A stretch of DNA of 63,933 bases, filler included. It is 7 parts of 7 records of this genome, joined end to end, with 100 filler letters (N's around TTAATTAATTAA, not from the genome) between each part and the next. Parts side by side here need not be neighbours in the genome. Positions count along the whole stretch, not along the records: positions 41,138 to 52,941 come from SRR31156797_12716; 6 more parts are not named here. One strand, given 5' to 3'. The notes beneath the pieces were generated by a model. That model was given only the letters and a program-made list of their open reading frames with translations, made no database searches and was not told the DNA's origin. The translations under genes were made by a program, and so were the position numbers. Numbering within the stretch: position 1 is the stretch's first letter; the number at the start of each line of letters is the position of its first letter. Of this stretch, positions 1-63,933 are shown piece by piece.

Positions 1-32
1 TATTCGATTGCTCGGTTATTCGATTGCTCGAT
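1..32. repeat. Degenerate octamer tandem repeat (4 units), truncated by window edge
   Basis: tattcgat|tgctcggt|tattcgat|tgctcgat read directly. Confidence 0.6.
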
Positions 33-69
33 TGGTCATTCATTTCAAATTGCATAAAACTGCACACTT

Positions 70-109
70 AAAAAAAAGCCTCCTTCTCGCTGCGTGCAAG
101 AGGAGGTTT
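70..109 (-). terminator. Attenuator terminator hairpin of branched-chain amino acid leader
   Basis: Minus strand AAACCTCCTCTTGCACGCAGCGAGAAGGAGGC followed by T8; its 5' arm (TCCTCTTGCACGC) is complementary to GCGTGCAATAGGA at the end of the leader ORF (antiterminator). Confidence 0.85.
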
Positions 110-135
110 AAATTTTTGTTTCTTTTTGACCTATC

Positions 136-204
136 CTATTGCACGCTCCCGCATCCAAGAAGAATAATAATGTTGACCACGATGTTCAGATTTAATCTTT
201 TCAT
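136..204 (-). CDS. Ile/Leu/Val-rich attenuation leader peptide MKRLNLNIVVNIIILLGCGSVQ (22 aa)
   Basis: Hand-translated; GAAGGA SD upstream; run IVVNIIILL; followed by mutually exclusive antiterminator/terminator; not in ORF track. Confidence 0.85.
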   Translation of the reverse strand: MKRLNLNIVVNIIILLGCGSVQ

Positions 205-345
205 AGTTCCTTCACGTCAAATAGTAAGCAATATTACGCCGTATAATTTATATTTGCAAGCATAAATAGGAATTTATTTGATAAAAATAAGAAAATATGT
301 GATATTATTGACAATTCTGTTAATGAATAATTCTTGTGCAAGATA

Positions 346-373
346 GTAGAGACGCGATGCATCGCGTCTGTAC
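346..373. repeat. GTAG-type REP-like palindrome
   Basis: GTAGAGACGCGATGCATCGCGTCTGTAC; related copies at 7804-7831 and 15297-15325. Confidence 0.75.
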
Positions 374-481
374 AACATTTGCTTTACATAAAATGATAGG
401 TGAGAAAATAAATGAGTTATAAGTGAATCATGGAAGAAGAATGATGAATTAGGGATTCATTAAAATAATAAATGCTTAATT

Positions 482-508
482 GCAGGGGCGGACACGACCC
501 GCCCGTAC
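482..508. repeat. Degenerate GTAG-type REP-like palindrome (different stem)
   Basis: GCAGGGGCGGACACGACCCGCCCGTAC, imperfect hairpin with GYAG...TAC ends. Confidence 0.5.
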
Positions 509-623
509 ATATACAGGGAGAAATTGTTTGGCGTTATCTTTTAAATATTTATCAAATACCGGGAAACTTTCATTCGATCTATACATTCGCAACTCATTGG
601 ATAATTATTGATAAGGATGCTCT

Positions 624-1409
624 ATGGTAAAAAGATGTATGCTCCTGCTTACAATTTCTCTTGTATTGACTTCAATACTTTTTGCGGATGATATCTATTT
701 TGGGAAGAGTAATAAGGTGTGGAGAAATGCAAATGTTCTTAATAAGGACAAGAAAAATATTTACATCCAATTTAATGAAAAACATGGTCCAATAACTTTA
801 AGTAAACCTGTATTATCTGTTTTTGGCGTAGTTGAAAAACCAATCGATCATAAACAGATAACCAAGATAGATAAATATGAATGGGAAGAGATAAAACTGC
901 TAATAAAGGATAAACACATTCATTTTGTTTATTCTGAAGAGCTGAAAATGGGTGATCTGGAAGAAAAATTATTAAAAGAGATCAATGAATTGCTGAGCTC
1001 GGAGTATAACGCGAACAAAGGACCAATTCCGATATTTGAAGGATTAGGTTACGGTGCGCGTATGGAATTGTCCGAACTTCATTTACATAATAGCCCTATG
1101 TCCGATGAAGAACGCTTGATGCATTATTATTCCAAACAAAGAAATGCAAAGCCGGCAGCTTTCTGTAATTTACTCGGCATTGCTTCGTTTGCTCAGGGGG
1201 ATTATGAATTCGGGTTCATTATAATGGCATGTGAAATTGCCGGGGCTTTATTGATCGCCAAATCAGATTTCAATGATCCACATATGCGCAACGCTGGCTT
1301 CACCTTACTGAATACCGGATTGATCATGAGTATTGTACGACCTTTTGATTTTGCACAAAAATACAATAAAGCCTTGAAAAAATGTCTGCAGTTTGAGGTA
1401 AAAAATTAA
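624..1409 (+). CDS. Hypothetical exported/membrane protein
   Basis: 261 aa; AAGGA SD; N-terminal signal peptide; C-terminal hydrophobic segments; no recognised motif. Confidence 0.65.
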   Translation: MVKRCMLLLTISLVLTSILFADDIYFGKSNKVWRNANVLNKDKKNIYIQFNEKHGPITLSKPVLSVFGVVEKPIDHKQITKIDKYEWEEIKLLIKDKHIHFVYSEELKMGDLEEKLLKEINELLSSEYNANKGPIPIFEGLGYGARMELSELHLHNSPMSDEERLMHYYSKQRNAKPAAFCNLLGIASFAQGDYEFGFIIMACEIAGALLIAKSDFNDPHMRNAGFTLLNTGLIMSIVRPFDFAQKYNKALKKCLQFEVKN

Positions 1410-1712
1410 GAGACACTTTCACAATACCATTTTTGGTACTAAATCCCATTCTACTCACAACCCTACAAACAAAAATCACACAAAACTCGCAAGATTGTAA
1501 GGCATATATAGTGAATATATTATCGCATGTAAATCCATGATATTGTTGAATATAAATATTGATAATTGGCGAATCTCAGAATTTGCTGAGAATAAAGGTT
1601 TGGATGCTCGCAGAATTACTTTATGTGTTCGCTATGTCGAAATTCAACATTTTAAAACTTAAACGATTTTCTGCAACATACTTAGCTATTGATGATCGTA
1701 ATGATTTTATCC

Positions 1713-4037
1713 TTATTTGATCAGCAAGGCTTTCTTTATTTGTATAAAATCACCGGCATGAAGACGGAAGATATATACACCCGTTCCAAGATCTGCAGCA
1801 TTCCAGGTCAGTGAATACCTGCCGGGGCTCATGTCTTCATTCACCAGGCTTTCAACCAATTGTCCTTTTATATTGAATACATTCAAGCTGACATGGGTAT
1901 TTTCCGGGATATCATAATCGATCGTCGTGCTGGGGTTGAAAGGGTTGGGGTAGTTCGCATACAAAATGAATTCGCTTGGAATATCAGTATCTGCTATCGC
2001 CGTTTGTCCCAGCGTCACCTTCATCCATTGTTCATCATTTGCCTGAACGATGAAGCCATCTTGATCTCTTGCGACGACCTTCCAGAAGTAGGTCCCTGAT
2101 TCCGGTAGAGTATGTCTTAATGTCGTATCTGCAATATCACTAAGGACGGCATATTGAAGCGTATCCGATATGTCTTTTGTATAGATCAAAGTATATTCGA
2201 CCTCATCAAAAGGGTCGGGATCGCTTGTGCTTTTCCAGACAAAATCAATGCTAAGGTCGTCCTGTTGGGAATTATCTGCCGGACTCTCCGTAGAGAAGGG
2301 AAGAGGTGCTTCGGGCAGATGGTCCAACCAAAAAACCGCTGAATCAGAGTGTGAGCCGCCACCTGAAAGATCATAAGCCGATACATACCAGGTGTATTCA
2401 TGGTTTTCCTTCAAGGTATCAAGGCGACAATAATTGCTGTCACAAAGAATGCTATCGGGTCCATCGAATTTATCAAGGTAAGTTAGCTCATATCGGATCA
2501 TATCACCCGGATCGGGATCCATGGCCTTTGACCAGGAAAAATTAACGGATTTGCTGATAACAACGACGGAATCCGGCGAAATAAGAGAAATATCCGAAGG
2601 AGTATTATTAGCAAGATTGACAGTAAAGGATTGATGATCATCTGTCATTTGTACCCTGTTTCCTGTTTTATCGCAGGCCAGCACATTCCAATAGTAACTT
2701 TCATGATCGCGCAAGGTAAACTCATCTGAAATGGGAGAACCGACATTTAATAACAGACAAGTATCTTGACCTGTGTTTATGTTAATGGTTTTCAGTTCTG
2801 GAATATCGCCACTATCATCAAGATATTTTATACATGCCACATATTCAATGGAGTCCAAAGGATCCGGGTCGAGTGATGTATTCCAAGTTAATACCAGGGC
2901 ATTTGTATCAATTATTGCTCCTTTAGAAGGATAAACAGGCGTAAAATCGCTAGGATCTTCTTCAATTTGATTCACAAAAATGTACGTTGTGTCCAACTTG
3001 CTCACTTCCAGAGTGTCAGAGGCCTGTACAGTGCAAAAATAAGATGTATTTTCTGTTAAAGTAGCGGTGTTCGTCCATTCGCATTCACTTATCCAACCGG
3101 ATGAATCGCTCAAGACAGCCGGATTTAATATATTTTCCATTTGTGATCCTTGATATTTATAAAGTCTGAATTCATATAACAAGGTGTCACCTTCGGAATC
3201 AATTTCATCTGAACAAGTGAATTTTACCAGCGGATCATGTACAATGTCGTCATTGACAGGTAATATAAAATGTGGGTCAGGTACTGAATTCATTGTAAAG
3301 GTCAAGCCTCGCCAGTCGCTGACCCCTTCACTGCCTTCTACCCTTAGTTGCATATAATAGGTGACACTATCCTGCAAAGGAGGTCCGTTGTACACTATTG
3401 ACGTATCAGTGCTTTCAATAAAGCCGGAATCCCAAATTTCATGATAACCCGTATCACTGAAGGTTGACATTTGTAATTGATAAGCAGATTGAATATTCCA
3501 AGGCACCATTAATCGCCAGTTGATCGTGGGATGGTGATTAACTAAGTGTGTTGAATCCACGATATTACTTAAATAAAATTCGGCTATGCCAGTATTATTG
3601 TAGTTAAAACTCCATGTAACTGAGGTTGCACTTTCCATACCTTTTTGACAATAAACATTCCAATAGTAAGTTGCATTAGTGTTTGGGATCTCATAGGTGT
3701 ACATATGTTGTTGATCTGAAACATAGGTCATAGATGCAGAATGGATCAAATTAGATAGAGTTGAATCCGAATACAATCTAAAGTTAGCATAATCCACACC
3801 CTGAGAATGCTCAGCATAAAAGGTTACTGCAGTGTCATTTACCGTGCTATTATTACTTGGACTTAATAAATTTACCCACGGTGGTGGATCCGGTATAACT
3901 ACTCTTTGTATATCGGCATTTTCAGTCTGTGCTGTCAAGCCGGAGATCAACGTAAAACTGAAAACAATAAGTAAAACCAATAATTTTTTATGCAATTGTA
4001 CACCAAATGCCAAATTCTTAAAAATTCTTGGGTTCAT
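1713..4037 (-). CDS. Secreted multi-FN3/Ig-like repeat protein with T9SS type A / FlgD-Ig-like C-terminal domain
   Basis: Repeated W..S.DPD..D.I.Y and Y.W.V.A.D beta-sandwich units; C-terminus NYPNPFNPST...G.Y...KKALLIK; start moved to ATG 4037 behind GGAGG. Confidence 0.8.
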   Translation of the reverse strand: MNPRIFKNLAFGVQLHKKLLVLLIVFSFTLISGLTAQTENADIQRVVIPDPPPWVNLLSPSNNSTVNDTAVTFYAEHSQGVDYANFRLYSDSTLSNLIHSASMTYVSDQQHMYTYEIPNTNATYYWNVYCQKGMESATSVTWSFNYNNTGIAEFYLSNIVDSTHLVNHHPTINWRLMVPWNIQSAYQLQMSTFSDTGYHEIWDSGFIESTDTSIVYNGPPLQDSVTYYMQLRVEGSEGVSDWRGLTFTMNSVPDPHFILPVNDDIVHDPLVKFTCSDEIDSEGDTLLYEFRLYKYQGSQMENILNPAVLSDSSGWISECEWTNTATLTENTSYFCTVQASDTLEVSKLDTTYIFVNQIEEDPSDFTPVYPSKGAIIDTNALVLTWNTSLDPDPLDSIEYVACIKYLDDSGDIPELKTININTGQDTCLLLNVGSPISDEFTLRDHESYYWNVLACDKTGNRVQMTDDHQSFTVNLANNTPSDISLISPDSVVVISKSVNFSWSKAMDPDPGDMIRYELTYLDKFDGPDSILCDSNYCRLDTLKENHEYTWYVSAYDLSGGGSHSDSAVFWLDHLPEAPLPFSTESPADNSQQDDLSIDFVWKSTSDPDPFDEVEYTLIYTKDISDTLQYAVLSDIADTTLRHTLPESGTYFWKVVARDQDGFIVQANDEQWMKVTLGQTAIADTDIPSEFILYANYPNPFNPSTTIDYDIPENTHVSLNVFNIKGQLVESLVNEDMSPGRYSLTWNAADLGTGVYIFRLHAGDFIQIKKALLIK

Positions 4038-4329
4038 CTTTCCCTCCTTCATGCTATTCAGTTATTAATGCTAATATTATATTGTATTAATAATTTAAGG
4101 CGAAAGGCAACAAACACAAAACATAAAATTACTCTTGGAGTGATCTCTGATCAGATGACAGTAGAGAAAATTCCAATTCTAAATACTGACCCATCATCCG
4201 TAATTCGACATTCAAAACCTTAAACGATAAACTTTAAGCGATCTTTTGTGACATGAATTACTCACAAAGTGAAAATCATATTCTCATAGAGGTTCAGGAT
4301 GACGATGTTTTTGGGTTTCGGTGACTTCT

Positions 4330-4356
4330 CACCCTCCCAGTGCTCAGCGCCCAGTG
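4330..4356. repeat. 27-bp heptamer-based repeat upstream of nagA (copy 1)
   Basis: CACCCTCCCAGTGCTCAGCGCCCAGTG; 24/27 identical to 5619-5645. Confidence 0.7.
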
Positions 4357-4413
4357 CTATGTATAACTCATCGTTCTGATTGCAGCTCTGATATATTTTT
4401 CATAGATTAAACA

Positions 4414-5559
4414 ATGGTCACCTACCTGATAAATTGTCGCCTATACAATGCTCCAAATCACATAGTGCATGTGGGCATGGACAAGGGAAAGATCGTCGAT
4501 ATAAAGACAAATTTGGAAGGAAATGAGTCTGTTTTACTTGATGCCAAAGGTATGATCCTGGCGCCGGGACTGATCGATACCCATGTACATGGAGCCGGAG
4601 GCGCCAATCCTACGGATGGCAAGAAAGAAAGCCTGAATGTGATGGCAAAAACCCTGTGTGACCTGGGTACAACGTCCTTTGTTGCAACCTCATTTTATTT
4701 TAAAGATAGCGAAAACTCACATCTTCAGATGATGGGAAGTTCGGAAACTGCTGAAAAAGATGCCGATTGCTTGGGTATACACCTTGAAGGTCCTTTTATT
4801 AATCCCGTGAAAAAAGGCGGTATAAAAAATGAATGCCTTTCCGAAGCGGATCGAGAGACATTATCTGATGTGCTGGTCAAGACAAAGGGGAAATTGGCTA
4901 TCATGACCCTTGCGCCGGAATTGCCTTGGAACGAATATGTGATCCAAACCTGCAAAGAATTCGGCATCATTTCATCCTTTGGACACTCATTTGCTACGGC
5001 TGACGAAGCAAAAATAGGATTTGAGCGGGGGGTTAGTCTGGTTACTCACTTGAACAATGCTATGAGGAAGTATGATCGCGATGAAGATTCACCTTTCCCG
5101 GCTATTCTTGGAAGCGATGCCTACGTACAAATGATCACGGATGGCGTTCATCTCGATGAAAAGACGATCAAACACTTCTACGAAGCATTTGGAAGCGACA
5201 GGATCGTGTTGATCACGGACGGAATTGAGTCCTGCGGTCTTCCAGAAGGAGAGTATTCATTCAAGGGTGTCAAATACCACAGCGAGAACGGTTTGGCCTT
5301 CTATTCGGACGGCTCGGGGATGATAGGTACATCCTTATCCTTGTTCGAGATCATGATGCGTTTCAAAAAATTCAGCAATTGTACATTACAAGAAGCTGTT
5401 CAATGCGCTTCATTGAACCCCGCAAAATGCCTGGGTGCTGATGATCGCAAGGGCCATATCAAAGTAGGCTATGACGCAGATATCATCATGATTGATGAGG
5501 ATGACAATCTGCATTTTGTTGTTAAAAACGGAAAATTACTTATAAGTGCTGAGTTATAA
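4414..5559 (+). CDS. nagA: N-acetylglucosamine-6-phosphate deacetylase (amidohydrolase)
   Basis: PGLIDTHVHG, GIHLEGPF, TLAPE, GHS, THLNNAM, DGVH, LITD, NPA...G.I..G.DAD motifs. Confidence 0.88.
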   Translation: MVTYLINCRLYNAPNHIVHVGMDKGKIVDIKTNLEGNESVLLDAKGMILAPGLIDTHVHGAGGANPTDGKKESLNVMAKTLCDLGTTSFVATSFYFKDSENSHLQMMGSSETAEKDADCLGIHLEGPFINPVKKGGIKNECLSEADRETLSDVLVKTKGKLAIMTLAPELPWNEYVIQTCKEFGIISSFGHSFATADEAKIGFERGVSLVTHLNNAMRKYDRDEDSPFPAILGSDAYVQMITDGVHLDEKTIKHFYEAFGSDRIVLITDGIESCGLPEGEYSFKGVKYHSENGLAFYSDGSGMIGTSLSLFEIMMRFKKFSNCTLQEAVQCASLNPAKCLGADDRKGHIKVGYDADIIMIDEDDNLHFVVKNGKLLISAEL

Positions 5560-5618
5560 GTGATGAGTACTCCACTTTCGTGAAGAGGAAAAGAGAAGAG
5601 GTGGTATAATAACACGCC

Positions 5619-5645
5619 CACCCTCTCAGTGCCCAGCGCTCAGTG
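5619..5645. repeat. 27-bp heptamer-based repeat downstream of nagA (copy 2)
   Basis: CACCCTCTCAGTGCCCAGCGCTCAGTG, same orientation as 4330-4356. Confidence 0.7.
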
Positions 5646-5691
5646 TATTATTCAGGTCTACACATAACATGTCACATATAACTCATAAATT

Positions 5692-5711
5692 AAAAGGGCT
5701 CGCAAGAGCCC
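5692..5711. terminator. Intrinsic terminator between convergent nagA and DAG-kinase gene
   Basis: AAAA-GGGCTC-GCAA-GAGCCC, GNRA loop. Confidence 0.65.
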
Positions 5712-5747
5712 ATTATTTATCATTTATTGTTATTCTGTCTCATCAAC

Positions 5748-6662
5748 CTATGCCGAGGCTCCGGCTGACATGCAATAAAACATTTCTATCTTCCCGGGCA
5801 GCACTTCAAGTTCAACCGGTGTTACACCAAAGATCTCACCCTCGGGATTTAGGATCTTTTCAGGGAAAGTCTCAACTTTGAATTTTTTGCCTTTATAAAC
5901 TGTTACATTGGGATTTGAAAGATGTTTTCCACTGTAAAGAGTTGGCAAGGCTTTTAATATTTCGCCTTTGGGCATGTTCTGAAGCGTCACAAGCTCAATC
6001 TCACCATCATCAATGAGCGAATCGGGTGATATCTTCATGTTACCGCCAAAGATCCTGGAATTTGAGAAATTGGCAAGAATGGATTGCATCTCATGTCTTT
6101 CACCATCTACTTCAAATTTCATCGTAAAAGGTTTAAAGCGCATGATCTCAACCAGCGCGCTGGCCGTATAAGCCGATTTGCCAAGATATTTTTTATACTT
6201 ATTCCCATTAATGCAAACATCGGTTGGCAAACCAAAGCCGATACTGTTAATAGAATAATAATCATCACCTTGGGTGTGAAATTTCATAACATCAATGGAT
6301 TTTTTCTTACCGGCATTAATAGCCAGAATGCCGTCACGCCAGTTTTTCATGCCAAGATCCTGGGAAAATGAATTACCGGTACCGACAGGAATAACACCAA
6401 AGGCGGGATATTTATTAACATTTTCATTTTTGATAATACCGTTCAGTACTTCATACATGGTGCCGTCGCCTCCCACAGAAACAATGGCATCACAGGCATC
6501 CAGATCCAAATGTTTGACGATCTCAGTGGCGTGATCATGGTATAGGGTGCGATGGTCTTTGACGATATGTCCGGAATTCATTAATATATCTATGACCAAA
6601 GGGGCAAGATTATGACCTTTGCCGCCACCGGAATGTGGATTATATATAAGTTCTATTTTCAT
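5748..6662 (-). CDS. Diacylglycerol/lipid kinase family protein (YegS/DgkB-like)
   Basis: NPHSG, GGDGT..EV.NG, P.GTGN motifs; GE in C-terminal strand. Confidence 0.9.
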   Translation of the reverse strand: MKIELIYNPHSGGGKGHNLAPLVIDILMNSGHIVKDHRTLYHDHATEIVKHLDLDACDAIVSVGGDGTMYEVLNGIIKNENVNKYPAFGVIPVGTGNSFSQDLGMKNWRDGILAINAGKKKSIDVMKFHTQGDDYYSINSIGFGLPTDVCINGNKYKKYLGKSAYTASALVEIMRFKPFTMKFEVDGERHEMQSILANFSNSRIFGGNMKISPDSLIDDGEIELVTLQNMPKGEILKALPTLYSGKHLSNPNVTVYKGKKFKVETFPEKILNPEGEIFGVTPVELEVLPGKIEMFYCMSAGASA

Positions 6663-6813
6663 GTAGGAACTCCAATTTGTTCAAGAATGCAAAATACATA
6701 TTAAATTCAAGTTCTCAATGGAAAAATATTTTTTGTTAACGTTCACGGAGTTCATTTAAAAGTTTAGAGATCCTGCGGATCGTTTAGAAATCTAAACAAT
6801 CCATTTAACACTA

Positions 6814-6869
6814 TAAACCTCTAAACTCCTAACCCACTAAACTCCTAAACTCCTAAACTCTTAAACTAT
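6814..6869. repeat. Octamer tandem repeat, 7 units, consensus TAAACTCC
   Basis: taaacctc|taaactcc|taacccac|taaactcc|taaactcc|taaactct|taaactat. Confidence 0.85.
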
Positions 6870-6948
6870 TTTCTGCTTTGCAGGAACAAAATAATCCTTT
6901 ATTTTATTTTATACTTAAATACTCAACATTAATAAGAAGGATCTAAAA

Positions 6949-7509
6949 ATGAAAAAATCGTTAATCGCTATCTTTCTCGTCGTTGCCCTTATCTTTACAT
7001 CATGCTCCACAACTAGAGTTGTGCAAAATAAACAACGCGACAAACTTCAGAAAAAAGTCAATAAATATCGTTTATTCGGCGGTGTTGCCGAAATAGGTGA
7101 AGCCATGAGTCAGCGTGAAGATATTGCACGCGACAAAGCAAGGACAGATGCTTATATCAAGATCGGCCAAAGCATTCAATCCCGTATTGATGGAATTTCT
7201 GCACTTTATGTCAAAGAAGAGGGTGTAGGTAAAGCTTCCGAGATCACTGATGTATTCGAAAAGAGCGCCAAAGTGATCATTAATACAACCATTCAAGGTA
7301 TTTTTGCAGTAGATGAAACAATAACTATCACCGATGGCGTCTACAATGCATATGTCCTTTATGCCATTACTCCACGTTCGGTCAATACGCGTCTCATGAA
7401 AGAATTGAAAAAACAGCAACCGGAAGTCTATGAGCGTTTCTTGCTTTCCAAGACCCATGGAGATATGGAATTAGAGGTTGAGCAATATGAGAAAGAAGTT
7501 GTTCAATAG
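6949..7509 (+). CDS. Lipoprotein, LPP20-like
   Basis: Lipobox LIFTS-C; G.A.S...IARDKA..DA...I pattern; AAGGA SD. Confidence 0.7.
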   Translation: MKKSLIAIFLVVALIFTSCSTTRVVQNKQRDKLQKKVNKYRLFGGVAEIGEAMSQREDIARDKARTDAYIKIGQSIQSRIDGISALYVKEEGVGKASEITDVFEKSAKVIINTTIQGIFAVDETITITDGVYNAYVLYAITPRSVNTRLMKELKKQQPEVYERFLLSKTHGDMELEVEQYEKEVVQ

Positions 7510-7554
7510 TAACTAGTGATATAATCACAAATTATTATGAAATAATCATATAAG

Positions 7555-7709
7555 TAGCCCCGAGTTTCAACTCGGGGTTATTAATTTCCTGATTTAAATT
7601 GGGGTTTTAACCCCATTTTATTCAATAAATTGTATAGTTGGGTATCTGTAAAAATATGGGTAAAAACCCATCTATGTTTTTATTTACCCCGGGCTGAAGC
7701 CCGGAGCTA
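7555..7709. repeat. Composite REPIN/BIME-like element
   Basis: Outer inverted pair TAGCCCCGAGTTTCAACTCGGGGT and ACCCCGGGCTGAAGCCCGGAGCTA enclosing inner inverted pair TGGGGTTTTAACCCCA and TGGGTAAAAACCCA. Confidence 0.75.
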
Positions 7710-7758
7710 TTGAAAAAACATCAGTACTATATTATTCAAAAAGTAATATTCAATGAAG

Positions 7759-7785
7759 AAAGACGGAGCTATGCTCCGTCTTTTA
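7759..7785. terminator. Intrinsic terminator (probably bidirectional)
   Basis: AAAGACGGAGC-TAT-GCTCCGTCTTTT between convergent genes. Confidence 0.8.
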
Positions 7786-7803
7786 TTTTATCCGTGAAAT
7801 ATT

Positions 7804-7831
7804 GTACAAACGCGATGCATCGCGTCCTTAC
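7804..7831. repeat. GTAG-type REP-like palindrome
   Basis: Shares core ACGCGATGCATCGCGT with 346-373, opposite orientation, abuts GH97 stop. Confidence 0.75.
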
Positions 7832-7832
7832 A

Positions 7833-9908
7833 TCATTGTTTATCACTTGGTACAAAAGATATGGCGCAACCTCCACCGGCGGCTAGCTGTATTGAAATAT
7901 CAGATCTGTGATATACCTCAACGGTATCAATATCGTAGTCATATGGATCGTCATCCCAGTGCGCATTCTTTCCGTCCGAGTAGATTATGGCTTTATATTT
8001 CTTACCCTTTTCCAGGAAATCACAATTGATATCTATTTTTCGGGGCTCTTCATTCGTTATACTTCCAAGGAACCATGTCTCAGAATTGCGTTCTTTTCGG
8101 ACGATGGTTACAAATTCACCAACTTCGCCGTTGAGTACCCGGGTTTCATCCCAATCAACCGCAACATCACGAATAAATTGAAAAGCAGGATGCCCGTCGT
8201 AATTCTCGATAAGATCCGGTACCATTTGAATGGGACTGTATAATACAACGTAAAGCGCCAATTGGTGTGCAAGTGTTGTATTGATCTGATTATCAGGCTT
8301 ATGTGGTTTTAATTTGATATCAAAAACACCCGGAGTGAAGTCAATAGGGCCGGCTAGCATACGAGTAAATGCAACAGTAGGTAAATGGTTGGGAGGATTT
8401 CCGCCATCCGATGACCATGCATTGAATTCTTGTCCGCGCAAACCTTCACGAGAGATCGCATTCGGATATGTTCTTCTGATACCTGTTGCCTTGATGGGCT
8501 CATGAGCATTGATGGCAATATTGTATTCGGCTGCCGTTTCAATGACTTTTCGATAATGTTTAACCATCCATTGTCCGTGATGATAGATGCCTTTGGGTAT
8601 AATTTTGCCCACATACCCTGTTTTTACGGCTGATATGCCCAGATCATTCATTAAGGCATATGCAGTGTCCATTTGTGCCTCATAAGTCCTTGGAGCGGCT
8701 GAAGTTTCATGATGCATGATGATCTCTACACCCTTGCTTTTTCCGTAGGCAACGACTTCTTCAAGGTCGTAATCAGGGTAGGGCGTTACGAAATCAAAAA
8801 CACCTTCACGGTTGAAATCACCAAACCAATGCTCCCAACCTGTATTCCATCCTTCAACCAATAAGGCTCCAATACCGTTCTCAGCGCAAAAATCGATATA
8901 TTCCTTGGCATATTCAGTCGTAGCACCATGACGACCGCTGGCTTTATCCCAGGATTTGGTCCCGATGTGCATGTCCCACCAAATGCCCATGTATTTTGTA
9001 GGCTCAAACCAGGATACGTCTATTTTTGCAGCTTCATTCAAATTAAGGATCAATTTTGATTCTATCAAATCACCGGCCCGGTCGGCCAGTTGAATGGTTC
9101 TCCATGGTGTTTTGAAGGGAGTACTGATATAAGCTTTGATATCATCAGCATCACCAACCAATTCACTGGTCATTTTTAAGTTTGTCGTATCTATCATGAG
9201 CGTCATACCGGGATAATCAGTTAAATTTGCTTCATGAAAGCTTAAGTACTTTCCACAATCCGTTTTCATGGTGACCGGTGTATTGACTGCATTATATGGG
9301 ATATAAGATTGCGCCAAAGATGCATGACTTCTGAATTTCAATGCATCGATATCGCTTAAAAGCGAATGATTATAAAGATGCTCATAAATATCCCAATCTC
9401 CCGGGATCCACCAGACTTCATGGTTTTGTTTTAAATTGAATTCCGTTTTTTCATCCAATACAACCAGATCTTTAAGCCCTTCTTGCTCGGGTAGATTATA
9501 TCTAAAGCCCAAACCATCGTTATAGACCTTGAATTCGACTATTAATTCTCTATTCGGAGATCCGATCTCTTCAAAAGTTATGCTCATGCCATTAAAATCA
9601 TCTTTTACAATACGCTGTTCACCCCAGGGCATTTCCCAATCTTCGTCACGTTGTAATGTATATTCTCTTGATTTGACCTTGAACTTTCCAAATGCTTTGG
9701 TGTCTGTTGAAAATTCAATGCCCAGCTCAGAAGTATCGATCATAGTTTGACCATGATATTTTACAAGATAATAGGGGACTCCCTTTTCCGTTACATCTAC
9801 TCTCACAACAACTTGGTGATCCGGTGAGCTGATCCTTTTAAATGAAACCAAAGAACAGGAAACCAGAAATAATGATGATAATAATAAAATTGAAATGAAC
9901 TTTTTCAT
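7833..9908 (-). CDS. Glycoside hydrolase family 97 (SusB-like alpha-glucosidase), lipoprotein
   Basis: KYMGIWW.MH, LVEGWN.GW, MHHETS, VKTGYV, HEP, EG.RGQE, GPIDFTPG motifs; lipobox LVS-C. Confidence 0.93.
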   Translation of the reverse strand: MKKFISILLLSSLFLVSCSLVSFKRISSPDHQVVVRVDVTEKGVPYYLVKYHGQTMIDTSELGIEFSTDTKAFGKFKVKSREYTLQRDEDWEMPWGEQRIVKDDFNGMSITFEEIGSPNRELIVEFKVYNDGLGFRYNLPEQEGLKDLVVLDEKTEFNLKQNHEVWWIPGDWDIYEHLYNHSLLSDIDALKFRSHASLAQSYIPYNAVNTPVTMKTDCGKYLSFHEANLTDYPGMTLMIDTTNLKMTSELVGDADDIKAYISTPFKTPWRTIQLADRAGDLIESKLILNLNEAAKIDVSWFEPTKYMGIWWDMHIGTKSWDKASGRHGATTEYAKEYIDFCAENGIGALLVEGWNTGWEHWFGDFNREGVFDFVTPYPDYDLEEVVAYGKSKGVEIIMHHETSAAPRTYEAQMDTAYALMNDLGISAVKTGYVGKIIPKGIYHHGQWMVKHYRKVIETAAEYNIAINAHEPIKATGIRRTYPNAISREGLRGQEFNAWSSDGGNPPNHLPTVAFTRMLAGPIDFTPGVFDIKLKPHKPDNQINTTLAHQLALYVVLYSPIQMVPDLIENYDGHPAFQFIRDVAVDWDETRVLNGEVGEFVTIVRKERNSETWFLGSITNEEPRKIDINCDFLEKGKKYKAIIYSDGKNAHWDDDPYDYDIDTVEVYHRSDISIQLAAGGGCAISFVPSDKQ

Positions 9909-9933
9909 GACAAACCCTCTATAGCGTTAATAT

Positions 9934-11538
9934 CTACTTTAAATACAGTAGTTTATGATTTATACGTTGATTGTTTGAAACAATATCCAACAAATAAATA
10001 CCTGAAGAAAGATTAATGGGCGCCCAAGAGATGGAATAAGAACCCGTAGCATAGTGTTTATTGCTGATACCGGCAATCTTTTCTCCTTGAAGAGAATAGA
10101 TGTTCATTGTTACATCTGTCTCTTTATTGATATCAAAAGATATGTTAGTAGATGGATTAAAGGGATTGGGGTATACAGAATTTAAGATAAAACTCTCATT
10201 TTCGGCAATATCGATTTCGGTATACATGATCTCAATATTCTCTGAAATATTGATCTCTCCGGAGTATGATATGTCTTTTAATCTGTAATAGTATTTCTTA
10301 CCGGGAATAATATCTTTATCTAAATATGAATAATACATTTTTTCTGAGCTTGTACCTGCACCCGCCGTCTGGTGTATTTGGCCCCATTTGCCATTATCAC
10401 TTTTTCTTTCAAGAATAAATGATGCATTTTCAGTTTGACTGGCCGTTTCCCAGTAGATCAAGATGCCGTCATTTTCTTGTTCTGATCCAAAATTCGATAA
10501 TTTAATATCAGTTGAAGCATCTGTCATTGTTGCTGCGACTTGAACATCGGTCCAGGGTTCCTGATCGATCTCTTGCCCATCATAATGTCCTTTTACTCGA
10601 TAATAGTAGGTTCCCGGATCAATACTATCCAAAATGAAGTAGTTCGTACTAATATCGTAGACAGGAAATCCATCCAAGGAACTCGAGAAACTCTCATCTT
10701 CTGATAAATCAATGCAATATGAATTGAATTCATGAGAAGACGTCCAGGGAAGTACTATTCTATCAAAAGAGACATCCGTTGGTTGTTCTACAGCAAGATG
10801 TGCATATGATAATTGCCAGGAACTATCCGTTAGATTTTCCAGACTGCCGTGATTTTTACTATCGCTCAGGTCTATTAGAATAGAATCAGCCACTTGATCA
10901 AAAGTATAATAGCCTATAAGACCTTGTGACTCGGGATCAAGAGGCCTATCCATATTATAGAGGATCTCTTCATTCGTTCTTACATCCGTCCAGAACCTAA
11001 CATCATCCAATTGTCCCTTAAAAGCCCTTAAAAACGGGAAATCGTAATATGCGCCCAGCATTAGGCCATACGGCCTGAACGTTTCAGGGTATTGAAGATA
11101 AATGTCACAATCTTCTTTTTTTACAATATGTCCATTCAAAAATGCAACAATATTTTCATCGTTCTTGAATTTATCATAGGTAACTGCAAAATGATACCAT
11201 ATATCAGTTTTAAGGCTATCGATGATCATTTCGAAAGTCCGGGTGAAATTACCCAATCTGACAGCAATACGCGAGCTGTCCATTACATAGATACCATAAC
11301 CGAATACATAGTCTTCATGCAGGTTATATGTGCTGAAATCAATCAAAGCCGTACTGTCCTCGAACTCATTGATATTAAACCAGCATTCAAGTGTAAAACG
11401 TGTGGTGAATCTTAATGGATCATCTTCAATATGCACATAATCATCGTAATCGGTAAAAGTCAGGCAATTAGGAGATTCGCTTGCAAAGAGCGCAAGTGAT
11501 AGACATGCCATAACGAAGATATATTTTATAATTTTCAT
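9934..11538 (-). CDS. Secreted LamG/concanavalin-like domain protein with T9SS/FlgD-Ig-like C-terminal domain
   Basis: FTLECW, WYHFAVTYD, F.G.LDDVRFW, GL.GYY.F; W.TASQ.EN..F.LER linker domain; YPNPFNPST CTD. Confidence 0.85.
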   Translation of the reverse strand: MKIIKYIFVMACLSLALFASESPNCLTFTDYDDYVHIEDDPLRFTTRFTLECWFNINEFEDSTALIDFSTYNLHEDYVFGYGIYVMDSSRIAVRLGNFTRTFEMIIDSLKTDIWYHFAVTYDKFKNDENIVAFLNGHIVKKEDCDIYLQYPETFRPYGLMLGAYYDFPFLRAFKGQLDDVRFWTDVRTNEEILYNMDRPLDPESQGLIGYYTFDQVADSILIDLSDSKNHGSLENLTDSSWQLSYAHLAVEQPTDVSFDRIVLPWTSSHEFNSYCIDLSEDESFSSSLDGFPVYDISTNYFILDSIDPGTYYYRVKGHYDGQEIDQEPWTDVQVAATMTDASTDIKLSNFGSEQENDGILIYWETASQTENASFILERKSDNGKWGQIHQTAGAGTSSEKMYYSYLDKDIIPGKKYYYRLKDISYSGEINISENIEIMYTEIDIAENESFILNSVYPNPFNPSTNISFDINKETDVTMNIYSLQGEKIAGISNKHYATGSYSISWAPINLSSGIYLLDIVSNNQRINHKLLYLK

Positions 11539-11726
11539 AAAACCTATGTTACTAATGTTAAATATAAATTGTATTTCAGTATTGACAAAGAACTATCACA
11601 ATAATTGACGATTGAAAAAGAACAATTGACAATTCACACGGATATCATTTTTTCACTCTTTGTACTTTGCCCTTTGCCTTGTATTTGGTTATTGGAGTTT
11701 GGCACTTCTCTGTTTATATTTTCGCT

Positions 11727-13526
11727 ATGAGTACGAATATTCGAAATTTTAGCATTATAGCACATATCGACCATGGTAAATCAACCTTGGCTGACAGATT
11801 ATTGGAAACGACCGGTACCTTGAATAAATTCCAGATGAAAGCACAGGTTCTGGATGATATGGACCTTGAACGTGAACGCGGTATTACCATTAAATCGCAT
11901 CCCATTCGTTTACAATACAAAGCCAAAGACGGTCAAAACTATACTTTAAATCTTATTGATACTCCGGGACATGTGGATTTTTCTTACGAAGTTTCCAGAT
12001 CTCTGGCTGCCTGCGAGGGGGCATTGCTTCTGGTAGATGCTTCTCAGGGAATCGAAGCTCAGACGGTTTCCAATACTTTCCTGGCTTTAGAAAATAATCT
12101 TGAGATCATTCCGGTGATCAATAAAGTTGATCTTCCCGGTGCAATGGTAGATGCCGCAAAGGATCAAATTATCGACCTTATTGGATGCGACGAAAGTGAT
12201 ATTATTTTAACCTCGGCAAAAACCGGAGTTGGGATCGATGAATTGCTTGAGGCAATAATTGAACGAATTCCCGCACCTGAAGTTAATACTGATCTTCCTG
12301 CCAGAGGCTTGATCTTCGACAGTGTTTTTGACACATACCGCGGTGCCATACCGTACGTAAGGGTTGTTGACGGCGAGATCAAACCGGGTCAAAAACTATT
12401 ATCATTTGCTACTAAAAGTATATACGAGATCACAGAAGTAGGTCACTTTCACCTGAAAAGAATAAAGAGTTCATCTTTAAAATCGGGTGATGTGGGTTAT
12501 GTTGTTGCTCAGATCAAGAATATTAAAGACCTGCGAGTCGGTGATACCATCACGACGGTTCAGAATCCCGCTGAAAAGCCGCTTGCCGGTTACAAAGAGA
12601 TGAAACCCATGGTCTTTTCGGGTATTTATCCTGCTCAAAATGAAGATTATGACGAATTGCGCCAATCTCTTGAGAAATTACAGCTTAACGATGCATCTTT
12701 ACACTTTGAACCCGAAACTTCAGATGCTTTGGGTTTTGGATTTCGTTGCGGATTTTTAGGTATGCTTCATTTAGAGATCATTCAAGAACGGCTCGAACGT
12801 GAATTTGATCAGGATATTGTTTCTACCGTGCCCAATGTAGAGTATCATGCCTTTCTGCGAAATGGCCAAGAAATAAAAGTAGATACTCCGGCTAAAATGC
12901 CTCAGGCGGATATTGATCGCATAGAAGAGCCGTATGTTAAAGCCGAGATCGTTACACCGGCTGAATATATCGGCGCTTTAATGAAATTGACCCAGGAAAA
13001 GCGTGCGATCTATAAAAATACGCACTATATGGATAAAACTAAAGTCCAGTTGATGTATGAGATCCCGCTCTCTGAAACGGTTTTTGACTTTTACGATAAA
13101 CTCAAGACAGTGAGTAGGGGATATGCCTCTTTTGATTATGAATATATCGGTTACCGACCGGGTGATCTTGTAAAAATGGACATTCTTATTAATAATGAGT
13201 CAGTTGACGCTCTTGCCGTTATTACAAATCGACAGGAAGCACAATATATGGGACGGGAACTGGTCGTTAAATTGCGTAGTCTTATACCACGACATCAGTT
13301 TGAAGTCCCCATTCAAGCGGCCATCGGCTCAAAGATCCTCGCCAGAGAGAATGTTGCCGCTCTTCGTAAGAATGTTACGGCAAAATGTTATGGTGGAGAC
13401 ATCAGCAGAAAGCGTAAACTCCTTGAAAATCAGAAAAAAGGGAAAAAACGCATGAAACAGGTTGGTGCGGTGCATGTTCCCCAAGAAGCGTTTTTAGCCG
13501 TGCTTCAAATAGAGAAAAAACGCTAA
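11727..13526 (+). CDS. lepA: Elongation factor 4 (LepA)
   Basis: [51 protein letters not shown]; start moved to ATG 11727. Confidence 0.97.
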
Positions 13527-14497
13527 TGATCAAACGTATATTACTCATTACCGGTCTTATATTAGCGCTACCTCTCTTTTCCGAACCAGAATACCACATA
13601 TATAAAGGTGAGATATACCATTCAATTAACATGGAGATGAGATTCAATCGACATGATGATAATGTTTTTGGACTCATCGATCTTTCGCGTTTTGGAAGGC
13701 CATTTTCTTTTGAAGGATCTTTTCAAAATGATACGCTATCTGTTCAAACACCATTGGAGATGTTTTTCGTATTGGAGGAAGATCATCTTAAAGCACATAT
13801 CATAGGGAATAAACGAACCTTTCAATTTAATCTTTATCACAAAAAACATTCGCTGAAAGCATTTTCTTTTGAAAAAGAGTATTTTTTGGATGACAAGAAT
13901 CGTCATAGTCCTTCAATGACATATATTTTTAATGGAATTTCATTGAAAGATAGTCGAATATGCAATGTTGACTTACGAATCTTCACAAATCCTGAAAGCT
14001 ATTTTACTCAACAATTTGTGTTTTATCGGGATGATTACCGTAAAATGGAAACACTATATGCAATAGACTCTACATCCACTTCTTTAAATTATTCATATGA
14101 GGACCGCGTCGAGGTCTTATTTGAAAATGAAAAAATAATCTCATTACGCCATAAACATATCTCTTTCACAGGCGGAGCGCATCCAAACAGCGAATCTAAG
14201 CATTGGATTATCGATAAAATGACCGGTAAGATCATAAAATATAATGATCTTTTTATCCATGATGATCCTAAGTTGATAAGAAGATTATCCAGAAAGAGCT
14301 TAACTCGTAGATTCAACTCCAAAAAGCTTGAAGATATTTTGTTTACTGTAGATTATGAGGTTTCAAAAGATGTTTATCTCACAGGAAAAGGTGTGGTATT
14401 CCAGTATGATCCTTATGAGATAGCTCCCTATGTTTACGGACCCATAGAGGTTTTTGTGCCGTATAAGAAACTAAAGGGAATAATTCGAGATCATTGA
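13526..14497 (+). CDS. DUF3298/DUF4163 (RsiV/PdaC-like) exported protein
   Basis: Signal peptide; FTGGAHPN and F.Y.PYEIAPY..G motifs; TAATG coupling to lepA. Confidence 0.8.
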   Translation: MIKRILLITGLILALPLFSEPEYHIYKGEIYHSINMEMRFNRHDDNVFGLIDLSRFGRPFSFEGSFQNDTLSVQTPLEMFFVLEEDHLKAHIIGNKRTFQFNLYHKKHSLKAFSFEKEYFLDDKNRHSPSMTYIFNGISLKDSRICNVDLRIFTNPESYFTQQFVFYRDDYRKMETLYAIDSTSTSLNYSYEDRVEVLFENEKIISLRHKHISFTGGAHPNSESKHWIIDKMTGKIIKYNDLFIHDDPKLIRRLSRKSLTRRFNSKKLEDILFTVDYEVSKDVYLTGKGVVFQYDPYEIAPYVYGPIEVFVPYKKLKGIIRDH

Positions 14498-15186
14498 TCA
14501 GTGGGATTGTCTTTGCGTTCCTCGTATCTCTTTTTACTATCCAATCTGAAGATCGTCAATCGTTTTGTAAACAAAACCCAGGCATATAAAGAAAATATCA
14601 CGATAAATACGATCGTTCCAATAGATGATAGGGTAGCGGTGAAATTAAAACCGGCATGTAGTAGAATTGAAGCCAGTAATCCCGCACCCAAGGTTACTCT
14701 GTGCCTTAATTTGAATTTTACTGTGCCAGCAGCATAACCCCACAAAGCTGAAAAGAGGAAATGACCCGGTATTGAGAGTAACGCCCGCATGGAAGCAACC
14801 CGGAACACTTGATCGTACTCTAAAGCCGAAAAAACATAAAACACGTTCTCTATCGTAGCAAATCCCAATGCGATAGAACAGGCATAGATAATTCCATCCA
14901 GGGGTTCATCAAAATCTTTGGAGTGGTAGAAAAATATCATAAATACCATAAATTTCAAGAATTCTTCAATCGCGGGAGCAACCACTACAGCCATGAAATG
15001 CTGATCACCGACATCAAACAGGCTCTCGAAGAGAACGGCCGGGAAAACGCATAACACACCCAGTATAAAAGCTTTAATGATCTGCTTTGTAGGCTCCGGC
15101 TCGTATCTGTCGGTCCGATAGATAAAAATAACCCAGATCAGTCCCGGTAAAACCGATAACAACAATATTTGAATAAATGTACTCAA
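14491..15186 (-). CDS. prsW: PrsW-family glutamic intramembrane protease
   Basis: D..EPEP, IEE..K, DGIIY....ALGFA.IEN, R.....P.H, LH...N motifs; TTG start. Confidence 0.88.
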   Translation of the reverse strand: MSTFIQILLLSVLPGLIWVIFIYRTDRYEPEPTKQIIKAFILGVLCVFPAVLFESLFDVGDQHFMAVVVAPAIEEFLKFMVFMIFFYHSKDFDEPLDGIIYACSIALGFATIENVFYVFSALEYDQVFRVASMRALLSIPGHFLFSALWGYAAGTVKFKLRHRVTLGAGLLASILLHAGFNFTATLSSIGTIVFIVIFSLYAWVLFTKRLTIFRLDSKKRYEERKDNPTDQ

Positions 15187-15296
15187 TGTTTTTCCTTATC
15201 TTGGTCTATTATAAGGATTTATTTTTTCAAATGGTAATTTTCTATGTAGATTTCTATTGTTCAAACATGATTGGATAATTGTAAAACGATATTATG

Positions 15297-15325
15297 GTAG
15301 AGACGCAGCAAAGCTGCGTCTCTAC
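15297..15325. repeat. GTAG-type REP-like palindrome
   Basis: GTAGAGACGCAGC-AAA-GCTGCGTCTCTAC, perfect 13-bp stem. Confidence 0.75.
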
Positions 15326-15347
15326 CATCAACATTAAGAGATTCTCT

Positions 15348-16037
15348 ATGACCAAACTCGAAATAACACTCATCAACTACATAGAACAAGCCAACAAGAA
15401 ATGGAATATGTTCAAAACAGGGGAGAAGCTTGTCATCGGAATTTCCGGAGGTAAGGATTCCTTAGCCTGTTTAAAATTATTGTCGCATTTTGATCTTGAA
15501 CTGCTTGCAATTAATGTCGATTTCTTCGGAAAGCACGAACCCAAACTTGAATTGTACTGTTCTAACTATACTGAATATAAGCATGTTAGATCATCCTCTT
15601 TAGAAGACTTAAGCGTTAAAAAAGGCATATGTTATAGCTGTTCCAGGCAAAGAAAGCGTATTTTATTGGAGCAAGCAGAAGCATTTGGCGCATCTAAAGT
15701 TGTTTTAGGACACCATAAGAACGATGTGGTGGAAACTTTGTTGCTAAATCAGATATATTCGCGTGAAATAAGCTCAATGAGCCCTAAACAAGCCTTATTC
15801 AAAGGGCAATATCATGTTATAAGGCCTATGTTTATGATACCTGAACCCATGTTAGTGACTTATATTAAGGAACAAAACATACCAGCTTTTGATCTGAGAT
15901 GCGACCATGAACAGGATTCTAAACGAAAATTCATTAAAGATCTTTTAAAACGGATCCAGGATAATTCTACCGGCATTGACGTCATTGACAACATCTTTTC
16001 ATCCATGTTTCATATCAATGAAGATTTTCTACCATAA
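15348..16037 (+). CDS. ttcA: tRNA 2-thiocytidine biosynthesis protein TtcA-like (PP-loop)
   Basis: SGGKDS, CYSC, GHH..D..ET, IRP; start moved to ATG 15348 past the REP. Confidence 0.78.
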   Translation: MTKLEITLINYIEQANKKWNMFKTGEKLVIGISGGKDSLACLKLLSHFDLELLAINVDFFGKHEPKLELYCSNYTEYKHVRSSSLEDLSVKKGICYSCSRQRKRILLEQAEAFGASKVVLGHHKNDVVETLLLNQIYSREISSMSPKQALFKGQYHVIRPMFMIPEPMLVTYIKEQNIPAFDLRCDHEQDSKRKFIKDLLKRIQDNSTGIDVIDNIFSSMFHINEDFLP

Positions 16038-16226
16038 AAGCCTATCTAATGTATGTCTAAAATTATCTCCGCTTAAAAACGATTTACATTATTTGCTCAA
16101 TTTGTATTTAAAAGTCATAGAATACAATCATGATCTTGTAGAGTTAAGCCCTTAGAAGCAATATTATCATTTAAAGCATAGTTTACTATCAACTGATTAT
16201 CATCCTCTTATGAAATACGAACCGTT

Positions 16227-16243
16227 TTATCCACAAATCCACA
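16227..16243 (+). promoter_or_regulatory. Tandem DnaA boxes (left pair)
   Basis: Perfect TTATCCACA overlapped by AAATCCACA. Confidence 0.7.
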
Positions 16244-16271
16244 TATACCCATAATATATATTATGTAAACC
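16244..16271 (+). other. dif-like Xer recombination site (28 bp)
   Basis: TATACCCATAA-TATATA-TTATGTAAACC; 11-6-11 layout, XerD-type arm TTATGTAAAC; intergenic between convergent genes. Confidence 0.75.
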
Positions 16272-16288
16272 CGTGGATAAGTGGAAAA
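16272..16288 (-). promoter_or_regulatory. Tandem DnaA-box-like pair (right, inverted)
   Basis: Minus strand TTTTCCACT overlapped by TTATCCACG. Confidence 0.6.
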
Positions 16289-16423
16289 CTCAGATAGTAT
16301 TATAGATGGTATGATTTATGTGATTTGGTCTGTGATATTTTCATTGATCACAAAAGATCGTGTCTTAGAATGGAGATTTGTAAATCTTGAGCGAAACCCC
16401 TACCCTGATAATAATTCATATAT

Positions 16424-16452
16424 AAAAAAATGGGGCAAAGATTTTTTGCCCC
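16424..16452 (-). terminator. leuS intrinsic terminator
   Basis: GGGGCAAA...TTTGCCCC stem with A7 tract on plus strand. Confidence 0.7.
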
Positions 16453-16476
16453 TACATTAAAATATTTATGATGAGT

Positions 16477-17751
16477 TTACTTTACAACAAGTGTAATGAT
16501 CCGTTTAGGTACGATGATCGTTTTAACGATAGTTTTACCTTCGGTATATTGAGGTAGCCGCTCATGAGCCATTAAAGCTTCTTTAACGCTGTCTTGATCT
16601 GCATCAGCGGAGATCTCAAGCTTAAAACGGATCTTACCGTTGATCTGCACAGGGTACTCGATCATGTCTTCTACGACCATCTTAGGATCAAATTCTGGCC
16701 AGGTTTCATATGTTAAAATACTGTTTTGACCTAATTTTGCCCATAATTCCTCAGCAATATGCGGTGCAAATGTTGTTAAAAGCTTTACAAAACCAATCAT
16801 CATGTCTCGATCAAGGGTCTTTTCTTTATAACATTCGTTAATAAATACCATCATTTGAGAGATCGCAGTATTAAAACGTGCACGTTCAATGTGATCGCCA
16901 ACGACCTGAACGGTCTTATGATAAGCTTTCTTGAATGTATCCCCTGCTCCGCTTGCTTTGATGTTTTCATTAAGGCTACCATCTTCATTGACATATATAC
17001 GCCAAATGCGGTTTAAAAAGCGATGTACGCCGCCTAGTCCTTCGGTATTCCAGGGTTTAGCACGTTCAATGGGACCCATGAACATTTCATACATTCTAAG
17101 TGAATCGGCCCCATATTCGGCGATAACATCATCAGGATTGACGACATTTCCACGTGATTTACTCATTTTTTCACCATCAGTACCCAGAATAAGACCCTGA
17201 TTCATAAGCTTTTTGAATGGTTCGTCATGAGTTACAACGCCAATATCAAATAATACTTTGTGCCAGAAACGTGCATATAAAAGATGCAGCACGGCATGCT
17301 CTGCGCCACCAATATAGAAATCAACCTGTCCCCAGTACTTCTCAGCTTCAGGATCTACAAGCGCATCTTTATATTTCGGACTCATATATCGCAGGTAATA
17401 CCAGTTTGAACCGGCCCACTGCGGCATAGTGTGTGTTTCGCGAAAGAACTTTTTGCCATTCTCATCGGTAAATTCAACCCAATCGCGAGCGTTAGCTAAA
17501 GGACTCTGCCCTGCTCCACCCGGTTCGAATTTCTCCATTTCAGGCAGGATCAAGGGAAGTTTACTTTCATCCATGGGATAAATATTACCATCTTCATCTT
17601 TGTATAGGGGAACTGGCTCACCCCAGTAACGCTGACGGGAGAATAGCCAGTCGCGAAGTTTGTAATTTACAGTCGCATGGCCGCATTTCTTATCTTCCAA
17701 CCATTTGTTCATGGTAGAAATAGCATCTTCTTTATTCATTCCGTCAATAAA
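16477..17751 (-). CDS. leuS: Leucyl-tRNA synthetase, 5'-truncated at contig edge
   Basis: LRDWLFSRQRYWGEP, GGAEHAVLHLLYARF, KMSKS; frame open to contig end. Confidence 0.97.
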   Translation of the reverse strand, partial: FIDGMNKEDAISTMNKWLEDKKCGHATVNYKLRDWLFSRQRYWGEPVPLYKDEDGNIYPMDESKLPLILPEMEKFEPGGAGQSPLANARDWVEFTDENGKKFFRETHTMPQWAGSNWYYLRYMSPKYKDALVDPEAEKYWGQVDFYIGGAEHAVLHLLYARFWHKVLFDIGVVTHDEPFKKLMNQGLILGTDGEKMSKSRGNVVNPDDVIAEYGADSLRMYEMFMGPIERAKPWNTEGLGGVHRFLNRIWRIYVNEDGSLNENIKASGAGDTFKKAYHKTVQVVGDHIERARFNTAISQMMVFINECYKEKTLDRDMMIGFVKLLTTFAPHIAEELWAKLGQNSILTYETWPEFDPKMVVEDMIEYPVQINGKIRFKLEISADADQDSVKEALMAHERLPQYTEGKTIVKTIIVPKRIITLVVK

Positions 17752-17851
17752 NNNNNNNNNNNNNNNNNNNNNNNNNNNNNNNNNNNNNNNNNNNNTTAAT
17801 TAATTAANNNNNNNNNNNNNNNNNNNNNNNNNNNNNNNNNNNNNNNNNNNN
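17752..17851. other. Artificial contig spacer
   Basis: 44 N + TTAATTAATTAA + 44 N. Confidence 0.99.
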
Positions 17852-18132
17852 ATCGAAACGAACGGCCATTTCGATTCGCGCAACCCTGCACACTTGCGAC
17901 TCAATGGCCTGCAGGTTGGCTTTCCATGCCTGTTCGGCAGTTAAGCTTTAGGAAAAGAAGATACGGGTAGGCTTATCCCAATAAGCTATGCTATAGAGAT
18001 TCGTTCAACTTACAAAATCCAATTTGCTTCACTTTTGGATTTTGAGTTTCATGTAAAAAAATATGCTTAATAACGTAAGTGGATTGGTGGTTCTCTCCTT
18101 TAGGAGAGTCAGTGAGGTGCGGGTAGGCGAAC

Positions 18133-18164
18133 AAAAACAAAGAGGCCACCATCCGGCAGCCTCT
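18133..18164 (-). terminator. Probable terminator of GEVED gene
   Basis: AGAGGC...GCCTCT stem with A-rich tract on plus strand. Confidence 0.5.
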
Positions 18165-18189
18165 CATTTAAATTATTAAAAAGTATGCT

Positions 18190-19506
18190 TTAGTTCTTTA
18201 TCATTGACTGTGACGAAATCTCTTTTTCAGATTTCAGAGTGACTATATAAAGCCCTTTAGCATGATCTCTTAAATCAATCTGGTGTTCATTTGACACTTT
18301 TTCATTTAAAACCACCTGACCTAAGCTATTTGAAATTGTCATCTCATATTCACCATCAACAGAAATGCTAAACAATCCATTGTTAGGATTAGGATATACT
18401 TTAAAACTTTTTTGATTTTCAGAGTTTAAAATACCTGTCTCCTCAACCACATTTACACTATAGTCCTCAACTTCTCCGTAATCGGTATCACCACATGGAG
18501 AACCACAAACGTAATTACTCCTTTTTAATCGTATTCTCATTCTATGAGTACCTATAGGTGCATCATAAGGAATTTGAACCTCAATTGTATGATTTTGTTG
18601 TAATTGACCAATTTTACAGTAAAGTTCTTCTTCTTCATCATTAAAAGAATGACTGTCATCAAAATCAATCCAAATTGATAAATCATCATTTGATTCATTA
18701 AGCTCAGAAATATTGACAGTTACTTGAATAGTTTCTCCTGGCACAACATCAGTTGACAAGTTTGTAAAATCTTCATAACCATTAGAACCTGAACCTGTAT
18801 TATTGATATCTCCCATTTCAATACCATCAATATAGGAGCCGCCACCACCACTGGGACTACAATAATCGCTTGAAACTATACATAAAGATTGCCGTACTGT
18901 AACTATAGCCGTATCTTCCTCATAAGTTTGCATAATATGCCCATCACCTCCAACTTGAGTTAACCAATAAAACCAAACATCTTCATCATCATTTTTCACA
19001 GAGATCCAAAACTCTTCAGGCAAATCTGTAATCTCTTCACTTGGTGTATAATCCCAATAAAAAACTCTGTATTGTGACAAAAAATTAACATCGGTACTGT
19101 TATGCGGGATAATTAATGTATCGGTAAAAATAATATCACCAAGTAATTCGTCCTGAACACCATAAACACTTATTATAAAATTTAAACTATCCTCATTGTT
19201 TAAAGGCATTATATTTCCATTCTGAAATATTCCCTGAAACCCAAAAAAACGCAATGATTGAATGGTTGTAGAATAATCATCAATATAGTGAAATATATTA
19301 TACCCACCATAATCATTAGATTGCAAACCATACCCAGGATTTGTAGGTGCTTGTGAGTATGTAGCCCCTGGCATACAACTAACTGCTTTAGGTGAAGCGA
19401 AGTCAGTATTTTCGATGGCGCCACCAATCTTTGGCATTTGCTGACCGAGTGATTGAATAACAAAAAACACCATGATCAATGCCGTATAAAGCAAATTTCT
19501 TTTCAT
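18190..19506 (-). CDS. T9SS cargo protein with GEVED domain
   Basis: Signal peptide from MKRNLLY (ATG 19506); WIDFD, RMRIR, YGEVEDY; CTD VYPNP.NG...KGLY. Confidence 0.85.
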   Translation of the reverse strand: MKRNLLYTALIMVFFVIQSLGQQMPKIGGAIENTDFASPKAVSCMPGATYSQAPTNPGYGLQSNDYGGYNIFHYIDDYSTTIQSLRFFGFQGIFQNGNIMPLNNEDSLNFIISVYGVQDELLGDIIFTDTLIIPHNSTDVNFLSQYRVFYWDYTPSEEITDLPEEFWISVKNDDEDVWFYWLTQVGGDGHIMQTYEEDTAIVTVRQSLCIVSSDYCSPSGGGGSYIDGIEMGDINNTGSGSNGYEDFTNLSTDVVPGETIQVTVNISELNESNDDLSIWIDFDDSHSFNDEEEELYCKIGQLQQNHTIEVQIPYDAPIGTHRMRIRLKRSNYVCGSPCGDTDYGEVEDYSVNVVEETGILNSENQKSFKVYPNPNNGLFSISVDGEYEMTISNSLGQVVLNEKVSNEHQIDLRDHAKGLYIVTLKSEKEISSQSMIKN

Positions 19507-19735
19507 AATTGTTGCTGTTTTAAGTCTTTTAAATTGAATTTCTAAAATTTTAAAAAGCAAAATTACATATAGTAAAATAAAATTTGTAATTATTTCTATT
19601 CCATTGTATGAGCGGTAGTATTTATTGTATAAACGGTTACAAACAAAAACAATAACTAGTTGTTTAACAGACACAAAAACCTATTAAAGCATCATTTTTT
19701 GTAACAACATGAAAAATATGTTTTATCATAAAAGA

Positions 19736-19768
19736 AGACCTAACAGGTTTTGAAAACCTATTAGTTCT
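19736..19768. repeat. Bacteroidota REP-like palindrome (copy 1)
   Basis: AGACCTAACAGGTTTTGAAAACCTATTAGTTCT; homolog at 22819-22851. Confidence 0.75.
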
Positions 19769-19853
19769 AAATAATAATAAATAAAAGACTTTCAGGTGCT
19801 TTTATCATCTTATATAATTTAAGTAAAAGCATTGAATGAAAAACATATTTTAC

Positions 19854-19861
19854 TACTTTTG
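19854..19861 (+). promoter_or_regulatory. Bacteroidota -7 promoter element
   Basis: TACTTTTG matches TAnnTTTG about 40 nt upstream of ATG 19904. Confidence 0.55.
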
Positions 19862-19903
19862 AAGCCACTAACAAACTAATTACAAAATTTATAACCAAAA
19901 GTT

Positions 19904-22762
19904 ATGAGGAAACTACTCTCAATTTTATTTCTCAGTGTATTTTCATTGAGTATACTTATCGCAGCACCGGTAAGTAAAGAAACAGCTAAACAGGTGGCTA
20001 TCAATTATTACACAAATTATGCCCCTGCTTCAACTAAAGATTTTTCAATAAAACAATCGTTTGCTTCTGTTGAAAAAGGAACCACTACTTACTATACATT
20101 TGTATTCAATGCAGGTGGTTTTGTAATGGTAGCTGCTGATGATGCAGTAACGCCTATTTTAGGTTACTCTGCCACATCAGAATTTGTTCAGGAGATTGAA
20201 AGTCCTGCTATTAAAGCATGGTTTGCAGATTATGACAAACAAATCAAGCAAATTATCGATCAAAAGATTGATAACAGCACGACACTTCCAAAATGGAACA
20301 ACATCTTAAACAATGAATTTACTAAAAACATGAAAGCAGTAGAACCTTTAGTTGAATCTATGTGGGGTCAATCAGGTGGTTGGGACGATTATGTACCTGC
20401 CGGGACTCCTGTAGGTTGTGTAGCAACTGCTGCTGCCATGGTAATGAAATACCATGAGCATCCATCAAACGGTGTGGGATGGCATGAATATGATCACCCT
20501 ACTTACGGTGAGCAATCAGCTAATTTTGCTGAAACAACTTACGATTATGCCAATATGCCAAACAACTATGGAACAGATGCTTCAGCAATACTTAGTTATC
20601 ATTTAGGAGTAGCTGTGGATATGAACTATAGCCCTGGTGGATCAGGTGCTTTTACTAAAGACCTAACATACGTGTTAGCAAATTATTTTAAATATGACCA
20701 GGGAATTAACTTTGCTGAATTATCCAACTACTCATCAACTGAATGGGAAAACCTTCTTAAAGCAGAATTAGATGCAAGTCGTCCAATGGTATACTCAGGA
20801 AGCGATACTAATTTTGGTGGTCACGCATTTGTTTGCGATGGATATAATGACAGTGATTTGTTCCACTTTAATTGGGGTTGGTCAGGATCAAATAATGGTT
20901 ATTTCGCTATTGGATCATTAAATACTAGTAATGGTAACTTCAATTCAACTAATGGTGTAGTATACAACATTACTCCAGCTGCTACTGGAGAAGAAGAAAT
21001 GTTATGGACAGCTCAATTTACAGACTTCCCTAATGAGTCAACATACCCTGGATACATTTCTGCTGTTGACCAAAATGTAGCCTGGGCAACTGGTCGTGAT
21101 GGTAGCGGAAACAGTGCTGATTATAGAGTGTATACACGCACAAAAGATGGTGGCGCCACATGGGAAAGCAATACAGTAAACTATGGAACAGCCTTCTCAA
21201 TGATTTATGGCTTAGATGCAAACACAGCCTATATTGCAGCCTATGGAACTGGAACTGGAAATAAAATCATTCGCACTACAAACGGTGGAATCGATTGGGA
21301 ACCAATCCTAAGCGGAGCTGGTAGCGCTAGTTTCTTCAATGTAGTTCATTTCTTCAATGAAAATGATGGGTTCGTACAAGGTGATCCTGAAGGTGGCGAG
21401 TACGAATTATATACTACAACTGATGGTGGTGACACCTGGACACGTGTTGATGGTGCTGACATTCCAGATCCTGAAGATGCAAGTGAATATGGTATCGTAG
21501 GTTATTATGATGCTGTTGGAGATAATATTTGGTATACAACCAATAATGGATACATATATAAATCATCTGATAAGGGGTATACATGGACCAAACATCTTAT
21601 TGCTAGTGGATCAGAAACTAATATTGAAATAGCTTTTGCTGCGGATGGCCTTGTTGGTTTAGCAAATTATTACAATGGTACAGATACTGATAAATATAAA
21701 ACTACTGATGGTGGTGAAACATGGTCGGCACTTACACCAACAGGAAACTTCTACGATCAGGGACTTTCTTTTGTTCCTGGAACCACATCCATGTTTGTAA
21801 GTGTTGGATCTGATTATCAAACACCATTTATGGGAGTTTCTTATTCAAATGACGGAGGAGAAACCTGGAATGAGTATGCAGACTATTACACTAATTTCCA
21901 AATGACTGGTCTTGACATGGTAAGTGAAACTAAAGGATTTGCTGGTGATTTTTCAGGAGTTTATTCAAAAGGTATGTTTGTATTAGGAGCTCCTGCATTA
22001 GTTGGAGCTGAATTTACAGCTGATAATGAAGGTATTTGTGTTGGAGAATCAGTAACATTCAGTAATGAGTCATTTGGCACATATGATAATTTACTTTGGG
22101 ACTTTGGCGAAGGAGCAACTCCTGCAACTTCAACGGATGTTAACCCGGGTCCTGTGACTTATTCAACTGAAGGCGAAAAGGATATTACATTAACGCTTTA
22201 TGCTGATGGTGGAGAGTTTAGTGAAACAAAATATGGATTTTTAAAAGTTTATAATGCTCCAACAGCTGACTTCACTTATGCTCCAATGTCTGATGCATTA
22301 TGGTTTAATATAATGTTTACCGGAGCTTCAACAAACACATATGAAGGCGTGAGTCAATTTGATTGGACTTGGGGTGATGGAAACACCACAACAGATGCCC
22401 TTGAAACAATTAATCATATGTACCCTCAAACTTCAGCTGCTTACGATGTTACTTTAACTGTAACTAATGCAACTTGTTCTGATGAAATTACAAAGCAAGT
22501 ATTTGTGAACCCGGTTGGACTTGATGAAGCCAGCAACTTTGATTTTAATGTTTATCCTAACCCAACCAATGGACAGGTAACCATTACAAATGTTGAAAAT
22601 GGAGCAATCTTCATCTATGCAATGAATGGACAATTACTTGAAAATATTAAGGCTACTTCAAACACAATGAAAGTAAACCTAGATAATTACAATTCAGGTG
22701 TTTATGCCATTAAAGTTGTAAGCAATGAAGGTACTGCTGTAAAATATATCACAGTAAAATAA
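19904..22762 (+). CDS. C10 (streptopain-like) cysteine peptidase with prodomain, Asp-box beta-propeller, two PKD domains and T9SS CTD
   Basis: WGQ, GCVATA, GHAFVCDG, HFNWGW; six T/S-x-D/N-G/K-G-x-x-W boxes; WDFGEG and WTWGDG; VYPNPT CTD. Confidence 0.9.
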   Translation: MRKLLSILFLSVFSLSILIAAPVSKETAKQVAINYYTNYAPASTKDFSIKQSFASVEKGTTTYYTFVFNAGGFVMVAADDAVTPILGYSATSEFVQEIESPAIKAWFADYDKQIKQIIDQKIDNSTTLPKWNNILNNEFTKNMKAVEPLVESMWGQSGGWDDYVPAGTPVGCVATAAAMVMKYHEHPSNGVGWHEYDHPTYGEQSANFAETTYDYANMPNNYGTDASAILSYHLGVAVDMNYSPGGSGAFTKDLTYVLANYFKYDQGINFAELSNYSSTEWENLLKAELDASRPMVYSGSDTNFGGHAFVCDGYNDSDLFHFNWGWSGSNNGYFAIGSLNTSNGNFNSTNGVVYNITPAATGEEEMLWTAQFTDFPNESTYPGYISAVDQNVAWATGRDGSGNSADYRVYTRTKDGGATWESNTVNYGTAFSMIYGLDANTAYIAAYGTGTGNKIIRTTNGGIDWEPILSGAGSASFFNVVHFFNENDGFVQGDPEGGEYELYTTTDGGDTWTRVDGADIPDPEDASEYGIVGYYDAVGDNIWYTTNNGYIYKSSDKGYTWTKHLIASGSETNIEIAFAADGLVGLANYYNGTDTDKYKTTDGGETWSALTPTGNFYDQGLSFVPGTTSMFVSVGSDYQTPFMGVSYSNDGGETWNEYADYYTNFQMTGLDMVSETKGFAGDFSGVYSKGMFVLGAPALVGAEFTADNEGICVGESVTFSNESFGTYDNLLWDFGEGATPATSTDVNPGPVTYSTEGEKDITLTLYADGGEFSETKYGFLKVYNAPTADFTYAPMSDALWFNIMFTGASTNTYEGVSQFDWTWGDGNTTTDALETINHMYPQTSAAYDVTLTVTNATCSDEITKQVFVNPVGLDEASNFDFNVYPNPTNGQVTITNVENGAIFIYAMNGQLLENIKATSNTMKVNLDNYNSGVYAIKVVSNEGTAVKYITVK

Positions 22763-22781
22763 ATACTTCAAGATTTTTAAG

Positions 22782-22810
22782 AAAAGCTGCTCAATTGGGC
22801 AGCTTTTTTT
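22782..22810 (+). terminator. Intrinsic terminator
   Basis: AAAAGCTGCTC-AATT-GGGCAGCTTTTTTT. Confidence 0.85.
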
Positions 22811-22818
22811 ATGCTCAA

Positions 22819-22851
22819 AGACCTAACAGTTTTTAGAAACCTGTTAGGTCT
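22819..22851. repeat. Bacteroidota REP-like palindrome (copy 2)
   Basis: AGACCTAACAGTTTTTAGAAACCTGTTAGGTCT. Confidence 0.75.
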
Positions 22852-22856
22852 AAATA

Positions 22857-22895
22857 ACAAAAACCATCGGCGTCGCTTTGAGCGACACCGATGGT
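22857..22895 (-). terminator. Terminator of M1 peptidase gene
   Basis: ACCATCGGCGTCGCT-TTG-AGCGACACCGATGGT with A tract on plus strand. Confidence 0.7.
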
Positions 22896-22905
22896 ATAAT
22901 AAGAT

Positions 22906-24828
22906 TTATTTTACAATAAATTGTCTTGTTTCCGAAAAACTTCCGGCACTTAATGTGTAGAAATACAAACCAGGATTCAAGTTCTCCCTGGTTAATTCTA
23001 CCTCTTGCATTCCACTTGGAACCTCTTTATCTAGTACTGTGGTCATATATTGACCCAAAGTATTGTATACCTTTATACTAATTCTTTGAACCGTAGGGAC
23101 CTTAAATCTAATGGTCGTTGAATAGTCCATAGGGTTAGGATAATTCTGACTTAAGAAATACGTCCCTTCTCCTTCTATATCAGAAGAAATTCCCACAAGA
23201 ATCTGAGGTTGTCTCATTAAAATCCACTTTTGTGGGTCTACTTTAAGTGTGTCTACAGAATTAATAGCCAGCTCACCTACTCCATCATTCATCTCCACAT
23301 CCATTGCTTCACCATTTACAGTTACAGGTACATTAAGATCCAATGGCACATCGGTTTCTGTGGTCCATTCAAATGTAGTATGATCATATTCGCGTGTCAC
23401 AATTAACCGTGGATATGACACTTCTCTGAAAAATACCTCAAAAAATAATTCCAATGACCTGCCTGTTATTTCTTCAGCAGCGTACATCATATCATCAGTA
23501 GTCATAAATCTACATTGACGGCCATTGGTGTTATCAAAATCAGTTGAATCCGGATAAGCCCATCGCTTCATTAAATTCTTGAATGGTTCATCACCCAAAT
23601 GATAGCGTAAAGTATGAATAACAGATGCTCCTCTCCAATAAGGATTTAAATCTTCTAAACCCACCTGTGCAGTAACCGACTCTCTTGGAGCCAATGGAAG
23701 ATTATGATTATTAGACGGTTGCATATTTCTCATAAACTGCATGTAATCATCCATACCTGAATTTTGTTCAACAAATAATGCTTCAGCATAAGTGGCCATT
23801 CCTTCATGAATCCAGGTATCTGCCCAGTCTTTAGCAGTAATAAAATTGCCCCACCATTCGTGTGCTAATTCATGATAATGTATATAATCATAACCCCAAC
23901 TATTTATATTGAAATTACTTCCATAAGCAATACACGTTTGGTGTTCCATTCCCGCATAAGAACTATGCACAAAGCCTAGTTTTTCAGTAAGAAATGGAAA
24001 CGGACCAAAGGCTTGCTCCAACACAGAAAATTCATTTCTATAATTAGAAATCATACCTTCTAATGATTCATAAGCTCCGGGTTTTACCCAAAACTGCATG
24101 GGAATAGAATCCCCTATTTCACTCCAATAATTTCTTTCGAGCAAATCATATTGTGCGATATAAAAGGTAATGTTGTAATTATTAATGGGTGAAGTCAAAA
24201 ACCAATGAAAAGTAGCTGTACTATCTGTCGGATAAGTCATTTCAACCAGTTGTCCGTTTGAAATACAATCAAGGGTGTCAGGTACTGTAAAATTCAACGC
24301 TACAGAATCGGGTTCATCAGAAGGATGATCTTTGCATGGAAACCAGACATCAGATCCCTCACCTTCACATGTTACTCCAATCATAAAGTCTCCGTTTGTA
24401 TAACTACGCCATGTAAAACCATCATCCCAGGGAGGGGTTGAAGCAGTATGTGGTATTCCGTGATAGTAAACACGTGCAGTAACAATATCTTCTGTTATAG
24501 AAGATCCAGGGATAAGTATTTTAAGCTTTTTATCTGCATGTGTAAAACTCATTGATGATTCAATTCCATTATTTTTTTTTATTAAAACTGAATCAACAGT
24601 TAACGTATTCCACAAATCCAATTCAAGTGTATCAATAGGATTCACTATTTCAACACGAACTATTACAGAACCATCAATTGATCTCTGATCATAACCAATG
24701 TCAAAGTTCAAATCAAGTTCATAAAATGTTACATCATACGCAGCCTGGTTAGCATTCAAAATTCCTCCGGACTGAGCAATTAAAGAACCCGAAAGGAATA
24801 TAAAAAGTAAAATAAATAAAAGTCTCAT
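22906..24828 (-). CDS. M1-family zinc aminopeptidase with T9SS CTD
   Basis: WFPCKDHPSDE, GMEH, HELAHEWWGN...W.HEG (HExxH-x18-E), Y..GA; QNYPNP CTD. Confidence 0.9.
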   Translation of the reverse strand: MRLLFILLFIFLSGSLIAQSGGILNANQAAYDVTFYELDLNFDIGYDQRSIDGSVIVRVEIVNPIDTLELDLWNTLTVDSVLIKKNNGIESSMSFTHADKKLKILIPGSSITEDIVTARVYYHGIPHTASTPPWDDGFTWRSYTNGDFMIGVTCEGEGSDVWFPCKDHPSDEPDSVALNFTVPDTLDCISNGQLVEMTYPTDSTATFHWFLTSPINNYNITFYIAQYDLLERNYWSEIGDSIPMQFWVKPGAYESLEGMISNYRNEFSVLEQAFGPFPFLTEKLGFVHSSYAGMEHQTCIAYGSNFNINSWGYDYIHYHELAHEWWGNFITAKDWADTWIHEGMATYAEALFVEQNSGMDDYMQFMRNMQPSNNHNLPLAPRESVTAQVGLEDLNPYWRGASVIHTLRYHLGDEPFKNLMKRWAYPDSTDFDNTNGRQCRFMTTDDMMYAAEEITGRSLELFFEVFFREVSYPRLIVTREYDHTTFEWTTETDVPLDLNVPVTVNGEAMDVEMNDGVGELAINSVDTLKVDPQKWILMRQPQILVGISSDIEGEGTYFLSQNYPNPMDYSTTIRFKVPTVQRISIKVYNTLGQYMTTVLDKEVPSGMQEVELTRENLNPGLYFYTLSAGSFSETRQFIVK

Positions 24829-24994
24829 AGCTAAATGTTTAATTAATAACTGTTTTATTCATAATGAAATTTTGATGAAATTTCTTCTGAAAGATATAAA
24901 AAGAATTTGAATTAACTAATATTGCTGGAAATGAGACACAAAACCACTAAACTATTAGTATTATATGTTCTTTGTCTTAATACAAAGAACCAAA

Positions 24995-25094
24995 NNNNNN
25001 NNNNNNNNNNNNNNNNNNNNNNNNNNNNNNNNNNNNNNTTAATTAATTAANNNNNNNNNNNNNNNNNNNNNNNNNNNNNNNNNNNNNNNNNNNN
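24995..25094. other. Artificial contig spacer
   Basis: 44 N + TTAATTAATTAA + 44 N. Confidence 0.99.
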
Positions 25095-25218
25095 TAATCA
25101 TGGTAGAGCAATAATCAAGGATGGAATTTCATCACAAAAGGATTTAATTCAAGTGCCTTACATTTCACAAAAACAGCATTTAGCATTAGTTAAAGGCTTT
25201 AATTATCTTAAATAGTTT

Positions 25219-25257
25219 GAACAGGAGAATAAGCAACTATGTTGCTTTTCTCTGTTC
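25219..25257. terminator. Hairpin, probable bidirectional terminator
   Basis: GAACAGGAGAATAAGCAAC-TAT-GTTGCTTTTCTCTGTTC. Confidence 0.6.
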
Positions 25258-25294
25258 TTCTTGTCTTATTTTATAAAAAGTATCAGTTTCAAAA

Positions 25295-25870
25295 TTATTG
25301 TAAGTCGCCATATTTAAATAATTTTTTTGATGTTTCACTTAGAAAAGGGTAAAAATGTTTTACGAGACCATATTCTTTAGCTCTTTTTAGTATAGAATCA
25401 TATTTTATTTTTGCAAATTGATATTCTTTAAATTTTTCTTTATTGAGCATATCAAAACTAACAATATCATTATATTTTGATTCATATTCTTGAATCATTT
25501 TTTTTATTTCATTCTTTTTATTATTTAATACCTGTAGTTTTTCTATTTTTGAGTTTAATTTAGAAGTTTGATTATAGTAATATTCATTTATTTCTTCAAT
25601 CTTTGCACGATGTTTATTTCTAAGTTCTAAAAGTTCATCATTATGAGTTTTAATTAGAAAATCCATTGCTTTTGTCATTTCTTTTTTTTCTTGTAAATAT
25701 TTTTTTTCAAGTTCTATGTAATTATGTATCTTTGAGCTATCTTTAGAATTTCTAATTGTTTGTTGATAATTAAATATTGTCCAACCTGATAGAATTAAAA
25801 TTACTACTAAAAAATAAGCAAGCCCCTCTTTTATAAACTCTTTAAGATTTTTTAATTTAATTTCAAACAT
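25295..25870 (-). CDS. Hypothetical membrane-anchored coiled-coil protein (element cargo)
   Basis: AAAGGA SD; one N-terminal TM; K/E-rich helical body. Confidence 0.6.
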   Translation of the reverse strand: MFEIKLKNLKEFIKEGLAYFLVVILILSGWTIFNYQQTIRNSKDSSKIHNYIELEKKYLQEKKEMTKAMDFLIKTHNDELLELRNKHRAKIEEINEYYYNQTSKLNSKIEKLQVLNNKKNEIKKMIQEYESKYNDIVSFDMLNKEKFKEYQFAKIKYDSILKRAKEYGLVKHFYPFLSETSKKLFKYGDLQ

Positions 25871-25925
25871 AATGTCCTTTCTTTTATATATTTAAATGGA
25901 TTATATAATATATCTGATTAGAGTT

Positions 25926-27632
25926 TTAGTAAATCTCTTTTATCGCTTTTTCAATATGAGAAAGGTCAATATAATGAAAAGTCAAATATTTATCAATTTC
26001 ATCTTTTATAATTTTTGCTGGCATTTGAGTATCACCATAAACACTTATATCTTTATTATCACTCCCATAGCTATGACCAGTAATATCATTTATAATATAC
26101 AGATTAACTCTATTGTTTTTCAGTGTTTGATTAACTAAATGTTTAAAAGAATAAAATGTTTTGTTTTCATCTTTAGTTATATATTCTCTATTATATGGAG
26201 AAAACTTATTTGTAAAGCTTGTATGCCCACTTTTGTAGATTTTTATATTTGGAAATAATTGTATTGATTTTTGTTTTTTCTGAAATTTAACATAGTCTAA
26301 AAAACCTAAATCTATAATTTTCTGAGCTAATGGAATTTTTCGAGTATTGTATTTAGTATCTTTCAGTTTTTTATTTTCTTTATTATTAAAATCGATAATC
26401 CAAATGCCTTTATATTTTCTTATATCTGATGTATGTAATTGTGCAAGTTCAGTTGGTTTTGCTCCACCATTAAATAATGTAAGCAAAGGTATAAATATAT
26501 ATTCAGGATTATTATTGAGAGAATATTTTAACTTTTCATTAAACCAAGGACTTTTATTAAATAAATTAATTAAATCTTCTTTCTCATAAGGTACTTTTGA
26601 TTCTTTTATATTTTTTTCATCATTTAATTCAAGGTCTTTAGTTAGATTCTTATCTATTTTATCTACCTTAACTGCCCATTCAAAAACTTGATGTATTCTT
26701 CTTAAATGTTTATTAACTGTTCTTTTGTCAAGTGTTTTTTCTTTATTTTTTTTAACAATTGAAACTATCTCTTTTGTAGACTTATTTCTAAATATTTTTT
26801 TTGTAGGTTTGATAGGTAGGTTCATTAATACTTCTTTTCTAAAAGCTGAAAAATGCTCCCTTTCTAGGATATCAATGAAGCAATCCTCATAATATGATAT
26901 AAAATGACTAAAGACATAGTTTATATCTCTTTCATTTCTTTCATCCCACTCTTTTCTTATAGATTCTTCTTCTATATATAATTTTAGTAATTCAGAGATT
27001 TTATATTCTTTATTAGAAGAATTTACTATTTGTGAATTATCTACATGGCTAGTATTTGTTTGTAATGATGGATAAGTTTGTTTAGTTGAACCACTAAATG
27101 GAAGAGTTTCTTGAAAAACTTTTGCTTTATATAGTAAATCCCATTCAGCCTTTAAAAGTTCATAGTGAAAACTGTATATATCATCTTCGTCAGTTAATTT
27201 TTTAAATTCTTCTTTTATATTGCTTCTATTCAGAATTCTATTTGTAACGGCTTTTACTAAGTCATAGTCATTTTCTATATGTACTTTTTGATATTTATTT
27301 ATAGCTATTTCTAAAGCTTCTTTTGTATGCCCTCCATAAAATTCTCCATTTATATATGTTGAGAGTTCCTCATCCCTTTGTCTTGAAAATTTATTTATTG
27401 ATTTTTCTATCATATAAGTTTTATATTTATCGACAATAGCTTTTATTTCTTTATCTGTCATTTTTTCAATTCCTTGTGCTAATAGATAGTTTATTTCAAA
27501 GTTTATATATGAGTGTCTTAAAACTGCTTCATCATAGTTTTTAGTTTTAAGAGAAAATACTATCTCTTTGTCCTTATTAATTCTTCTTCGATACCAATAA
27601 GTATTATTTTTTTTAGTCAGGTATTTTAACAT
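25926..27632 (-). CDS. Tyrosine recombinase/integrase with DUF6538-like N-terminus and atypical catalytic motifs
   Basis: YWYRRRI...SLKT N-terminus; T.NKHL..I..VF.WA; GAKPTELAQL, K, R.IP, FYSFKH, ITGH, Y. Confidence 0.85.
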   Translation of the reverse strand: MLKYLTKKNNTYWYRRRINKDKEIVFSLKTKNYDEAVLRHSYINFEINYLLAQGIEKMTDKEIKAIVDKYKTYMIEKSINKFSRQRDEELSTYINGEFYGGHTKEALEIAINKYQKVHIENDYDLVKAVTNRILNRSNIKEEFKKLTDEDDIYSFHYELLKAEWDLLYKAKVFQETLPFSGSTKQTYPSLQTNTSHVDNSQIVNSSNKEYKISELLKLYIEEESIRKEWDERNERDINYVFSHFISYYEDCFIDILEREHFSAFRKEVLMNLPIKPTKKIFRNKSTKEIVSIVKKNKEKTLDKRTVNKHLRRIHQVFEWAVKVDKIDKNLTKDLELNDEKNIKESKVPYEKEDLINLFNKSPWFNEKLKYSLNNNPEYIFIPLLTLFNGGAKPTELAQLHTSDIRKYKGIWIIDFNNKENKKLKDTKYNTRKIPLAQKIIDLGFLDYVKFQKKQKSIQLFPNIKIYKSGHTSFTNKFSPYNREYITKDENKTFYSFKHLVNQTLKNNRVNLYIINDITGHSYGSDNKDISVYGDTQMPAKIIKDEIDKYLTFHYIDLSHIEKAIKEIY

Positions 27633-27648
27633 AATCAAACCTTTTATT

Positions 27649-27669
27649 GTGTATCATTTTCGTGTATCA
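27649..27669. mobile_element. Putative integrase arm-type binding sites (direct repeat)
   Basis: GTGTATCA-TTTTC-GTGTATCA just upstream of integrase start. Confidence 0.5.
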
Positions 27670-27735
27670 AAAATAGAAAATGATAAATTAAATTAAAAAA
27701 ACTAAAAGTTAAATCTTCGATTTTAAGGAGTATAA

Positions 27736-28050
27736 ATGAGTGTTTTAGTACAAATGGCTATGTTTCCTACCGATGTGGGTGAAAGTAAAAGTAAATATGT
27801 TGCAGAAGTTATAAAGTGTATAAAAGAATCAGGTTTTCCATATCAATTAACTCCAATGGGTACTATAATTGAAACTACAAATATAAAAGACGCATTAAAT
27901 CTTATTGAAAAATGTTATGAAACTCTGGAATTGTTAGATTGCAATAGAGTTTATTCAACTCTTACTTTTGATATAAGAAAAGGTCATAGCAATAGACTTG
28001 AAGGTAAAGTGAAATCAATCGAAGATAAAATAGGAGAAGTCTCAAAATAG
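27736..28050 (+). CDS. MTH1187/YkoF-family thiamine-binding protein
   Basis: MFP....S.S.YVA, Y.LTPMGT.IE, RV...L.FD.R...KV.S; AAGGAG SD. Confidence 0.88.
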   Translation: MSVLVQMAMFPTDVGESKSKYVAEVIKCIKESGFPYQLTPMGTIIETTNIKDALNLIEKCYETLELLDCNRVYSTLTFDIRKGHSNRLEGKVKSIEDKIGEVSK

Positions 28051-28051
28051 C

Positions 28052-28618
28052 CTAAAAAAGGCTTTTTTGAGTTCCTCCATTCTCTTCACCTAAAGCTTTT
28101 AATCTAAAAGTTTTTCTGTGTTCGCTACTTCTTCCAAACTCTTTTATCTTTTCAACATGGGCTTTTGTTCCATAACCTTTGTGTTTTTCAAAATCATAAT
28201 CAGCAAAATTTTTTGCGATATCACACATATATCTATCTCTACTAACTTTTGCTAAAATAGAAGCTGCACTAACTTCTTGTATTGTAGCATCAGCTTTAAT
28301 TTTGTGTGCAAGGTTTGATATTCCAAAAGATGTATTTCCATCCATTAGATATTCACTTGCTTTTACATTTTTCATTATCTCTTCAATAGATGATTTTAAA
28401 CAAGCACTTATACCTTTTTCGTCTATCTCTTTTGCACTTTTAAAAACAATGTGATACTCACAGTTCTTTATTATTTCATCAAATAAAACTTCTCTTTTTT
28501 TCTCAGTTAGTTTTTTTGAATCATTTAAACCTTTAATTTCATTTTTTATTACTGCACCAGCAACAACAAGTGGACCAGCTATTGGACCTCTTCCAGCTTC
28601 ATCAATTCCGCAAAGCAT
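28052..28618 (-). CDS. rnhB: Ribonuclease HII
   Basis: GIDEAGRGP, LNDSKKL, DG, K.D, SAASILAKV.RD, KGYGT. Confidence 0.96.
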   Translation of the reverse strand: MLCGIDEAGRGPIAGPLVVAGAVIKNEIKGLNDSKKLTEKKREVLFDEIIKNCEYHIVFKSAKEIDEKGISACLKSSIEEIMKNVKASEYLMDGNTSFGISNLAHKIKADATIQEVSAASILAKVSRDRYMCDIAKNFADYDFEKHKGYGTKAHVEKIKEFGRSSEHRKTFRLKALGEENGGTQKSLF

Positions 28619-28717
28619 ATAAACCCCTAAAAAATATTTTTTTTGTTATCTTTTTATAAATATTGAGTTGAATTATAGCTTATTAATTGTATAATAGGCT
28701 GTCGTTTTGGAGATTTT

Positions 28718-29839
28718 ATGAAGAAAACTAATTATTTTATAATCCCACTAATTATTATAACTCTTTTATCTTTTCTTTATTTAAATAAAGATAGAGATAT
28801 CAAAATAGGTTTTGTTGGTGGCTTAAGTGGAAAATACTCAAATTTAGGACATTCTGTTTTAAATGGACTAAAACTTGCTTTTGATGAAGAGAGAATTATT
28901 AACGGCAAAAAAATAGACCTTGTAATTAAAGATGATATGCAAAATGAAGAAGTTGCAAAAAATGCAATTGATTTCTTTGAAAAAGAAAAAATCAATATTG
29001 TAGTTGGAAATATTACTAGTTCTATGACAAAAGTCTCACTAGATAGAATAAAAGACAAAAATATTTTTTTAATATCACCCTCAAGTAGTAGTAGTCAATT
29101 TAGTAATATAGATGATAATTTTTTTAGACTACAAGTTGCACAATCTGAAAGTAGATTTGATATGTTGTCAAAATATCTAATTTCAAAAAATAAAAAAAAT
29201 ATTTATGTTCTTTATGATAAAAAAAACAAAACTTATACAAAAAACTATTTAAAAAACTTTGAAGAATCACTTATTTCAAATGGTGGTACAACATTTCTAG
29301 AAACCAAAAGTATAAATATAAAATATGAAAATATTTTAAAAGATATAAAAACTTATTCAAATATTGATGCCATATTAATAGTTGCAAATTCTCTGGATAG
29401 CTCTAGAATTATTCAATATTTAAAATTAAATAATTTAGATGATAAAACAATTATAGCAAGTGGATGGGCAAAAAGTAGAGAATTTATTGAGTATGGCGGA
29501 AGAGCAGTAAAGGATGTAATTTTTTTAACTTCATATGATGAAAACTCAAAAGAGATGGATTATTTAGATTTTGTTGACAAATATAAAAACAAGTACAACA
29601 CATTTCCTACGATGTTTTCTGCTCAAGGTTATGAAACTGGAAAAATTATAATTAAAGTGCTAAAAGAAAATATGAACACGAGAGAGTTTAAAAGCACACT
29701 TTTAAAAATTGGTAAATTTAAAGGTTTGCAAGGATTTATAAAGTTTAATATTTATGGTGATATTAAAAGAGAACAATATTTAACAAAAGTAAAAGATAAT
29801 GAATTTAAAAGAATAGATTTAGGTAATAATGAAAACTAA
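28718..29839 (+). CDS. LivJ-like type 1 periplasmic binding protein, membrane-anchored
   Basis: IKIGFVG.LSG....LG, INGKKI.L...DD, VG...SS, FFR, GYE. Confidence 0.85.
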   Translation: MKKTNYFIIPLIIITLLSFLYLNKDRDIKIGFVGGLSGKYSNLGHSVLNGLKLAFDEERIINGKKIDLVIKDDMQNEEVAKNAIDFFEKEKINIVVGNITSSMTKVSLDRIKDKNIFLISPSSSSSQFSNIDDNFFRLQVAQSESRFDMLSKYLISKNKKNIYVLYDKKNKTYTKNYLKNFEESLISNGGTTFLETKSINIKYENILKDIKTYSNIDAILIVANSLDSSRIIQYLKLNNLDDKTIIASGWAKSREFIEYGGRAVKDVIFLTSYDENSKEMDYLDFVDKYKNKYNTFPTMFSAQGYETGKIIIKVLKENMNTREFKSTLLKIGKFKGLQGFIKFNIYGDIKREQYLTKVKDNEFKRIDLGNNEN

Positions 29840-31997
29840 AAGTTTGAGAAACCAAATATTCCAGGTATTGATTTTTTTTATTGTATCAATAATTTTAACA
29901 ATAGGAGTCCTCTCAATAACTAATATTTATAATTCAAAAATAAGTTTAATAATATTTAATCAAAACTTAGTATTAAAACAAGTAAACAATGAAGTAAATG
30001 AATTAATAAAAGAGATAAAAGAGATGTCTTCTTTTATAGAAAAAAAATACAATCAAAGTTGGTTAGACACACATTCTATAGCAAATCTTTTGGAGATTAA
30101 TGAAAATATTTCAAATATATTAATTTTAGATAATAAAGGTATTTTAGAAAAGTATTTTATTAAGGAGAATGAAAAAATTAATATTTATAAAGGTTTTGAT
30201 TATTCTAATAAAGATTTTTTTAAAGAATTAAAAAATAAAGATACATTCTGGTCAAATGTATTTTTATCAGCTATAGATGAAGTTCCAACTGTAGCTTATA
30301 GTTTTAGAATCAAAAACAATAAGATAGGTGTAATATTAATAAACCTAGAAAAGATTTCAAACTTTATTCACAGATTTAGAAATCAAGACAATACATTTAT
30401 GGTTAGGGTTTTTGATAGAAATGGAACACTTATTATTAATCCAGAAAACTCTTTTCTTGTAGCACAAAGGTTTAATGCAAAATCTTCAGAAGTATTTACT
30501 AAACTTATAAACAAAAAACATCCTTTGGAGCAAGAGACATATTATTCTAACATAGATAAAAATGAACAATTTGGGTCTTATTATATAAACGAAAATACTA
30601 AGTGGAATATTGTAGTTAAAGAAAACTATTTAAAGATTTTAAATTCACTATATTCTGTAGTATTAAGCTATACCTTTTTGATTATATTATTTATTGTGAT
30701 TGCAATATATTTGTCATATACTATTTCAAAGAAGATTTTTTTATCTTTTAATGAGATACATAATATAACTTCAAGAATTGCAAGTGGAAATTATAATCAG
30801 AAGTTTGAAAAACTTTATTATAATGAGTTTAACAAACTTTTAGATAGTTTTTATAAAATGCAAAAAGAGATTGATAAAAGAGAAGATAGCCTTGAGCAAT
30901 CACTTATTAGTTTTAAATCTCTATTTAACTCAACAATGGAGTGTGTAGTATTTTCAGACGGTACAATAGTAAGTGATGTAAATGATGTAACACTAAAAAC
31001 ATTTGGTTTTAAATCTAAAAATGAAGTAATTGGAATGAGTGTATTAGATTATATTGTTGAAGAGCATAAAGGGATTGTTGCAGAGAGTTTTAAATCAGAT
31101 TCAACATTACCTTATGAAATAGACTTTTATCGAGTAGATGGAACAATAATGAATGCATTAGTTCAAGGTAGATTTATTGAATTAGAGGGAAAAAGAGTAA
31201 GGGTTTCAACTCTTATAGATATTAGTGATGTAAAAAATAAAGATAAAATACTTTTTCAACAAACAAAAATGGCTTCGATGGGTGAAATGATTGGTAACAT
31301 TGCACACCAATGGAGACAACCTCTAAACATAATAAGTACAAGTGCAAGTAGTGTTAAATTTGAACAGGAATTTGGTGTTTTACAAGAAAATCAACTTGGT
31401 CAATCAATGGATATAATTGTAGATAATGCTCTTTATTTATCTAAAACAATAGATGACTTTAGAAACTTCTTTAAAACAGATAAAACTGTAGAAGGTTTTG
31501 ATGCTGTAGAAGTTGTAGAAAAAGCCTTAAAACTTATTCATTCAAGTATGGAAAATAATAATATTCAAATTCAAAAAAAGTATTTGGATGAGAGAGTTAG
31601 AATTGAAGGTTACCCAAACGAATTTATACAAGTGATAATAAATATTTTTAATAACTCAAAAGATGCTTTTATATTAAATGAAGTAGAAAATAGAGTTATA
31701 AGAATAGTTGAAAAGATTGAAAACAATTCATATAAGTTAAAAATTATGGACAATGCAGGGGGAATTCCAGATGAGATTCTCTATAAAATATTTGACCCTT
31801 ATTTTACAACTAAACATAAATCACAAGGGACGGGAATAGGTCTATATATGTCTCATCAAGTTATTGTAGACCATATGAAAGGTGACTTATACGCTAAAAA
31901 TATTAATTTTATCAATGAAAATAAAACTTCAAAAGGTTCTTGTTTTACTATAAAAATGCCCATAAAATCACAATATTCAAATACTTTTGAAATATAA
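29829..31997 (+). CDS. Sensor histidine kinase (Cache-like, HAMP, PAS, HisKA, HATPase)
   Basis: Two TMs; MGEMIGNIAHQWRQPL; N.KDA, DNAGGI, IFDPYFTTK, GTGIGL. Confidence 0.93.
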   Translation: MKTKSLRNQIFQVLIFFIVSIILTIGVLSITNIYNSKISLIIFNQNLVLKQVNNEVNELIKEIKEMSSFIEKKYNQSWLDTHSIANLLEINENISNILILDNKGILEKYFIKENEKINIYKGFDYSNKDFFKELKNKDTFWSNVFLSAIDEVPTVAYSFRIKNNKIGVILINLEKISNFIHRFRNQDNTFMVRVFDRNGTLIINPENSFLVAQRFNAKSSEVFTKLINKKHPLEQETYYSNIDKNEQFGSYYINENTKWNIVVKENYLKILNSLYSVVLSYTFLIILFIVIAIYLSYTISKKIFLSFNEIHNITSRIASGNYNQKFEKLYYNEFNKLLDSFYKMQKEIDKREDSLEQSLISFKSLFNSTMECVVFSDGTIVSDVNDVTLKTFGFKSKNEVIGMSVLDYIVEEHKGIVAESFKSDSTLPYEIDFYRVDGTIMNALVQGRFIELEGKRVRVSTLIDISDVKNKDKILFQQTKMASMGEMIGNIAHQWRQPLNIISTSASSVKFEQEFGVLQENQLGQSMDIIVDNALYLSKTIDDFRNFFKTDKTVEGFDAVEVVEKALKLIHSSMENNNIQIQKKYLDERVRIEGYPNEFIQVIINIFNNSKDAFILNEVENRVIRIVEKIENNSYKLKIMDNAGGIPDEILYKIFDPYFTTKHKSQGTGIGLYMSHQVIVDHMKGDLYAKNINFINENKTSKGSCFTIKMPIKSQYSNTFEI

Positions 31998-32059
31998 CTT
32001 GACAAATTAGCACTCAGGTTGCTATAATGCTATTAGCAATTAAACCAAAGGAGTGCTAA
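31998..32059 (+). promoter_or_regulatory. clpB sigma70 promoter overlapped by two CIRCE-like elements and a HAIR-like element
   Basis: TTGACA (31999) -18 nt- TATAAT (32023); TTAGCACTC-N9-TAATGCTAT (32007-32033); TTAGCAATT-N9-GAGTGCTAA (32033-32059); CTTGACA-N7-ACTCAGG (31998-32018). Confidence 0.8.
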
Positions 32060-32061
32060 AA

Positions 32062-32826
32062 ATGAATAAATTATTTGAAAAACTAACAAATCAAATGCAT
32101 GAAACTATTGATTCTTCAGTAGCTTTGGCATTACATAATAAAAATCAAGAAGTAGAGGTTATCCATTTTCTATGGGCTTTACTTACAAACACTAACTCAG
32201 TATTAAATCAATTATTAAATAAAATGAATATAGATAAAGCTGCTATTGAGTTAGAAGCAAAATCATATGCAAGTAAACTCCCTTCTGTATCAAATTTGAC
32301 AAAAGAGAATATAAAACTATCAAGAGCATTTGCAGAGAGTCTACAAAAAGCTGAAGGAATGATGGCTAAAAATGGAGATAAATTTATAGCTATTGATAGT
32401 TGGCTTATTGCAAATTTTGATTCTAAAACTTTAAAAGAGGTGTTAGGTAAATATATAAATCTTCATGATGCAAAAAAAGAGCTTGAAGCAATGAGATCAG
32501 GAACTACAATAGATAGTGCAAGTGCAGATGAAAATCTTGAAGCTTTAGGAAAATATGGAATTGATTTAAATCAAAAAGCAATTGATGGGGAACTTGACCC
32601 AGTAATTGGTAGAGATGAACAAATCAACAGAATGATGCAAATACTTATCAGAAAAACAAAAAACAACCCAATTTTACTTGGTGAACCTGGAACTGGTAAA
32701 ACAGCTATTGCAGAAGGACTTGCTCAAAGAATTGTAAACAAAGATGTTCCAACTTCACTTTTAAATAAAAAAGTTGTAACACTAGATATGAGTTCTATGA
32801 TTGCAGGTGCAAAATATAGAGGTGAA
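32062..32826 (+). CDS. clpB: Chaperone ClpB, 3'-truncated
   Basis: Clp N-domain; [31 protein letters not shown]. Confidence 0.9.
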
Positions 32827-32926
32827 NNNNNNNNNNNNNNNNNNNNNNNNNNNNNNNNNNNNNNNNNNNNTTAATTAATTAANNNNNNNNNNNNNNNNNN
32901 NNNNNNNNNNNNNNNNNNNNNNNNNN
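32827..32926. other. Artificial contig spacer
   Basis: 44 N + TTAATTAATTAA + 44 N. Confidence 0.99.
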
Positions 32927-33295
32927 CGTGAACTGGTTGCACTGCTGTTTGGCCCCCTGTGGATGCTGTCCGGCGCTTATCTTCTGATCACAGATGAACA
33001 GGTAAGAATGGACTTGGTCTTCCATCGTTTCAGCAACAGGAAAAAGGCCATTTTCGATTTGATTACATTTACGCTGTTTTTCTTCTACTTTGGGGCAATC
33101 TTATTTTACGGGTGGCAGGATTGGTGGAGCTGTCTTATTAACAACGAACACTCAAGATCGGTTTGGAGACCTGTGTTGTGGCCCTTCAAACTGGCAATAC
33201 CTGTAGGGGTTACCTTGCTGCTGACTGCAGGGATAGCCAAGTATATACGCGATCTGTACACAGCGATTACCGGGAGGGACTGGGATGGGAATTGA
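32927..33295 (+). CDS. dctQ: TRAP transporter small permease, 5'-truncated
   Basis: GAY.L....VR.D, E.S.S.W.P..WP.K..IP.G; overlaps dctM start. Confidence 0.82.
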   Translation, partial: RELVALLFGPLWMLSGAYLLITDEQVRMDLVFHRFSNRKKAIFDLITFTLFFFYFGAILFYGWQDWWSCLINNEHSRSVWRPVLWPFKLAIPVGVTLLLTAGIAKYIRDLYTAITGRDWDGN

Positions 33296-34601
33296 ATGGA
33301 TCACTATATTATTGTTTGGCAGTATACTGCTGTTGCTGCTGACAGGTTTTCCCATAAGCTACGGGCTGGGAGCGGTCGCCATGATATTCTCCCTGTGGCT
33401 GTGGGGGCCGGAATCCCTTTTAATGGGGTATCTGGCAGCCGTGAGTACAGTGAATTATACGGTGCTGGTCTGTATTCCAATGTTTGTGTTCATGGGTATG
33501 ATGCTCTATTATTCAGGGATCGCCGATGATCTGTTCACAACATTTCAGTACTGGCTGGCAGCCATACCGGGGGGCCTGGCATCGGCTACCATTGGTGTCT
33601 GCACCATGATTGCAGCGCTGGTCAGCTCCGAAGCCGCCGGTACGCTTACCATGGGAAGGATAGCGCTGCCGCTGATGCGCAAACGGGGATATCAAAAAGA
33701 GATTGCAGTGGGGTGTATCCAGGCGGGTGCCGCTCTGGGATTTCTTGTTCCGCCAAGTTTCATCGCAATCCTTTATGCCGTTATCGCCAAAGAATCCATA
33801 GGCAGGCTCTTTCTCGGCGGTGCCATACCCGGATTGATGCTGGCTGTCATGTACATCATTTACATTACCATACGATGCAAAATTCATCCGCATATTGCCC
33901 CCACCATACCCAAGCATGAAAGGCCGTCTCGGCGTGAAAAAATACGAAGCCTCAGGCATCTTATTCTGCCGTGTCTCCTTATATTTTCTGTGATGGGAAC
34001 CATTATGATGGGGCTGACCACACCTGTGGAGTCCGCTGCAATGGGCGCCTTGGGCGGCGTAATTGCTGTTGCCATTAAAGGAAAGCTCAGCCTGAAGCTG
34101 ATATCTGATGCACTCATGGACAGTTCAAAGCTTACGGCCATTATGATGTGGATATTCATGGGAGCGCTGACCTTTGGCCAGATATATGATGCGCTGGGGG
34201 CCAAAGAGATCATACATACGGTGACAACGGCGCTTCCTCTCGGGCCATGGGGGGTACTCGTCATGATTCAGTGCACCTTTTTTATTTTAGGGATGTTCAT
34301 GGATGATACGGCGATTTTGTTTATTACCATGCCGATATATATTCCGATTATAAACGAGCTTGGGTTCCATCCGGTATGGTTCGGCGTTCTTTACATTATT
34401 AATATGCAGATGGCCTACATGACCCCTCCGTTTGGGTATTGCCTGATGTTGATAAAGGGCGTTGTGCCGCCGGATATCTCCATGGCGGATATTTACCGGT
34501 CGGTCATTCCTTTTGTCATCATACAAGGCATTGCCCTTGGGTTGATTATGATATTCCCTGAACTCGTACTCTGGCTGCCAAGAGTTATGCTGGGGGGATA
34601 A
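33285..34601 (+). CDS. dctM: TRAP transporter large permease
   Basis: About 12 TMs; IPMFVFMG, PGGLA, LG.LVPPS, TP.ESAA.G, TPPFG. Confidence 0.93.
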   Translation: MGIEWITILLFGSILLLLLTGFPISYGLGAVAMIFSLWLWGPESLLMGYLAAVSTVNYTVLVCIPMFVFMGMMLYYSGIADDLFTTFQYWLAAIPGGLASATIGVCTMIAALVSSEAAGTLTMGRIALPLMRKRGYQKEIAVGCIQAGAALGFLVPPSFIAILYAVIAKESIGRLFLGGAIPGLMLAVMYIIYITIRCKIHPHIAPTIPKHERPSRREKIRSLRHLILPCLLIFSVMGTIMMGLTTPVESAAMGALGGVIAVAIKGKLSLKLISDALMDSSKLTAIMMWIFMGALTFGQIYDALGAKEIIHTVTTALPLGPWGVLVMIQCTFFILGMFMDDTAILFITMPIYIPIINELGFHPVWFGVLYIINMQMAYMTPPFGYCLMLIKGVVPPDISMADIYRSVIPFVIIQGIALGLIMIFPELVLWLPRVMLGG

Positions 34602-34667
34602 GGTTTCAATGGCGGCAGGCGATTGAATTTACCTGTCGCCGTTTAACTTGATTTACACTGGGAACCA

Positions 34668-35747
34668 ATGATGGATAATTTGAAAACCACACCGGTACAG
34701 GACGGGTATTGGATGCCCGGTGAATTTGAATCCCATAAATCCTGCTGGATGGTCTGGCCGGAAAGGGGCGATACCTACCGGCTCAAGGCCGGACCGGCTC
34801 AAGCTGCTTTTGCGGATATTGCCAGGGCCATTCTCGAGTTCGAACCCTTAAGCATCTGTGTATCCAAAGCGGAGTTTGAACATGCAAAGGATATACTGCC
34901 CGGCCGGGCCACTCTTGTTGAAATGGAATCGGATGATGCCTGGGTAAGGGATACCGGCCCCAGCTTTGTGGTAAATAAAGACAGAGACATCAGGGGCGTC
35001 AACTGGGCGTTTAATGCCTGGGGCGGGATATTCACCCCCTTTGACAAAGACGCCGCCCTGGCCGGCAAGATTCTGGCCCGGGAGGGAATCGGTCAATATA
35101 ACGCCCCCCTGGTCCTTGAGGGCGGGTCCATCCATGTTGACGGGCAGGGCACCCTGATCACCACAAAAGAGTGCCTGCTCAACCCCAACCGGAATCCGGA
35201 CCTGTCCAAAGAGGAGATTGCCTCCCATCTCAAATCCTATCTCGGGGTTGAAAAAATAATCTGGCTGGATAAAGGGGTGTATATGGATGAGACGGACGGG
35301 CATGTGGACAATTTGTGCGCATTTGCCCGACCCGGAGAAGTTATCCTGACCTGGACGGAGGATACGTCGGATCCCCAGTTTGAGATTTCACAACATGCCT
35401 ATGGGATTTTGTCCCGCGCCACCGATGCCAGGGGCAGGAAACTGATTGTTCATAAAATCCATCAACCGGGCCCCCTTTATATTTCAAAGGGGGAAAGCTC
35501 AGGCTTCGATGTGGTGGAAGGTGCGAAAATGAGAAGGAAAGGAGACCGCCTTGCCGGCTCCTATGTCAACTTTTATATTGCCAACAGGGGAATTGTAATG
35601 CCGCTGTTCGACGATTCGGCAGACCGGGCCGCCATTGAGGCCATGGAAGACATTTTTCCGGATCGGAAGGTGATCGGCGTTCCCACAAGGGAAATCTTGC
35701 TTGGCGGCGGCAATATCCATTGCATGACCCAGCAGCAGCCCGGCTGA
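34668..35747 (+). CDS. aguA: Agmatine deiminase
   Basis: MPGEF, W.RD.GP, LEGGSIHVDG.GT, ETDGHVDN, SYVNFY, GGGNIHC.TQQ.P. Confidence 0.95.
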   Translation: MMDNLKTTPVQDGYWMPGEFESHKSCWMVWPERGDTYRLKAGPAQAAFADIARAILEFEPLSICVSKAEFEHAKDILPGRATLVEMESDDAWVRDTGPSFVVNKDRDIRGVNWAFNAWGGIFTPFDKDAALAGKILAREGIGQYNAPLVLEGGSIHVDGQGTLITTKECLLNPNRNPDLSKEEIASHLKSYLGVEKIIWLDKGVYMDETDGHVDNLCAFARPGEVILTWTEDTSDPQFEISQHAYGILSRATDARGRKLIVHKIHQPGPLYISKGESSGFDVVEGAKMRRKGDRLAGSYVNFYIANRGIVMPLFDDSADRAAIEAMEDIFPDRKVIGVPTREILLGGGNIHCMTQQQPG

Positions 35748-35773
35748 GTTAAAAACAGAGAAAAGGACAAACC

Positions 35774-36640
35774 ATGAGACAGGTGACCGTAGCCGCTACG
35801 CAAATGGCATGCGGCAATGACCGCGGGGAAAATATCGACCATGCCGAACATCTGGTGGCCGAGGCCTCCGGAAAAGGGGCTCAGATCATCCTGCTGCAGG
35901 AGCTTTTTGAAACCAGGTACTTCTGCCAGGAAGAAAAACAGGAATATTTCAGCCTGGCAGCCCCCCTTGAGGAGAATCCGGCAGTGGCGCATTTTGCAAA
36001 AATTGCGAAAAAACTCGGGGTTGTGCTGCCCATCTCTTTTTTTGAACGGAAGAACAAGGCCTTTTATAATACAGTAGCGGTGATTGATGCAGACGGCAGT
36101 ATTCTTGGAACCTACCGGAAATGCCATATTCCGGACGGTCCCGGATACGAGGAAAAATTCTACTTCAATCCTGGGGATAAGGGGTTTAAGGTCTGGGCCA
36201 CCAGAGTTGCCCATATCGGTGTGGGGATCTGTTGGGACCAATGGTTTCCCGAATCCGCCAGAATAATGGCCCTCAAGGGCGCGGAACTGCTGTTTTATCC
36301 AACGGCCATAGGGTCGGAGCCTGTGGATGACACCACCGATTCAAAAGACCATTGGCAGACATGCATGCAGGGTCATTCTGCCTGCAACATGCTTCCTGTC
36401 ATCGCCTCGAACCGGATAGGCAGCGAAGCATTTGACACCTCTCAGATTACCTTTTACGGGTCCTCATTTATTACGGATAATAAAGGCCGGGTGGTCGCCC
36501 AGGCCGGCCGTTCCGGGGAAGGGGTGGTTACCGCCACCTTTGATCTTGATCAGCACCGGCTTGAACGGTCTGCCTGGGGCCTTTTCAGGGACAGGAGACC
36601 ATCCCAGTACAAACCTCTTCTTACAAATGACGGCAGTTGA
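35774..36640 (+). CDS. aguB: N-carbamoylputrescine amidase
   Basis: Nitrilase triad E/K/C: LQELF, YRK.HIPDGPGY.EK.YF, ICWDQWFPE, YPTAIGSEP. Confidence 0.95.
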   Translation: MRQVTVAATQMACGNDRGENIDHAEHLVAEASGKGAQIILLQELFETRYFCQEEKQEYFSLAAPLEENPAVAHFAKIAKKLGVVLPISFFERKNKAFYNTVAVIDADGSILGTYRKCHIPDGPGYEEKFYFNPGDKGFKVWATRVAHIGVGICWDQWFPESARIMALKGAELLFYPTAIGSEPVDDTTDSKDHWQTCMQGHSACNMLPVIASNRIGSEAFDTSQITFYGSSFITDNKGRVVAQAGRSGEGVVTATFDLDQHRLERSAWGLFRDRRPSQYKPLLTNDGS

Positions 36641-36786
36641 CACCTCATTTCAGATAGAGGCCCAAAATAAAGGGGTGTTTTTTTTTTGCAGGGCTTGGTC
36701 TAATCGGCAGATATGAAATTATGGTACAGCCGGCCCGGGGCGGCCGGGCGGCTGCATGCTCTTCAGTGCTGAGGAAAAGTGAGCGT

Positions 36787-37764
36787 ATGAAATCAAACGG
36801 CAGTAAAATAAAGGGGTTAACCGAAGCGGTTAACACCTATGTCAAAGACGGGTGCCATTTATCCATAGGAGGATTCACCATAAACCGGAATCCCATGGCT
36901 GCGGTGTATGAAATCATCCGCCGGAAAATAAAAAACATCCATTTATATGCCCATTCCAACGGCCAGGGCGTGGATGAGCTTGTGGGATCCGGTGCGGTTA
37001 AAAATCTTGAGATCGCCTATGGCGGCAGCGGTAAGTTTGCATCCACCTGCATCCGGTTCAGGAAGGCTGTTGAAGAGAAAAAGATCACGGTGGAGGATTA
37101 TTCCAACTATCAGATGACCCTGAGGTTCCTGGCCGGGGCCATGGGAATACCTTTCCTGCCCACACGGTCTTCCATGGGAACGGATATTATAAACATCTGG
37201 GGGTTTTCGCCTGAGATGAGAAAAGAAAACCCAAGACTTCCCGATGACAAGCTGATTGAGATGGATAATCCTTTCGGGGAGTGGGGGAATACAAGAAAAC
37301 TTGTCCTGGTCCCTGCCATTACCCCGGATGTGACCATCATCCATGTCCAGCGGGCGGATTACCGGGGCAACTGCAGGATAGAAGGGCTTACCTTTGCCGA
37401 TGTGGAGCAGGCAAAGGCCGCCAAAAGACTGATCGTCACCTGTGAGGAACTCATAGACGACGACTTTTTAAAGGATCAGCCCGACCGGAACCAGATTCCG
37501 TTTATCCATGCAGATGCCGTTGTTCACGTCCCCTACGGCGCTTATCCCACGGCCTGTTTCGGCTGCTATGATTATGATCCGGTCTTTTTAAAGGACTATG
37601 CAAAGGCGGCCAAGGATGAGGCCTTATACCAATCATACATTGAAGACAGTATTTTAAATCTGCCCACCCACAGCGACCTGCTTGACGCGGTGGGCAGAAA
37701 ACGTCTTGAAATGATTGCGGCAAACGAAAACCGCGGATATGCAAAGCACCTTGACAGGAGATAG
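36787..37764 (+). CDS. CoA-transferase subunit A (glutaconate CoA-transferase-like)
   Basis: IGGF...R.PMA, AGAMG.PF.P, PD...IH.QRAD..GN, P.GA.PT...G.Y..D. Confidence 0.85.
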   Translation: MKSNGSKIKGLTEAVNTYVKDGCHLSIGGFTINRNPMAAVYEIIRRKIKNIHLYAHSNGQGVDELVGSGAVKNLEIAYGGSGKFASTCIRFRKAVEEKKITVEDYSNYQMTLRFLAGAMGIPFLPTRSSMGTDIINIWGFSPEMRKENPRLPDDKLIEMDNPFGEWGNTRKLVLVPAITPDVTIIHVQRADYRGNCRIEGLTFADVEQAKAAKRLIVTCEELIDDDFLKDQPDRNQIPFIHADAVVHVPYGAYPTACFGCYDYDPVFLKDYAKAAKDEALYQSYIEDSILNLPTHSDLLDAVGRKRLEMIAANENRGYAKHLDRR

Positions 37765-37772
37765 GTAAGGAA

Positions 37773-38534
37773 ATGGACTATACACCCAAAGAATTGATGA
37801 CCATTGCCGCGGCCAGGGAAATCAGGAATGACGACATTGTTTTCTGCGGCACGGGCATCTCAATGCTGGCGGCCATGGCCGCCAAAAACATCAATGCCCC
37901 CCACAGTGTTATTTTTTTTGAAACAGGGGCCATTGATTCAAAACTGGAAGACCTTCCCCTGGCAGTGGCTGATCCGAGGATCATGTACCAATCCTCATCC
38001 AATGCCGGGCTTCTTGAGGCCTTTGGCACCATGCAGAATCAGATCACGGGCCGGCATGTGGTGGGCATCCTGGGCGCTGCCCAGATCGATATCTACGGGA
38101 ACCTTAATTCAACCGTGATCGGTGACTATGAGGGGCCGGATATCCGGTTTTCAGGCAGCGGCGGCGCCTGTGACGTTGCCTCCTTTGTGTCAAGGAGCAT
38201 CATCTTCATGACCCAGGAGAAGCGAAAGTTCAAGAAGAAACTGGATTATCTGACCACCCCGGGCTACCTGGACGGGCCCGGTGCCCGGGAAAGGGCGGAC
38301 CTTCCCGGAGGCGGCCCGGATAAAGTCATCACCAACATGGGGATCATGGGGTTTGATCATCACACCCGGCAGATGTATCTCAAGGGGTATTTTCCCGGCA
38401 TCACCCCGGATGACATCCTGGACAAGATGGAGTTTAGAATTGATATCACCCGGGCCGGGGAGGTTGAGCCGCCCTCGGAGAATGAGCTGTCCCTGCTGAG
38501 GGAAAAATGCGATCCCCAGAGGCTGATTCTTTGA
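37773..38534 (+). CDS. CoA-transferase subunit B (glutaconate CoA-transferase-like)
   Basis: AAREI, F.GTG, catalytic E in FETG, GAAQID.YGNLN, GSGGA.D, D..T.PG. Confidence 0.85.
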   Translation: MDYTPKELMTIAAAREIRNDDIVFCGTGISMLAAMAAKNINAPHSVIFFETGAIDSKLEDLPLAVADPRIMYQSSSNAGLLEAFGTMQNQITGRHVVGILGAAQIDIYGNLNSTVIGDYEGPDIRFSGSGGACDVASFVSRSIIFMTQEKRKFKKKLDYLTTPGYLDGPGARERADLPGGGPDKVITNMGIMGFDHHTRQMYLKGYFPGITPDDILDKMEFRIDITRAGEVEPPSENELSLLREKCDPQRLIL

Positions 38535-38563
38535 CATTCCAAGATAATTGTTAAAAGGAAAAA

Positions 38564-39013
38564 ATGATAGACAAAACCCCAGACCTGGAAAAAATTGAAG
38601 CGCTGATAAAACAGTCCGTGGTGTGCCGGCTTGGCATCAATAACGGTAAAACACCCTATGTTGTCCCCTTGGGTTTCGGATACCGTGACAATACCCTGTA
38701 TTTCCACAGCAGGCCCAAGGGAAAAAAGGTGGATCTGTTAAAGGATGACCCCCATGTCTGTTTTGAATTCGACCAAATTACGGAGGTCATGGAAGCGGAT
38801 AATCCCTGTTCCTGGGATATCGGGTATCAAAGTATTATCGGAATAGGAAAAGCTGAGTTCCTGGAGACGGCGGAAGACAAAATTAAGGGGCTGGGGGTGA
38901 TTATTTCCCAGTATACGGACAGGCAGATGAGCATACCGGAAGCCGGGGTAAAGACCACGATGGTATTTCAGGTGAAAGTTGAGCATATGACATTTAAACA
39001 GAATTCGGAATAG
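38564..39013 (+). CDS. Pyridoxamine 5'-phosphate oxidase / NimA-family flavin-binding protein
   Basis: VCRLG....PYVVP..FGY....LYFHS...G.K, P.VCFE, Y.S.IG.G. Confidence 0.88.
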   Translation: MIDKTPDLEKIEALIKQSVVCRLGINNGKTPYVVPLGFGYRDNTLYFHSRPKGKKVDLLKDDPHVCFEFDQITEVMEADNPCSWDIGYQSIIGIGKAEFLETAEDKIKGLGVIISQYTDRQMSIPEAGVKTTMVFQVKVEHMTFKQNSE

Positions 39014-39108
39014 ATGCGGAGTGCCTGATGCCGTTACGATGGACGGCTCGAAACCGTTGAATCTTCTTATTGTTGTACAGCGTGTTCATGGAGAAAAGGA
39101 AGGGAACA

Positions 39109-39897
39109 ATGTCAAGACAGCCCGGGGTTAAGCCTCTGTTTGATTTTTCAGGAAAGGCTGCTGTGATCACCGGCGGCATTTCCGGCATCGGATTTGAAAC
39201 GGCCCGGATGCTTCTTGCCTGCGGGGCAGATGTGGTGCTGACCGGCCGGGACGAAACCCGTGGAAACAATGCTGTCGGGCAGTTGGCCGGACCGGGCCGG
39301 AACCTCTGTTTTATAAAGTCGGATATATCAAAACCTGACCAGTGCAAACAGGCGGTCAGCTCAGTTGTTGATCAATACGGAGGTATCGATATCGTGATCA
39401 ACAATGCCGGTGTCTTCAAGGCAAATCCCATAGAGGAGGTGACGGAAAAAGAGTTTGACTGGATTGTTGACACCAACTTGAAGGGGGCTTTTTTTATATG
39501 TAAATATGCCGTGCCTTTTTTAAAAAAAAACAGATCCGGAGCCATCATTAACGTCTCTTCCGATGCCGGCCTCCAGGGCAACAGGCTGTCATCGGCCTAT
39601 TGTGCATCCAAAGGCGGTTTGACCGTTTTTTCCAAAGCCCTGGCCCTGGATCTGGCTCCCCACGGAATCCGGGTCAATTGTGTCTGCCCGGGTGATATTG
39701 CTACCCCGATGCTGGATAAGGACCTTGAAACAAGGGCGAATCCTGAAGAATACCTGAAAACCCTGACAGGGTCCTATCCTCTGGGCAGACTGGGGCGGCC
39801 CGAAGAGGTGGCGTCGGTTATCTGTTTTCTGGCATCCGGTGCTTCCGGGTTTGTAACAGGGGCTGCCTGGCCGGTTGACGGCGGTATAACTGCCTAA
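39109..39897 (+). CDS. Short-chain dehydrogenase/reductase
   Basis: TGGISGIG, NNAG, S, YCASK, PG.I.T; start moved to ATG 39109. Confidence 0.92.
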   Translation: MSRQPGVKPLFDFSGKAAVITGGISGIGFETARMLLACGADVVLTGRDETRGNNAVGQLAGPGRNLCFIKSDISKPDQCKQAVSSVVDQYGGIDIVINNAGVFKANPIEEVTEKEFDWIVDTNLKGAFFICKYAVPFLKKNRSGAIINVSSDAGLQGNRLSSAYCASKGGLTVFSKALALDLAPHGIRVNCVCPGDIATPMLDKDLETRANPEEYLKTLTGSYPLGRLGRPEEVASVICFLASGASGFVTGAAWPVDGGITA

Positions 39898-39976
39898 TGA
39901 ACAATGAGCCGGATGTCTCGGCAGGCAAAATGTCGTGAAATTTTTGAATTACGGGATTAGATCAAAAGGGGGAAAG

Positions 39977-40213
39977 GTGGAGATAAAAGTTAAACTCTCC
40001 AGGGCCTTGGAAAGTTATAAATCCGATGAGGATAACGAGTTTGAGGTGCTCTGTTTTGACACCCCTGTTCCGGTCAGGCAGGTTTTGAAGAAAATAGAAC
40101 TACCAGATGAGCTTCCCAAGCTTATTTTAATCAACGGAATGGTAAGGGATAAAGACCATGTGCTGGGGGATGGAGATACCCTCAGTATCTTTCCGGCCAT
40201 GGCCGGGGGATAA
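39977..40213 (+). CDS. MoaD/ThiS-family sulfur carrier
   Basis: ING......L.DGD...IFP..AGG C-terminus; GTG start behind AGGGGG. Confidence 0.88.
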   Translation: MEIKVKLSRALESYKSDEDNEFEVLCFDTPVPVRQVLKKIELPDELPKLILINGMVRDKDHVLGDGDTLSIFPAMAGG

Positions 40214-40322
40214 GGGGGGGGGTATTCCCGGGAATGGCATATGGCAATTTTATTTAAATCTGTGGTATGCTGAGACAATATCTGAAAAATTTATCCAGCC
40301 TACACAATGGAGAATATATAAA

Positions 40323-40835
40323 ATGGAAGAAGCGAAAAATATTTTATTTGCATCCAATTTGTCCAAAGAAATGAAAATTGTATTCGAACACGCGGCAACT
40401 ACAGCGGTCTATCACAAATCCCGTATCATTGTGGTTCATGTCATGGAAAAGAACGACAGGTCCCGGAAGCGGATGAAAACCGCATTCGGTGAGAAATTGT
40501 ATGAGGATTTAAAATCCGAGCACCGCCAGGAAGCCCGCAACATCCTGACGGGTAAAAACGTGGATGCCCTGAAAATCCGCCAGGCCATTGCCGGTTTCTT
40601 TGAGGAAAACACAAGCGGAGACAATGCTGCCGGCCTGATCAGCAAGATCCGGGTAACTGAAAGCCGCGGCATTGCCGATGAAATCGCCGCCATTGCAGTG
40701 GAAGAAAACTGCGGCATGATCGTCATGGGCTGCAAACAGCAGGGCCTTATGGCAGAGGCCACGGGGGACAACGTGGTTCGCAAGGTCTTAAAACGCACCT
40801 CGGTTCCCGTCCTTATGGTACCTTTGAGGAAGTAG
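40323..40835 (+). CDS. Universal stress protein
   Basis: NILFA..L, HV, ADEI...A......IVMG, VL.R..VPVL.VP. Confidence 0.88.
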   Translation: MEEAKNILFASNLSKEMKIVFEHAATTAVYHKSRIIVVHVMEKNDRSRKRMKTAFGEKLYEDLKSEHRQEARNILTGKNVDALKIRQAIAGFFEENTSGDNAAGLISKIRVTESRGIADEIAAIAVEENCGMIVMGCKQQGLMAEATGDNVVRKVLKRTSVPVLMVPLRK

Positions 40836-41037
40836 GGATACTGTTAAAACGCCACGTCTGTATCTTCTGGCAGCAAAATTATGAGAGCTTCGTTAAAAGG
40901 GGGTGGCGATCGATTTTCATAAAAAGAAACCTCGTAGGATTTATAGGGGTTGGCCCTGCCCCTGGCATCCCGGGCCGGTATAAAGGAAGCGTGGGTCTGA
41001 ATAGTTGATATAAAAATGAACGTTCGTTCGTATTTTT

Positions 41038-41137
41038 NNNNNNNNNNNNNNNNNNNNNNNNNNNNNNNNNNNNNNNNNNNNTTAATTAATTAANNNNNNN
41101 NNNNNNNNNNNNNNNNNNNNNNNNNNNNNNNNNNNNN
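41038..41137. other. Artificial contig spacer
   Basis: 44 N + TTAATTAATTAA + 44 N. Confidence 0.99.
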
Positions 41138-41487
41138 CATTATGAAGAAAATTATTCTTTTCATGAATCACTTTATGGTTCAGTATTATTCAAAAACTGT
41201 GAGGAGTAAAGTAAATAAAAATATATATTCCTTACAAGTTTTATCAGAGGTTCAGGCTCTTTTATCAACAATTTTCATTAATCTACTTTATAAATATTTT
41301 TTTAGATTAAAATATTAAATTAAATAAACATTTGCTATAACTCTTTTGATAGCAATATTCTTTCTCTAAATATCGTAATTCTTATTTACGTCATTTTTTA
41401 CATTTTGTTAATAGATTTTCTTCTTTTTCAATTTAGATTAACAATAATTAGAATTGAATTAAGATACATTAATATAGAAAAGGCAAT

Positions 41488-41522
41488 AAAAAAGGGCTGT
41501 ACATGAATTTGTACAGCCCTTA
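41488..41522 (-). terminator. topA intrinsic terminator
   Basis: AAAAAAGGGCTGTACA-TGAATT-TGTACAGCCCTT. Confidence 0.85.
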
Positions 41523-41539
41523 ATTTTTTTTGAAAAATT

Positions 41540-43963
41540 TTATTTTTTTGCCTTTTTGGCAGTTGTAGTTTTTTTCTTAGTCGTAGTAGACTTCTTTTTC
41601 GTCGTTGTTTTTTTAGCAGTCGTCTTCTTTGCAGTTGCTTTTTTAGTTGTTTTCTTTTTCGGACCATCCTTAATGATCTTCATACAATCTTCGAAGCTCA
41701 ATGCTTTTGGATCCTCAATATCCTTAGCCAAACGGTAATTTTCCTTTTGGTAGGCAATATAAGGTCCCCAGCGCCCATTTAAGATTTGAAGATCAAGATC
41801 TTCGTCGAAACCTTTAATGAACTTCTCTCTGTCTTTCTTTCTTTTCTCTTCAATTAACTCGATAGCTCGTGGTAAATCAATCTCCATTGGATCATCTACA
41901 TCTTTCTTAAGAGAAGCAAATTTACCATCGTGACGAACATATGGACCAAATCTACCAATTGCAACTACTACTTTTTTATCTTCATATAAACCTAAATCGC
42001 GAGGTAGTTTGAATAGGTCAATAGCCTCTTCAAGTGTAATGGTCTCTAAATGTTGACCAGTACGAAGGCTAGCGAATTTTGGAGGTTCAGCTTCTTTGTC
42101 TTCTGGAGTTTCTCCCAACTGAGCCATTGGACCATATCTACCAATACGAACCAAAATCACTTTACCGGTTTTAGGATCTTCTCCTAAAATTCTTTCTCCT
42201 GTTGATCTTTCTGAATGTTCTAGCGTTTGCTCTACATTCTCGTGGAATGGATTGTAGAATTTACCAATCATTTCATGCCAAATCAGTTTACCTAAGGCGA
42301 TATCATCAAACTCTTTTTCTACATCAGCAGTAAAATTGTAGTTCATGATATTGGTGAAATGCTCATTTAGGAAGTCAGTAACTACCATTCCGATATCGGT
42401 AGGGAAAAGTTTCTTTTTCTCAGCACCAGTGATTTGAGTTTTCACATCTTCTGTAAGAGTGTTCTCTTTTAAATTAATCACTTCGTACTTTCTTTCTACT
42501 CCATCTCTTGATTCTTTCACAACATAACCACGATTTTGAACTGTAGTAATTGTTGGAGCATAAGTAGACGGACGACCGATACCAAGTTCTTCTAACTTCT
42601 TAACCAAACTTGCCTCGGTAAATCTTGCAGGACGATAAGTAAAGTTTTGAGTAGCATTTAGAAAATCTTCTTCAACAGGATCGTTTACTTTTACTTTAGG
42701 CAATAGTGTATCTTCTTGCTTGCCGTTATCATCGTCGGTAGATTCCAGATATACTTTTAAGAATCCATCGAATTTTACCATTTCACCACTTGCAACAAAC
42801 TCTTCACCATTGGTTGAAGCACCAATTTTAATATTGGTTTTCTCCAATTTGGCATCGCTCATTTGAGAAGCAATGGTTCTTTTCCAAATTAAGTTGTACA
42901 AACGGATTTCATTAGATTCTCCGTTGATTATCTCTTTGTTTAGATAAGTTGGACGAATTGCCTCGTGAGCCTCTTGAGCTCCTTTATTTTTGGTTTGGTA
43001 TTTTCTGATTTTCACATACTCGGAACCATGACGCTTGGTGATTTCCTCTTTAGCTGCAGATAATGCAGTATCAGATAAATTTACCGAGTCAGTTCTCATG
43101 TAGGTAATGTTTCCTGCTTCGTACAAACGCTGAGCAACAGTCATGGTTTGAGAAACGGAGAAACCTAATTTTCTACTTGCCTCTTGTTGTAAAGTTGAGG
43201 TGGTAAACGGAGCCGCAGGTTTACGAGTTGAAGGTTTTTTCTCAATTTCGTTAACCTTATAATCTGCATTTTTACAACTTTCAAGAAACTTTAAAGTTTC
43301 TTCTTTAGTAGAAAATCGTTTTGGATACTCAGCTTTTAGTGTTTTTTGAGTTCCATTTTCTTCAGTTACAATAAAATTTGCAACAATTTTATAAAAACTT
43401 TCAGACTTAAAAGCAATAATTTCTCTTTCGCGCTCTACAATTAAACGAACTGCTACAGACTGAACACGTCCAGCAGATAATTGTGGTTTCACCTTTTTCC
43501 ATAAAACAGGAGAAATTTCAAAACCTACCAATCGATCTAAAATTCTTCGTGCTTGCTGTGCATTTACTAAATTGTCATCGATATCGCGTGGCGTTTCGAT
43601 AGCATTTAGAATAGCATCTTTTGTAATTTCGTGGAAAACAATACGCTTGGTATTCTCTTTTTTAAGCTTTAAAACTTCAAAAAGATGCCATGCAATAGCT
43701 TCTCCCTCGCGGTCTTCATCGGATGCGATCCAGACAGTTTTGGCTTCTTTCGCCAACTTTTTAAGTTCTGTAACTACCTTCTTCTTATCGGTAGATACAA
43801 TATATTTTGGTGTGAAATTATTCTTAATATCAATTCCAAAATCCTTTTTTTCCAAATCCCGAATGTGCCCAAAGCTTGACTTTACCAAGAAATCTTTACC
43901 AAGAAATTTCTCGATTGTTTTTGCTTTTGCAGGGGACTCGACTATTACTAAATTCTCTACCAT
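41540..43963 (-). CDS. topA: DNA topoisomerase I with Lys/Thr-rich tail
   Basis: LVIVESPAKAK, D.DREGE, SAGRVQS, ITYMRTDS, GIGRPSTY, GR.GP repeats; start ATG 43963. Confidence 0.97.
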   Translation of the reverse strand: MVENLVIVESPAKAKTIEKFLGKDFLVKSSFGHIRDLEKKDFGIDIKNNFTPKYIVSTDKKKVVTELKKLAKEAKTVWIASDEDREGEAIAWHLFEVLKLKKENTKRIVFHEITKDAILNAIETPRDIDDNLVNAQQARRILDRLVGFEISPVLWKKVKPQLSAGRVQSVAVRLIVEREREIIAFKSESFYKIVANFIVTEENGTQKTLKAEYPKRFSTKEETLKFLESCKNADYKVNEIEKKPSTRKPAAPFTTSTLQQEASRKLGFSVSQTMTVAQRLYEAGNITYMRTDSVNLSDTALSAAKEEITKRHGSEYVKIRKYQTKNKGAQEAHEAIRPTYLNKEIINGESNEIRLYNLIWKRTIASQMSDAKLEKTNIKIGASTNGEEFVASGEMVKFDGFLKVYLESTDDDNGKQEDTLLPKVKVNDPVEEDFLNATQNFTYRPARFTEASLVKKLEELGIGRPSTYAPTITTVQNRGYVVKESRDGVERKYEVINLKENTLTEDVKTQITGAEKKKLFPTDIGMVVTDFLNEHFTNIMNYNFTADVEKEFDDIALGKLIWHEMIGKFYNPFHENVEQTLEHSERSTGERILGEDPKTGKVILVRIGRYGPMAQLGETPEDKEAEPPKFASLRTGQHLETITLEEAIDLFKLPRDLGLYEDKKVVVAIGRFGPYVRHDGKFASLKKDVDDPMEIDLPRAIELIEEKRKKDREKFIKGFDEDLDLQILNGRWGPYIAYQKENYRLAKDIEDPKALSFEDCMKIIKDGPKKKTTKKATAKKTTAKKTTTKKKSTTTKKKTTTAKKAKK

Positions 43964-44171
43964 CTCGTATCTTTGCTTTGGAAAGTTAAGGTTAAAATTT
44001 TTTGCAAAGTAAAACAATAAGCAGGCTAAGTTCAAAATTTTGTTGTAATTATTTTGGAACTACCTGTTTATAAGGTATACTCTTCATCCAATAAAATCAA
44101 GAAAAATACGTCTTATCTATTAGAATATAATTTGCTATTTTTACAGCTCAATTAAAATCAATCGGAATAAA

Positions 44172-46547
44172 ATGTCTGAAATTAATTCAAGTACAGAGAT
44201 TAATCAGGAATCTAATCTTAAAAAATTCAAGAAACCTTTGATCATTTTTTGGTCTGTTTTTCTTGTGGGGATAATTGCTGTTGTATTATTTTTTGCAGGA
44301 GTATCTAGTGGAAAGTTTGGTTTTATGCCAACATTTGAAGAATTAGAAAATCCTAAAAGTAGTCTTGCGACAGAAATTTATACTGTGGATAATGAATTGA
44401 TCGGAAAATTCTACTTTCAAAATCGATCCTTCGTTGAACATGATGAACTTTCTCCTTTTTTGGTTGATGCGTTAATAGCAACTGAGGATGTTCGTTACGA
44501 AACTCACTCAGGAATTGATGTTAGAGGACTTTTTCGTGTTGCTAAAGGATTGGTTACGGGAAATAAGAATGCTGGTGGAGGTAGTACCATTTCTCAGCAG
44601 TTGGCAAAAATGCTTTTCCCTCGCGAAAGTTTTAAGAATAAATTGGATATCGTATTCAGAAAATTTAGAGAATGGGTTATTGCTGTAAAACTTGAGAGAA
44701 GTTATACAAAAGAAGAAATCATGACAATGTATTTTAATAAGTATGATTTTTTGAATTTGGCTGTTGGAATTAAATCTGCAGCTAATGTATATTTTAATAC
44801 TACTCCCGATTCCTTAAAAATGGAACAGGCTGCTATGTTGGTTGGGATGGCAAAAAACTCATCTTATTTTAATCCTTTACGTCGACCTGAACTTACAAAA
44901 GATAGAAGAAATGTGGTCATGGCTCAGATGGTGAAGTATGATTATTTGGAGAAAGAGGTTTACGATTCTTTAAAAAATCTTCCTTTGGGAATTGATTATC
45001 AGAAAGTGGATCACAAAAGAGGAATGGCTCCTTATTTTAGAGAATATCTTCGTATGTCGTTAACAGCGAAGAAACCAGAGCGAAAAAACTATCCTTCGTG
45101 GAACATGCAAAAGTTTAAATTGGATTCTCTGGAATGGGAAAGTAATCCATTTTATGGTTGGTGTAATAAAAATCAAAAAGCTGATGGCAGCCCATACAAT
45201 ATATATAGAGATGGTTTAAAAATTTATACGACCATTGACTCGCGTATGCAGAAATATGCAGAGCAGGCTGTAGAAGAACATTTAGGGCTGGATCTTCAGA
45301 ATGCTTTCGATCGAGAGAAACAAAATCATAAGAATCCACCTTTTTCGGATGATTTAAATGACGAAGCTGTAGAGCATCAGCTTGATTTGTCGATTCGTAG
45401 AAGTGAAAGGCACCGAGTACTAAAAAAGAAAGGTTTATCGTTCGAGGAGATTAAAGAGAACTTTAAAAAACCTGTTGATATGAAAATATTTACATGGAAA
45501 GGGGAGCGTGATACTCTTTTATCCCCAATGGATTCCATGTTGTATTATAAAGGATTTTTACGTGCTGGTTTCATGTCAATGGTACCACAAACAGGAGAGG
45601 TAAGAGCTTATGTTGGTGGTCCAAACTATAAGCATTTCATGTATGATATGGTTACCTTAGGAAAGCGACAGGTTGGTTCAACAATAAAACCATTTTTATA
45701 TACTTTGGCAATGCAGGAAGGTTTATCTCCTTGCGATAAAGTACCAAATATTCCACAAACCTTTATTTTGCCTGATGGAACACCGTGGACTTCAAGGAAT
45801 TCTACTAAAGCTAGGAGTGGTGAAATGGTAACCCTAAAATGGGGATTAGCCAATTCGGTGAACAACATTTCGGGTTGGGTTTTGAAACAATCTACACCAA
45901 AATCGGTTGTATCTATGGCTCATAAAATGGGAGTAGTTAGTAGAATAGATCCTGTTCCATCAATCTTTTTGGGAACTTCTGAAATATCGGTATACGAAAT
46001 GGTTGGAGCCTACAGTTCTTTTGTGAATAAAGGGGTGTACATTAAACCGCGATTTATTAGTAAGGTTGAAGACAGTAAAGGTAACTTGATAGCACAATCT
46101 GTTCCTCGTAAAAAAGAGGTCATGAACGAGAAAACCGCCTATTTAATGACCAATCTTTTAAGAGGAGTGGTAAATGAAGGTACTGGAAGAAGGTTACGCT
46201 TTAGATATAATTTGTATAATCCAATTGGAGGAAAAACCGGAACTACACAGAATCATTCCGATGGATGGTTTATGGGAATTACTCCTGAGTTAGTATCTGG
46301 AGTTTGGGTTGGTGCTGAAGACAGAGCTGTCCATTTTGAAGGTATTTATTATGGGCAGGGAGCCAATATGGCATTGCCAATTTGGGCATTATACATGCAA
46401 AAAGTATATGCCGACAGAGGTTTGGGTATCTCGCAAGGCGATTTTGAAAAACCAAGAGGCATGATTCTGAATTTAGATTGCGATTCTGAATCTAATGATT
46501 CAAATAACAACGAATTACAGGATTCGGAAGATGAAGATTTCTTTTAG
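44172..46547 (+). CDS. mrcA: Class A penicillin-binding protein 1A
   Basis: EDVRY..H.G.D, GGSTISQQLAK, RK..E; STIK, SVN, KTG. Confidence 0.9.
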   Translation: MSEINSSTEINQESNLKKFKKPLIIFWSVFLVGIIAVVLFFAGVSSGKFGFMPTFEELENPKSSLATEIYTVDNELIGKFYFQNRSFVEHDELSPFLVDALIATEDVRYETHSGIDVRGLFRVAKGLVTGNKNAGGGSTISQQLAKMLFPRESFKNKLDIVFRKFREWVIAVKLERSYTKEEIMTMYFNKYDFLNLAVGIKSAANVYFNTTPDSLKMEQAAMLVGMAKNSSYFNPLRRPELTKDRRNVVMAQMVKYDYLEKEVYDSLKNLPLGIDYQKVDHKRGMAPYFREYLRMSLTAKKPERKNYPSWNMQKFKLDSLEWESNPFYGWCNKNQKADGSPYNIYRDGLKIYTTIDSRMQKYAEQAVEEHLGLDLQNAFDREKQNHKNPPFSDDLNDEAVEHQLDLSIRRSERHRVLKKKGLSFEEIKENFKKPVDMKIFTWKGERDTLLSPMDSMLYYKGFLRAGFMSMVPQTGEVRAYVGGPNYKHFMYDMVTLGKRQVGSTIKPFLYTLAMQEGLSPCDKVPNIPQTFILPDGTPWTSRNSTKARSGEMVTLKWGLANSVNNISGWVLKQSTPKSVVSMAHKMGVVSRIDPVPSIFLGTSEISVYEMVGAYSSFVNKGVYIKPRFISKVEDSKGNLIAQSVPRKKEVMNEKTAYLMTNLLRGVVNEGTGRRLRFRYNLYNPIGGKTGTTQNHSDGWFMGITPELVSGVWVGAEDRAVHFEGIYYGQGANMALPIWALYMQKVYADRGLGISQGDFEKPRGMILNLDCDSESNDSNNNELQDSEDEDFF

Positions 46548-46599
46548 AATTCGAACTTGATTTTTATTGAAAAGATCAATTAATTTTCTTAAAATTGTA

Positions 46600-46780
46600 G
46601 TGCAATATAGGTTTCCGAGAAGGAAATAATAGGGAATCCTGTTTAAATCAGGAGCTGTCCCCGCAGCTGTAAATTCCGATTCAGTTTTGAATCTGTGTTT
46701 TGAACAAATGTTCCACTGTCCGAAGTATTCAGGATGGGAAGGAGTTCAAAGCCGGAATAAGCCAGAAGACCTGCCTGCAT
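46600..46780 (+). ncRNA. Cobalamin (B12) riboswitch
   Basis: AGGT...AATAGGGAATCCTG-TTTAAAT-CAGGAGCTGTCCCCGCAGCTGTAA...CCACTG...GGGAAGG...B12 box AAGCCAGAAGACCTGCC; P1 closure TGCA...TGCA. Confidence 0.93.
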
Positions 46781-46904
46781 TGATGGATTTTAGCTTTCGG
46801 GCGAGAAAAGCGGGAAGATTCAATTTATTCTTTCTAATTCCGACGCTAGCAGATTCGAACTGCCATATTCGAATCGAAAAAAATTCATAGTAACTGTTTA
46901 CTAT

Positions 46905-46937
46905 AGAGGATGTCTTGCCAGGACATCCTCTTTTTTT
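46905..46937 (+). terminator. Strong intrinsic terminator downstream of riboswitch; T-tract overlaps radA stop
   Basis: AGAGGATGTCTT-GCC-AGGACATCCTCT then T run. Confidence 0.85.
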
Positions 46938-48309
46938 ATCTAAAAAGCGTTTGAAACACTTGTCCAACCTTACTTACCAAATGTATTTTGATATTAAATT
47001 TAGAGATATCAAGACCTTTTGAATTGTATTTTGGAATGAATATTTGTTTGAAACCCAACTTTTCAGCTTCGCTAATTCTTTGATCAATTCTGTTTACCGA
47101 ACGAATTTCTCCGGATAAACCAATTTCACCCGCAAAGCAAACTTCTTTAGGAATCGAGATATCGGTGCTAGATGATAGTATGGCTATAATTACCGCTAAA
47201 TCGATAGCCGGGTCGTTTACTTTTATACCACCTGCAATATTTAAAAAGACATCTTTGGTTGAGATTCTAAAGCCCGCACGTTTTTCGAGAACTGCCAAAA
47301 GCATGTTTAACCTTCGCAAGTCGAAACCTGTTGATGAACGCTGGGGTGTTCCGTAAGCGGCGGAACTCACCAATGCCTGAATCTCTATCAGAAAAGGACG
47401 CATACCTTCAATGGATGCTGAAATGGCAGTTCCACTTAAACTTTCATCTTCCTGCGACAGCAGCAATTCTGATGGATTTGAGACTTCTCGTAATCCAGAG
47501 TGTTGCATTTCATATATTCCCATTTCGGAGGTTGATCCAAAACGGTTTTTTGTAGAGCGTAAAATTCGGTACATGTGATTCTGATCGCCTTCGAACTGAA
47601 GAACCGTATCGACCATGTGTTCTAAAATTTTTGGTCCTGCCAGATTTCCATCTTTGGTAATGTGCCCAATTAAAAGAACTGGTACTGCTGATTGTTTGGC
47701 AAATTGAAGCAATTGCGAAGTACATTCTCGAATTTGAGAAACACTTCCAGGTGCTGCCTCTATTTTTTCAGTTGCTAAAGTTTGAATAGAATCGATAACA
47801 ACAATATTTGGCTTGGTATTTTTAATGTGAGAGAAAATGTTTTCCATTAAGGTTTCACTCACAATTAAGCATTTCTCATTATCAGAATTAATTCTGTTAC
47901 CTCTTAGCTTTATTTGCTGTGCACTTTCTTCACCCGAAACGTAAAGAGTGGTAAAATTTTTAAGATGTAAAGCAATTTGTAAAGCCAGAGTAGATTTACC
48001 AATTCCAGGTTCGCCACCTATTAAGATTAAAGATCCTGGCACCAAACCTCCACCCAAGACTCTATTCAACTCCATGTCTTGGGTGTTGAATCGCTTTTCT
48101 TCGGAAGAAGAGATTTCAGAAATTTTAAGCGGTTTGTTTTTAACGCCCTCGCTTGTACCTACAATATTTGTTGATTTTGTTTTCGTAATAATTTCTTCAA
48201 CGAAAGTGTTCCACTCGTTACAAGAAGGACATTTCCCAACCCATTTAGCAGATTCTACTCCACAATTTTGACAAAACCAGGCACTTTTACTTTTTGCTTT
48301 GGCGACCAT
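46936..48309 (-). CDS. radA: DNA repair protein RadA/Sms
   Basis: C4 zinc finger, GGEPGIGKST, KNRFG, Lon-like C-terminal domain. Confidence 0.97.
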   Translation of the reverse strand: MVAKAKSKSAWFCQNCGVESAKWVGKCPSCNEWNTFVEEIITKTKSTNIVGTSEGVKNKPLKISEISSSEEKRFNTQDMELNRVLGGGLVPGSLILIGGEPGIGKSTLALQIALHLKNFTTLYVSGEESAQQIKLRGNRINSDNEKCLIVSETLMENIFSHIKNTKPNIVVIDSIQTLATEKIEAAPGSVSQIRECTSQLLQFAKQSAVPVLLIGHITKDGNLAGPKILEHMVDTVLQFEGDQNHMYRILRSTKNRFGSTSEMGIYEMQHSGLREVSNPSELLLSQEDESLSGTAISASIEGMRPFLIEIQALVSSAAYGTPQRSSTGFDLRRLNMLLAVLEKRAGFRISTKDVFLNIAGGIKVNDPAIDLAVIIAILSSSTDISIPKEVCFAGEIGLSGEIRSVNRIDQRISEAEKLGFKQIFIPKYNSKGLDISKFNIKIHLVSKVGQVFQTLFR

Positions 48310-48318
48310 TCAAATTAT

Positions 48319-48819
48319 TTATTTAGAAGTTCGGATGATTTTATTAATAATTCCTGTTGATGAAAATCCTTCAATAAAATCGAGCGTTTTGATTTCTCCA
48401 CCTTTTCCTTTTACAATATCATATCCCACGATATCTTCAGCATTGTAATCGCTTCCTTTCACTAAAATATCAGGCTGAACGAAGTCGATTAAATCGTAAG
48501 GTGTTTGTTCTCCAAAAAAGATGATCATATCGATATATCCTAATGAAGCCAGGAGTAAGGCACGGGAATATTCATCGTTAATTGGGCGATCGGGACCTTT
48601 TAATTTCTGAACTGAAGCATCGGTGTTTAATCCCAAAATCATTTTATTTCCCATTGATGCTGCAGAAGCCAAGTATTCTAAATGTCCTCGGTGAACAAGA
48701 TCGAAACAACCATTGGTAAAAACGATTTTTTCTTCCTTAAATCTCCAGGTTTGCAATAAGTTGAATGCCTTCTCTTTTTCGAAGTATATTTTATTTTTTA
48801 TCAATTCAAGTTTATCCAT
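48319..48819 (-). CDS. rfaE2: D-glycero-beta-D-manno-heptose 1-phosphate adenylyltransferase
   Basis: VFTNGCFDLVH.GH, LKG..RP, P..LVKG.DY, SST; start ATG 48819. Confidence 0.9.
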   Translation of the reverse strand: MDKLELIKNKIYFEKEKAFNLLQTWRFKEEKIVFTNGCFDLVHRGHLEYLASAASMGNKMILGLNTDASVQKLKGPDRPINDEYSRALLLASLGYIDMIIFFGEQTPYDLIDFVQPDILVKGSDYNAEDIVGYDIVKGKGGEIKTLDFIEGFSSTGIINKIIRTSK

Positions 48820-48904
48820 CTGTTTCAAAATTTTCTTAAAGTTAGTTTTTCGAATACATAGTAGCAAGTCATATTCGATATCTCAATTATCGATTAGGGA
48901 CAAC

Positions 48905-48935
48905 AAAAAAAGGCTGATCCCGAAAGAACAGCCTT
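48905..48935 (-). terminator. panCD terminator
   Basis: A7-GGCTG...CAGCCTT. Confidence 0.7.
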
Positions 48936-48956
48936 GAACTAGTATTCTAAATAAAT

Positions 48957-49307
48957 TTAAATCAATTTATTGGTAGCAGTATCAGGGAATACTAAACTTG
49001 GTTCCCACGATTTAGCTTCCTCAAATTCCATTGAGGCGTACGAAATAATGATGATAACATCACCAACCGCACATTTTCTTGCAGCAGCACCATTCAAGCA
49101 AATTGTACCTGAACCTCTTTCGCCACGAATAACATAGGTCTCTAAGCGCTCACCATTGTTAATGTTAACAATCTGAACCTTCTCATTTTCTATTAAGTTG
49201 GCTGCATCCATTAGATCTTCATCAATGGTTACACTACCAACATACTGAAGATCTGCACCTGTTACTGATGCTTTGTGAATCTTCGATTTACAAACTTCAA
49301 TGTACAT
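48957..49307 (-). CDS. panD: Aspartate 1-decarboxylase
   Basis: KSKIH, Y.GS.TID cleavage site, TY, NGAAAR. Confidence 0.97.
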
Positions 49308-49325
49308 AATTGCCTCTAACTAATA

Positions 49326-50165
49326 TTAAAAAGTTATATTATCGATCAAACGAATTTTTCCAACCTGAACTGTGATACAACCAACTTTCACATTGTTTTC
49401 ATCCCAATTATTTATTTGAGCTAAAGTTGTATCATCCACAATTTCGAAATATTCGACCGAAAGATATGGGTTTTTATTGATTTCTTCAACAACCCAATTT
49501 TTCAATTGAGTCACATTTAATTCGGCAGCTAAGTTACGAGCTTTAAACAAAGTTTCAGAGATTTTAGAAGCATTTTTTCTTTGCTCCTCACTAAGTAGCA
49601 TATTTCGTGAACTCATTGCCAATCCATCTTTTTCCCTGATAATGGGGCATGGAACGATATTTACGCTTAACTTAAGATCCTTTACCATCTGCTTAATAAC
49701 AGCTACTTGTTGGAAATCTTTTTGTCCAAAATAGGAATTATCAGGAGTAACTATGTCGAAAAGTTTACTTACGACCTGTGCAACACCATTAAAATGTCCT
49801 GGTCTGTTTTTACCTTCCATTACCGTATCAAGCTGTCCAAAGTTAAAAACACGAGTGTCAGGTTCAGGATAGATTTCCTCTACTTCCGGAATGAAAATGA
49901 TATCAGGATTGTATTTCGATAATTTTTCCAAGTCATCTTCTATGCATCTTGGATAAGTTTTAAGATCATTAGGATTGTTGAACTGTGTTGGGTTTACAAA
50001 AATACTTACAATGGTAATGTCATTATTTTTAACTGATTGTTCTGTTAAAGATAAATGTCCCTGATGTAAAGCTCCCATGGTTGGCACAAAACCAACACTC
50101 TTTCCTTCCTCCTTAAACTTGCTGATTTTCGCTTTTGTTTCAGCTACAAGTCTTATTATTTCCAT
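49326..50165 (-). CDS. panC: Pantoate-beta-alanine ligase
   Basis: PTMGALH.GH, FVNPTQF, RPGHF.GV, FG.KD.QQ, GLAMSSRN, RLIDN. Confidence 0.97.
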   Translation of the reverse strand: MEIIRLVAETKAKISKFKEEGKSVGFVPTMGALHQGHLSLTEQSVKNNDITIVSIFVNPTQFNNPNDLKTYPRCIEDDLEKLSKYNPDIIFIPEVEEIYPEPDTRVFNFGQLDTVMEGKNRPGHFNGVAQVVSKLFDIVTPDNSYFGQKDFQQVAVIKQMVKDLKLSVNIVPCPIIREKDGLAMSSRNMLLSEEQRKNASKISETLFKARNLAAELNVTQLKNWVVEEINKNPYLSVEYFEIVDDTTLAQINNWDENNVKVGCITVQVGKIRLIDNITF

Positions 50166-50358
50166 CCTGTTCTAATAATCTTATAAAATCGTTTCGATTT
50201 TTAAATGTGAGTGCAAATAAAATAAATAAATAATTACAATAGAAATTATAAGTGCATTTAATTGTATTGTAGATGCTTTAAGCTTTGGTAAAGATCCTAT
50301 TTCTGAATTATTTTTATTAATTTTGCGCAGATAATCTGTATTAATATTTAGCGACTAT

Positions 50359-51168
50359 ATGGAAAAGACAAAAGTATTGTTTGTTTCACAAGAAATTACC
50401 CCTTATTTACCTGAAAGTGAAATGTCTGATATCGGAAGACACTTGCCGCAGGGAATTCAGGAAAAAGGAAAAGAAATCAGAACTTTCATGCCTCGATACG
50501 GATGTATTAATGAGAGAAGAAATCAATTGCATGAGGTGATCCGCTTGTCAGGAATGAATTTAATTATTGATGATACAGATCATCCCTTAATAATTAAGGT
50601 GGCTTCGATTCAAGCTGCAAGAATGCAGGTATACTTTATCGATAATGAAGATTATTTTCATAGAAAGAAAGTATTGCTTGATGAAAATGGAGCAGGATTT
50701 GAAGATAATGATGAAAGAGCGATTTTCTTTGCGCGAGGTGTTCTTGAGACTGTTAAGAAATTAAGATGGGCTCCAGATGTAGTGCATTGTCAAGGATGGT
50801 TTACTGGATTGCTTCCATTGTATTTGAAAAAAGCTTTTAACGAAGATCCTTTATTTACAGACACAAAAGTTGTATTCTCAATTTACAATGATGAGTTCGA
50901 GACTCCTTTTAGTTCTGAATTTAAGAATAAAGCAATTATCGAAGGTGTTGAAGCTGACGATGTAAAAGTTTTAGAGGATGCGAATTACGTATCACTTCAT
51001 AAATTAGCAATTGATCAGTCGGATGCTATTATTATGGGAAGTGAAATTATTAATGAAGAAATTAAAGCTTATGCTCAGGCAACAGGGAAACCTTTTATGG
51101 AGTATAAGAACAAAGAAGAATATATCACTGCTTATTCTGAATTTTACGATGAGTTAGTTGCAGAATAA
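50359..51168 (+). CDS. Glycogen/starch synthase N-terminal-domain-only protein (Bacteroidota type)
   Basis: R.FMPRYG.INERRNQLHEVIRLSG, DNDERAIFF, PD.VHC.GW; lacks GT-B C-terminal half. Confidence 0.85.
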   Translation: MEKTKVLFVSQEITPYLPESEMSDIGRHLPQGIQEKGKEIRTFMPRYGCINERRNQLHEVIRLSGMNLIIDDTDHPLIIKVASIQAARMQVYFIDNEDYFHRKKVLLDENGAGFEDNDERAIFFARGVLETVKKLRWAPDVVHCQGWFTGLLPLYLKKAFNEDPLFTDTKVVFSIYNDEFETPFSSEFKNKAIIEGVEADDVKVLEDANYVSLHKLAIDQSDAIIMGSEIINEEIKAYAQATGKPFMEYKNKEEYITAYSEFYDELVAE

Positions 51169-51188
51169 TCGACTTAGATAAGAATTTG

Positions 51189-51226
51189 AAAATGCATTAT
51201 TACTACGGTTTTAATGCATTTTTTTT
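51189..51226 (+). terminator. Intrinsic terminator
   Basis: AAAATGCATTA...TAATGCATTTTTTTT. Confidence 0.7.
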
Positions 51227-51417
51227 ATGCCAAATTAAAAGAGCTTGAAGTTTGGCGAGTAGCTTAACTTATTGTATTTTTAGGATGAATTTATGATAAT
51301 TGGAAATCATTCTACTTTAGTTTCTGTAAGACTCTTATAGTGAGGAAGGTAAAGTTATTTTGAAAATAAAATAAAAATCCGGTTTCGCGTGGTACCGAAA
51401 TCGTAAATTATGTATTT

Positions 51418-52941
51418 ATGTGTGGAATAGTTGGTTACATTGGAGATAAGGATGCTTATCCCATTCTGGTCAATGGTTTAAAAAGATTGGAATATCGCGG
51501 ATACGATTCTGCTGGTATTGCTTTACGAACAAACCAAACTCAGGTTTTTAAGTGCAAAGGAAAAGTTATGGATTTGGAAAATCACGTTAAAGGAAGTGAT
51601 ATTTCTGGATCAATTGGAATTGGACATACGCGTTGGGCAACACACGGTGAGCCTAATGATGAGAATGCTCATCCGCACCGTTCGATGAATAATAAATTTA
51701 CAATTATCCATAACGGGATTATTGAAAATTATTCTTTTCTAAAAGACAAATTAGTAAAACGAGGATATACTTTCCAAAGCGATACTGATACTGAGGTGTT
51801 GGCTAATTTGATTGAGTACATCTACCTTAAAGGTGAAGTATCTGCTGAAATAGCTGTTCGTTTGGCTCTTACTAAAGTGGTTGGTGCATACGGTTTAGTT
51901 GTTATCGCCGAAGATGAACCGGATCAGTTGATAGCTGCAAGAAAGGGTAGTCCGCTTGTAGTTGGTGTTGGAAATGGGGAATATTTCCTTGCTTCTGATG
52001 CTACTCCAATTATAGAGTATACGCAAAGTGTTATTTATTTAAATGATAATGATGTTGCTATCATTAGTCGTGATGAATTGACATTGAAAACAATTCAGAA
52101 TGATAAGTTGACTCCTCATATTCAGCATCTTGATTTAGATATCGAACAAATTGAAAAAGGTGGTTACGAGCATTTCATGTTAAAGGAAATTTTCGAACAA
52201 ACCAGTTCAATTCATGATACTATTCGTGGTAGAGTATCTTCTCAAAATAAAGAAGTATTCCTTGGTGGAATTAATGATGTGATTCCTAAATTGGTAAATG
52301 CACGCCGAATTTTAATCATTGGTTGTGGTACTTCATGGCACGCTGGAATGGTTGGTGAATATTTGTTTGAAGAATTTGCCAGAATTCCGGTTGAAGTAGA
52401 ATATGCATCTGAATTCCGTTACAGAAATCCTGTGATTTTTGAAGATGATATTGTTTTGGCGATTAGTCAGAGTGGTGAAACCGCGGATACATTGGCTGCT
52501 ATTAAATTAGCAAAAGAATCAGGAGCCACTGTATTAGGTATCTGTAATGTTGTTGGATCAAGTATTCCTAGAGAGACACACGCCGGAGTTTATACTCACG
52601 CAGGTCCTGAAATTGGAGTGGCTTCAACAAAAGCATTTACGGCTCAGGTAACTGTACTTACCATGATGGCAATGGTTGTTGGTTACCGAAAAGGTACGCT
52701 TGAGAAAGAAGAGTATCACAAATTAATTGAAGAATTTGCAAAGTTACCTGAAAAGATTGGTCGAATTTTAGAGAAAGATCAGGATATCAAGGAGCTTTCT
52801 AAGAGATATGTCGAATCTACAAATGCATTGTATTTAGGTCGTGGATTTCTTTTTCCTGTTGCTTTGGAAGGAGCACTTAAACTAAAAGAGATTTCTTACA
52901 TTCACGCAGAAGGATATCCTGCTGCAGAAATGAAACACGGA
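51418..52941 (+). CDS. glmS: Glutamine-fructose-6-phosphate aminotransferase, 3'-truncated
   Basis: MCGIVG, LEYRGYDSAG, GHTRWATHG, SQSGETADT, VASTKAF, EGALKLKE. Confidence 0.97.
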
Positions 52942-53041
52942 NNNNNNNNNNNNNNNNNNNNNNNNNNNNNNNNNNNNNNNNNNNNTTAATTAATTAANNN
53001 NNNNNNNNNNNNNNNNNNNNNNNNNNNNNNNNNNNNNNNNN
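52942..53041. other. Artificial contig spacer
   Basis: 44 N + TTAATTAATTAA + 44 N. Confidence 0.99.
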
Positions 53042-53200
53042 TTTTGCCATAATTTACGCACATCATTATATTAATAATATATATTGGCAGGATTATTTGA
53101 TTCAAATCAAATAATCCTGTTTTTTTGTTTTTCCATTATTTTTTCTTCCCTCAATCACTAACACATCTTTTCCACACTTCAAAAACTTTTTCAAAACAAT

Positions 53201-53229
53201 TTGACTTTTTTTCAAACACATGGTATATT
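53201..53229 (+). promoter_or_regulatory. sigma70 promoter of the OMP-symporter-GH31 operon
   Basis: TTGACT-N17-TATATT with extended -10 TG. Confidence 0.7.
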
Positions 53230-53388
53230 CAAATTAACAACATTAAAGGCATTAATAAAATTAAAAGCTTTAACAAGAGAGTCATTGCTTATAATTTTAC
53301 CTTCGCCTTTTTATTTTTAAAGTATTACTTAAATTGTTTAAGCAATAAGAGAGAGGGTCTTTATTTTTATTAATTATACGGGAGGAAT

Positions 53389-55107
53389 ATGATGAAAAAA
53401 CTTGCTTTATTAGGTCTGACACTATCGGTATTTTCTAACACTTTTGCTGAGAGTCAGGTAAAATTAATGGAAAATGAATTAGGAAAATATGCTCTTACAC
53501 TTACTGGAGAAGTTGAAATGGTTATGAAATCTCAAGATAACTATACTACTCCATTTGATATCCCTAAATGGTCATGGGATACCAGAGCCGGGGCAAGTAA
53601 CAGAGAAGATCAAACGATGAGAGTACAAGGTAAATTAGGATTGGCTTCAGGTGTACCGGGACAAACAGAATTCTTTAGTTATGTTTCGTTAAAAATGGAC
53701 GCAAATGATCCGGATAATATGCAGGATTCAAATGAATTTTTAACTAATCCAAACGGAAAAGAAAATACTGTAGAACTTGATAATGCATTTGTTATGTGGA
53801 GACCTTTTGAGATACAGGGTGGAAGACCACTAGGAATTACAGTTGGTAAATATGGAATTAAAGCTACTGCAAATGGTGCTTATTCAAATATATTTTCAGG
53901 TGATTTTGATGAAGATTATATAGCTTATACAGCTACTGCACTTACAGGAAAACCAATGGTTGCACTTGATTTTCATTTAAACGCTGATACCGGAATCGGA
54001 TATGCATATGTGCAGGGGACATCTGATCTTATTAAAAACTGCTCAGGTTTTGATGATGAGTATTCGAGAACACATGTCTTATGGGGAGAAGGAAAATTCG
54101 GACCAGTAGGATTTAATGCTGCATACCAATTTGCTAACGGAGGCAGAGGACCGTATAACTTTAGAGACGGAGACTCTGATGATTCATATGCTGATTATTG
54201 GAATAATGACAATGTTGAGCTGACATATACTGAAGGCGAGTATGACGAAGAGATGTCATTAATCAATGCACAAGTTACTTATGAAGCGAAATTCGGCTCA
54301 AGTGCTTCAATAATGCCATTTGTAGGATACCAGTATATTCAAGGGGATGAAGCGAAAAATTTAAGTACTTTACAAATAGATTGGAATGATAATTTATCTC
54401 CTGATGTAAGAGATATCGAAGCTTCTGTTACTACATTGGGAGCTGTATATAAACAAAAAATCGGTAAATATAATATGAGATTATCTGCCGAATACTCAGA
54501 TGTTGAAACTCCTGACTTTGGTGGAATCAGCGGACTTGGTGATGGTTTTCTTGACTTAGCTGTAGGAGCAGCGGATATTCCTGATTTTGCATCAGATGCG
54601 ACCGGTGCTACTAATTACGATGCCAGAGACGGTAAGTTCTTAGGCATTACAGGAGATAGTTCTCAGGCTGTTTATACACTTGCCGGACTTGATGCGATGT
54701 ACCATATAGAAGCTGCATTTGATCTATCTGAATCAGTTACAGTAACAATATTCTATAACGCATTAATCAGTCAATCAGTTGATACCGATCCAACTCTTGA
54801 AAATATTGAAGATTTAAAAGATACACTTGAAGATGAATTAGGATATACTGATCTGCAGGCAAGTATAGTTGCAGCCGAGGCAGGTTTACTAAGCTCGCAG
54901 GGAATCAATAGTACCGCTGATCTGTTAACAGCTTATAGTGCTGCTGATTTAACTGCATTAGCTGTTACATTCAGCTCAGTTGGAGCACCTATCACAACTG
55001 ATGATTTAGCTGAATATTTAGCTGATCAGGTCGCAGCAGATAATGAATTTGGTACTAAGTGGAGTGATTCAAACTCTGTTGGTATCAGTGTAAAATACGC
55101 TTTCTAA
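53389..55107 (+). CDS. Uncharacterised outer-membrane beta-barrel / porin-like protein
   Basis: GGAGG SD; signal peptide ending TFA; alternating amphipathic strands; C-terminal beta-signal GISVKYAF; very acidic. Confidence 0.7.
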   Translation: MMKKLALLGLTLSVFSNTFAESQVKLMENELGKYALTLTGEVEMVMKSQDNYTTPFDIPKWSWDTRAGASNREDQTMRVQGKLGLASGVPGQTEFFSYVSLKMDANDPDNMQDSNEFLTNPNGKENTVELDNAFVMWRPFEIQGGRPLGITVGKYGIKATANGAYSNIFSGDFDEDYIAYTATALTGKPMVALDFHLNADTGIGYAYVQGTSDLIKNCSGFDDEYSRTHVLWGEGKFGPVGFNAAYQFANGGRGPYNFRDGDSDDSYADYWNNDNVELTYTEGEYDEEMSLINAQVTYEAKFGSSASIMPFVGYQYIQGDEAKNLSTLQIDWNDNLSPDVRDIEASVTTLGAVYKQKIGKYNMRLSAEYSDVETPDFGGISGLGDGFLDLAVGAADIPDFASDATGATNYDARDGKFLGITGDSSQAVYTLAGLDAMYHIEAAFDLSESVTVTIFYNALISQSVDTDPTLENIEDLKDTLEDELGYTDLQASIVAAEAGLLSSQGINSTADLLTAYSAADLTALAVTFSSVGAPITTDDLAEYLADQVAADNEFGTKWSDSNSVGISVKYAF

Positions 55108-55132
55108 TCACAATTTAACATAACTCCTCGTT

Positions 55133-55174
55133 TAACAGGCTACAAAGAAACATGAATCTCTTTGTAGTCCGTTA
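55133..55174 (+). terminator. Intercistronic stem-loop (partial terminator or mRNA stabiliser)
   Basis: TAACAGGCTACAAAGA...TCTTTGTAGTCCGTTA, no strong U tract. Confidence 0.5.
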
Positions 55175-55203
55175 GACAAATTTTAGGAGCTTACGGAGGC
55201 AAC

Positions 55204-56652
55204 ATGTCTAAAAATAGCAAAAATTTAAGTAAAAAAAATTATATATCATACGGAATCGGAGATATCTACGGGGGTAGTTCTTTCTTCATAATAGGTGCTC
55301 TTTTCCTATACTTTCTAACAGAAGTTGGAGGATTAAAACCAATACTTGCAGGAACAATCATTATGGCAGGAAAGATATGGGATGCAGTAACTGATCCTAC
55401 TATGGGTTATATTTCTGACAGAACTAATTCAAAATATGGTAGAAGAAAATTATATTTTTTACTGGGAATCATACCTGTTGCTGTATCATTTTTCCTATTA
55501 TGGGTAAGTATTCAAAGTGATAGTCAGCTAATCAAGTTTTTCTATCATTTAATCACTTATCTATTCTTTAATACTGTTTTTACAATGGTTATGGTCCCTT
55601 ATAACTCTATGCCCGCTGAAATGACAGAGGATTATGAAGAGAGATCACAGTTAAACGCATTTAGAATGTTTTTCTCTCAATTCGGTGCACTACTAGGAGC
55701 ATTACTTCCTAAAACAATTATTAATATGTTTCCTAATCAAGCTACCGGTTATATGCTAATGGGAATTATCTTTGGAATAATGTATGCACTTCCTTGGATA
55801 GCTGTATTTAGAGGAACATGGGAAAAGAATATAAAAATTACGAGAGAAAAGCAGCCTCTCTTCAGAGAAGTAAAAAATTTAATCTCAGAATTTACTTCAA
55901 CGCAGGAAAATAGATCATTAAGAGTTCATGTAAATATGTATCTTTGCGCTTATGTTGCAATGGATATATTCAATGCTCTCCTACTTTATTATTTAACATA
56001 TAGTCTTGAAAAGAGTAATCTATATCAGGCAATATTAGGAACAGTTCTTTTAGTTGAGATCTTATCAATATACTTTGTAACGAAAAGTTGCTCTAAGATA
56101 GGAAATGCAAAAACATATCGTATTCATACAGCAATATGGGCAATAGGGATACTTGCATTTGGCTTAGTTGGTAAGGGGGCTTCTACATTTTTAATTATTG
56201 GACTGGCTGCAATAATCGGAATCGGTTTATGCGGCGGGGTTATTATTCCGTATAATATGCTTTCATTTGTAACTGATGCTGACGAGATTATCTCTAAAAA
56301 GAGAAGAGAAGGGATTTACGCCGGAATGATGACTTTTATTAGAAAAATAGCTCAAGCTATTGCTTTATTCATGGTAGGAGTTTTTCTTGAAGCAATCGGT
56401 TTTGTATCAAGTGCGCCAAAAACTGCTTTTACATTAAGGTGGCTTAAAATTGGAATCATGACAGCTCCTGTTTTATTAATAATAATCGGAATAATATCAT
56501 CATTTAAATTTAAAATCACACCTGCAAATCATCAAATTTTACTAACGGAAATTGACAGATTAAAATCAGGTGGCAATAAAGAGGATGTAAGCTCTCACAC
56601 CAGATTAGTGTGCGAAGAGATAACGGGCCAACAATATAACGACTTATGGTAG
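55204..56652 (+). CDS. GPH-family (MelB-like) MFS glycoside:cation symporter
   Basis: YG.GD, WDAVTDP.MG.ISDRT.SKYGRR, PY.S...E.T....ER, D.DE.....RREG.Y. Confidence 0.9.
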   Translation: MSKNSKNLSKKNYISYGIGDIYGGSSFFIIGALFLYFLTEVGGLKPILAGTIIMAGKIWDAVTDPTMGYISDRTNSKYGRRKLYFLLGIIPVAVSFFLLWVSIQSDSQLIKFFYHLITYLFFNTVFTMVMVPYNSMPAEMTEDYEERSQLNAFRMFFSQFGALLGALLPKTIINMFPNQATGYMLMGIIFGIMYALPWIAVFRGTWEKNIKITREKQPLFREVKNLISEFTSTQENRSLRVHVNMYLCAYVAMDIFNALLLYYLTYSLEKSNLYQAILGTVLLVEILSIYFVTKSCSKIGNAKTYRIHTAIWAIGILAFGLVGKGASTFLIIGLAAIIGIGLCGGVIIPYNMLSFVTDADEIISKKRREGIYAGMMTFIRKIAQAIALFMVGVFLEAIGFVSSAPKTAFTLRWLKIGIMTAPVLLIIIGIISSFKFKITPANHQILLTEIDRLKSGGNKEDVSSHTRLVCEEITGQQYNDLW

Positions 56653-56660
56653 GTGAAATT

Positions 56661-58661
56661 ATGCTAAAACTTGAAAATAATAATACAATACTAAAATTTA
56701 AGGACAGAACTTTATTTATATTAAATAAAGATAAAGATAAAGCTATAGCCTACTTCGGAAGTGGGAAAGCAAAGTATAAAATGAATAGGGGTAGTTTCAA
56801 AGTAAAAGATAAAATAAAAGAAGAAGCCTATTACTTTGAAGAAATAATAGAAAAAAATAATAAATTTGTTTTAATCTTAAAAAGTAAAAATAATAAAACA
56901 GCTAAACTTTTATTAGAAACTAAAAATAATATGCTTGAACTAAAGTTTGATATTCAGAATACAAATATAAATAGATTTAGACTACAAATTTTTGCTAATA
57001 AAACTGAGAAAGTGTATGGATGTGGAGAGCAGTTTGCAAAGTTTAACCTTCGTGGAGAAAAAGTTAAAATCTGGGTAGAAGAGCATGTATCACTTAACTC
57101 ACTACTCTATAAAGCATTCTGTTATCAATTCGGATTAACACCTAAATTAAAAAAATTCTCAAAATATGCAAGTTATATAGTACAACCTACTTTTATCACT
57201 TCTGATAAAATATTCGTTCATACAGATACAGCTGCATACTCCGAGATGGATTTTAGAGCAGAGGATTATTTCAGCATCAATTGCAAAGAAATACCAAATA
57301 AAATCAGTATTGGAGTAGAAAATAATTATGAAACTCTAATGGAAAAATTAACAGGACTTCTTGGAAGACAGGAGCTTCTACCTGACTGGTGTTATGACGG
57401 AATGATTTTGGGAATACAAGATGGTACTAATGTTTGTAATGATAAAATGAAAACAATCAAAGCCGCCGGTGGTAAAGTTGCCGGTATCTGGGCTCAGGAC
57501 TGGGAAGGGCAGAGAATTACAGCCTTTGGTAAACAGTTAATGTGGAACTGGAAATGGGATGAACAGCTTTACAAAGGTTTAGATAAGCAATTAGAGAAAT
57601 GGAATGAGGAAAATATAGCTTTTCTGGGATATATCAATCCTTTCCTTGCAACAGAGGGCGAATTATATAAAGAGGCATCTACTAAAGGATTTGTTGTAAA
57701 AAACAAAGAAGGGGAAGATTATTTAGTTAAAATCACTACATTCCCAGCTGCTATGATAGATTTCTCAACCAAAGAGGGTTATGAATGGACAAAAGAGATA
57801 ATCAAAAAAAATATGATTGAGTTTGGCCTGAAAGGTTGGATGGCTGATTTCGGTGAATATCTGCCAACTGATGCAGTACTTGGAAGTGGTGAAAATCCAG
57901 AGCAAGTTCATAATCTCTGGCCTATGAGATGGGCACAGGTCAATATGGATGCTATCAAAGAGTGTGGAATGGAAAATGAGATTTTATTCTTCACAAGAGC
58001 AGGTTATACAGGTACGGCTAAAAATACATCATTGGTCTGGAACGGAGATCAACATGTTGATTGGAGTAGGGATTACGGAATAGGCTCTATAGTGAATTCA
58101 CAATTAGCACTCTCTGTATCAGGAGTCGGGGTAAGTCACAGTGATGTCGGCGGATATACGTCATTTGGTAAGATGAGAAGAAGTAAAGAGTTGTTATTAA
58201 GATGGACAGAAATGAACGCTTTCTCAGCTGTAATGAGATCACATGAAGGTAATAGGCCCGATGTGTGTGCTCAATTTGACAGCGATGAGGAAACAATTAA
58301 TCATACAGTTAAATTTTCTAATATTCATTATAAATTAAAGCCATATATCAAAGAAGCAGTGGAACTAAATCACGAAGCAGGTACTCCTGTTGTCAGACCC
58401 TTATTTTTCTATTATGATGAAGAGGAGTGTTATCATTTGGATGACACATATCTATTTGGGCGTGACATATTGATAAAGCCGGTTGTACAGCCTAATCAGA
58501 ATAGAACAGAGATATATCTACCTGATGATGAATGGATTCATCTATGGACAGGGAAAGAGTACTCTCAAGGAAAGCAGTTTATTGATTCACATTTAGGATA
58601 TCCACCTGTTTTCTACAGAAAAAACTCCAAATATGCTGAACTTTTTAAAAGTTTGGTTTAA
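56661..58661 (+). CDS. yihQ: GH31 glycosidase, YihQ/sulfoquinovosidase-like
   Basis: YGCGEQF...NLRG, LGIQ.G, IWAQDW.G.R.T.FGK...WNWKW, GWMADFGEYLP, W.GDQ.VDWS, HSD.GGYT, R.HEGNRP. Confidence 0.8.
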   Translation: MLKLENNNTILKFKDRTLFILNKDKDKAIAYFGSGKAKYKMNRGSFKVKDKIKEEAYYFEEIIEKNNKFVLILKSKNNKTAKLLLETKNNMLELKFDIQNTNINRFRLQIFANKTEKVYGCGEQFAKFNLRGEKVKIWVEEHVSLNSLLYKAFCYQFGLTPKLKKFSKYASYIVQPTFITSDKIFVHTDTAAYSEMDFRAEDYFSINCKEIPNKISIGVENNYETLMEKLTGLLGRQELLPDWCYDGMILGIQDGTNVCNDKMKTIKAAGGKVAGIWAQDWEGQRITAFGKQLMWNWKWDEQLYKGLDKQLEKWNEENIAFLGYINPFLATEGELYKEASTKGFVVKNKEGEDYLVKITTFPAAMIDFSTKEGYEWTKEIIKKNMIEFGLKGWMADFGEYLPTDAVLGSGENPEQVHNLWPMRWAQVNMDAIKECGMENEILFFTRAGYTGTAKNTSLVWNGDQHVDWSRDYGIGSIVNSQLALSVSGVGVSHSDVGGYTSFGKMRRSKELLLRWTEMNAFSAVMRSHEGNRPDVCAQFDSDEETINHTVKFSNIHYKLKPYIKEAVELNHEAGTPVVRPLFFYYDEEECYHLDDTYLFGRDILIKPVVQPNQNRTEIYLPDDEWIHLWTGKEYSQGKQFIDSHLGYPPVFYRKNSKYAELFKSLV

Positions 58662-58683
58662 ACTAAACATAGTTTTAATCAAC

Positions 58684-58703
58684 AACCCACGCCGCAAGCG
58701 GAC
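58684..58703. mobile_element. Possible IS200/IS605-type end hairpin at contig break
   Basis: AACCCACGCCGCAAGCGGAC: GC-rich CCGC-AA-GCGG hairpin in AT-rich DNA, truncated by gap. Confidence 0.35.
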
Positions 58704-58803
58704 NNNNNNNNNNNNNNNNNNNNNNNNNNNNNNNNNNNNNNNNNNNNTTAATTAATTAANNNNNNNNNNNNNNNNNNNNNNNNNNNNNNNNNNNNNNNNN
58801 NNN
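58704..58803. other. Artificial contig spacer
   Basis: 44 N + TTAATTAATTAA + 44 N. Confidence 0.99.
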
Positions 58804-59520
58804 TTCTGCTTTGCCGAAAAAGAGGGCACCTTCTCCAACACCGAACGACGGGTACAGCGGGTAAGAAAAGCCGTTGAAGCCCCTGGCTTTGCCAGGGAGG
58901 ACTGGCGAATCACCTGCGAGATCGCCACCCGCATGGGCTACCCCATGAACTATCCCAACAGCGAAGCCATCTTTGAGGAGATCACCCGGGTTACGCCCTC
59001 CTATGCCGGCATCACCTGGGAAAGAATCGAAAACCTGGGACTCCACTGGCCCTGTCCCACGATCGAGCATCCGGGCACCCCGATCCTGCATACCCAACAG
59101 TTCACCCGGGGCAAGGGATTGTTCCACGCCATCGACCACAGGCCGCCCGCGGAGCTGCCGGACAAGGACTACCCGTTCATGCTCACCACGGGCAGGGTGC
59201 TTTACCATTACCATACCGGCACCATGACCATGAAGAGCCCGGGACTGAACACCATGTCCCCGGAATGTTTTGTGGAGATCTCCGCCAATGACGCCCAGGG
59301 ACTCGGCCTCGAGAACGGCGCCATGGTGGATGTCCTCTCCCGCAGGGGAAAGATCACGGCCAGGCTCAAGATCTCAACCAAGGCCGTGGACGGCACCCTG
59401 TTCATTCCCTTCCACTTTGCAAAGGCCGCGGCCAACCGGCTGACCAATGCCTGCATTGACCCGGTTGCAAAGATTCCCGAATTTAAGGTTTGTGCCATCA
59501 CCATACGAAAGGCCGCCTAG
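58804..59520 (+). CDS. fdhA: Formate dehydrogenase alpha subunit, C-terminal fragment (5'-truncated)
   Basis: FAEKEGTFSNTERRVQ, LTTGR.LYHYHTGTMT, N.LT...DP.AKIPEFK.CA; open from contig edge. Confidence 0.88.
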   Translation, partial: FCFAEKEGTFSNTERRVQRVRKAVEAPGFAREDWRITCEIATRMGYPMNYPNSEAIFEEITRVTPSYAGITWERIENLGLHWPCPTIEHPGTPILHTQQFTRGKGLFHAIDHRPPAELPDKDYPFMLTTGRVLYHYHTGTMTMKSPGLNTMSPECFVEISANDAQGLGLENGAMVDVLSRRGKITARLKISTKAVDGTLFIPFHFAKAAANRLTNACIDPVAKIPEFKVCAITIRKAA

Positions 59521-59536
59521 TATATTATCAATCAAA

Positions 59537-59563
59537 GACCCGGTTCGTCCACCGAACCGGGTC
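59537..59563. terminator. Shared hairpin between convergent fdh genes
   Basis: GACCCGGTTCG-TCCAC-CGAACCGGGTC perfect 11-bp stem. Confidence 0.8.
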
Positions 59564-59580
59564 GCTTCTTTCTTATTCGT

Positions 59581-62346
59581 TTACGCCTTTTCAACACTCA
59601 CGGCGCAGGCCTTGTACTCGGCCGTCAGGGTCACCGGATCAAAGGCCGGATTGGTCAGCCAGTTTGAATTGCCTTCCCTGAAATGGAACGCCATCCACAC
59701 CATTCCGTCGGGCACCTCTTCGGTCACCCTGGCCGTGACCTCCACCCTGCCCCGCCGGGAGCGCACAACCACCTTCTCACCGTCTCCAACCCCGAGACGC
59801 CGGGCATCTGCAAGGGAGATATCCGCAGTCTCCTCCCCCAGAAGATCGTTGAGCCCTTCGCACCGGCCCGTCTGGGTCCGGGTGTGGTAATGGTAAAGCC
59901 GCCGCCCCGTACTCAGGACAAAGGGATACTCATCGTCAGCCACCTCGGCCGGCGGGGTCCACTCCACCGGGGTGAAAGTGCCCCTACCCGAGGTGAAGAG
60001 ATTCTGGTGCAGGATCGGGGTACCCGGATGATCCGTGGTGGGACAGGGCCACTGGAGACCGTCCTGTTCGATGCGATGGTACTTGATGCCGCCAAGGTTC
60101 GGGGCAAGCTCGGAGATCTCGTTGTCCCAAATCTCCTGGGCACTCACGGATTCCCAGGTACGGCCCATCCGTTTGGCGATCTCCCTGAAGATCCACCAGT
60201 TGGGCATGGCCTTTCCAGGGGGAACGCTGGCCGTTCGCACCCGGCTGACCCTTCGCTCACTGTTGGTAAAAGTGCCGTCGTTCTCGCTCCAGGCCGCGGC
60301 CGGGAGCACCACGTCGGCAAACCGGGTGGTCTCGTTCTGAAAGATATCCTGCACCACCAGGAACTCGGCGGAGCTGAGTTCATGCTCCACCTTCCGGATA
60401 TCAGGCTCGGTGTTGGCCAGGTTCTCCCCGAAGATGTAGAATCCCCGGATGGTCTTGTCCACCAGCCCGTCCATCATCTGGGGAATCATGAGTCCGTTTT
60501 TGTCGGGCAAATCCCCCACATCCCAGAACTTGGCGAACTTCTCCCTTGAATCCTCGTTGATCACCGCCTGGTACCCGGGATAGACATTGGGAAGCGCCCC
60601 CATGTCACAGGCACCCTGGACATTGTTCTGGCCCCGCAGGGGATTGACGCCCCCGCACTCAAGCCCCATGTTGCCAAGGAGCATCTGGAGGTTGGCCGTG
60701 GAAAGCACGTTGTTTCGTCCACAGGTGTGCTCGGTGATACCCAGGGTGTAGCAGAGCATCACCGGCTTCACAGCGGCAAGCATCCGGGCCGTGTTGACGA
60801 TCACCTCGGGCTCGATGCCGCAGATGGCGGCCATGGCCTTAGGATCACAGGCCAGCACCGTTTGTTTGAGTTCTTCAAAGTTAACCGTCCGTTTTTCGAT
60901 GAACTCCCTGTCATAGAGCTCCTCCCGGATCAGGACATTCATCACCCCGTTCAGGAAGGCGATGTCGCTGCCCACCCGGATGGGCACATGGAGGTCGGCA
61001 AACTTGGTAAGGGCGTGGGCCCTGGGATCCACCACAATGAGCTTGGCCCCGTTCGCCACCGCATTCTTCAGGAATGTGGCGGCCACTGGATGGGCCTCGG
61101 TCATGTTGGAACCGATCACGAGAAACATCTTTGCCTTGGAAAACTCCCCAAAGGAGTTTGTCATGGCACCTGAACCAAAAGCTGTCGCAAGACCTGCGAC
61201 CGTGGGGGCATGTCAGGTGCGGGCACAATGATCTATATTGTTGGTCTTGAACACCGACCGAAAGAGCTTCTGCATCTGGTAGGAGTCCTCGTTGATACTC
61301 CTTGCGCAGCTCACTCCTGCCAAGGCGTCGGGACCGTGGGTCTCGATGATCTCCGTAAATCGCCGGGCCACAAGGTCCAGTGCCTCGTCCCAGGAGGCCT
61401 TTCTGAACTCATCGCCCTCCCGGATCAAGGGGGTTTTAAGCCGCTCCTCAGAATAGATGAAATCGTAGCCGAACCGGCCCTTGACACAGAGACGGCCAAG
61501 GTTGGGCTTGCCATCCTCGGCGCCGGTCACTTTCATGATGGTGCCGTCCTTGACATGGAGGATCTGCTGGCACCCCACACCGCAGTAGGGACAGGTGGTC
61601 CGGATCTTTTGAACCTCCCAGGGACGGGCCGTATTTTTGGCCTTCTTCTCGAAGAGCGCCCCCACGGGACAGGCCTGGATACACTCCCCGCAGAACACGC
61701 AGTCCGAATCCTTGAGGGAGACATCGGTACCGGCCACGATCTTGGCATCCGCTCCCCGGTAGCCGAAATCGATGGCGTTGTTCACCTGGATCTCCCGGCA
61801 GGCCTGGACGCATCGGCCGCAGAGGATGCATCGGGAAAAATCCCTGACGATCAGGGGGTTGCCCGTTTCCATGGGAAACTTGCACTCGGTAAGGGGCAGC
61901 CCCGTCGCCTTGACCTGATATTTAAAAGCAAGGTCCTGGAGCCTGCAATCGCCCCAGGCCGGACACAGATCCTCGGAGGGGTCCCCTTCCAGTATCCTGA
62001 GCTGATCCTGGGTCCAGTCCCTGGTGTCAAAATCCTTGATGTCGCAATTGTGATTTCCCGATGCGAGCATCAGCCGGAGAATGCTTCGCCTGGCCTTGAT
62101 CACCTCGGCGGATTCCGTCTGTACAACCAAGCCGGCCCTGGCAGGCTCGGAACAGGAAGGAATAAGGTTATTGGCCCCTTCCACCTCAACGACACAGATT
62201 CGACAGGCCCCGGTGGGGGTAGTCCCCTTAAGATGGCACAGGGTCGGTATCTCAATGCCATTTGCCTCGGCCACCTCCAGAATAGTCTGGCCCGGCTCGA
62301 AACGAACCTCCCGGTTGTTTATCACCATGAAATTATCTGTCATCAA
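59581..62346 (-). CDS. fdhA: Selenocysteine-containing formate dehydrogenase alpha subunit (921 aa; UGA=Sec at 61213-61215)
   Basis: ORFs 61213-62346 and 59581-61164 are in frame; junction reads DHCART-U-HAPTVAGL...GSGAMTN; N-terminal 2Fe-2S/4Fe-4S motifs; CPYCGVGC; LRGQNNVQG. Confidence 0.95.
61184..61212 (-). promoter_or_regulatory. Bacterial SECIS element
   Basis: UGA + 12 nt, then GTCGCA-GGTCT-TGCGAC hairpin with GT-containing loop, like fdhF SECIS. Confidence 0.85.
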
Positions 62347-62417
62347 ACGAGTCTCCTTTGATTGGCGCAGCAGAAACGCTGCCGCATCATGAACAGGTTG
62401 AGCTCCCTCTATTTACT

Positions 62418-63101
62418 CTAACTTTCCAATAGGTTAAATTTCACTTCACCGGCAGCCGGCCCTTTGTCAACATAGGGCGCCTGGCCTTTGCAGCCCCTGC
62501 ACATCAGCCCGTGCTTTTCGGGATAGGCCTCGTTACACAGGGGACAGAGAACGGTGGGACCAACCGACCGTTTCACAAGCTCCCTTGGAACAACCCTCAC
62601 CGGCTCAACCGAGTAGATGGAGGAACCGGCAAGACAGATACTCTTTCGAAGAAAATCGGAATCCTGATCACGCTTGGGCTTCAACTTAAAGAACCAGCTC
62701 TTTATCTCGGGCCAGGCTTCAAGTTTTTCGCTGTCCAGAAAAACCCGGATTCCCTCCCCGGTCTCCTTGTCATATAGGGTCAGGGCAAAACGCCCCAGGG
62801 GAACAATCTTCAGCCACCCGTTCCCGATGGTGCAAGGGGTCAGGATCTGCACCGCATCCGGAAGGCAGGAGGCGGTTTCACTGATGGCGTCAAACAATAT
62901 ACCGGCAGGCAATCTCTCCATGGCCATGGTGACCATCTGCCCGCCGATAAAAATACCGGGAGCGGCATAGCCGTGGAAGGATTGGGCCAGGTCGGCGTAC
63001 GCCTCAAAGGAATAGGTCTGTCCGTGGCAATCGGTGCACCAGCCTGTGCCGTCATCAAACGGTCGATCATGGAGCCGTGTCATCTTTTTTCCCATCCGCA
63101 T
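62418..63101 (-). CDS. FmdE-family protein with C-terminal zinc finger
   Basis: FHG..APG...G, ET..CLPDAVQ.LT.CT.GN, CPLC.E.YP......CRGC; exact start uncertain. Confidence 0.85.
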   Translation of the reverse strand: MRMGKKMTRLHDRPFDDGTGWCTDCHGQTYSFEAYADLAQSFHGYAAPGIFIGGQMVTMAMERLPAGILFDAISETASCLPDAVQILTPCTIGNGWLKIVPLGRFALTLYDKETGEGIRVFLDSEKLEAWPEIKSWFFKLKPKRDQDSDFLRKSICLAGSSIYSVEPVRVVPRELVKRSVGPTVLCPLCNEAYPEKHGLMCRGCKGQAPYVDKGPAAGEVKFNLLES

Positions 63102-63634
63102 CTCCCAGGGTCAAACAATGGTGTTTTATGGTAATAAAAACCCGAATGTTAAATCTTAAGGAACTATAAAATACCTCGATTAACCATTTCATACCATTAC
63201 AAACAATTGAAATTGTTTTTTCCTACTTAGTGTTTGCCTTGGATCGTGTCAAGAAAAAACTTTTCACATCTTGTCTTTTCATCTCAATTCGTGGTAAGGC
63301 TTTAACTCGTATCCGGGCCGTTTCACTCCCGAATACCCAACAAAGGACACCTCCACAGGGGACCCTTTCCGGGATAAAAAAAATGATTCGCCCGGAAAAA
63401 CACAACCCAAATAGGACCTACATGTTGCCATACATACAACAGACCCTGCCTCCGCCGCCCTGTAACAGCTAAGCTGTAACAGGTTAATTACCCGGCACCA
63501 TTCAATCAATCCCCTGATCCGTTTCAGGAAGACACCATTTTTGCGCCCGACATACGGGGTTTAAGAAAACTTGCATATACCGGGCCATCCCTGGACAAAT
63601 CACGGGGGTTCCACAATTACAGGCGGAAATTATC

Positions 63635-63933
63635 ATGGCAAACCACAGATCCATCATTGCGTTGAACCTGTCCGTATTTCTTTTCATGTTCGGGGTGGGA
63701 ATAATCGTCCCCCTCCTTCCCCAAAAAATCATCACCCTCACCGGGTCGTTAAAAACGGTGGGTTACCTGGCTTCGGCCTTTGCGGTGTCCTTTGTACTCC
63801 TCCAGCTGCCCATCGGCCGTCTTTCGGACCGGTTCGGATTCCGGGGGTTTCTTCTGGCAGGCTACCTTACCTGCTCAACCTCGGGACTCCTCTACTGCTT
63901 TTCAAACACACAGGAAATGATTTTTTTCGGTAG
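63635..63933 (+). CDS. MFS transporter, 3'-truncated (not in ORF track)
   Basis: Hand translation MANHRSIIALNLSVFLFMFGVGIIVPLLP...QLPIGRLSDRFGFRG (MFS motif A); open to window end. Confidence 0.85.
   Translation, partial: MANHRSIIALNLSVFLFMFGVGIIVPLLPQKIITLTGSLKTVGYLASAFAVSFVLLQLPIGRLSDRFGFRGFLLAGYLTCSTSGLLYCFSNTQEMIFFG

Follow-up and report, generated by a model that had tools for sequence, protein, structure and literature searches.

The dif site of a marine Marinimicrobia bacterium is enclosed between two inward-facing pairs of DnaA-box sequences, one pair adjoining each Xer arm, and this arrangement is retained across a single clade. Considered as a dif, the element is a typical representative of a known family; the new part is the conserved DnaA-box bracket around it. 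The two kinds of site are among the best understood in bacterial DNA and are taught as belonging to opposite poles of the chromosome, and no description of DnaA boxes at dif was found in the literature searched (titles and abstract openings). Judged from the letters of the site and of its relatives, the boxes are probably functional DnaA sites. For the fuller reading, in which a terminus dif has a DnaA-binding accessory module that was acquired and kept in one Marinimicrobia clade, we hold the chances to be evenly balanced. The dif itself lies at the terminus, a placement made through a complete relative and all but certain, and the site is not a replication origin.

A dif site between two pairs of DnaA boxes

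The element stands in an intergenic gap of the window, by which we mean the whole stretch of 63,933 bp that was analysed (Table 1). The string from which the original prediction was built is present letter for letter at 16227-16288, and the 28-bp site that it was said to contain can be read directly, with CATAATATATATTATG (16250-16265) as a perfect 16-bp palindrome in its middle. The coordinates also agree with the claim that the box pairs touch the dif arms with zero gap (16243/16244 and 16271/16272). On the left, the outer and inner boxes overlap by one base (position 16235), and both pairs read 5'-TTATCCACA-3' inward. The two-fold symmetry that had been proposed holds for orientation and fails for strength, since the stronger box is the outer one at left and the inner one at right. 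TTATCCACAAATCCACA is presumably the B. subtilis box 6/7 sequence, as the original prediction has it; the string itself was not found in the literature searched.

The tandem-pair pattern WTYCACNWWTYCAC has two copies in the window, both beside dif, where 0.14 would be expected, and only 2 of 100 shuffles reach two copies. Single boxes with at most one mismatch are not enriched across the window as a whole (29 vs 21.8 expected, a count reached by 9 of 100 shuffles).

Table 1. Features of the gap and its flanking genes, with positions in the window and mean pairwise identity in the nine-species alignment; the DnaA boxes and the sites R1 and R2 are predicted
Feature	Position	Strand	Mean pairwise identity	Remark
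TtcA-like PP-loop gene	15294-16037	+		Left neighbour; syntenic in clade
R1, degenerate copy of motif GATCGTSGCTTAGAAGC	16143-16162	+		About 100 nt left of dif
Outer-left DnaA box TTATCCACA	16227-16235	+	0.65	Perfect consensus; 8 bp from dif 28-mer
Inner-left weak DnaA box AAATCCACA	16235-16243	+	0.55	2 mismatches; adjoins XerC arm; least conserved, barely above background
dif site TATACCCATAA-TATATA-TTATGTAAACC	16244-16271	+	0.91	28 bp, 11-6-11
XerC arm of dif	16244-16254	+		
Central region of dif	16255-16260	+		
XerD arm of dif	16261-16271	+		
Inner-right DnaA box TTATCCACG	16272-16280	-	0.70	1 mismatch; adjoins XerD arm
Outer-right weak DnaA box TTTTCCACT	16280-16288	-	0.61	2 mismatches
R2, direct second copy of the GATCGTSGCTTAGAAGC motif (GATCGTGTCTTAGAATGGAG)	16356-16375	+		About 113 nt right of dif
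Intrinsic-terminator-like hairpin	16432-16452	-		Downstream of leuS C-half gene
Stand-alone C-terminal half of leucyl-tRNA synthetase (leuS C-half)	16477-17739	-		Right neighbour; 420 aa
Other intergenic blocks			0.35-0.53	

The flanking genes are convergent, as had been noted, with the PP-loop gene and the leuS C-half gene facing each other across the gap. The right neighbour covers positions 385-843 of the 843 of the leuS_bact profile, and a leuS C-half homologue lies within the examined flank at 42 of 62 phylum dif loci. The reported lack of a dnaA or xer gene nearby is borne out for the 16 open reading frames at 11.6-22.8, 25.9-38.5, and 59.6-62.4 kb. Neighbouring genes encode T9SS sorting domains, a trait that points toward the phyla related to Bacteroidota.

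In addition to the boxes, the gap contains two copies of the GATCGTSGCTTAGAAGC motif, R1 and R2, which are candidate accessory sites. R1 was found at nine of nine boxed loci vs 3 of 20 unboxed ones, with a mean pairwise identity of 0.78, and R2 at eight of nine vs none of 20, and outside R1 and R2 the motif is nearly absent from the window and from the sample of the relative G001. R2 overlaps a sigma-70-like -10 match. No Rfam family matched the gap at threshold, the best E-value being 0.26.

The core is the single dif of the chromosome

The closest loci in the genome collection belong to Candidatus Neomarinimicrobiota, or Marinimicrobia (also labelled Fidelibacterota), and in all six of them the PP-loop gene is followed by the same core. 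The main relative, G001 (locus L007), is a single contig of 2,335,625 bp. Its dif region is collinear with the window from 4.4 to 17.7 kb, and thus the two dif loci are orthologous. Across the phylum, a 20-nt core with at most one mismatch occurs in 63 of 301 genomes, and a reversed control pattern gave 2 matches in the same set. Each of the 63 genomes has exactly one copy; the one exact copy of G001 lies at 2,335,305-2,335,322. The core is invariant across the 64 phylum loci, that is, the 63 genomes and the window.

The partner proteins were sought in five relatives. XerD reaches 362 bits, above the NCBIfam cut-off, which is passed in four of the five; a second Xer paralogue scores about 300 bits in all five, and FtsK with a gamma domain is present in four. 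Boxed and unboxed relatives alike encode these three proteins. Moreover, a 36-nt dif stretch from a relative finds one match per E. coli genome, with 87-95% identity over about 30 nt. In the one record examined, this match lies about 80 nt downstream of hipA, and the E. coli site just downstream of hipA is what we take to be E. coli dif. On these sequence comparisons the 28-bp core is the chromosome's dif, the dimer-resolution site at which XerC and XerD are predicted to recombine. An integrated mobile element exploiting Xer (IMEX), in which two dif-like sites surround foreign DNA, was considered and rejected: there is one dif only, and the genes on either side of it keep their synteny in G001 and other relatives.

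One clade has the boxes

To see how far the bracket extends, flanks were compared among 64 distinct sequences, namely 63 phylum dif loci and the window. Within 45 bp of dif these contain 19 boxes with at most one mismatch, and about 2 would be expected from the G001 background (0.032 per 90 bp). The boxes fall in 11 of the 64 loci, nine having them at fixed positions and two having single stray matches, so that 17 of the 19 belong to nine loci, at offsets -17 and 0. These nine are the window, L001, L002, L003, L004, L005, L123, L118, and L039; the same dif core occurs at 55 phylum loci without the box arrangement. On a maximum-likelihood tree of the leuS C-half (23 rows, the loci with at least 225 aligned residues), the nine boxed loci form one clade with support 92/88, and none of the other 14 rows is boxed.

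Wider samples give the same picture. The GTDB family of G051 has the dif core in 26 of 33 genomes, and eight of the 26 are boxed. Among 50 metagenome contigs with the core, six are boxed, all with the arm variants of the clade and one of them, L210, a new variant; at all four canonical positions the remaining 44 depart from the box by three mismatches or more. Beyond the phylum, there is no enrichment of a box beside the XerD arm, either in 401 Bacteroidota genomes (3 vs 2 in the control) or in 201 Bacillota genomes (1 vs 3 in the control), and it is absent from five single genomes of other phyla.

Retention and turnover of the boxes

Box offsets were counted in ten boxed-clade sequences, the nine loci and the metagenome variant L210. 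The perfect outer-left 9-mer stands at -17..-9 in six of the ten, a box with at most one mismatch adjoins the XerD arm in eight, and most clade members retain the GTGGA core of the outer-right box; the left boxes have decayed in three or four. The original prediction had named flanking boxes that vary while dif stays constant as the mark of a plain dif, and what we find is that the boxes are retained across the clade. From these comparisons they look selected, clade-specific, and more frequent than chance would give.

A terminus cluster of DnaA boxes might act on DnaA itself, by titration or through its nucleotide state, and merely lie beside dif. This we consider unlikely, if the strongest of the alternatives. 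It draws on the presence of four boxes in non-coding DNA outside the origin and on the conserved motifs R1 and R2 to either side of the module, which could bind accessory proteins. In addition, L001 and L003 have lost the abutting right box and have TTTTCCACA at +6 and TTATCC(A/C)CA at +20, and boxes displaced outward by 6-20 bp imply that exact abutment is not essential. However, pure titration needs no fixed spacing, no bracketing of dif, and no inward orientation, all of which are seen here: a box adjoins the XerD arm in most of the ten sequences, the perfect box keeps its 8 bp from the XerC arm in the six that have it, and no such cluster is found at dif in the 55 other phylum loci.

A second alternative denies the boxes any function: they would have arisen by chance in the ancestor of the clade and been kept by shared ancestry. 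Their single origin on the tree, the decay of left boxes, and a background intergenic identity that is still 0.35-0.53 all fit this, and because the clade is so shallow, box retention must partly be inheritance. Nevertheless, conservation is higher in the box columns than in the intergenic DNA around them (Table 1), an excess that is real but moderate, and the nine species are separated by mostly unresolved, star-like branches. The symmetric inward layout of four boxes is improbable as well, given how rarely the pair is expected in the window and that both of its copies flank dif. Moreover, lost boxes are replaced by new ones nearby, and the shifted boxes of L001 and L003 look like binding-site turnover. 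A chance origin without function is therefore improbable in our view, and more so than titration.

The third alternative accepts that the flanks are bound and doubts only that DnaA is the protein. Unboxed sister lineages of the same family have conserved dif flanks of their own at the same positions, TAAAAACC at left and ACGGATGTGA at right, so that the constraint on the 20 bp each side of dif predates the boxes, and in those lineages the flanks may be bound by a factor other than DnaA. GGAT is common to the inner-right box and this older right-flank motif, and hence to right flanks with and without boxes. An accessory dif protein specific to the lineage, or extended Xer contacts, could then occupy the flanks in the boxed clade too, their likeness to DnaA boxes being coincidental. 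To this we give a shade less credence again, since the consensus is matched at 9 of 9 positions on the left and at 8 of 9 on the right in the six and eight sequences counted above, and since the replacement sites that follow box loss are again DnaA-consensus 9-mers. The same 9-mer also clusters upstream of dnaA in G001 (at 972 kb), where three perfect boxes and one with a single mismatch lie within about 170 bp; this lineage, then, does use the canonical box.

The site lies at the terminus

The original prediction left open whether the site is at the origin, at the terminus, or at both, and proposed GC skew and the polarity of FtsK-orienting words as means to decide. Run on G001, both place the orthologous site at the terminus. 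GC skew, taken from 60 evenly spaced 20-kb pieces (1.16 Mb sampled), has a negative sign between 39 kb and about 1.19 Mb and a positive one from 1.2 Mb up to the contig end (2.33 Mb), with its minimum near 1,199,800. The two switch points are about 180 degrees apart, and dif is at the terminus one, 175/185 degrees from the minimum, giving replichores of 48.6% and 51.4%. The maximum is diffuse and lies 30-50 kb past dif (0-50 kb range). Up to dif the positive skew is clear; over the 30 kb that follow it is weak, and from about +50 kb onward the sign is negative. Co-location of origin and terminus, which had been one of the readings offered, finds no support in this separation of the switch points.

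The word GGGGAG converges on the site. Around the G001 dif it has 14 copies to the left and one to the right on the + strand, and none to the left and 14 to the right on the - strand, so that 28 of 29 copies between -38.6 and +59 kb aim at dif, with the strand switch falling between -148 and +790. The longer AGGGGAG has a leading-to-lagging ratio of 65:3 in the sampled 1.16 Mb of G001. Because the words aim at dif from both sides, they form a terminus signature and not that of an origin, and we infer that FtsK reads them. The box core TCCAC was tried as a word of this KOPS type and rejected, with 576 leading vs 1030 lagging copies in the same 1.16 Mb.

The window taken by itself would not reveal a terminus: it has positive skew to the right of about 28 kb and few polar words of mixed direction. 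Its right side has no synteny with G001 beyond 17.75 kb and contains blocks of 25% and 51% G+C, and it is probably variable, acquired DNA; terminus regions often carry such DNA. About 170 nt right of dif, most relatives keep a dif-directed copy of the polar word in its reverse-complement form, CTCCCCT, which the window has lost. As to the origin of G001, a distance of 228 kb separates dnaA from the skew minimum (about 1.2 Mb), no convincing box cluster was found at that minimum, and oriC was not located; a search of G001 for the tandem pair gave 6 matches vs 3 in the control.

The suggestion of a two-sided origin, either as a second origin or as a basal unwinding system (BUS) in which dif would also serve as the AT-rich unwinding element, is very unlikely against this background. 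It has the left pair in its favour: according to PMC8287927, the commonest BUS arrangement is a strong box upstream followed by a weak one, and DnaA-trios (of the 3'-GAT-5' type) come about 13 bp beyond the stronger of the two. Like an oriC BUS, the left pair is a tandem of boxes with the stronger one upstream, aimed at an AT-rich stretch. However, the right pair has the reverse order of strength, the AT-rich stretch is dif itself and is conserved as dif in dozens of box-less lineages, and the location is a terminus by skew and by converging polar words. Furthermore, no DnaA-trios follow the boxes: neither strand of 16244-16271 contains 5'-CTA-3', and nowhere in it do three relaxed trios stand in a row.

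Least probable of all, and close to dismissed, is a polar fork trap by analogy with Tus-Ter or RTP-Ter, in which DnaA on the inward pairs would arrest forks beside dif; the pairs do point inward from either side of the place where forks meet, but the boxes lie within 0-17 bp of dif and are missing from most of the phylum, TCCAC words have no terminus-directed polarity genome-wide, and we know of no case of DnaA acting as a contrahelicase.

A possible link between DnaA and the end of the chromosome cycle

If the bracket is a DnaA-binding accessory module of a terminus dif, the geometry of the site suggests how it could act. Between the conserved part of each Xer arm and the nearest box there is 0-1 bp, so that DnaA, if bound, would encroach on the outer Xer footprints and on the contact of FtsK with XerD. 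With the boxes oriented inward, DnaA-ATP oligomers would grow inward and could cover the core. DnaA might in this way keep dif closed until it is swept off by FtsK, or, conversely, FtsK might release terminus-bound DnaA at division. Some gating or coupling of DnaA occupancy to the access of XerCD and FtsK to dif, akin to the DnaA gating of dimer resolution among the readings of the original prediction, is thus the mechanism we favour, though as a tentative proposal. The most specific form of it is more tentative still: that DnaA occupies dif through inward DnaA-ATP assemblies on the four boxes, covering dif and the XerD-FtsK contact, and that either XerCD and FtsK act once DnaA has been cleared or FtsK frees DnaA, so that the end of one cycle would be wired to the licensing of the next.

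The retention of boxes at both Xer arms suggests direct cross-talk between the initiator and termination or dimer resolution, for which no mechanism is described in the titles and abstract openings of the literature searched. More broadly, a bracket kept clade-wide hints that the start and the end of the chromosome cycle are linked in a way not described before. Although the organisms are uncultured, the idea could be tested with E. coli proteins and strains, because both kinds of site are near-universal and a relative's core is 87-95% identical to the E. coli site. Two by-products may be of use in Marinimicrobia more generally: GGGGAG/AGGGGAG as a candidate FtsK-orienting word, and a terminus marker, namely a dif downstream of the leuS C-half gene.

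Comparison with known systems

The closest known counterpart is the dif/XerC-XerD/FtsK system of E. coli and B. subtilis. In common with it, the site described here is a 28-bp 11-6-11 element present in one copy, opposite the origin and with polar words converging on it, and XerD, a second Xer paralogue, and FtsK-gamma are encoded (here in relatives). It differs in that conserved DnaA boxes adjoin both arms.

Accessory DNA next to an Xer core is well known from plasmids. In ColE1 cer and pSC101 psi, about 180 bp of accessory DNA lies on the XerC side only and binds PepA, ArgR, or ArcA. An Xer core with adjacent accessory DNA, and control by bound proteins (here predicted), are features in common. 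In contrast, the candidate accessory sites here are short, occupy both sides, belong to a chromosome, and follow the DnaA consensus.

Clusters of DnaA boxes outside oriC are likewise familiar, such as datA, DARS1, and DARS2 in E. coli and the clusters of B. subtilis. Clusters of this type titrate DnaA or alter its nucleotide state, often with the help of IHF or Fis sites. The bracket shares with clusters of the datA/DARS/DBC type a group of boxes in non-coding DNA outside oriC. To our knowledge, none of the datA, DARS, or B. subtilis clusters overlaps dif or sits at the terminus, and the bracket differs from them in that the spacing of its boxes to the Xer arms is fixed.

Gene neighbourhood of dif

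The gene beside dif, the 28-bp Xer site flanked by DnaA boxes, encodes a 420-aa protein whose profile match covers the C-terminal half only of bacterial leucyl-tRNA synthetase, and dif lies directly 3' of this gene in 42 of the 62 dif loci examined across the phylum. No gene for the N-terminal half is adjacent to it. Relatives, too, encode the C-terminal half as a separate gene of full length, which suggests that LeuRS is split in the Marinimicrobia phylum. To the right of this gene sit genes for two secreted proteins with T9SS tails, one having a GEVED domain and the other being a C10 peptidase that combines an inhibitor I69 prodomain with BNR/PKD repeats.

Synteny with G001, the complete genome of a relative, was not found past window 17.75 kb. 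Sharp blocks of G+C content occupy window 24000-42000: the 24-32 kb block has about 25% and the 32-42 kb block 45-51%, in comparison with 35-40% over most of the window. The 32-42 kb block carries genes for a TRAP transporter DctM, a PAD_porph-type deiminase and a CoA-transferase. The 24000-42000 region is probably acquired DNA adjoining the terminus, or else a mis-join of the bin.

Features mapped in the window and in G001
Feature	Location	Strand	Remarks
Motif GATCGTSGCTTAGA..., direct copy 1	window 16143-16162		~100 nt to one side of dif
Motif GATCGTSGCTTAGA..., direct copy 2	window 16356-16375		~100 nt to the other side of dif
GGGGAG/AGGGGAG	window 16402-16415; G001 (L103, L171, L044, L172, L045)		strongly polar word
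leuS C-half gene, 420 aa	window 16477-17739	-	leuS_bact profile positions 385-843 of 843
T9SS-tailed secreted protein	window 18190-19674	-	
T9SS-tailed secreted protein	window 19904-22762	+	
Cobalamin riboswitch	window 46592-46792	+	98.8 bits

Strand polarity and the GC-skew minimum

In the evenly spaced 20-kb pieces sampled from G001, AGGGGAG is biased 65:3 toward the leading strand, beside 34:1 for GTGAAGAG in this genome, and near dif 28 of 29 GGGGAG copies are oriented toward the site. GGGGAG/AGGGGAG is a candidate FtsK-orienting word for the lineage. The GC-skew minimum of G001 falls in a divergent gap (1,200,110-1,200,350; L166, 12300-12540) that contains the palindrome TTTCACGTGAAAC twice and no clear DnaA-box cluster. 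The dnaA gene, with four boxes upstream of it, is 228 kb away from this gap.

Conserved sequences flanking dif

The paired motif GATCGTSGCTTAGA has almost no further matches in the window or in the sampled parts of G001, and its right-hand copy is confined to the clade with DnaA boxes beside dif; it may be a promoter -10 element or a protein-binding site. Sister lineages without such boxes have conserved dif flanks of their own (L006, L204, L110, L114-L116, L119, L120, L112 and L113). On the left, TAAAAACC lies some 12-19 nt from dif; on the right, ACGGATGTGA follows the XerD arm immediately. This conservation suggests that a previously undescribed accessory element accompanies dif throughout the family.

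Follow-up and report, generated by a model that had tools for sequence, protein, structure and literature searches.

What could a complete cobalamin (B12) aptamer regulate when the gene that follows it, radA, runs head-on into it from the opposite strand? We addressed this question in the window, by which we mean the whole 63,933-base stretch of DNA analysed here, from a marine Marinifilum-like bacterium. The neighbours of the element in the window are PBP1a, radA and the panCD genes. Our analysis indicates that the aptamer probably belongs to a conserved, self-contained B12-sensing regulatory RNA of ~335 bases, a type whose only examples described to date come from Listeria and Enterococcus.

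The aptamer and the ends of the unit

The search against Rfam returned a single gathering-level match in the window, the cobalamin family RF00174, far above chance (98.8 bits, with the gathering score at 31.5; E 1.8e-23) and covering the full model (positions 1–189 of 189). This bears out the first-pass annotation, which had placed a complete B12 aptamer at 46600–46780. The homologues score 89.8–106.1 bits. For comparative work we used a set of 30 units, composed of the window and 29 loci of the Marinifilaceae family, of which six are divergent. In the RNAalifold consensus of these 30 sequences, 24 of the 75 predicted pairs carry two-sided changes, most of them within the aptamer, and the helices of its long extension covary (columns 85–176). 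According to the accessible text of PMC7367189, class Cbl-I (the adenosylcobalamin type) is defined by a long peripheral P6 extension (P7–P11) and by adenosylcobalamin selectivity, and an L5–L13 kissing loop is general among cobalamin riboswitches. By its long extension the aptamer in the window is Cbl-I-like. It does not lie in the 5′ leader of a controlled gene: a terminator ends the unit and no conserved open reading frame (ORF) comes after it. Past the end of PBP1a at 46547, the next plus-strand ORFs of at least 100 aa are 47948–48271, which falls within the minus-strand gene radA, and 50359–51168, in agreement with the earlier remark that no plus-strand gene follows.

The earlier description of a strong terminator with its T-tract over the radA stop codon was likewise confirmed: the hairpin has 12 pairs and is followed by a T7 run within which this codon falls (46936–46938, minus strand). 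Situated ~110 nt past the aptamer, it closes the unit and is the only site identified by the terminator scan of 46300–47300. On inspection of the sequence, hairpins P13 and H3 of the tail (Table 1) have no following U-run. All 30 units end in such a hairpin (−15 to −23 kcal/mol) with a U-run, with a probability of formation of 0.93–0.99 in the full-length ensembles. Because three unrelated stem sequences are found in three clades, against a nearly invariant upstream tail, no conserved antiterminator pairing is possible. In these folding models the terminator looks constitutive.

Upstream of the aptamer we identified a motif of the Bacteroidetes promoter type. The primary-sigma consensus of this group is TAnnTTTG near −7 and TTTG near −33, as given in the accessible part of PMC7366714. 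The sequence TAAAATTG agrees with five of the six specified consensus bases and a TTG is located 20 nt upstream. The promoter-like element that had been annotated here is weak by a sigma-70 scan, which alone is not significant (three sites versus 2.6 expected), yet the motif TTG-N19/20-TAAA[A/C]TTG is kept at the same position in all 30 homologous units. Its −7 part also aligns with TTTG motifs in front of other riboswitch leaders of the relative G001. We infer that the unit is transcribed from this promoter of its own, in which case transcription would start at about 46602–46605.

Table 1. Features of the unit and its neighbours, in window coordinates.
Feature	Position	Strand	Basis
PBP1a, class A penicillin-binding protein, upstream neighbour	44172–46547	+	Pfam Transgly and Transpeptidase
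Putative Bacteroidetes-type promoter: TTG "−33" (46567–46569), TAAAATTG "−7" (46590–46597)	46567–46597	+	Sequence, conservation
Cobalamin aptamer RF00174, with a long periphery like that of class Cbl-I	46592–46792	+	Rfam, full model
L5 loop CCCC	46659–46662	+	Within aptamer
Closing helix, 5′ strand AUGGAUUU	46783–46790	+	RNAalifold columns 201–208 x 307–314
P13/L13 hairpin GCUUU-CGGGCGAGA-AAAGC, loop GGG	46793–46811	+	Conservation
Hairpin H3 GGGAAGA ... UCUUUCU, abutting P13	46812–46835	+	Single-sequence folds
Linker AAUUCCGACGCUAGCA	46836–46851	+	Complementary to UAGC..UCGG 46791–46800
Hairpin H4 GAUUCGAA-CUGCCAUA-UUCGAAUC, conserved loop GCCA	46852–46875	+	Covariation
Invariant stretch AAAUUCAU-AGUAACUG	46881–46896	+	Conservation
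Intrinsic terminator: hairpin 46905–46931 and U-run	46905–46938	+	Terminator scan
radA, head-on downstream neighbour in this genome	46936–48309	−	Pfam

Logan contigs from four RNA-labelled runs in three studies span 46620–46900; these are assembled and unstranded, and RNA libraries can carry DNA. Contig X1 covers 46653–46899 with three differences and X3 covers 46621–46709 and 46783–46861 with none. Coverage gaps and contig depths in Logan carry no weight. A search of sequencing runs returned no run containing half of the words of the stretch. As metatranscriptome evidence, the contigs are a weak sign that the unit is expressed.

Conservation of the unit and its neighbourhood

The whole unit (promoter, aptamer, tail of ~125 nt and terminator) is present in single copy, directly after PBP1a, in 32 of 97 Marinifilaceae genomes, and is kept in three or more genera. 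Searches of the 97 genomes with the tail retrieved 29 by BLAST, one copy each, and 32 by covariance model. The latter also returned one false match (35 bits, G030), which corresponds to a terminator belonging to an unrelated gene, in a region that lacks an aptamer. Downstream of radA, the aptamer with its tail was identified in 11 of 15 Marinifilaceae loci (L001–L015), the miss at L003 being a contig-end cut. Genome-wide scans were made in the genomes of relatives. Among 401 sampled genomes of the order, the invariant 16/17-mer of the tail stands beside a riboswitch only in the centre genome; four other matches adjoin no riboswitch and are due to chance. Misassembly of the junction, against which the first-pass annotation had cautioned, is excluded because 29 other genomes share it. 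Together with the promoter and the terminator, this single-copy conservation supports the earlier proposal of a stand-alone sRNA of ~340 nt, and we consider it somewhat more probable than not that positions 46567–46938 represent an independent gene, whose product would be a non-coding, B12-sensing RNA of ~335 nt acting in trans.

In all 29 family loci and in the window, PBP1a is located directly upstream on the same strand, and in rearranged loci the unit remained with PBP1a and not with radA. This adjacency would suit a reading to which we assign a small share of the probability, namely that the unit is a 3′-UTR or cis element of PBP1a, or alternatively that it supplies aptamer in abundance as a buffer or store of B12, the tail doing no more than stabilise the RNA. 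Consistent with the former, no terminator by the scan criteria lies between the PBP1a stop codon and the aptamer, and another piece of X3 (46408–46639), from an RNA library, joins the end of PBP1a to the aptamer. However, the −33/−7 motif, aligned with the −7 motifs of the relative's leaders, intervenes in 30 of 30 units. Furthermore, the older relative L019 has convergent PBP1a and radA genes with a 179-nt gap without an aptamer, and PBP1a therefore does not need the unit. To our knowledge, no link between B12 and PBP1a exists, and a buffering or stabilising role leaves both the invariant single-stranded stretch of 16 nt and a covarying hairpin (see below) unexplained. Our results speak neither for nor against the B12 sponge that the first-pass annotation had also listed.

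The downstream side of the unit is variable. The neighbour in the 29 family loci is radA in 15, whereas HU-HIG lies between in seven, a sigma-54 regulator co-directional with the unit is found in six, and one locus is cut by a contig end; radA is not part of the conserved unit. The earlier proposal of a B12-controlled antisense RNA to radA therefore gained no support as a function conserved in the family. The precedent for such control is AspocR of Listeria monocytogenes, a B12-riboswitch-controlled antisense RNA to pocR (accessible text of PMC8079631), which the unit resembles in that its riboswitch faces a gene head-on and that the terminated product is short, a few hundred nucleotides. By analogy, read-through set by the riboswitch could yield RNA antisense to either radA or the HU-like gene; in the divergent group it could yield a sense transcript into the sigma-54 regulator. 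The head-on radA gene in the window and in roughly half of the family loci, with the T-run over its stop codon, favours this scenario, as does an RNA-library contig from a relative (X5, 46620–47010, 22 differences) that continues 74 nt past the terminator into radA. We nevertheless regard it as improbable: in AspocR, B12 controls read-through and the target gene is fixed, whereas here the opposite gene is inconstant and the terminator, predicted to form in all 30 units from unrelated stems, looks constitutive. The sigma-54 regulator is moreover preceded by its own TAATTTTG promoter-like motif.

The degree of sequence conservation bears on whether the unit could be the decaying leader of a lost B12-related gene such as btuB, as had also been suggested. 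The aptamer and P13 are closest to a relative's nrdD leader (74% over 228 nt), a likeness that makes a duplicated mRNA leader the probable origin of the unit. Decay is another matter, and we consider this reading very improbable and close to refuted. At fourfold-degenerate sites of PBP1a, identity to the window is 0.30–0.47 (0.66 in a conspecific); where these neutral sites are saturated, the tail retains an identity of 0.82–0.98, falling to 0.61–0.64 in the six divergent units, and the aptamer 0.71–0.95. The tail matches the aptamer in conservation and, by this comparison, is under purifying selection. No B12 gene occupies the site, including the PBP1a–radA interval, in the relatives examined; the promoter has been maintained across genera, and the terminator has been maintained by complete replacement of its stem. 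These patterns identify a conserved unit and not a relic.

The tail domain and a possible switch

The alignment of the tail supports a structured domain, with 97.4% of cells paired versus 25–65% when the alignment was slid, and six pairs with two-sided changes. RNAalifold recovered the closing helix unaided from the 30 sequences; 99.2% of its cells are paired, its changes are one-sided only (G-U to A-U), and its mean probability in free ensembles is low (0.25). The 5′ strand of this helix, AUGGAUUU, also includes the ATG of a non-conserved 35-codon ORF. The P13 stem is unchanged in 30 of 30 units and its loop retains GG(G/U). A hairpin resembling P13 follows all eight other aptamers of G001. 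With an invariant hairpin carrying a GGG loop at this position and CCCC in L5, the L13 GGG is presumed by analogy to be the kissing-loop partner of L5. Judged by eye, GRAAG/CUUUC of H3 is retained in all three clades; this hairpin was left out of the formal pair count because the alignment is shifted there in the divergent group. H4 shows two-sided changes in five of its seven pairs. Of three small hairpins previously described in the tail, GCTTTC..GAAAAGC (46793–46811, invariant) and GATTCGAA..TTCGAATC (46852–46875, covarying) were thus upheld. The third, ATAGTAA..TTACTAT, does exist in the window but was dismissed as a conserved feature because its 3′ half is absent in Labilibaculum and in the divergent group.

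A further invariant part of the tail is AAAUUCAU(A)AGUAACUG, which is identical in 30 of 30 units save for one inserted A in the six divergent units. With its first eight bases it supplies the 3′ side of the closing helix; the last eight are predicted to be mostly single-stranded, with a mean unpaired probability of 0.55 for AGUAACUG. We regard the stretch as a candidate output or seed element. Compared with Rfam, the tail has no family above cut-off, and relaxing E to 10 added nothing but sub-threshold matches driven by the terminator. The possibility that the four helices of the tail adopt a tRNA- or tmRNA-like fold was discarded, as ARAGORN found none.

The first-pass annotation had further suggested a regulated peptide of 35 aa. 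In the window the corresponding ORF (46783–46890) has its ATG right after P1, which would be appropriate for a riboswitch governing its translation. We give this possibility almost no credence, given that the frame stops after seven codons in five of 12 units and is shifted by indels in the others to 23–44 codons with unrelated C-termini, and that conservation follows the RNA helices and not the codons.

The linker between H3 and H4 is a candidate strand of an alternative ("apo") helix that would compete with P13. In the alignment 95.7% of the cells of this helix are paired versus 16–41% when slid, with no pair showing two-sided changes. UAGC..UCGG is the commonest predicted partner of the linker in 8–11 of the 30 free ensembles, and forcing P13 raised the predicted accessibility of the linker by 0.3–0.4. 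Because neither P13 nor the alternative helix ever changes on both sides, the case for a switch between them rests on analogy and folding.

Based on this, we suggest how the RNA might operate. Its 5′ two-thirds would be a complete Cbl-I-like aptamer and its 3′ third a conserved structured domain comprising P13/L13, two more hairpins and the closing helix, followed by the invariant 16 nt and a terminator predicted to be constitutive. With no gene in cis, the RNA would most likely act in trans, with mRNA start regions or a protein as its partner, and B12 would most likely be sensed through the usual P13 switch and not through termination control. Bound ligand would hold L13 in contact with L5 and make P13 more stable; the linker (AUUCCGAYGCUA) would then be freed from the alternative helix, and the state of the closing helix and invariant stretch would be altered. 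Tentatively, the unit could thus be an allosteric small RNA, in which the ligand sets the fold of the finished RNA and not the end of transcription, and thereby switches the accessibility of a trans-acting module made up of the linker and AAAAUUCAU-AGUAACUG. The latter, which is invariant, may represent an anti-start-codon stretch. If this is true, an allosteric RNA would widen the B12 regulon to mRNAs without a riboswitch of their own.

Known riboswitch RNAs and candidate targets

The closest known counterparts are EutX of Enterococcus faecalis and Rli55 of Listeria monocytogenes, sRNAs that carry a B12 riboswitch (DebRoy 2014; Mellin 2014; as related in the accessible parts of PMC12121620 and PMC8079631). 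Like these, the unit has a 5′ cobalamin aptamer on a non-coding RNA, no gene in cis and a putative functional module at the 3′ end, and the role to be expected is trans-regulatory activity coupled to B12 supply. The differences are substantial. EutX and Rli55 possess an early terminator controlled by the riboswitch and occur in short and long forms, whereas between 46300 and 47300 here only the terminator at the end of the unit is found; gating in this unit would have to be conformational, if it takes place at all. Their long form is encoded near the eut operon and sequesters EutV through ANTAR-binding hairpins, whereas no eut genes are present here. An ANTAR binding site is a pair of hexaloop hairpins, whereas the H4 loop has 8–9 nt and the H3 loop ~10 nt. 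The tail sequence is also different and the phylum is Bacteroidota.

Within the family, the unit resembles the nrdD leader of G001 (L115) in aptamer class, promoter–aptamer spacing and a near-identical P13/L13 (UAGCUUUCGGG..AAAAGC), and it resembles the Cbl-I leaders generally in that a downstream segment can pair with the 5′ side of P13. However, those leaders enter genes (NrdD, TonB-dependent receptors, a CobI-like gene and others), whereas the unit ends in a terminator and has a conserved 3′ module of its own, H4 and the invariant 16-mer. Terminated SAM riboswitches that act in trans have been described as SreA and SreB in Listeria (accessible text of PMC8079631) and as a SAM-I riboswitch/sRNA in Desulfovibrio (accessible text of 10.1101/803072). 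In these, as we propose here, a riboswitch transcript with a terminator end regulates another mRNA in trans, but they still control their own downstream gene in cis and the unit has none.

Our literature search, which covered sources other than subscription journals and supplements, found no such RNA described in Bacteroidota and no paper combining Marinifilaceae with riboswitch. We know of only a few riboswitch-headed regulatory RNAs, all in Firmicutes and all operating by early transcription end. If our reading is correct, the unit, with its structured, strongly conserved output domain and without an internal terminator, would carry the phenomenon into a further phylum, Bacteroidota, and would be a natural example of a completed RNA that may be gated by its ligand. 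The unit would then be an unannotated gene of a sort that genome pipelines enter as a routine cis-regulatory riboswitch. Because B12 is traded within marine sediment communities, a B12 sensor that acts in trans could bring to light genes linked to the supply of B12 that escape riboswitch-based reconstructions of regulons.

Targets were sought by complementarity. Allowing up to three mismatches, ACAGTTACTATGAATTT is present in the window only as the unit itself. In five genomes, the complement of the 17-mer gave 34–49 matches each at up to three mismatches versus 20–43 for its reversed control, and is thus not more frequent than expected from the control. Besides the unit itself, every match has at least two mismatches. 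Four segments of the tail were also scanned for duplexes with 2,105 predicted start regions, drawn from 2.76 Mb or 59% of the genome of G001, and the best matches were due to chance or not specific. The best duplex (H4, 15 perfect pairs, −21.9 kcal/mol) falls within the coding sequence of a ClC-type channel and was set down to chance. This match is not kept in G069, G002, G003 and G004, and the sRNA of G051 no longer fits it. A duplex at an EamA-like gene was rejected, its site being an internal Met. The scan also matched rpsM and acpH-like genes. In G001, 21 of 2,085 genes pair with AAAAUUCAU at nine of nine positions and 121 at eight or more. Complementary k-mers are enriched ~3-fold in start regions (9-mers, 31 versus 8–10), which would mostly reflect the common UAUGAA start context.

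The top duplex match of the invariant 3′ segment was tgt (−16.0 kcal/mol, z −4.2), a weak lead, from sequence comparison, towards queuosine tRNA modification as a trans target. The tgt start AUGGAUUUU is complementary to the invariant stretch in six of six RNA-bearing genomes and differs in five of five family genomes without the RNA, a contrast that possibly reflects one event because a single clade is involved. The start-codon half of the match is kept in all six, and the upstream half only in three Marinifilum genomes. Of the RNA-bearing genomes tested for queuosine genes, the B12-independent QueH was found in none of five, and all five have the B12-dependent QueG.

A conserved cobalamin-riboswitch RNA between PBP1a and radA

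The Rfam scan of the window returned a single match at gathering level, a complete cobalamin aptamer (RF00174, model positions 1–189 of 189; 98.8 bits against a gathering score of 31.5; E 1.8e-23), located between genes for PBP1a and the head-on radA. Further genes on the minus strand beyond radA are a cytidylyltransferase-like gene, panD and panC. The ORF scan of the window found no credible plus-strand ORF 3' of PBP1a before 50359. Together with the RF00174 match, this bears out the first-pass annotation of 46590–46940 as an aptamer without a sense gene. The strong terminator described there, with a T-tract overlapping the radA stop codon, was also recovered; its hairpin is followed by a T-run that contains this codon. 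We conclude that this gene-less cobalamin-riboswitch RNA is real and conserved.

Features of the RNA unit and its flanks (window positions)
Feature	Position	Strand	Remark
PBP1a, class A penicillin-binding protein	44172–46547	+	flank of unit
A+T-rich hairpin	46553–46589		directly 3' of PBP1a stop
Whole unit, promoter-like motif to terminator	46567–46938	+	
RF00174 match	46592–46792	+	
L5, CCCC	46659–46662	+	
UAGC..UCGG	46791–46800	+	
P13/L13	46793–46811	+	presumed kissing-loop hairpin
H3	46812–46835	+	
Linker	46836–46851	+	
CCGA.GCUA	46840–46848	+	within linker
H4	46852–46875	+	
Second radA terminator-like sequence	46878–46904	-	
Terminator hairpin, 12 pairs, then T-run	46905–46931	+	
radA	46936–48309	-	flank of unit

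Two minor elements overlap the unit. The A+T-rich hairpin (TTGATTTTT..AAAAGATCAA) overlaps the "-33" TTG of the unit's promoter-like motif and could be a weak PBP1a terminator; its sequence is not conserved among relatives. On the minus strand, ATAGTAAACAGTTACTAT followed by GAATTTTTTT resembles a weak second terminator of radA and is confined to Marinifilum and Ancylomarina longa.

The window RadA is 95% identical to that of Marinifilum sp. RC60d5, and its relatives place the window in Marinifilum. In Rfam scans of 15 Marinifilaceae loci (L001–L015), 11 had the aptamer downstream of radA (six Marinifilum, A. longa and four Labilibaculum); L003 ends at a contig end and lacks this region, and L013–L015 were without the aptamer. 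It was also absent from the seven scanned loci of Paludibacter, Bacteroides and other Bacteroidales. With the tail of ~125 nt alone as query, one strong copy was found in each of four genomes, and a single copy in each of 29 of 97 family genomes; a covariance model of the tail gave 32 strong single-copy matches in the same 97. A 35-bit match to this model in another genome (G030; L278 2653–2800) was rejected as an unrelated gene's terminator with no aptamer near. The hairpin in question lies behind a 3-hydroxyacyl-CoA-dehydrogenase-like gene and is similar to the J1/13-P13 sequence (GGATTTTAGCTTTCAGGGAAGAAAAG). Among 401 sampled genomes of the order, the invariant 16/17-mer was riboswitch-adjacent in the centre genome only; the four other matches lay away from any RF00174 match, and the reversed control produced three matches. 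Among the genomes searched, the unit is therefore restricted to one part of Marinifilaceae and is single-copy there.

Tail architecture and a proposed conformational switch

The whole unit was aligned across 30 sequences (A2). All 30 carry the promoter-like motif TTG-N19/20-TAAA[A/C]TTG, which resembles the Bacteroidetes consensus TTTG / TAnnTTTG as given in PMC7366714 and aligns with TTTG motifs ahead of the remaining cobalamin riboswitch leaders in G001, a relative. The aptamer helices covary in this alignment, and RNAalifold folds the tail into a closed domain. The closing helix pairs AUGGAUUU with AAAUUCAU (99% of cells paired, with one-sided changes only) and encloses the invariant P13 (GCUUU with AAAGC, loop GG(G/U)), then H3 and H4. 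In the latter, GAUUCGAA pairs with UUCGAAUC, and five of the seven pairs show changes in both partners. Over the whole tail, 97.4% of cells are compatible with the pairing, compared with 25–65% when the partners are slid. The AAAUUCAU-AGUAACUG stretch is the same in all 30 units, except that the six divergent ones (L104–L109) have an additional A. The first-pass annotation had described three small hairpins in the tail correctly, but the third (ATAGTAA..TTACTAT) is not conserved: its 3' half is lost in Labilibaculum and the divergent group whereas its 5' half is still invariant, so this hairpin does not explain the invariance.

All 30 units have a terminator hairpin followed by a U-run, and this terminator forms with a probability of 0.93–0.99 in full-length ensembles. 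Its stem has three unrelated sequences (Marinifilum with A. longa; Labilibaculum; the divergent group), and because the tail upstream is nearly invariant, a conserved antiterminator pairing is impossible.

According to PMC7367189, cobalamin riboswitches share an L5-L13 kissing loop that links ligand binding to the expression platform. Here L5 is CCCC and L13 bears GGG. P13 is mostly unformed in ligand-free thermodynamic ensembles (mean probability 0.12). The commonest alternative partner of UAGC..UCGG is CCGA.GCUA of the linker (8–11 of the 30 sequences); 95.7% of cells fit this helix, versus 16–41% when slid, and none of its pairs changes on both sides. Forcing P13 in the folding raised linker accessibility by 0.3–0.4 and favoured the closing helix. 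Based on these folding results and pair counts, we propose that the unit may act as a conformational rather than a termination switch: B12 would lock P13, the locked P13 would free the linker, and the bound state would close the helix holding AAAUUCAU.

Origin, constraint and changing neighbours

Four relatives have 9, 9, 3 and 8 RF00174 matches, respectively. Each of the eight other G001 aptamers has a P13-like hairpin with a GGG-type loop behind it, and a simple ORF scan placed an ORF 24–507 nt further on. Pfam identified the ORF behind the L115 aptamer as NrdD; judged from N-terminal sequences, the other seven appear to include TonB-dependent receptors, a CobI-like gene, a carboxyltransferase, a transporter and a lipoprotein. 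The nrdD leader is the nearest paralogue of the orphan aptamer plus P13 (74% over 228 nt); P13 is nearly identical and the similarity stops after it. The RNA is thus probably descended from a duplicated mRNA leader and has since gained its own 3' module. Two G001 aptamers, L118 and L120, lie 2.5 kb apart (C2:710700–714942), and the 420–510 nt that separate each from the next long ORF contain no ORF of at least 80 aa; these stretches may hold short ORFs or additional non-coding tails.

Identity to the window is 0.30–0.47 at fourfold-degenerate sites of PBP1a (0.66 in a conspecific genome), 0.71–0.95 in the aptamer and 0.82–0.98 in the tail (0.61–0.64 in the six divergent units). Constraint on the tail is thus no weaker than on the aptamer, which excludes the earlier suggestion of a decaying remnant of a deleted gene. 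Nor does the 35-codon ORF hold as a regulated peptide, as 5 of 12 units have a stop after 7 codons and the others carry frameshifts.

PBP1a directly precedes the unit in all 29 family loci. Downstream lies a head-on radA in 15, an inserted HU-HIG gene and then radA in seven, and, in six, a sigma-54 response regulator that points the same way as the unit and has a promoter-like motif of its own; one locus ends at a contig end. Since the downstream neighbour differs among loci, an antisense action on radA is unsupported as the conserved role. The rearrangement breakpoints fall exactly behind the unit's terminator. In a more distant Bacteroidales MAG, PBP1a and radA converge across a 179-nt gap without an aptamer; the unit therefore originated within a convergent gap that was already there and has been retained intact since.

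The HU-HIG (HU-like DNA-binding) gene (L005 7598–7993 (+)) encodes 131 aa and shares the strand of radA; non-coding spacers of ~230 nt separate it from the RNA's terminator on one side and from radA on the other. The insertion also occurs in L002, L004, L006, L007, L084, L086–L088, L090, L091 and L093, all one Marinifilum group. In the divergent group (L106 1749–3083 (+), likewise across L104–L109), the regulator replacing radA is sigma-54-dependent (Response_reg, Sigma54_activat, HTH_8), and a TAATTTTG promoter-like motif lies ~45 nt ahead of its ATG.

Known systems, candidate partners and expression

EutX and Rli55 are described as B12-riboswitch sRNAs, and AspocR as an antisense RNA under B12 control (PMC8079631, PMC12121620). 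The present RNA shares with them the logic of a gene-less, aptamer-headed transcript. All three are described as having an early terminator under riboswitch control (PMC8079631), whereas our RNA has no internal terminator; it also lacks the other features that define these systems, namely the ANTAR sites and eut linkage of EutX/Rli55 and the fixed antisense target of AspocR. Literature searches covering the main texts of open-access journals found no account of such an RNA in Bacteroidota.

The partner scan covered 2.76 Mb (59%) of G001, with 2,108 ORFs called, and compared four tail segments with 2,105 start regions. The strongest duplex match, a 15-base perfect complement to H4 of the G001 RNA, lies within a ClC-type channel coding region (L138 ~13735–13750; C1, minus strand); other genomes have not retained it, and it was judged to be a coincidence. 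Another match was at an internal Met.

The invariant segment matched best at the start of tgt, a gene of queuosine tRNA modification, where AAAAUUCAU..ACUGUUU of the sRNA pairs with AAACAGU..AUGGAUUUU. The first nine tgt bases equal the RNA's own AUGGAUUUU. The start-codon half of the match occurs in all six RNA-bearing genomes, where the Tgt N-terminus is MDFKL (ATGGATTTTAAA; L268–L272 vs L281–L285). In the five family genomes without the RNA, tgt starts ATGAAATA(T/C), ATGAAGTAT or ATGCATTAT and the protein MKYTL or MHYTL. QueG, the B12-dependent last enzyme of queuosine synthesis, was found in 5/5 RNA-bearing genomes tested and QueH in 0/5. Tgt is a weak candidate, because 21 of 2,085 G001 genes pair 9/9 with AAAAUUCAU and 121 at least 8/9, the contrast between genomes with and without the RNA amounts to a single clade, and only Marinifilum has the match's upstream half. 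Complements of the 17-mer with up to three mismatches were no commoner than in the reversed control, and neither this search nor the G001 start-region scan established a partner.

No sequencing run contained half of the stretch's sampled words. Logan contigs from four RNA-labelled runs (metatranscriptome or transcriptome libraries of three studies) cover 46620–46900, which is a weak hint that the unit is expressed, as such contigs give no information on strand, ends or level and DNA may be present in RNA libraries. Near-identical pieces span 46653–46899 with three differences (contig X1) and 46621–46709 and 46783–46861 with none (contig X3). Contigs start at 46618–46621 in two studies, one spans PBP1a into the aptamer (46408–46639), and one from a relative continues beyond the terminator to 47010.
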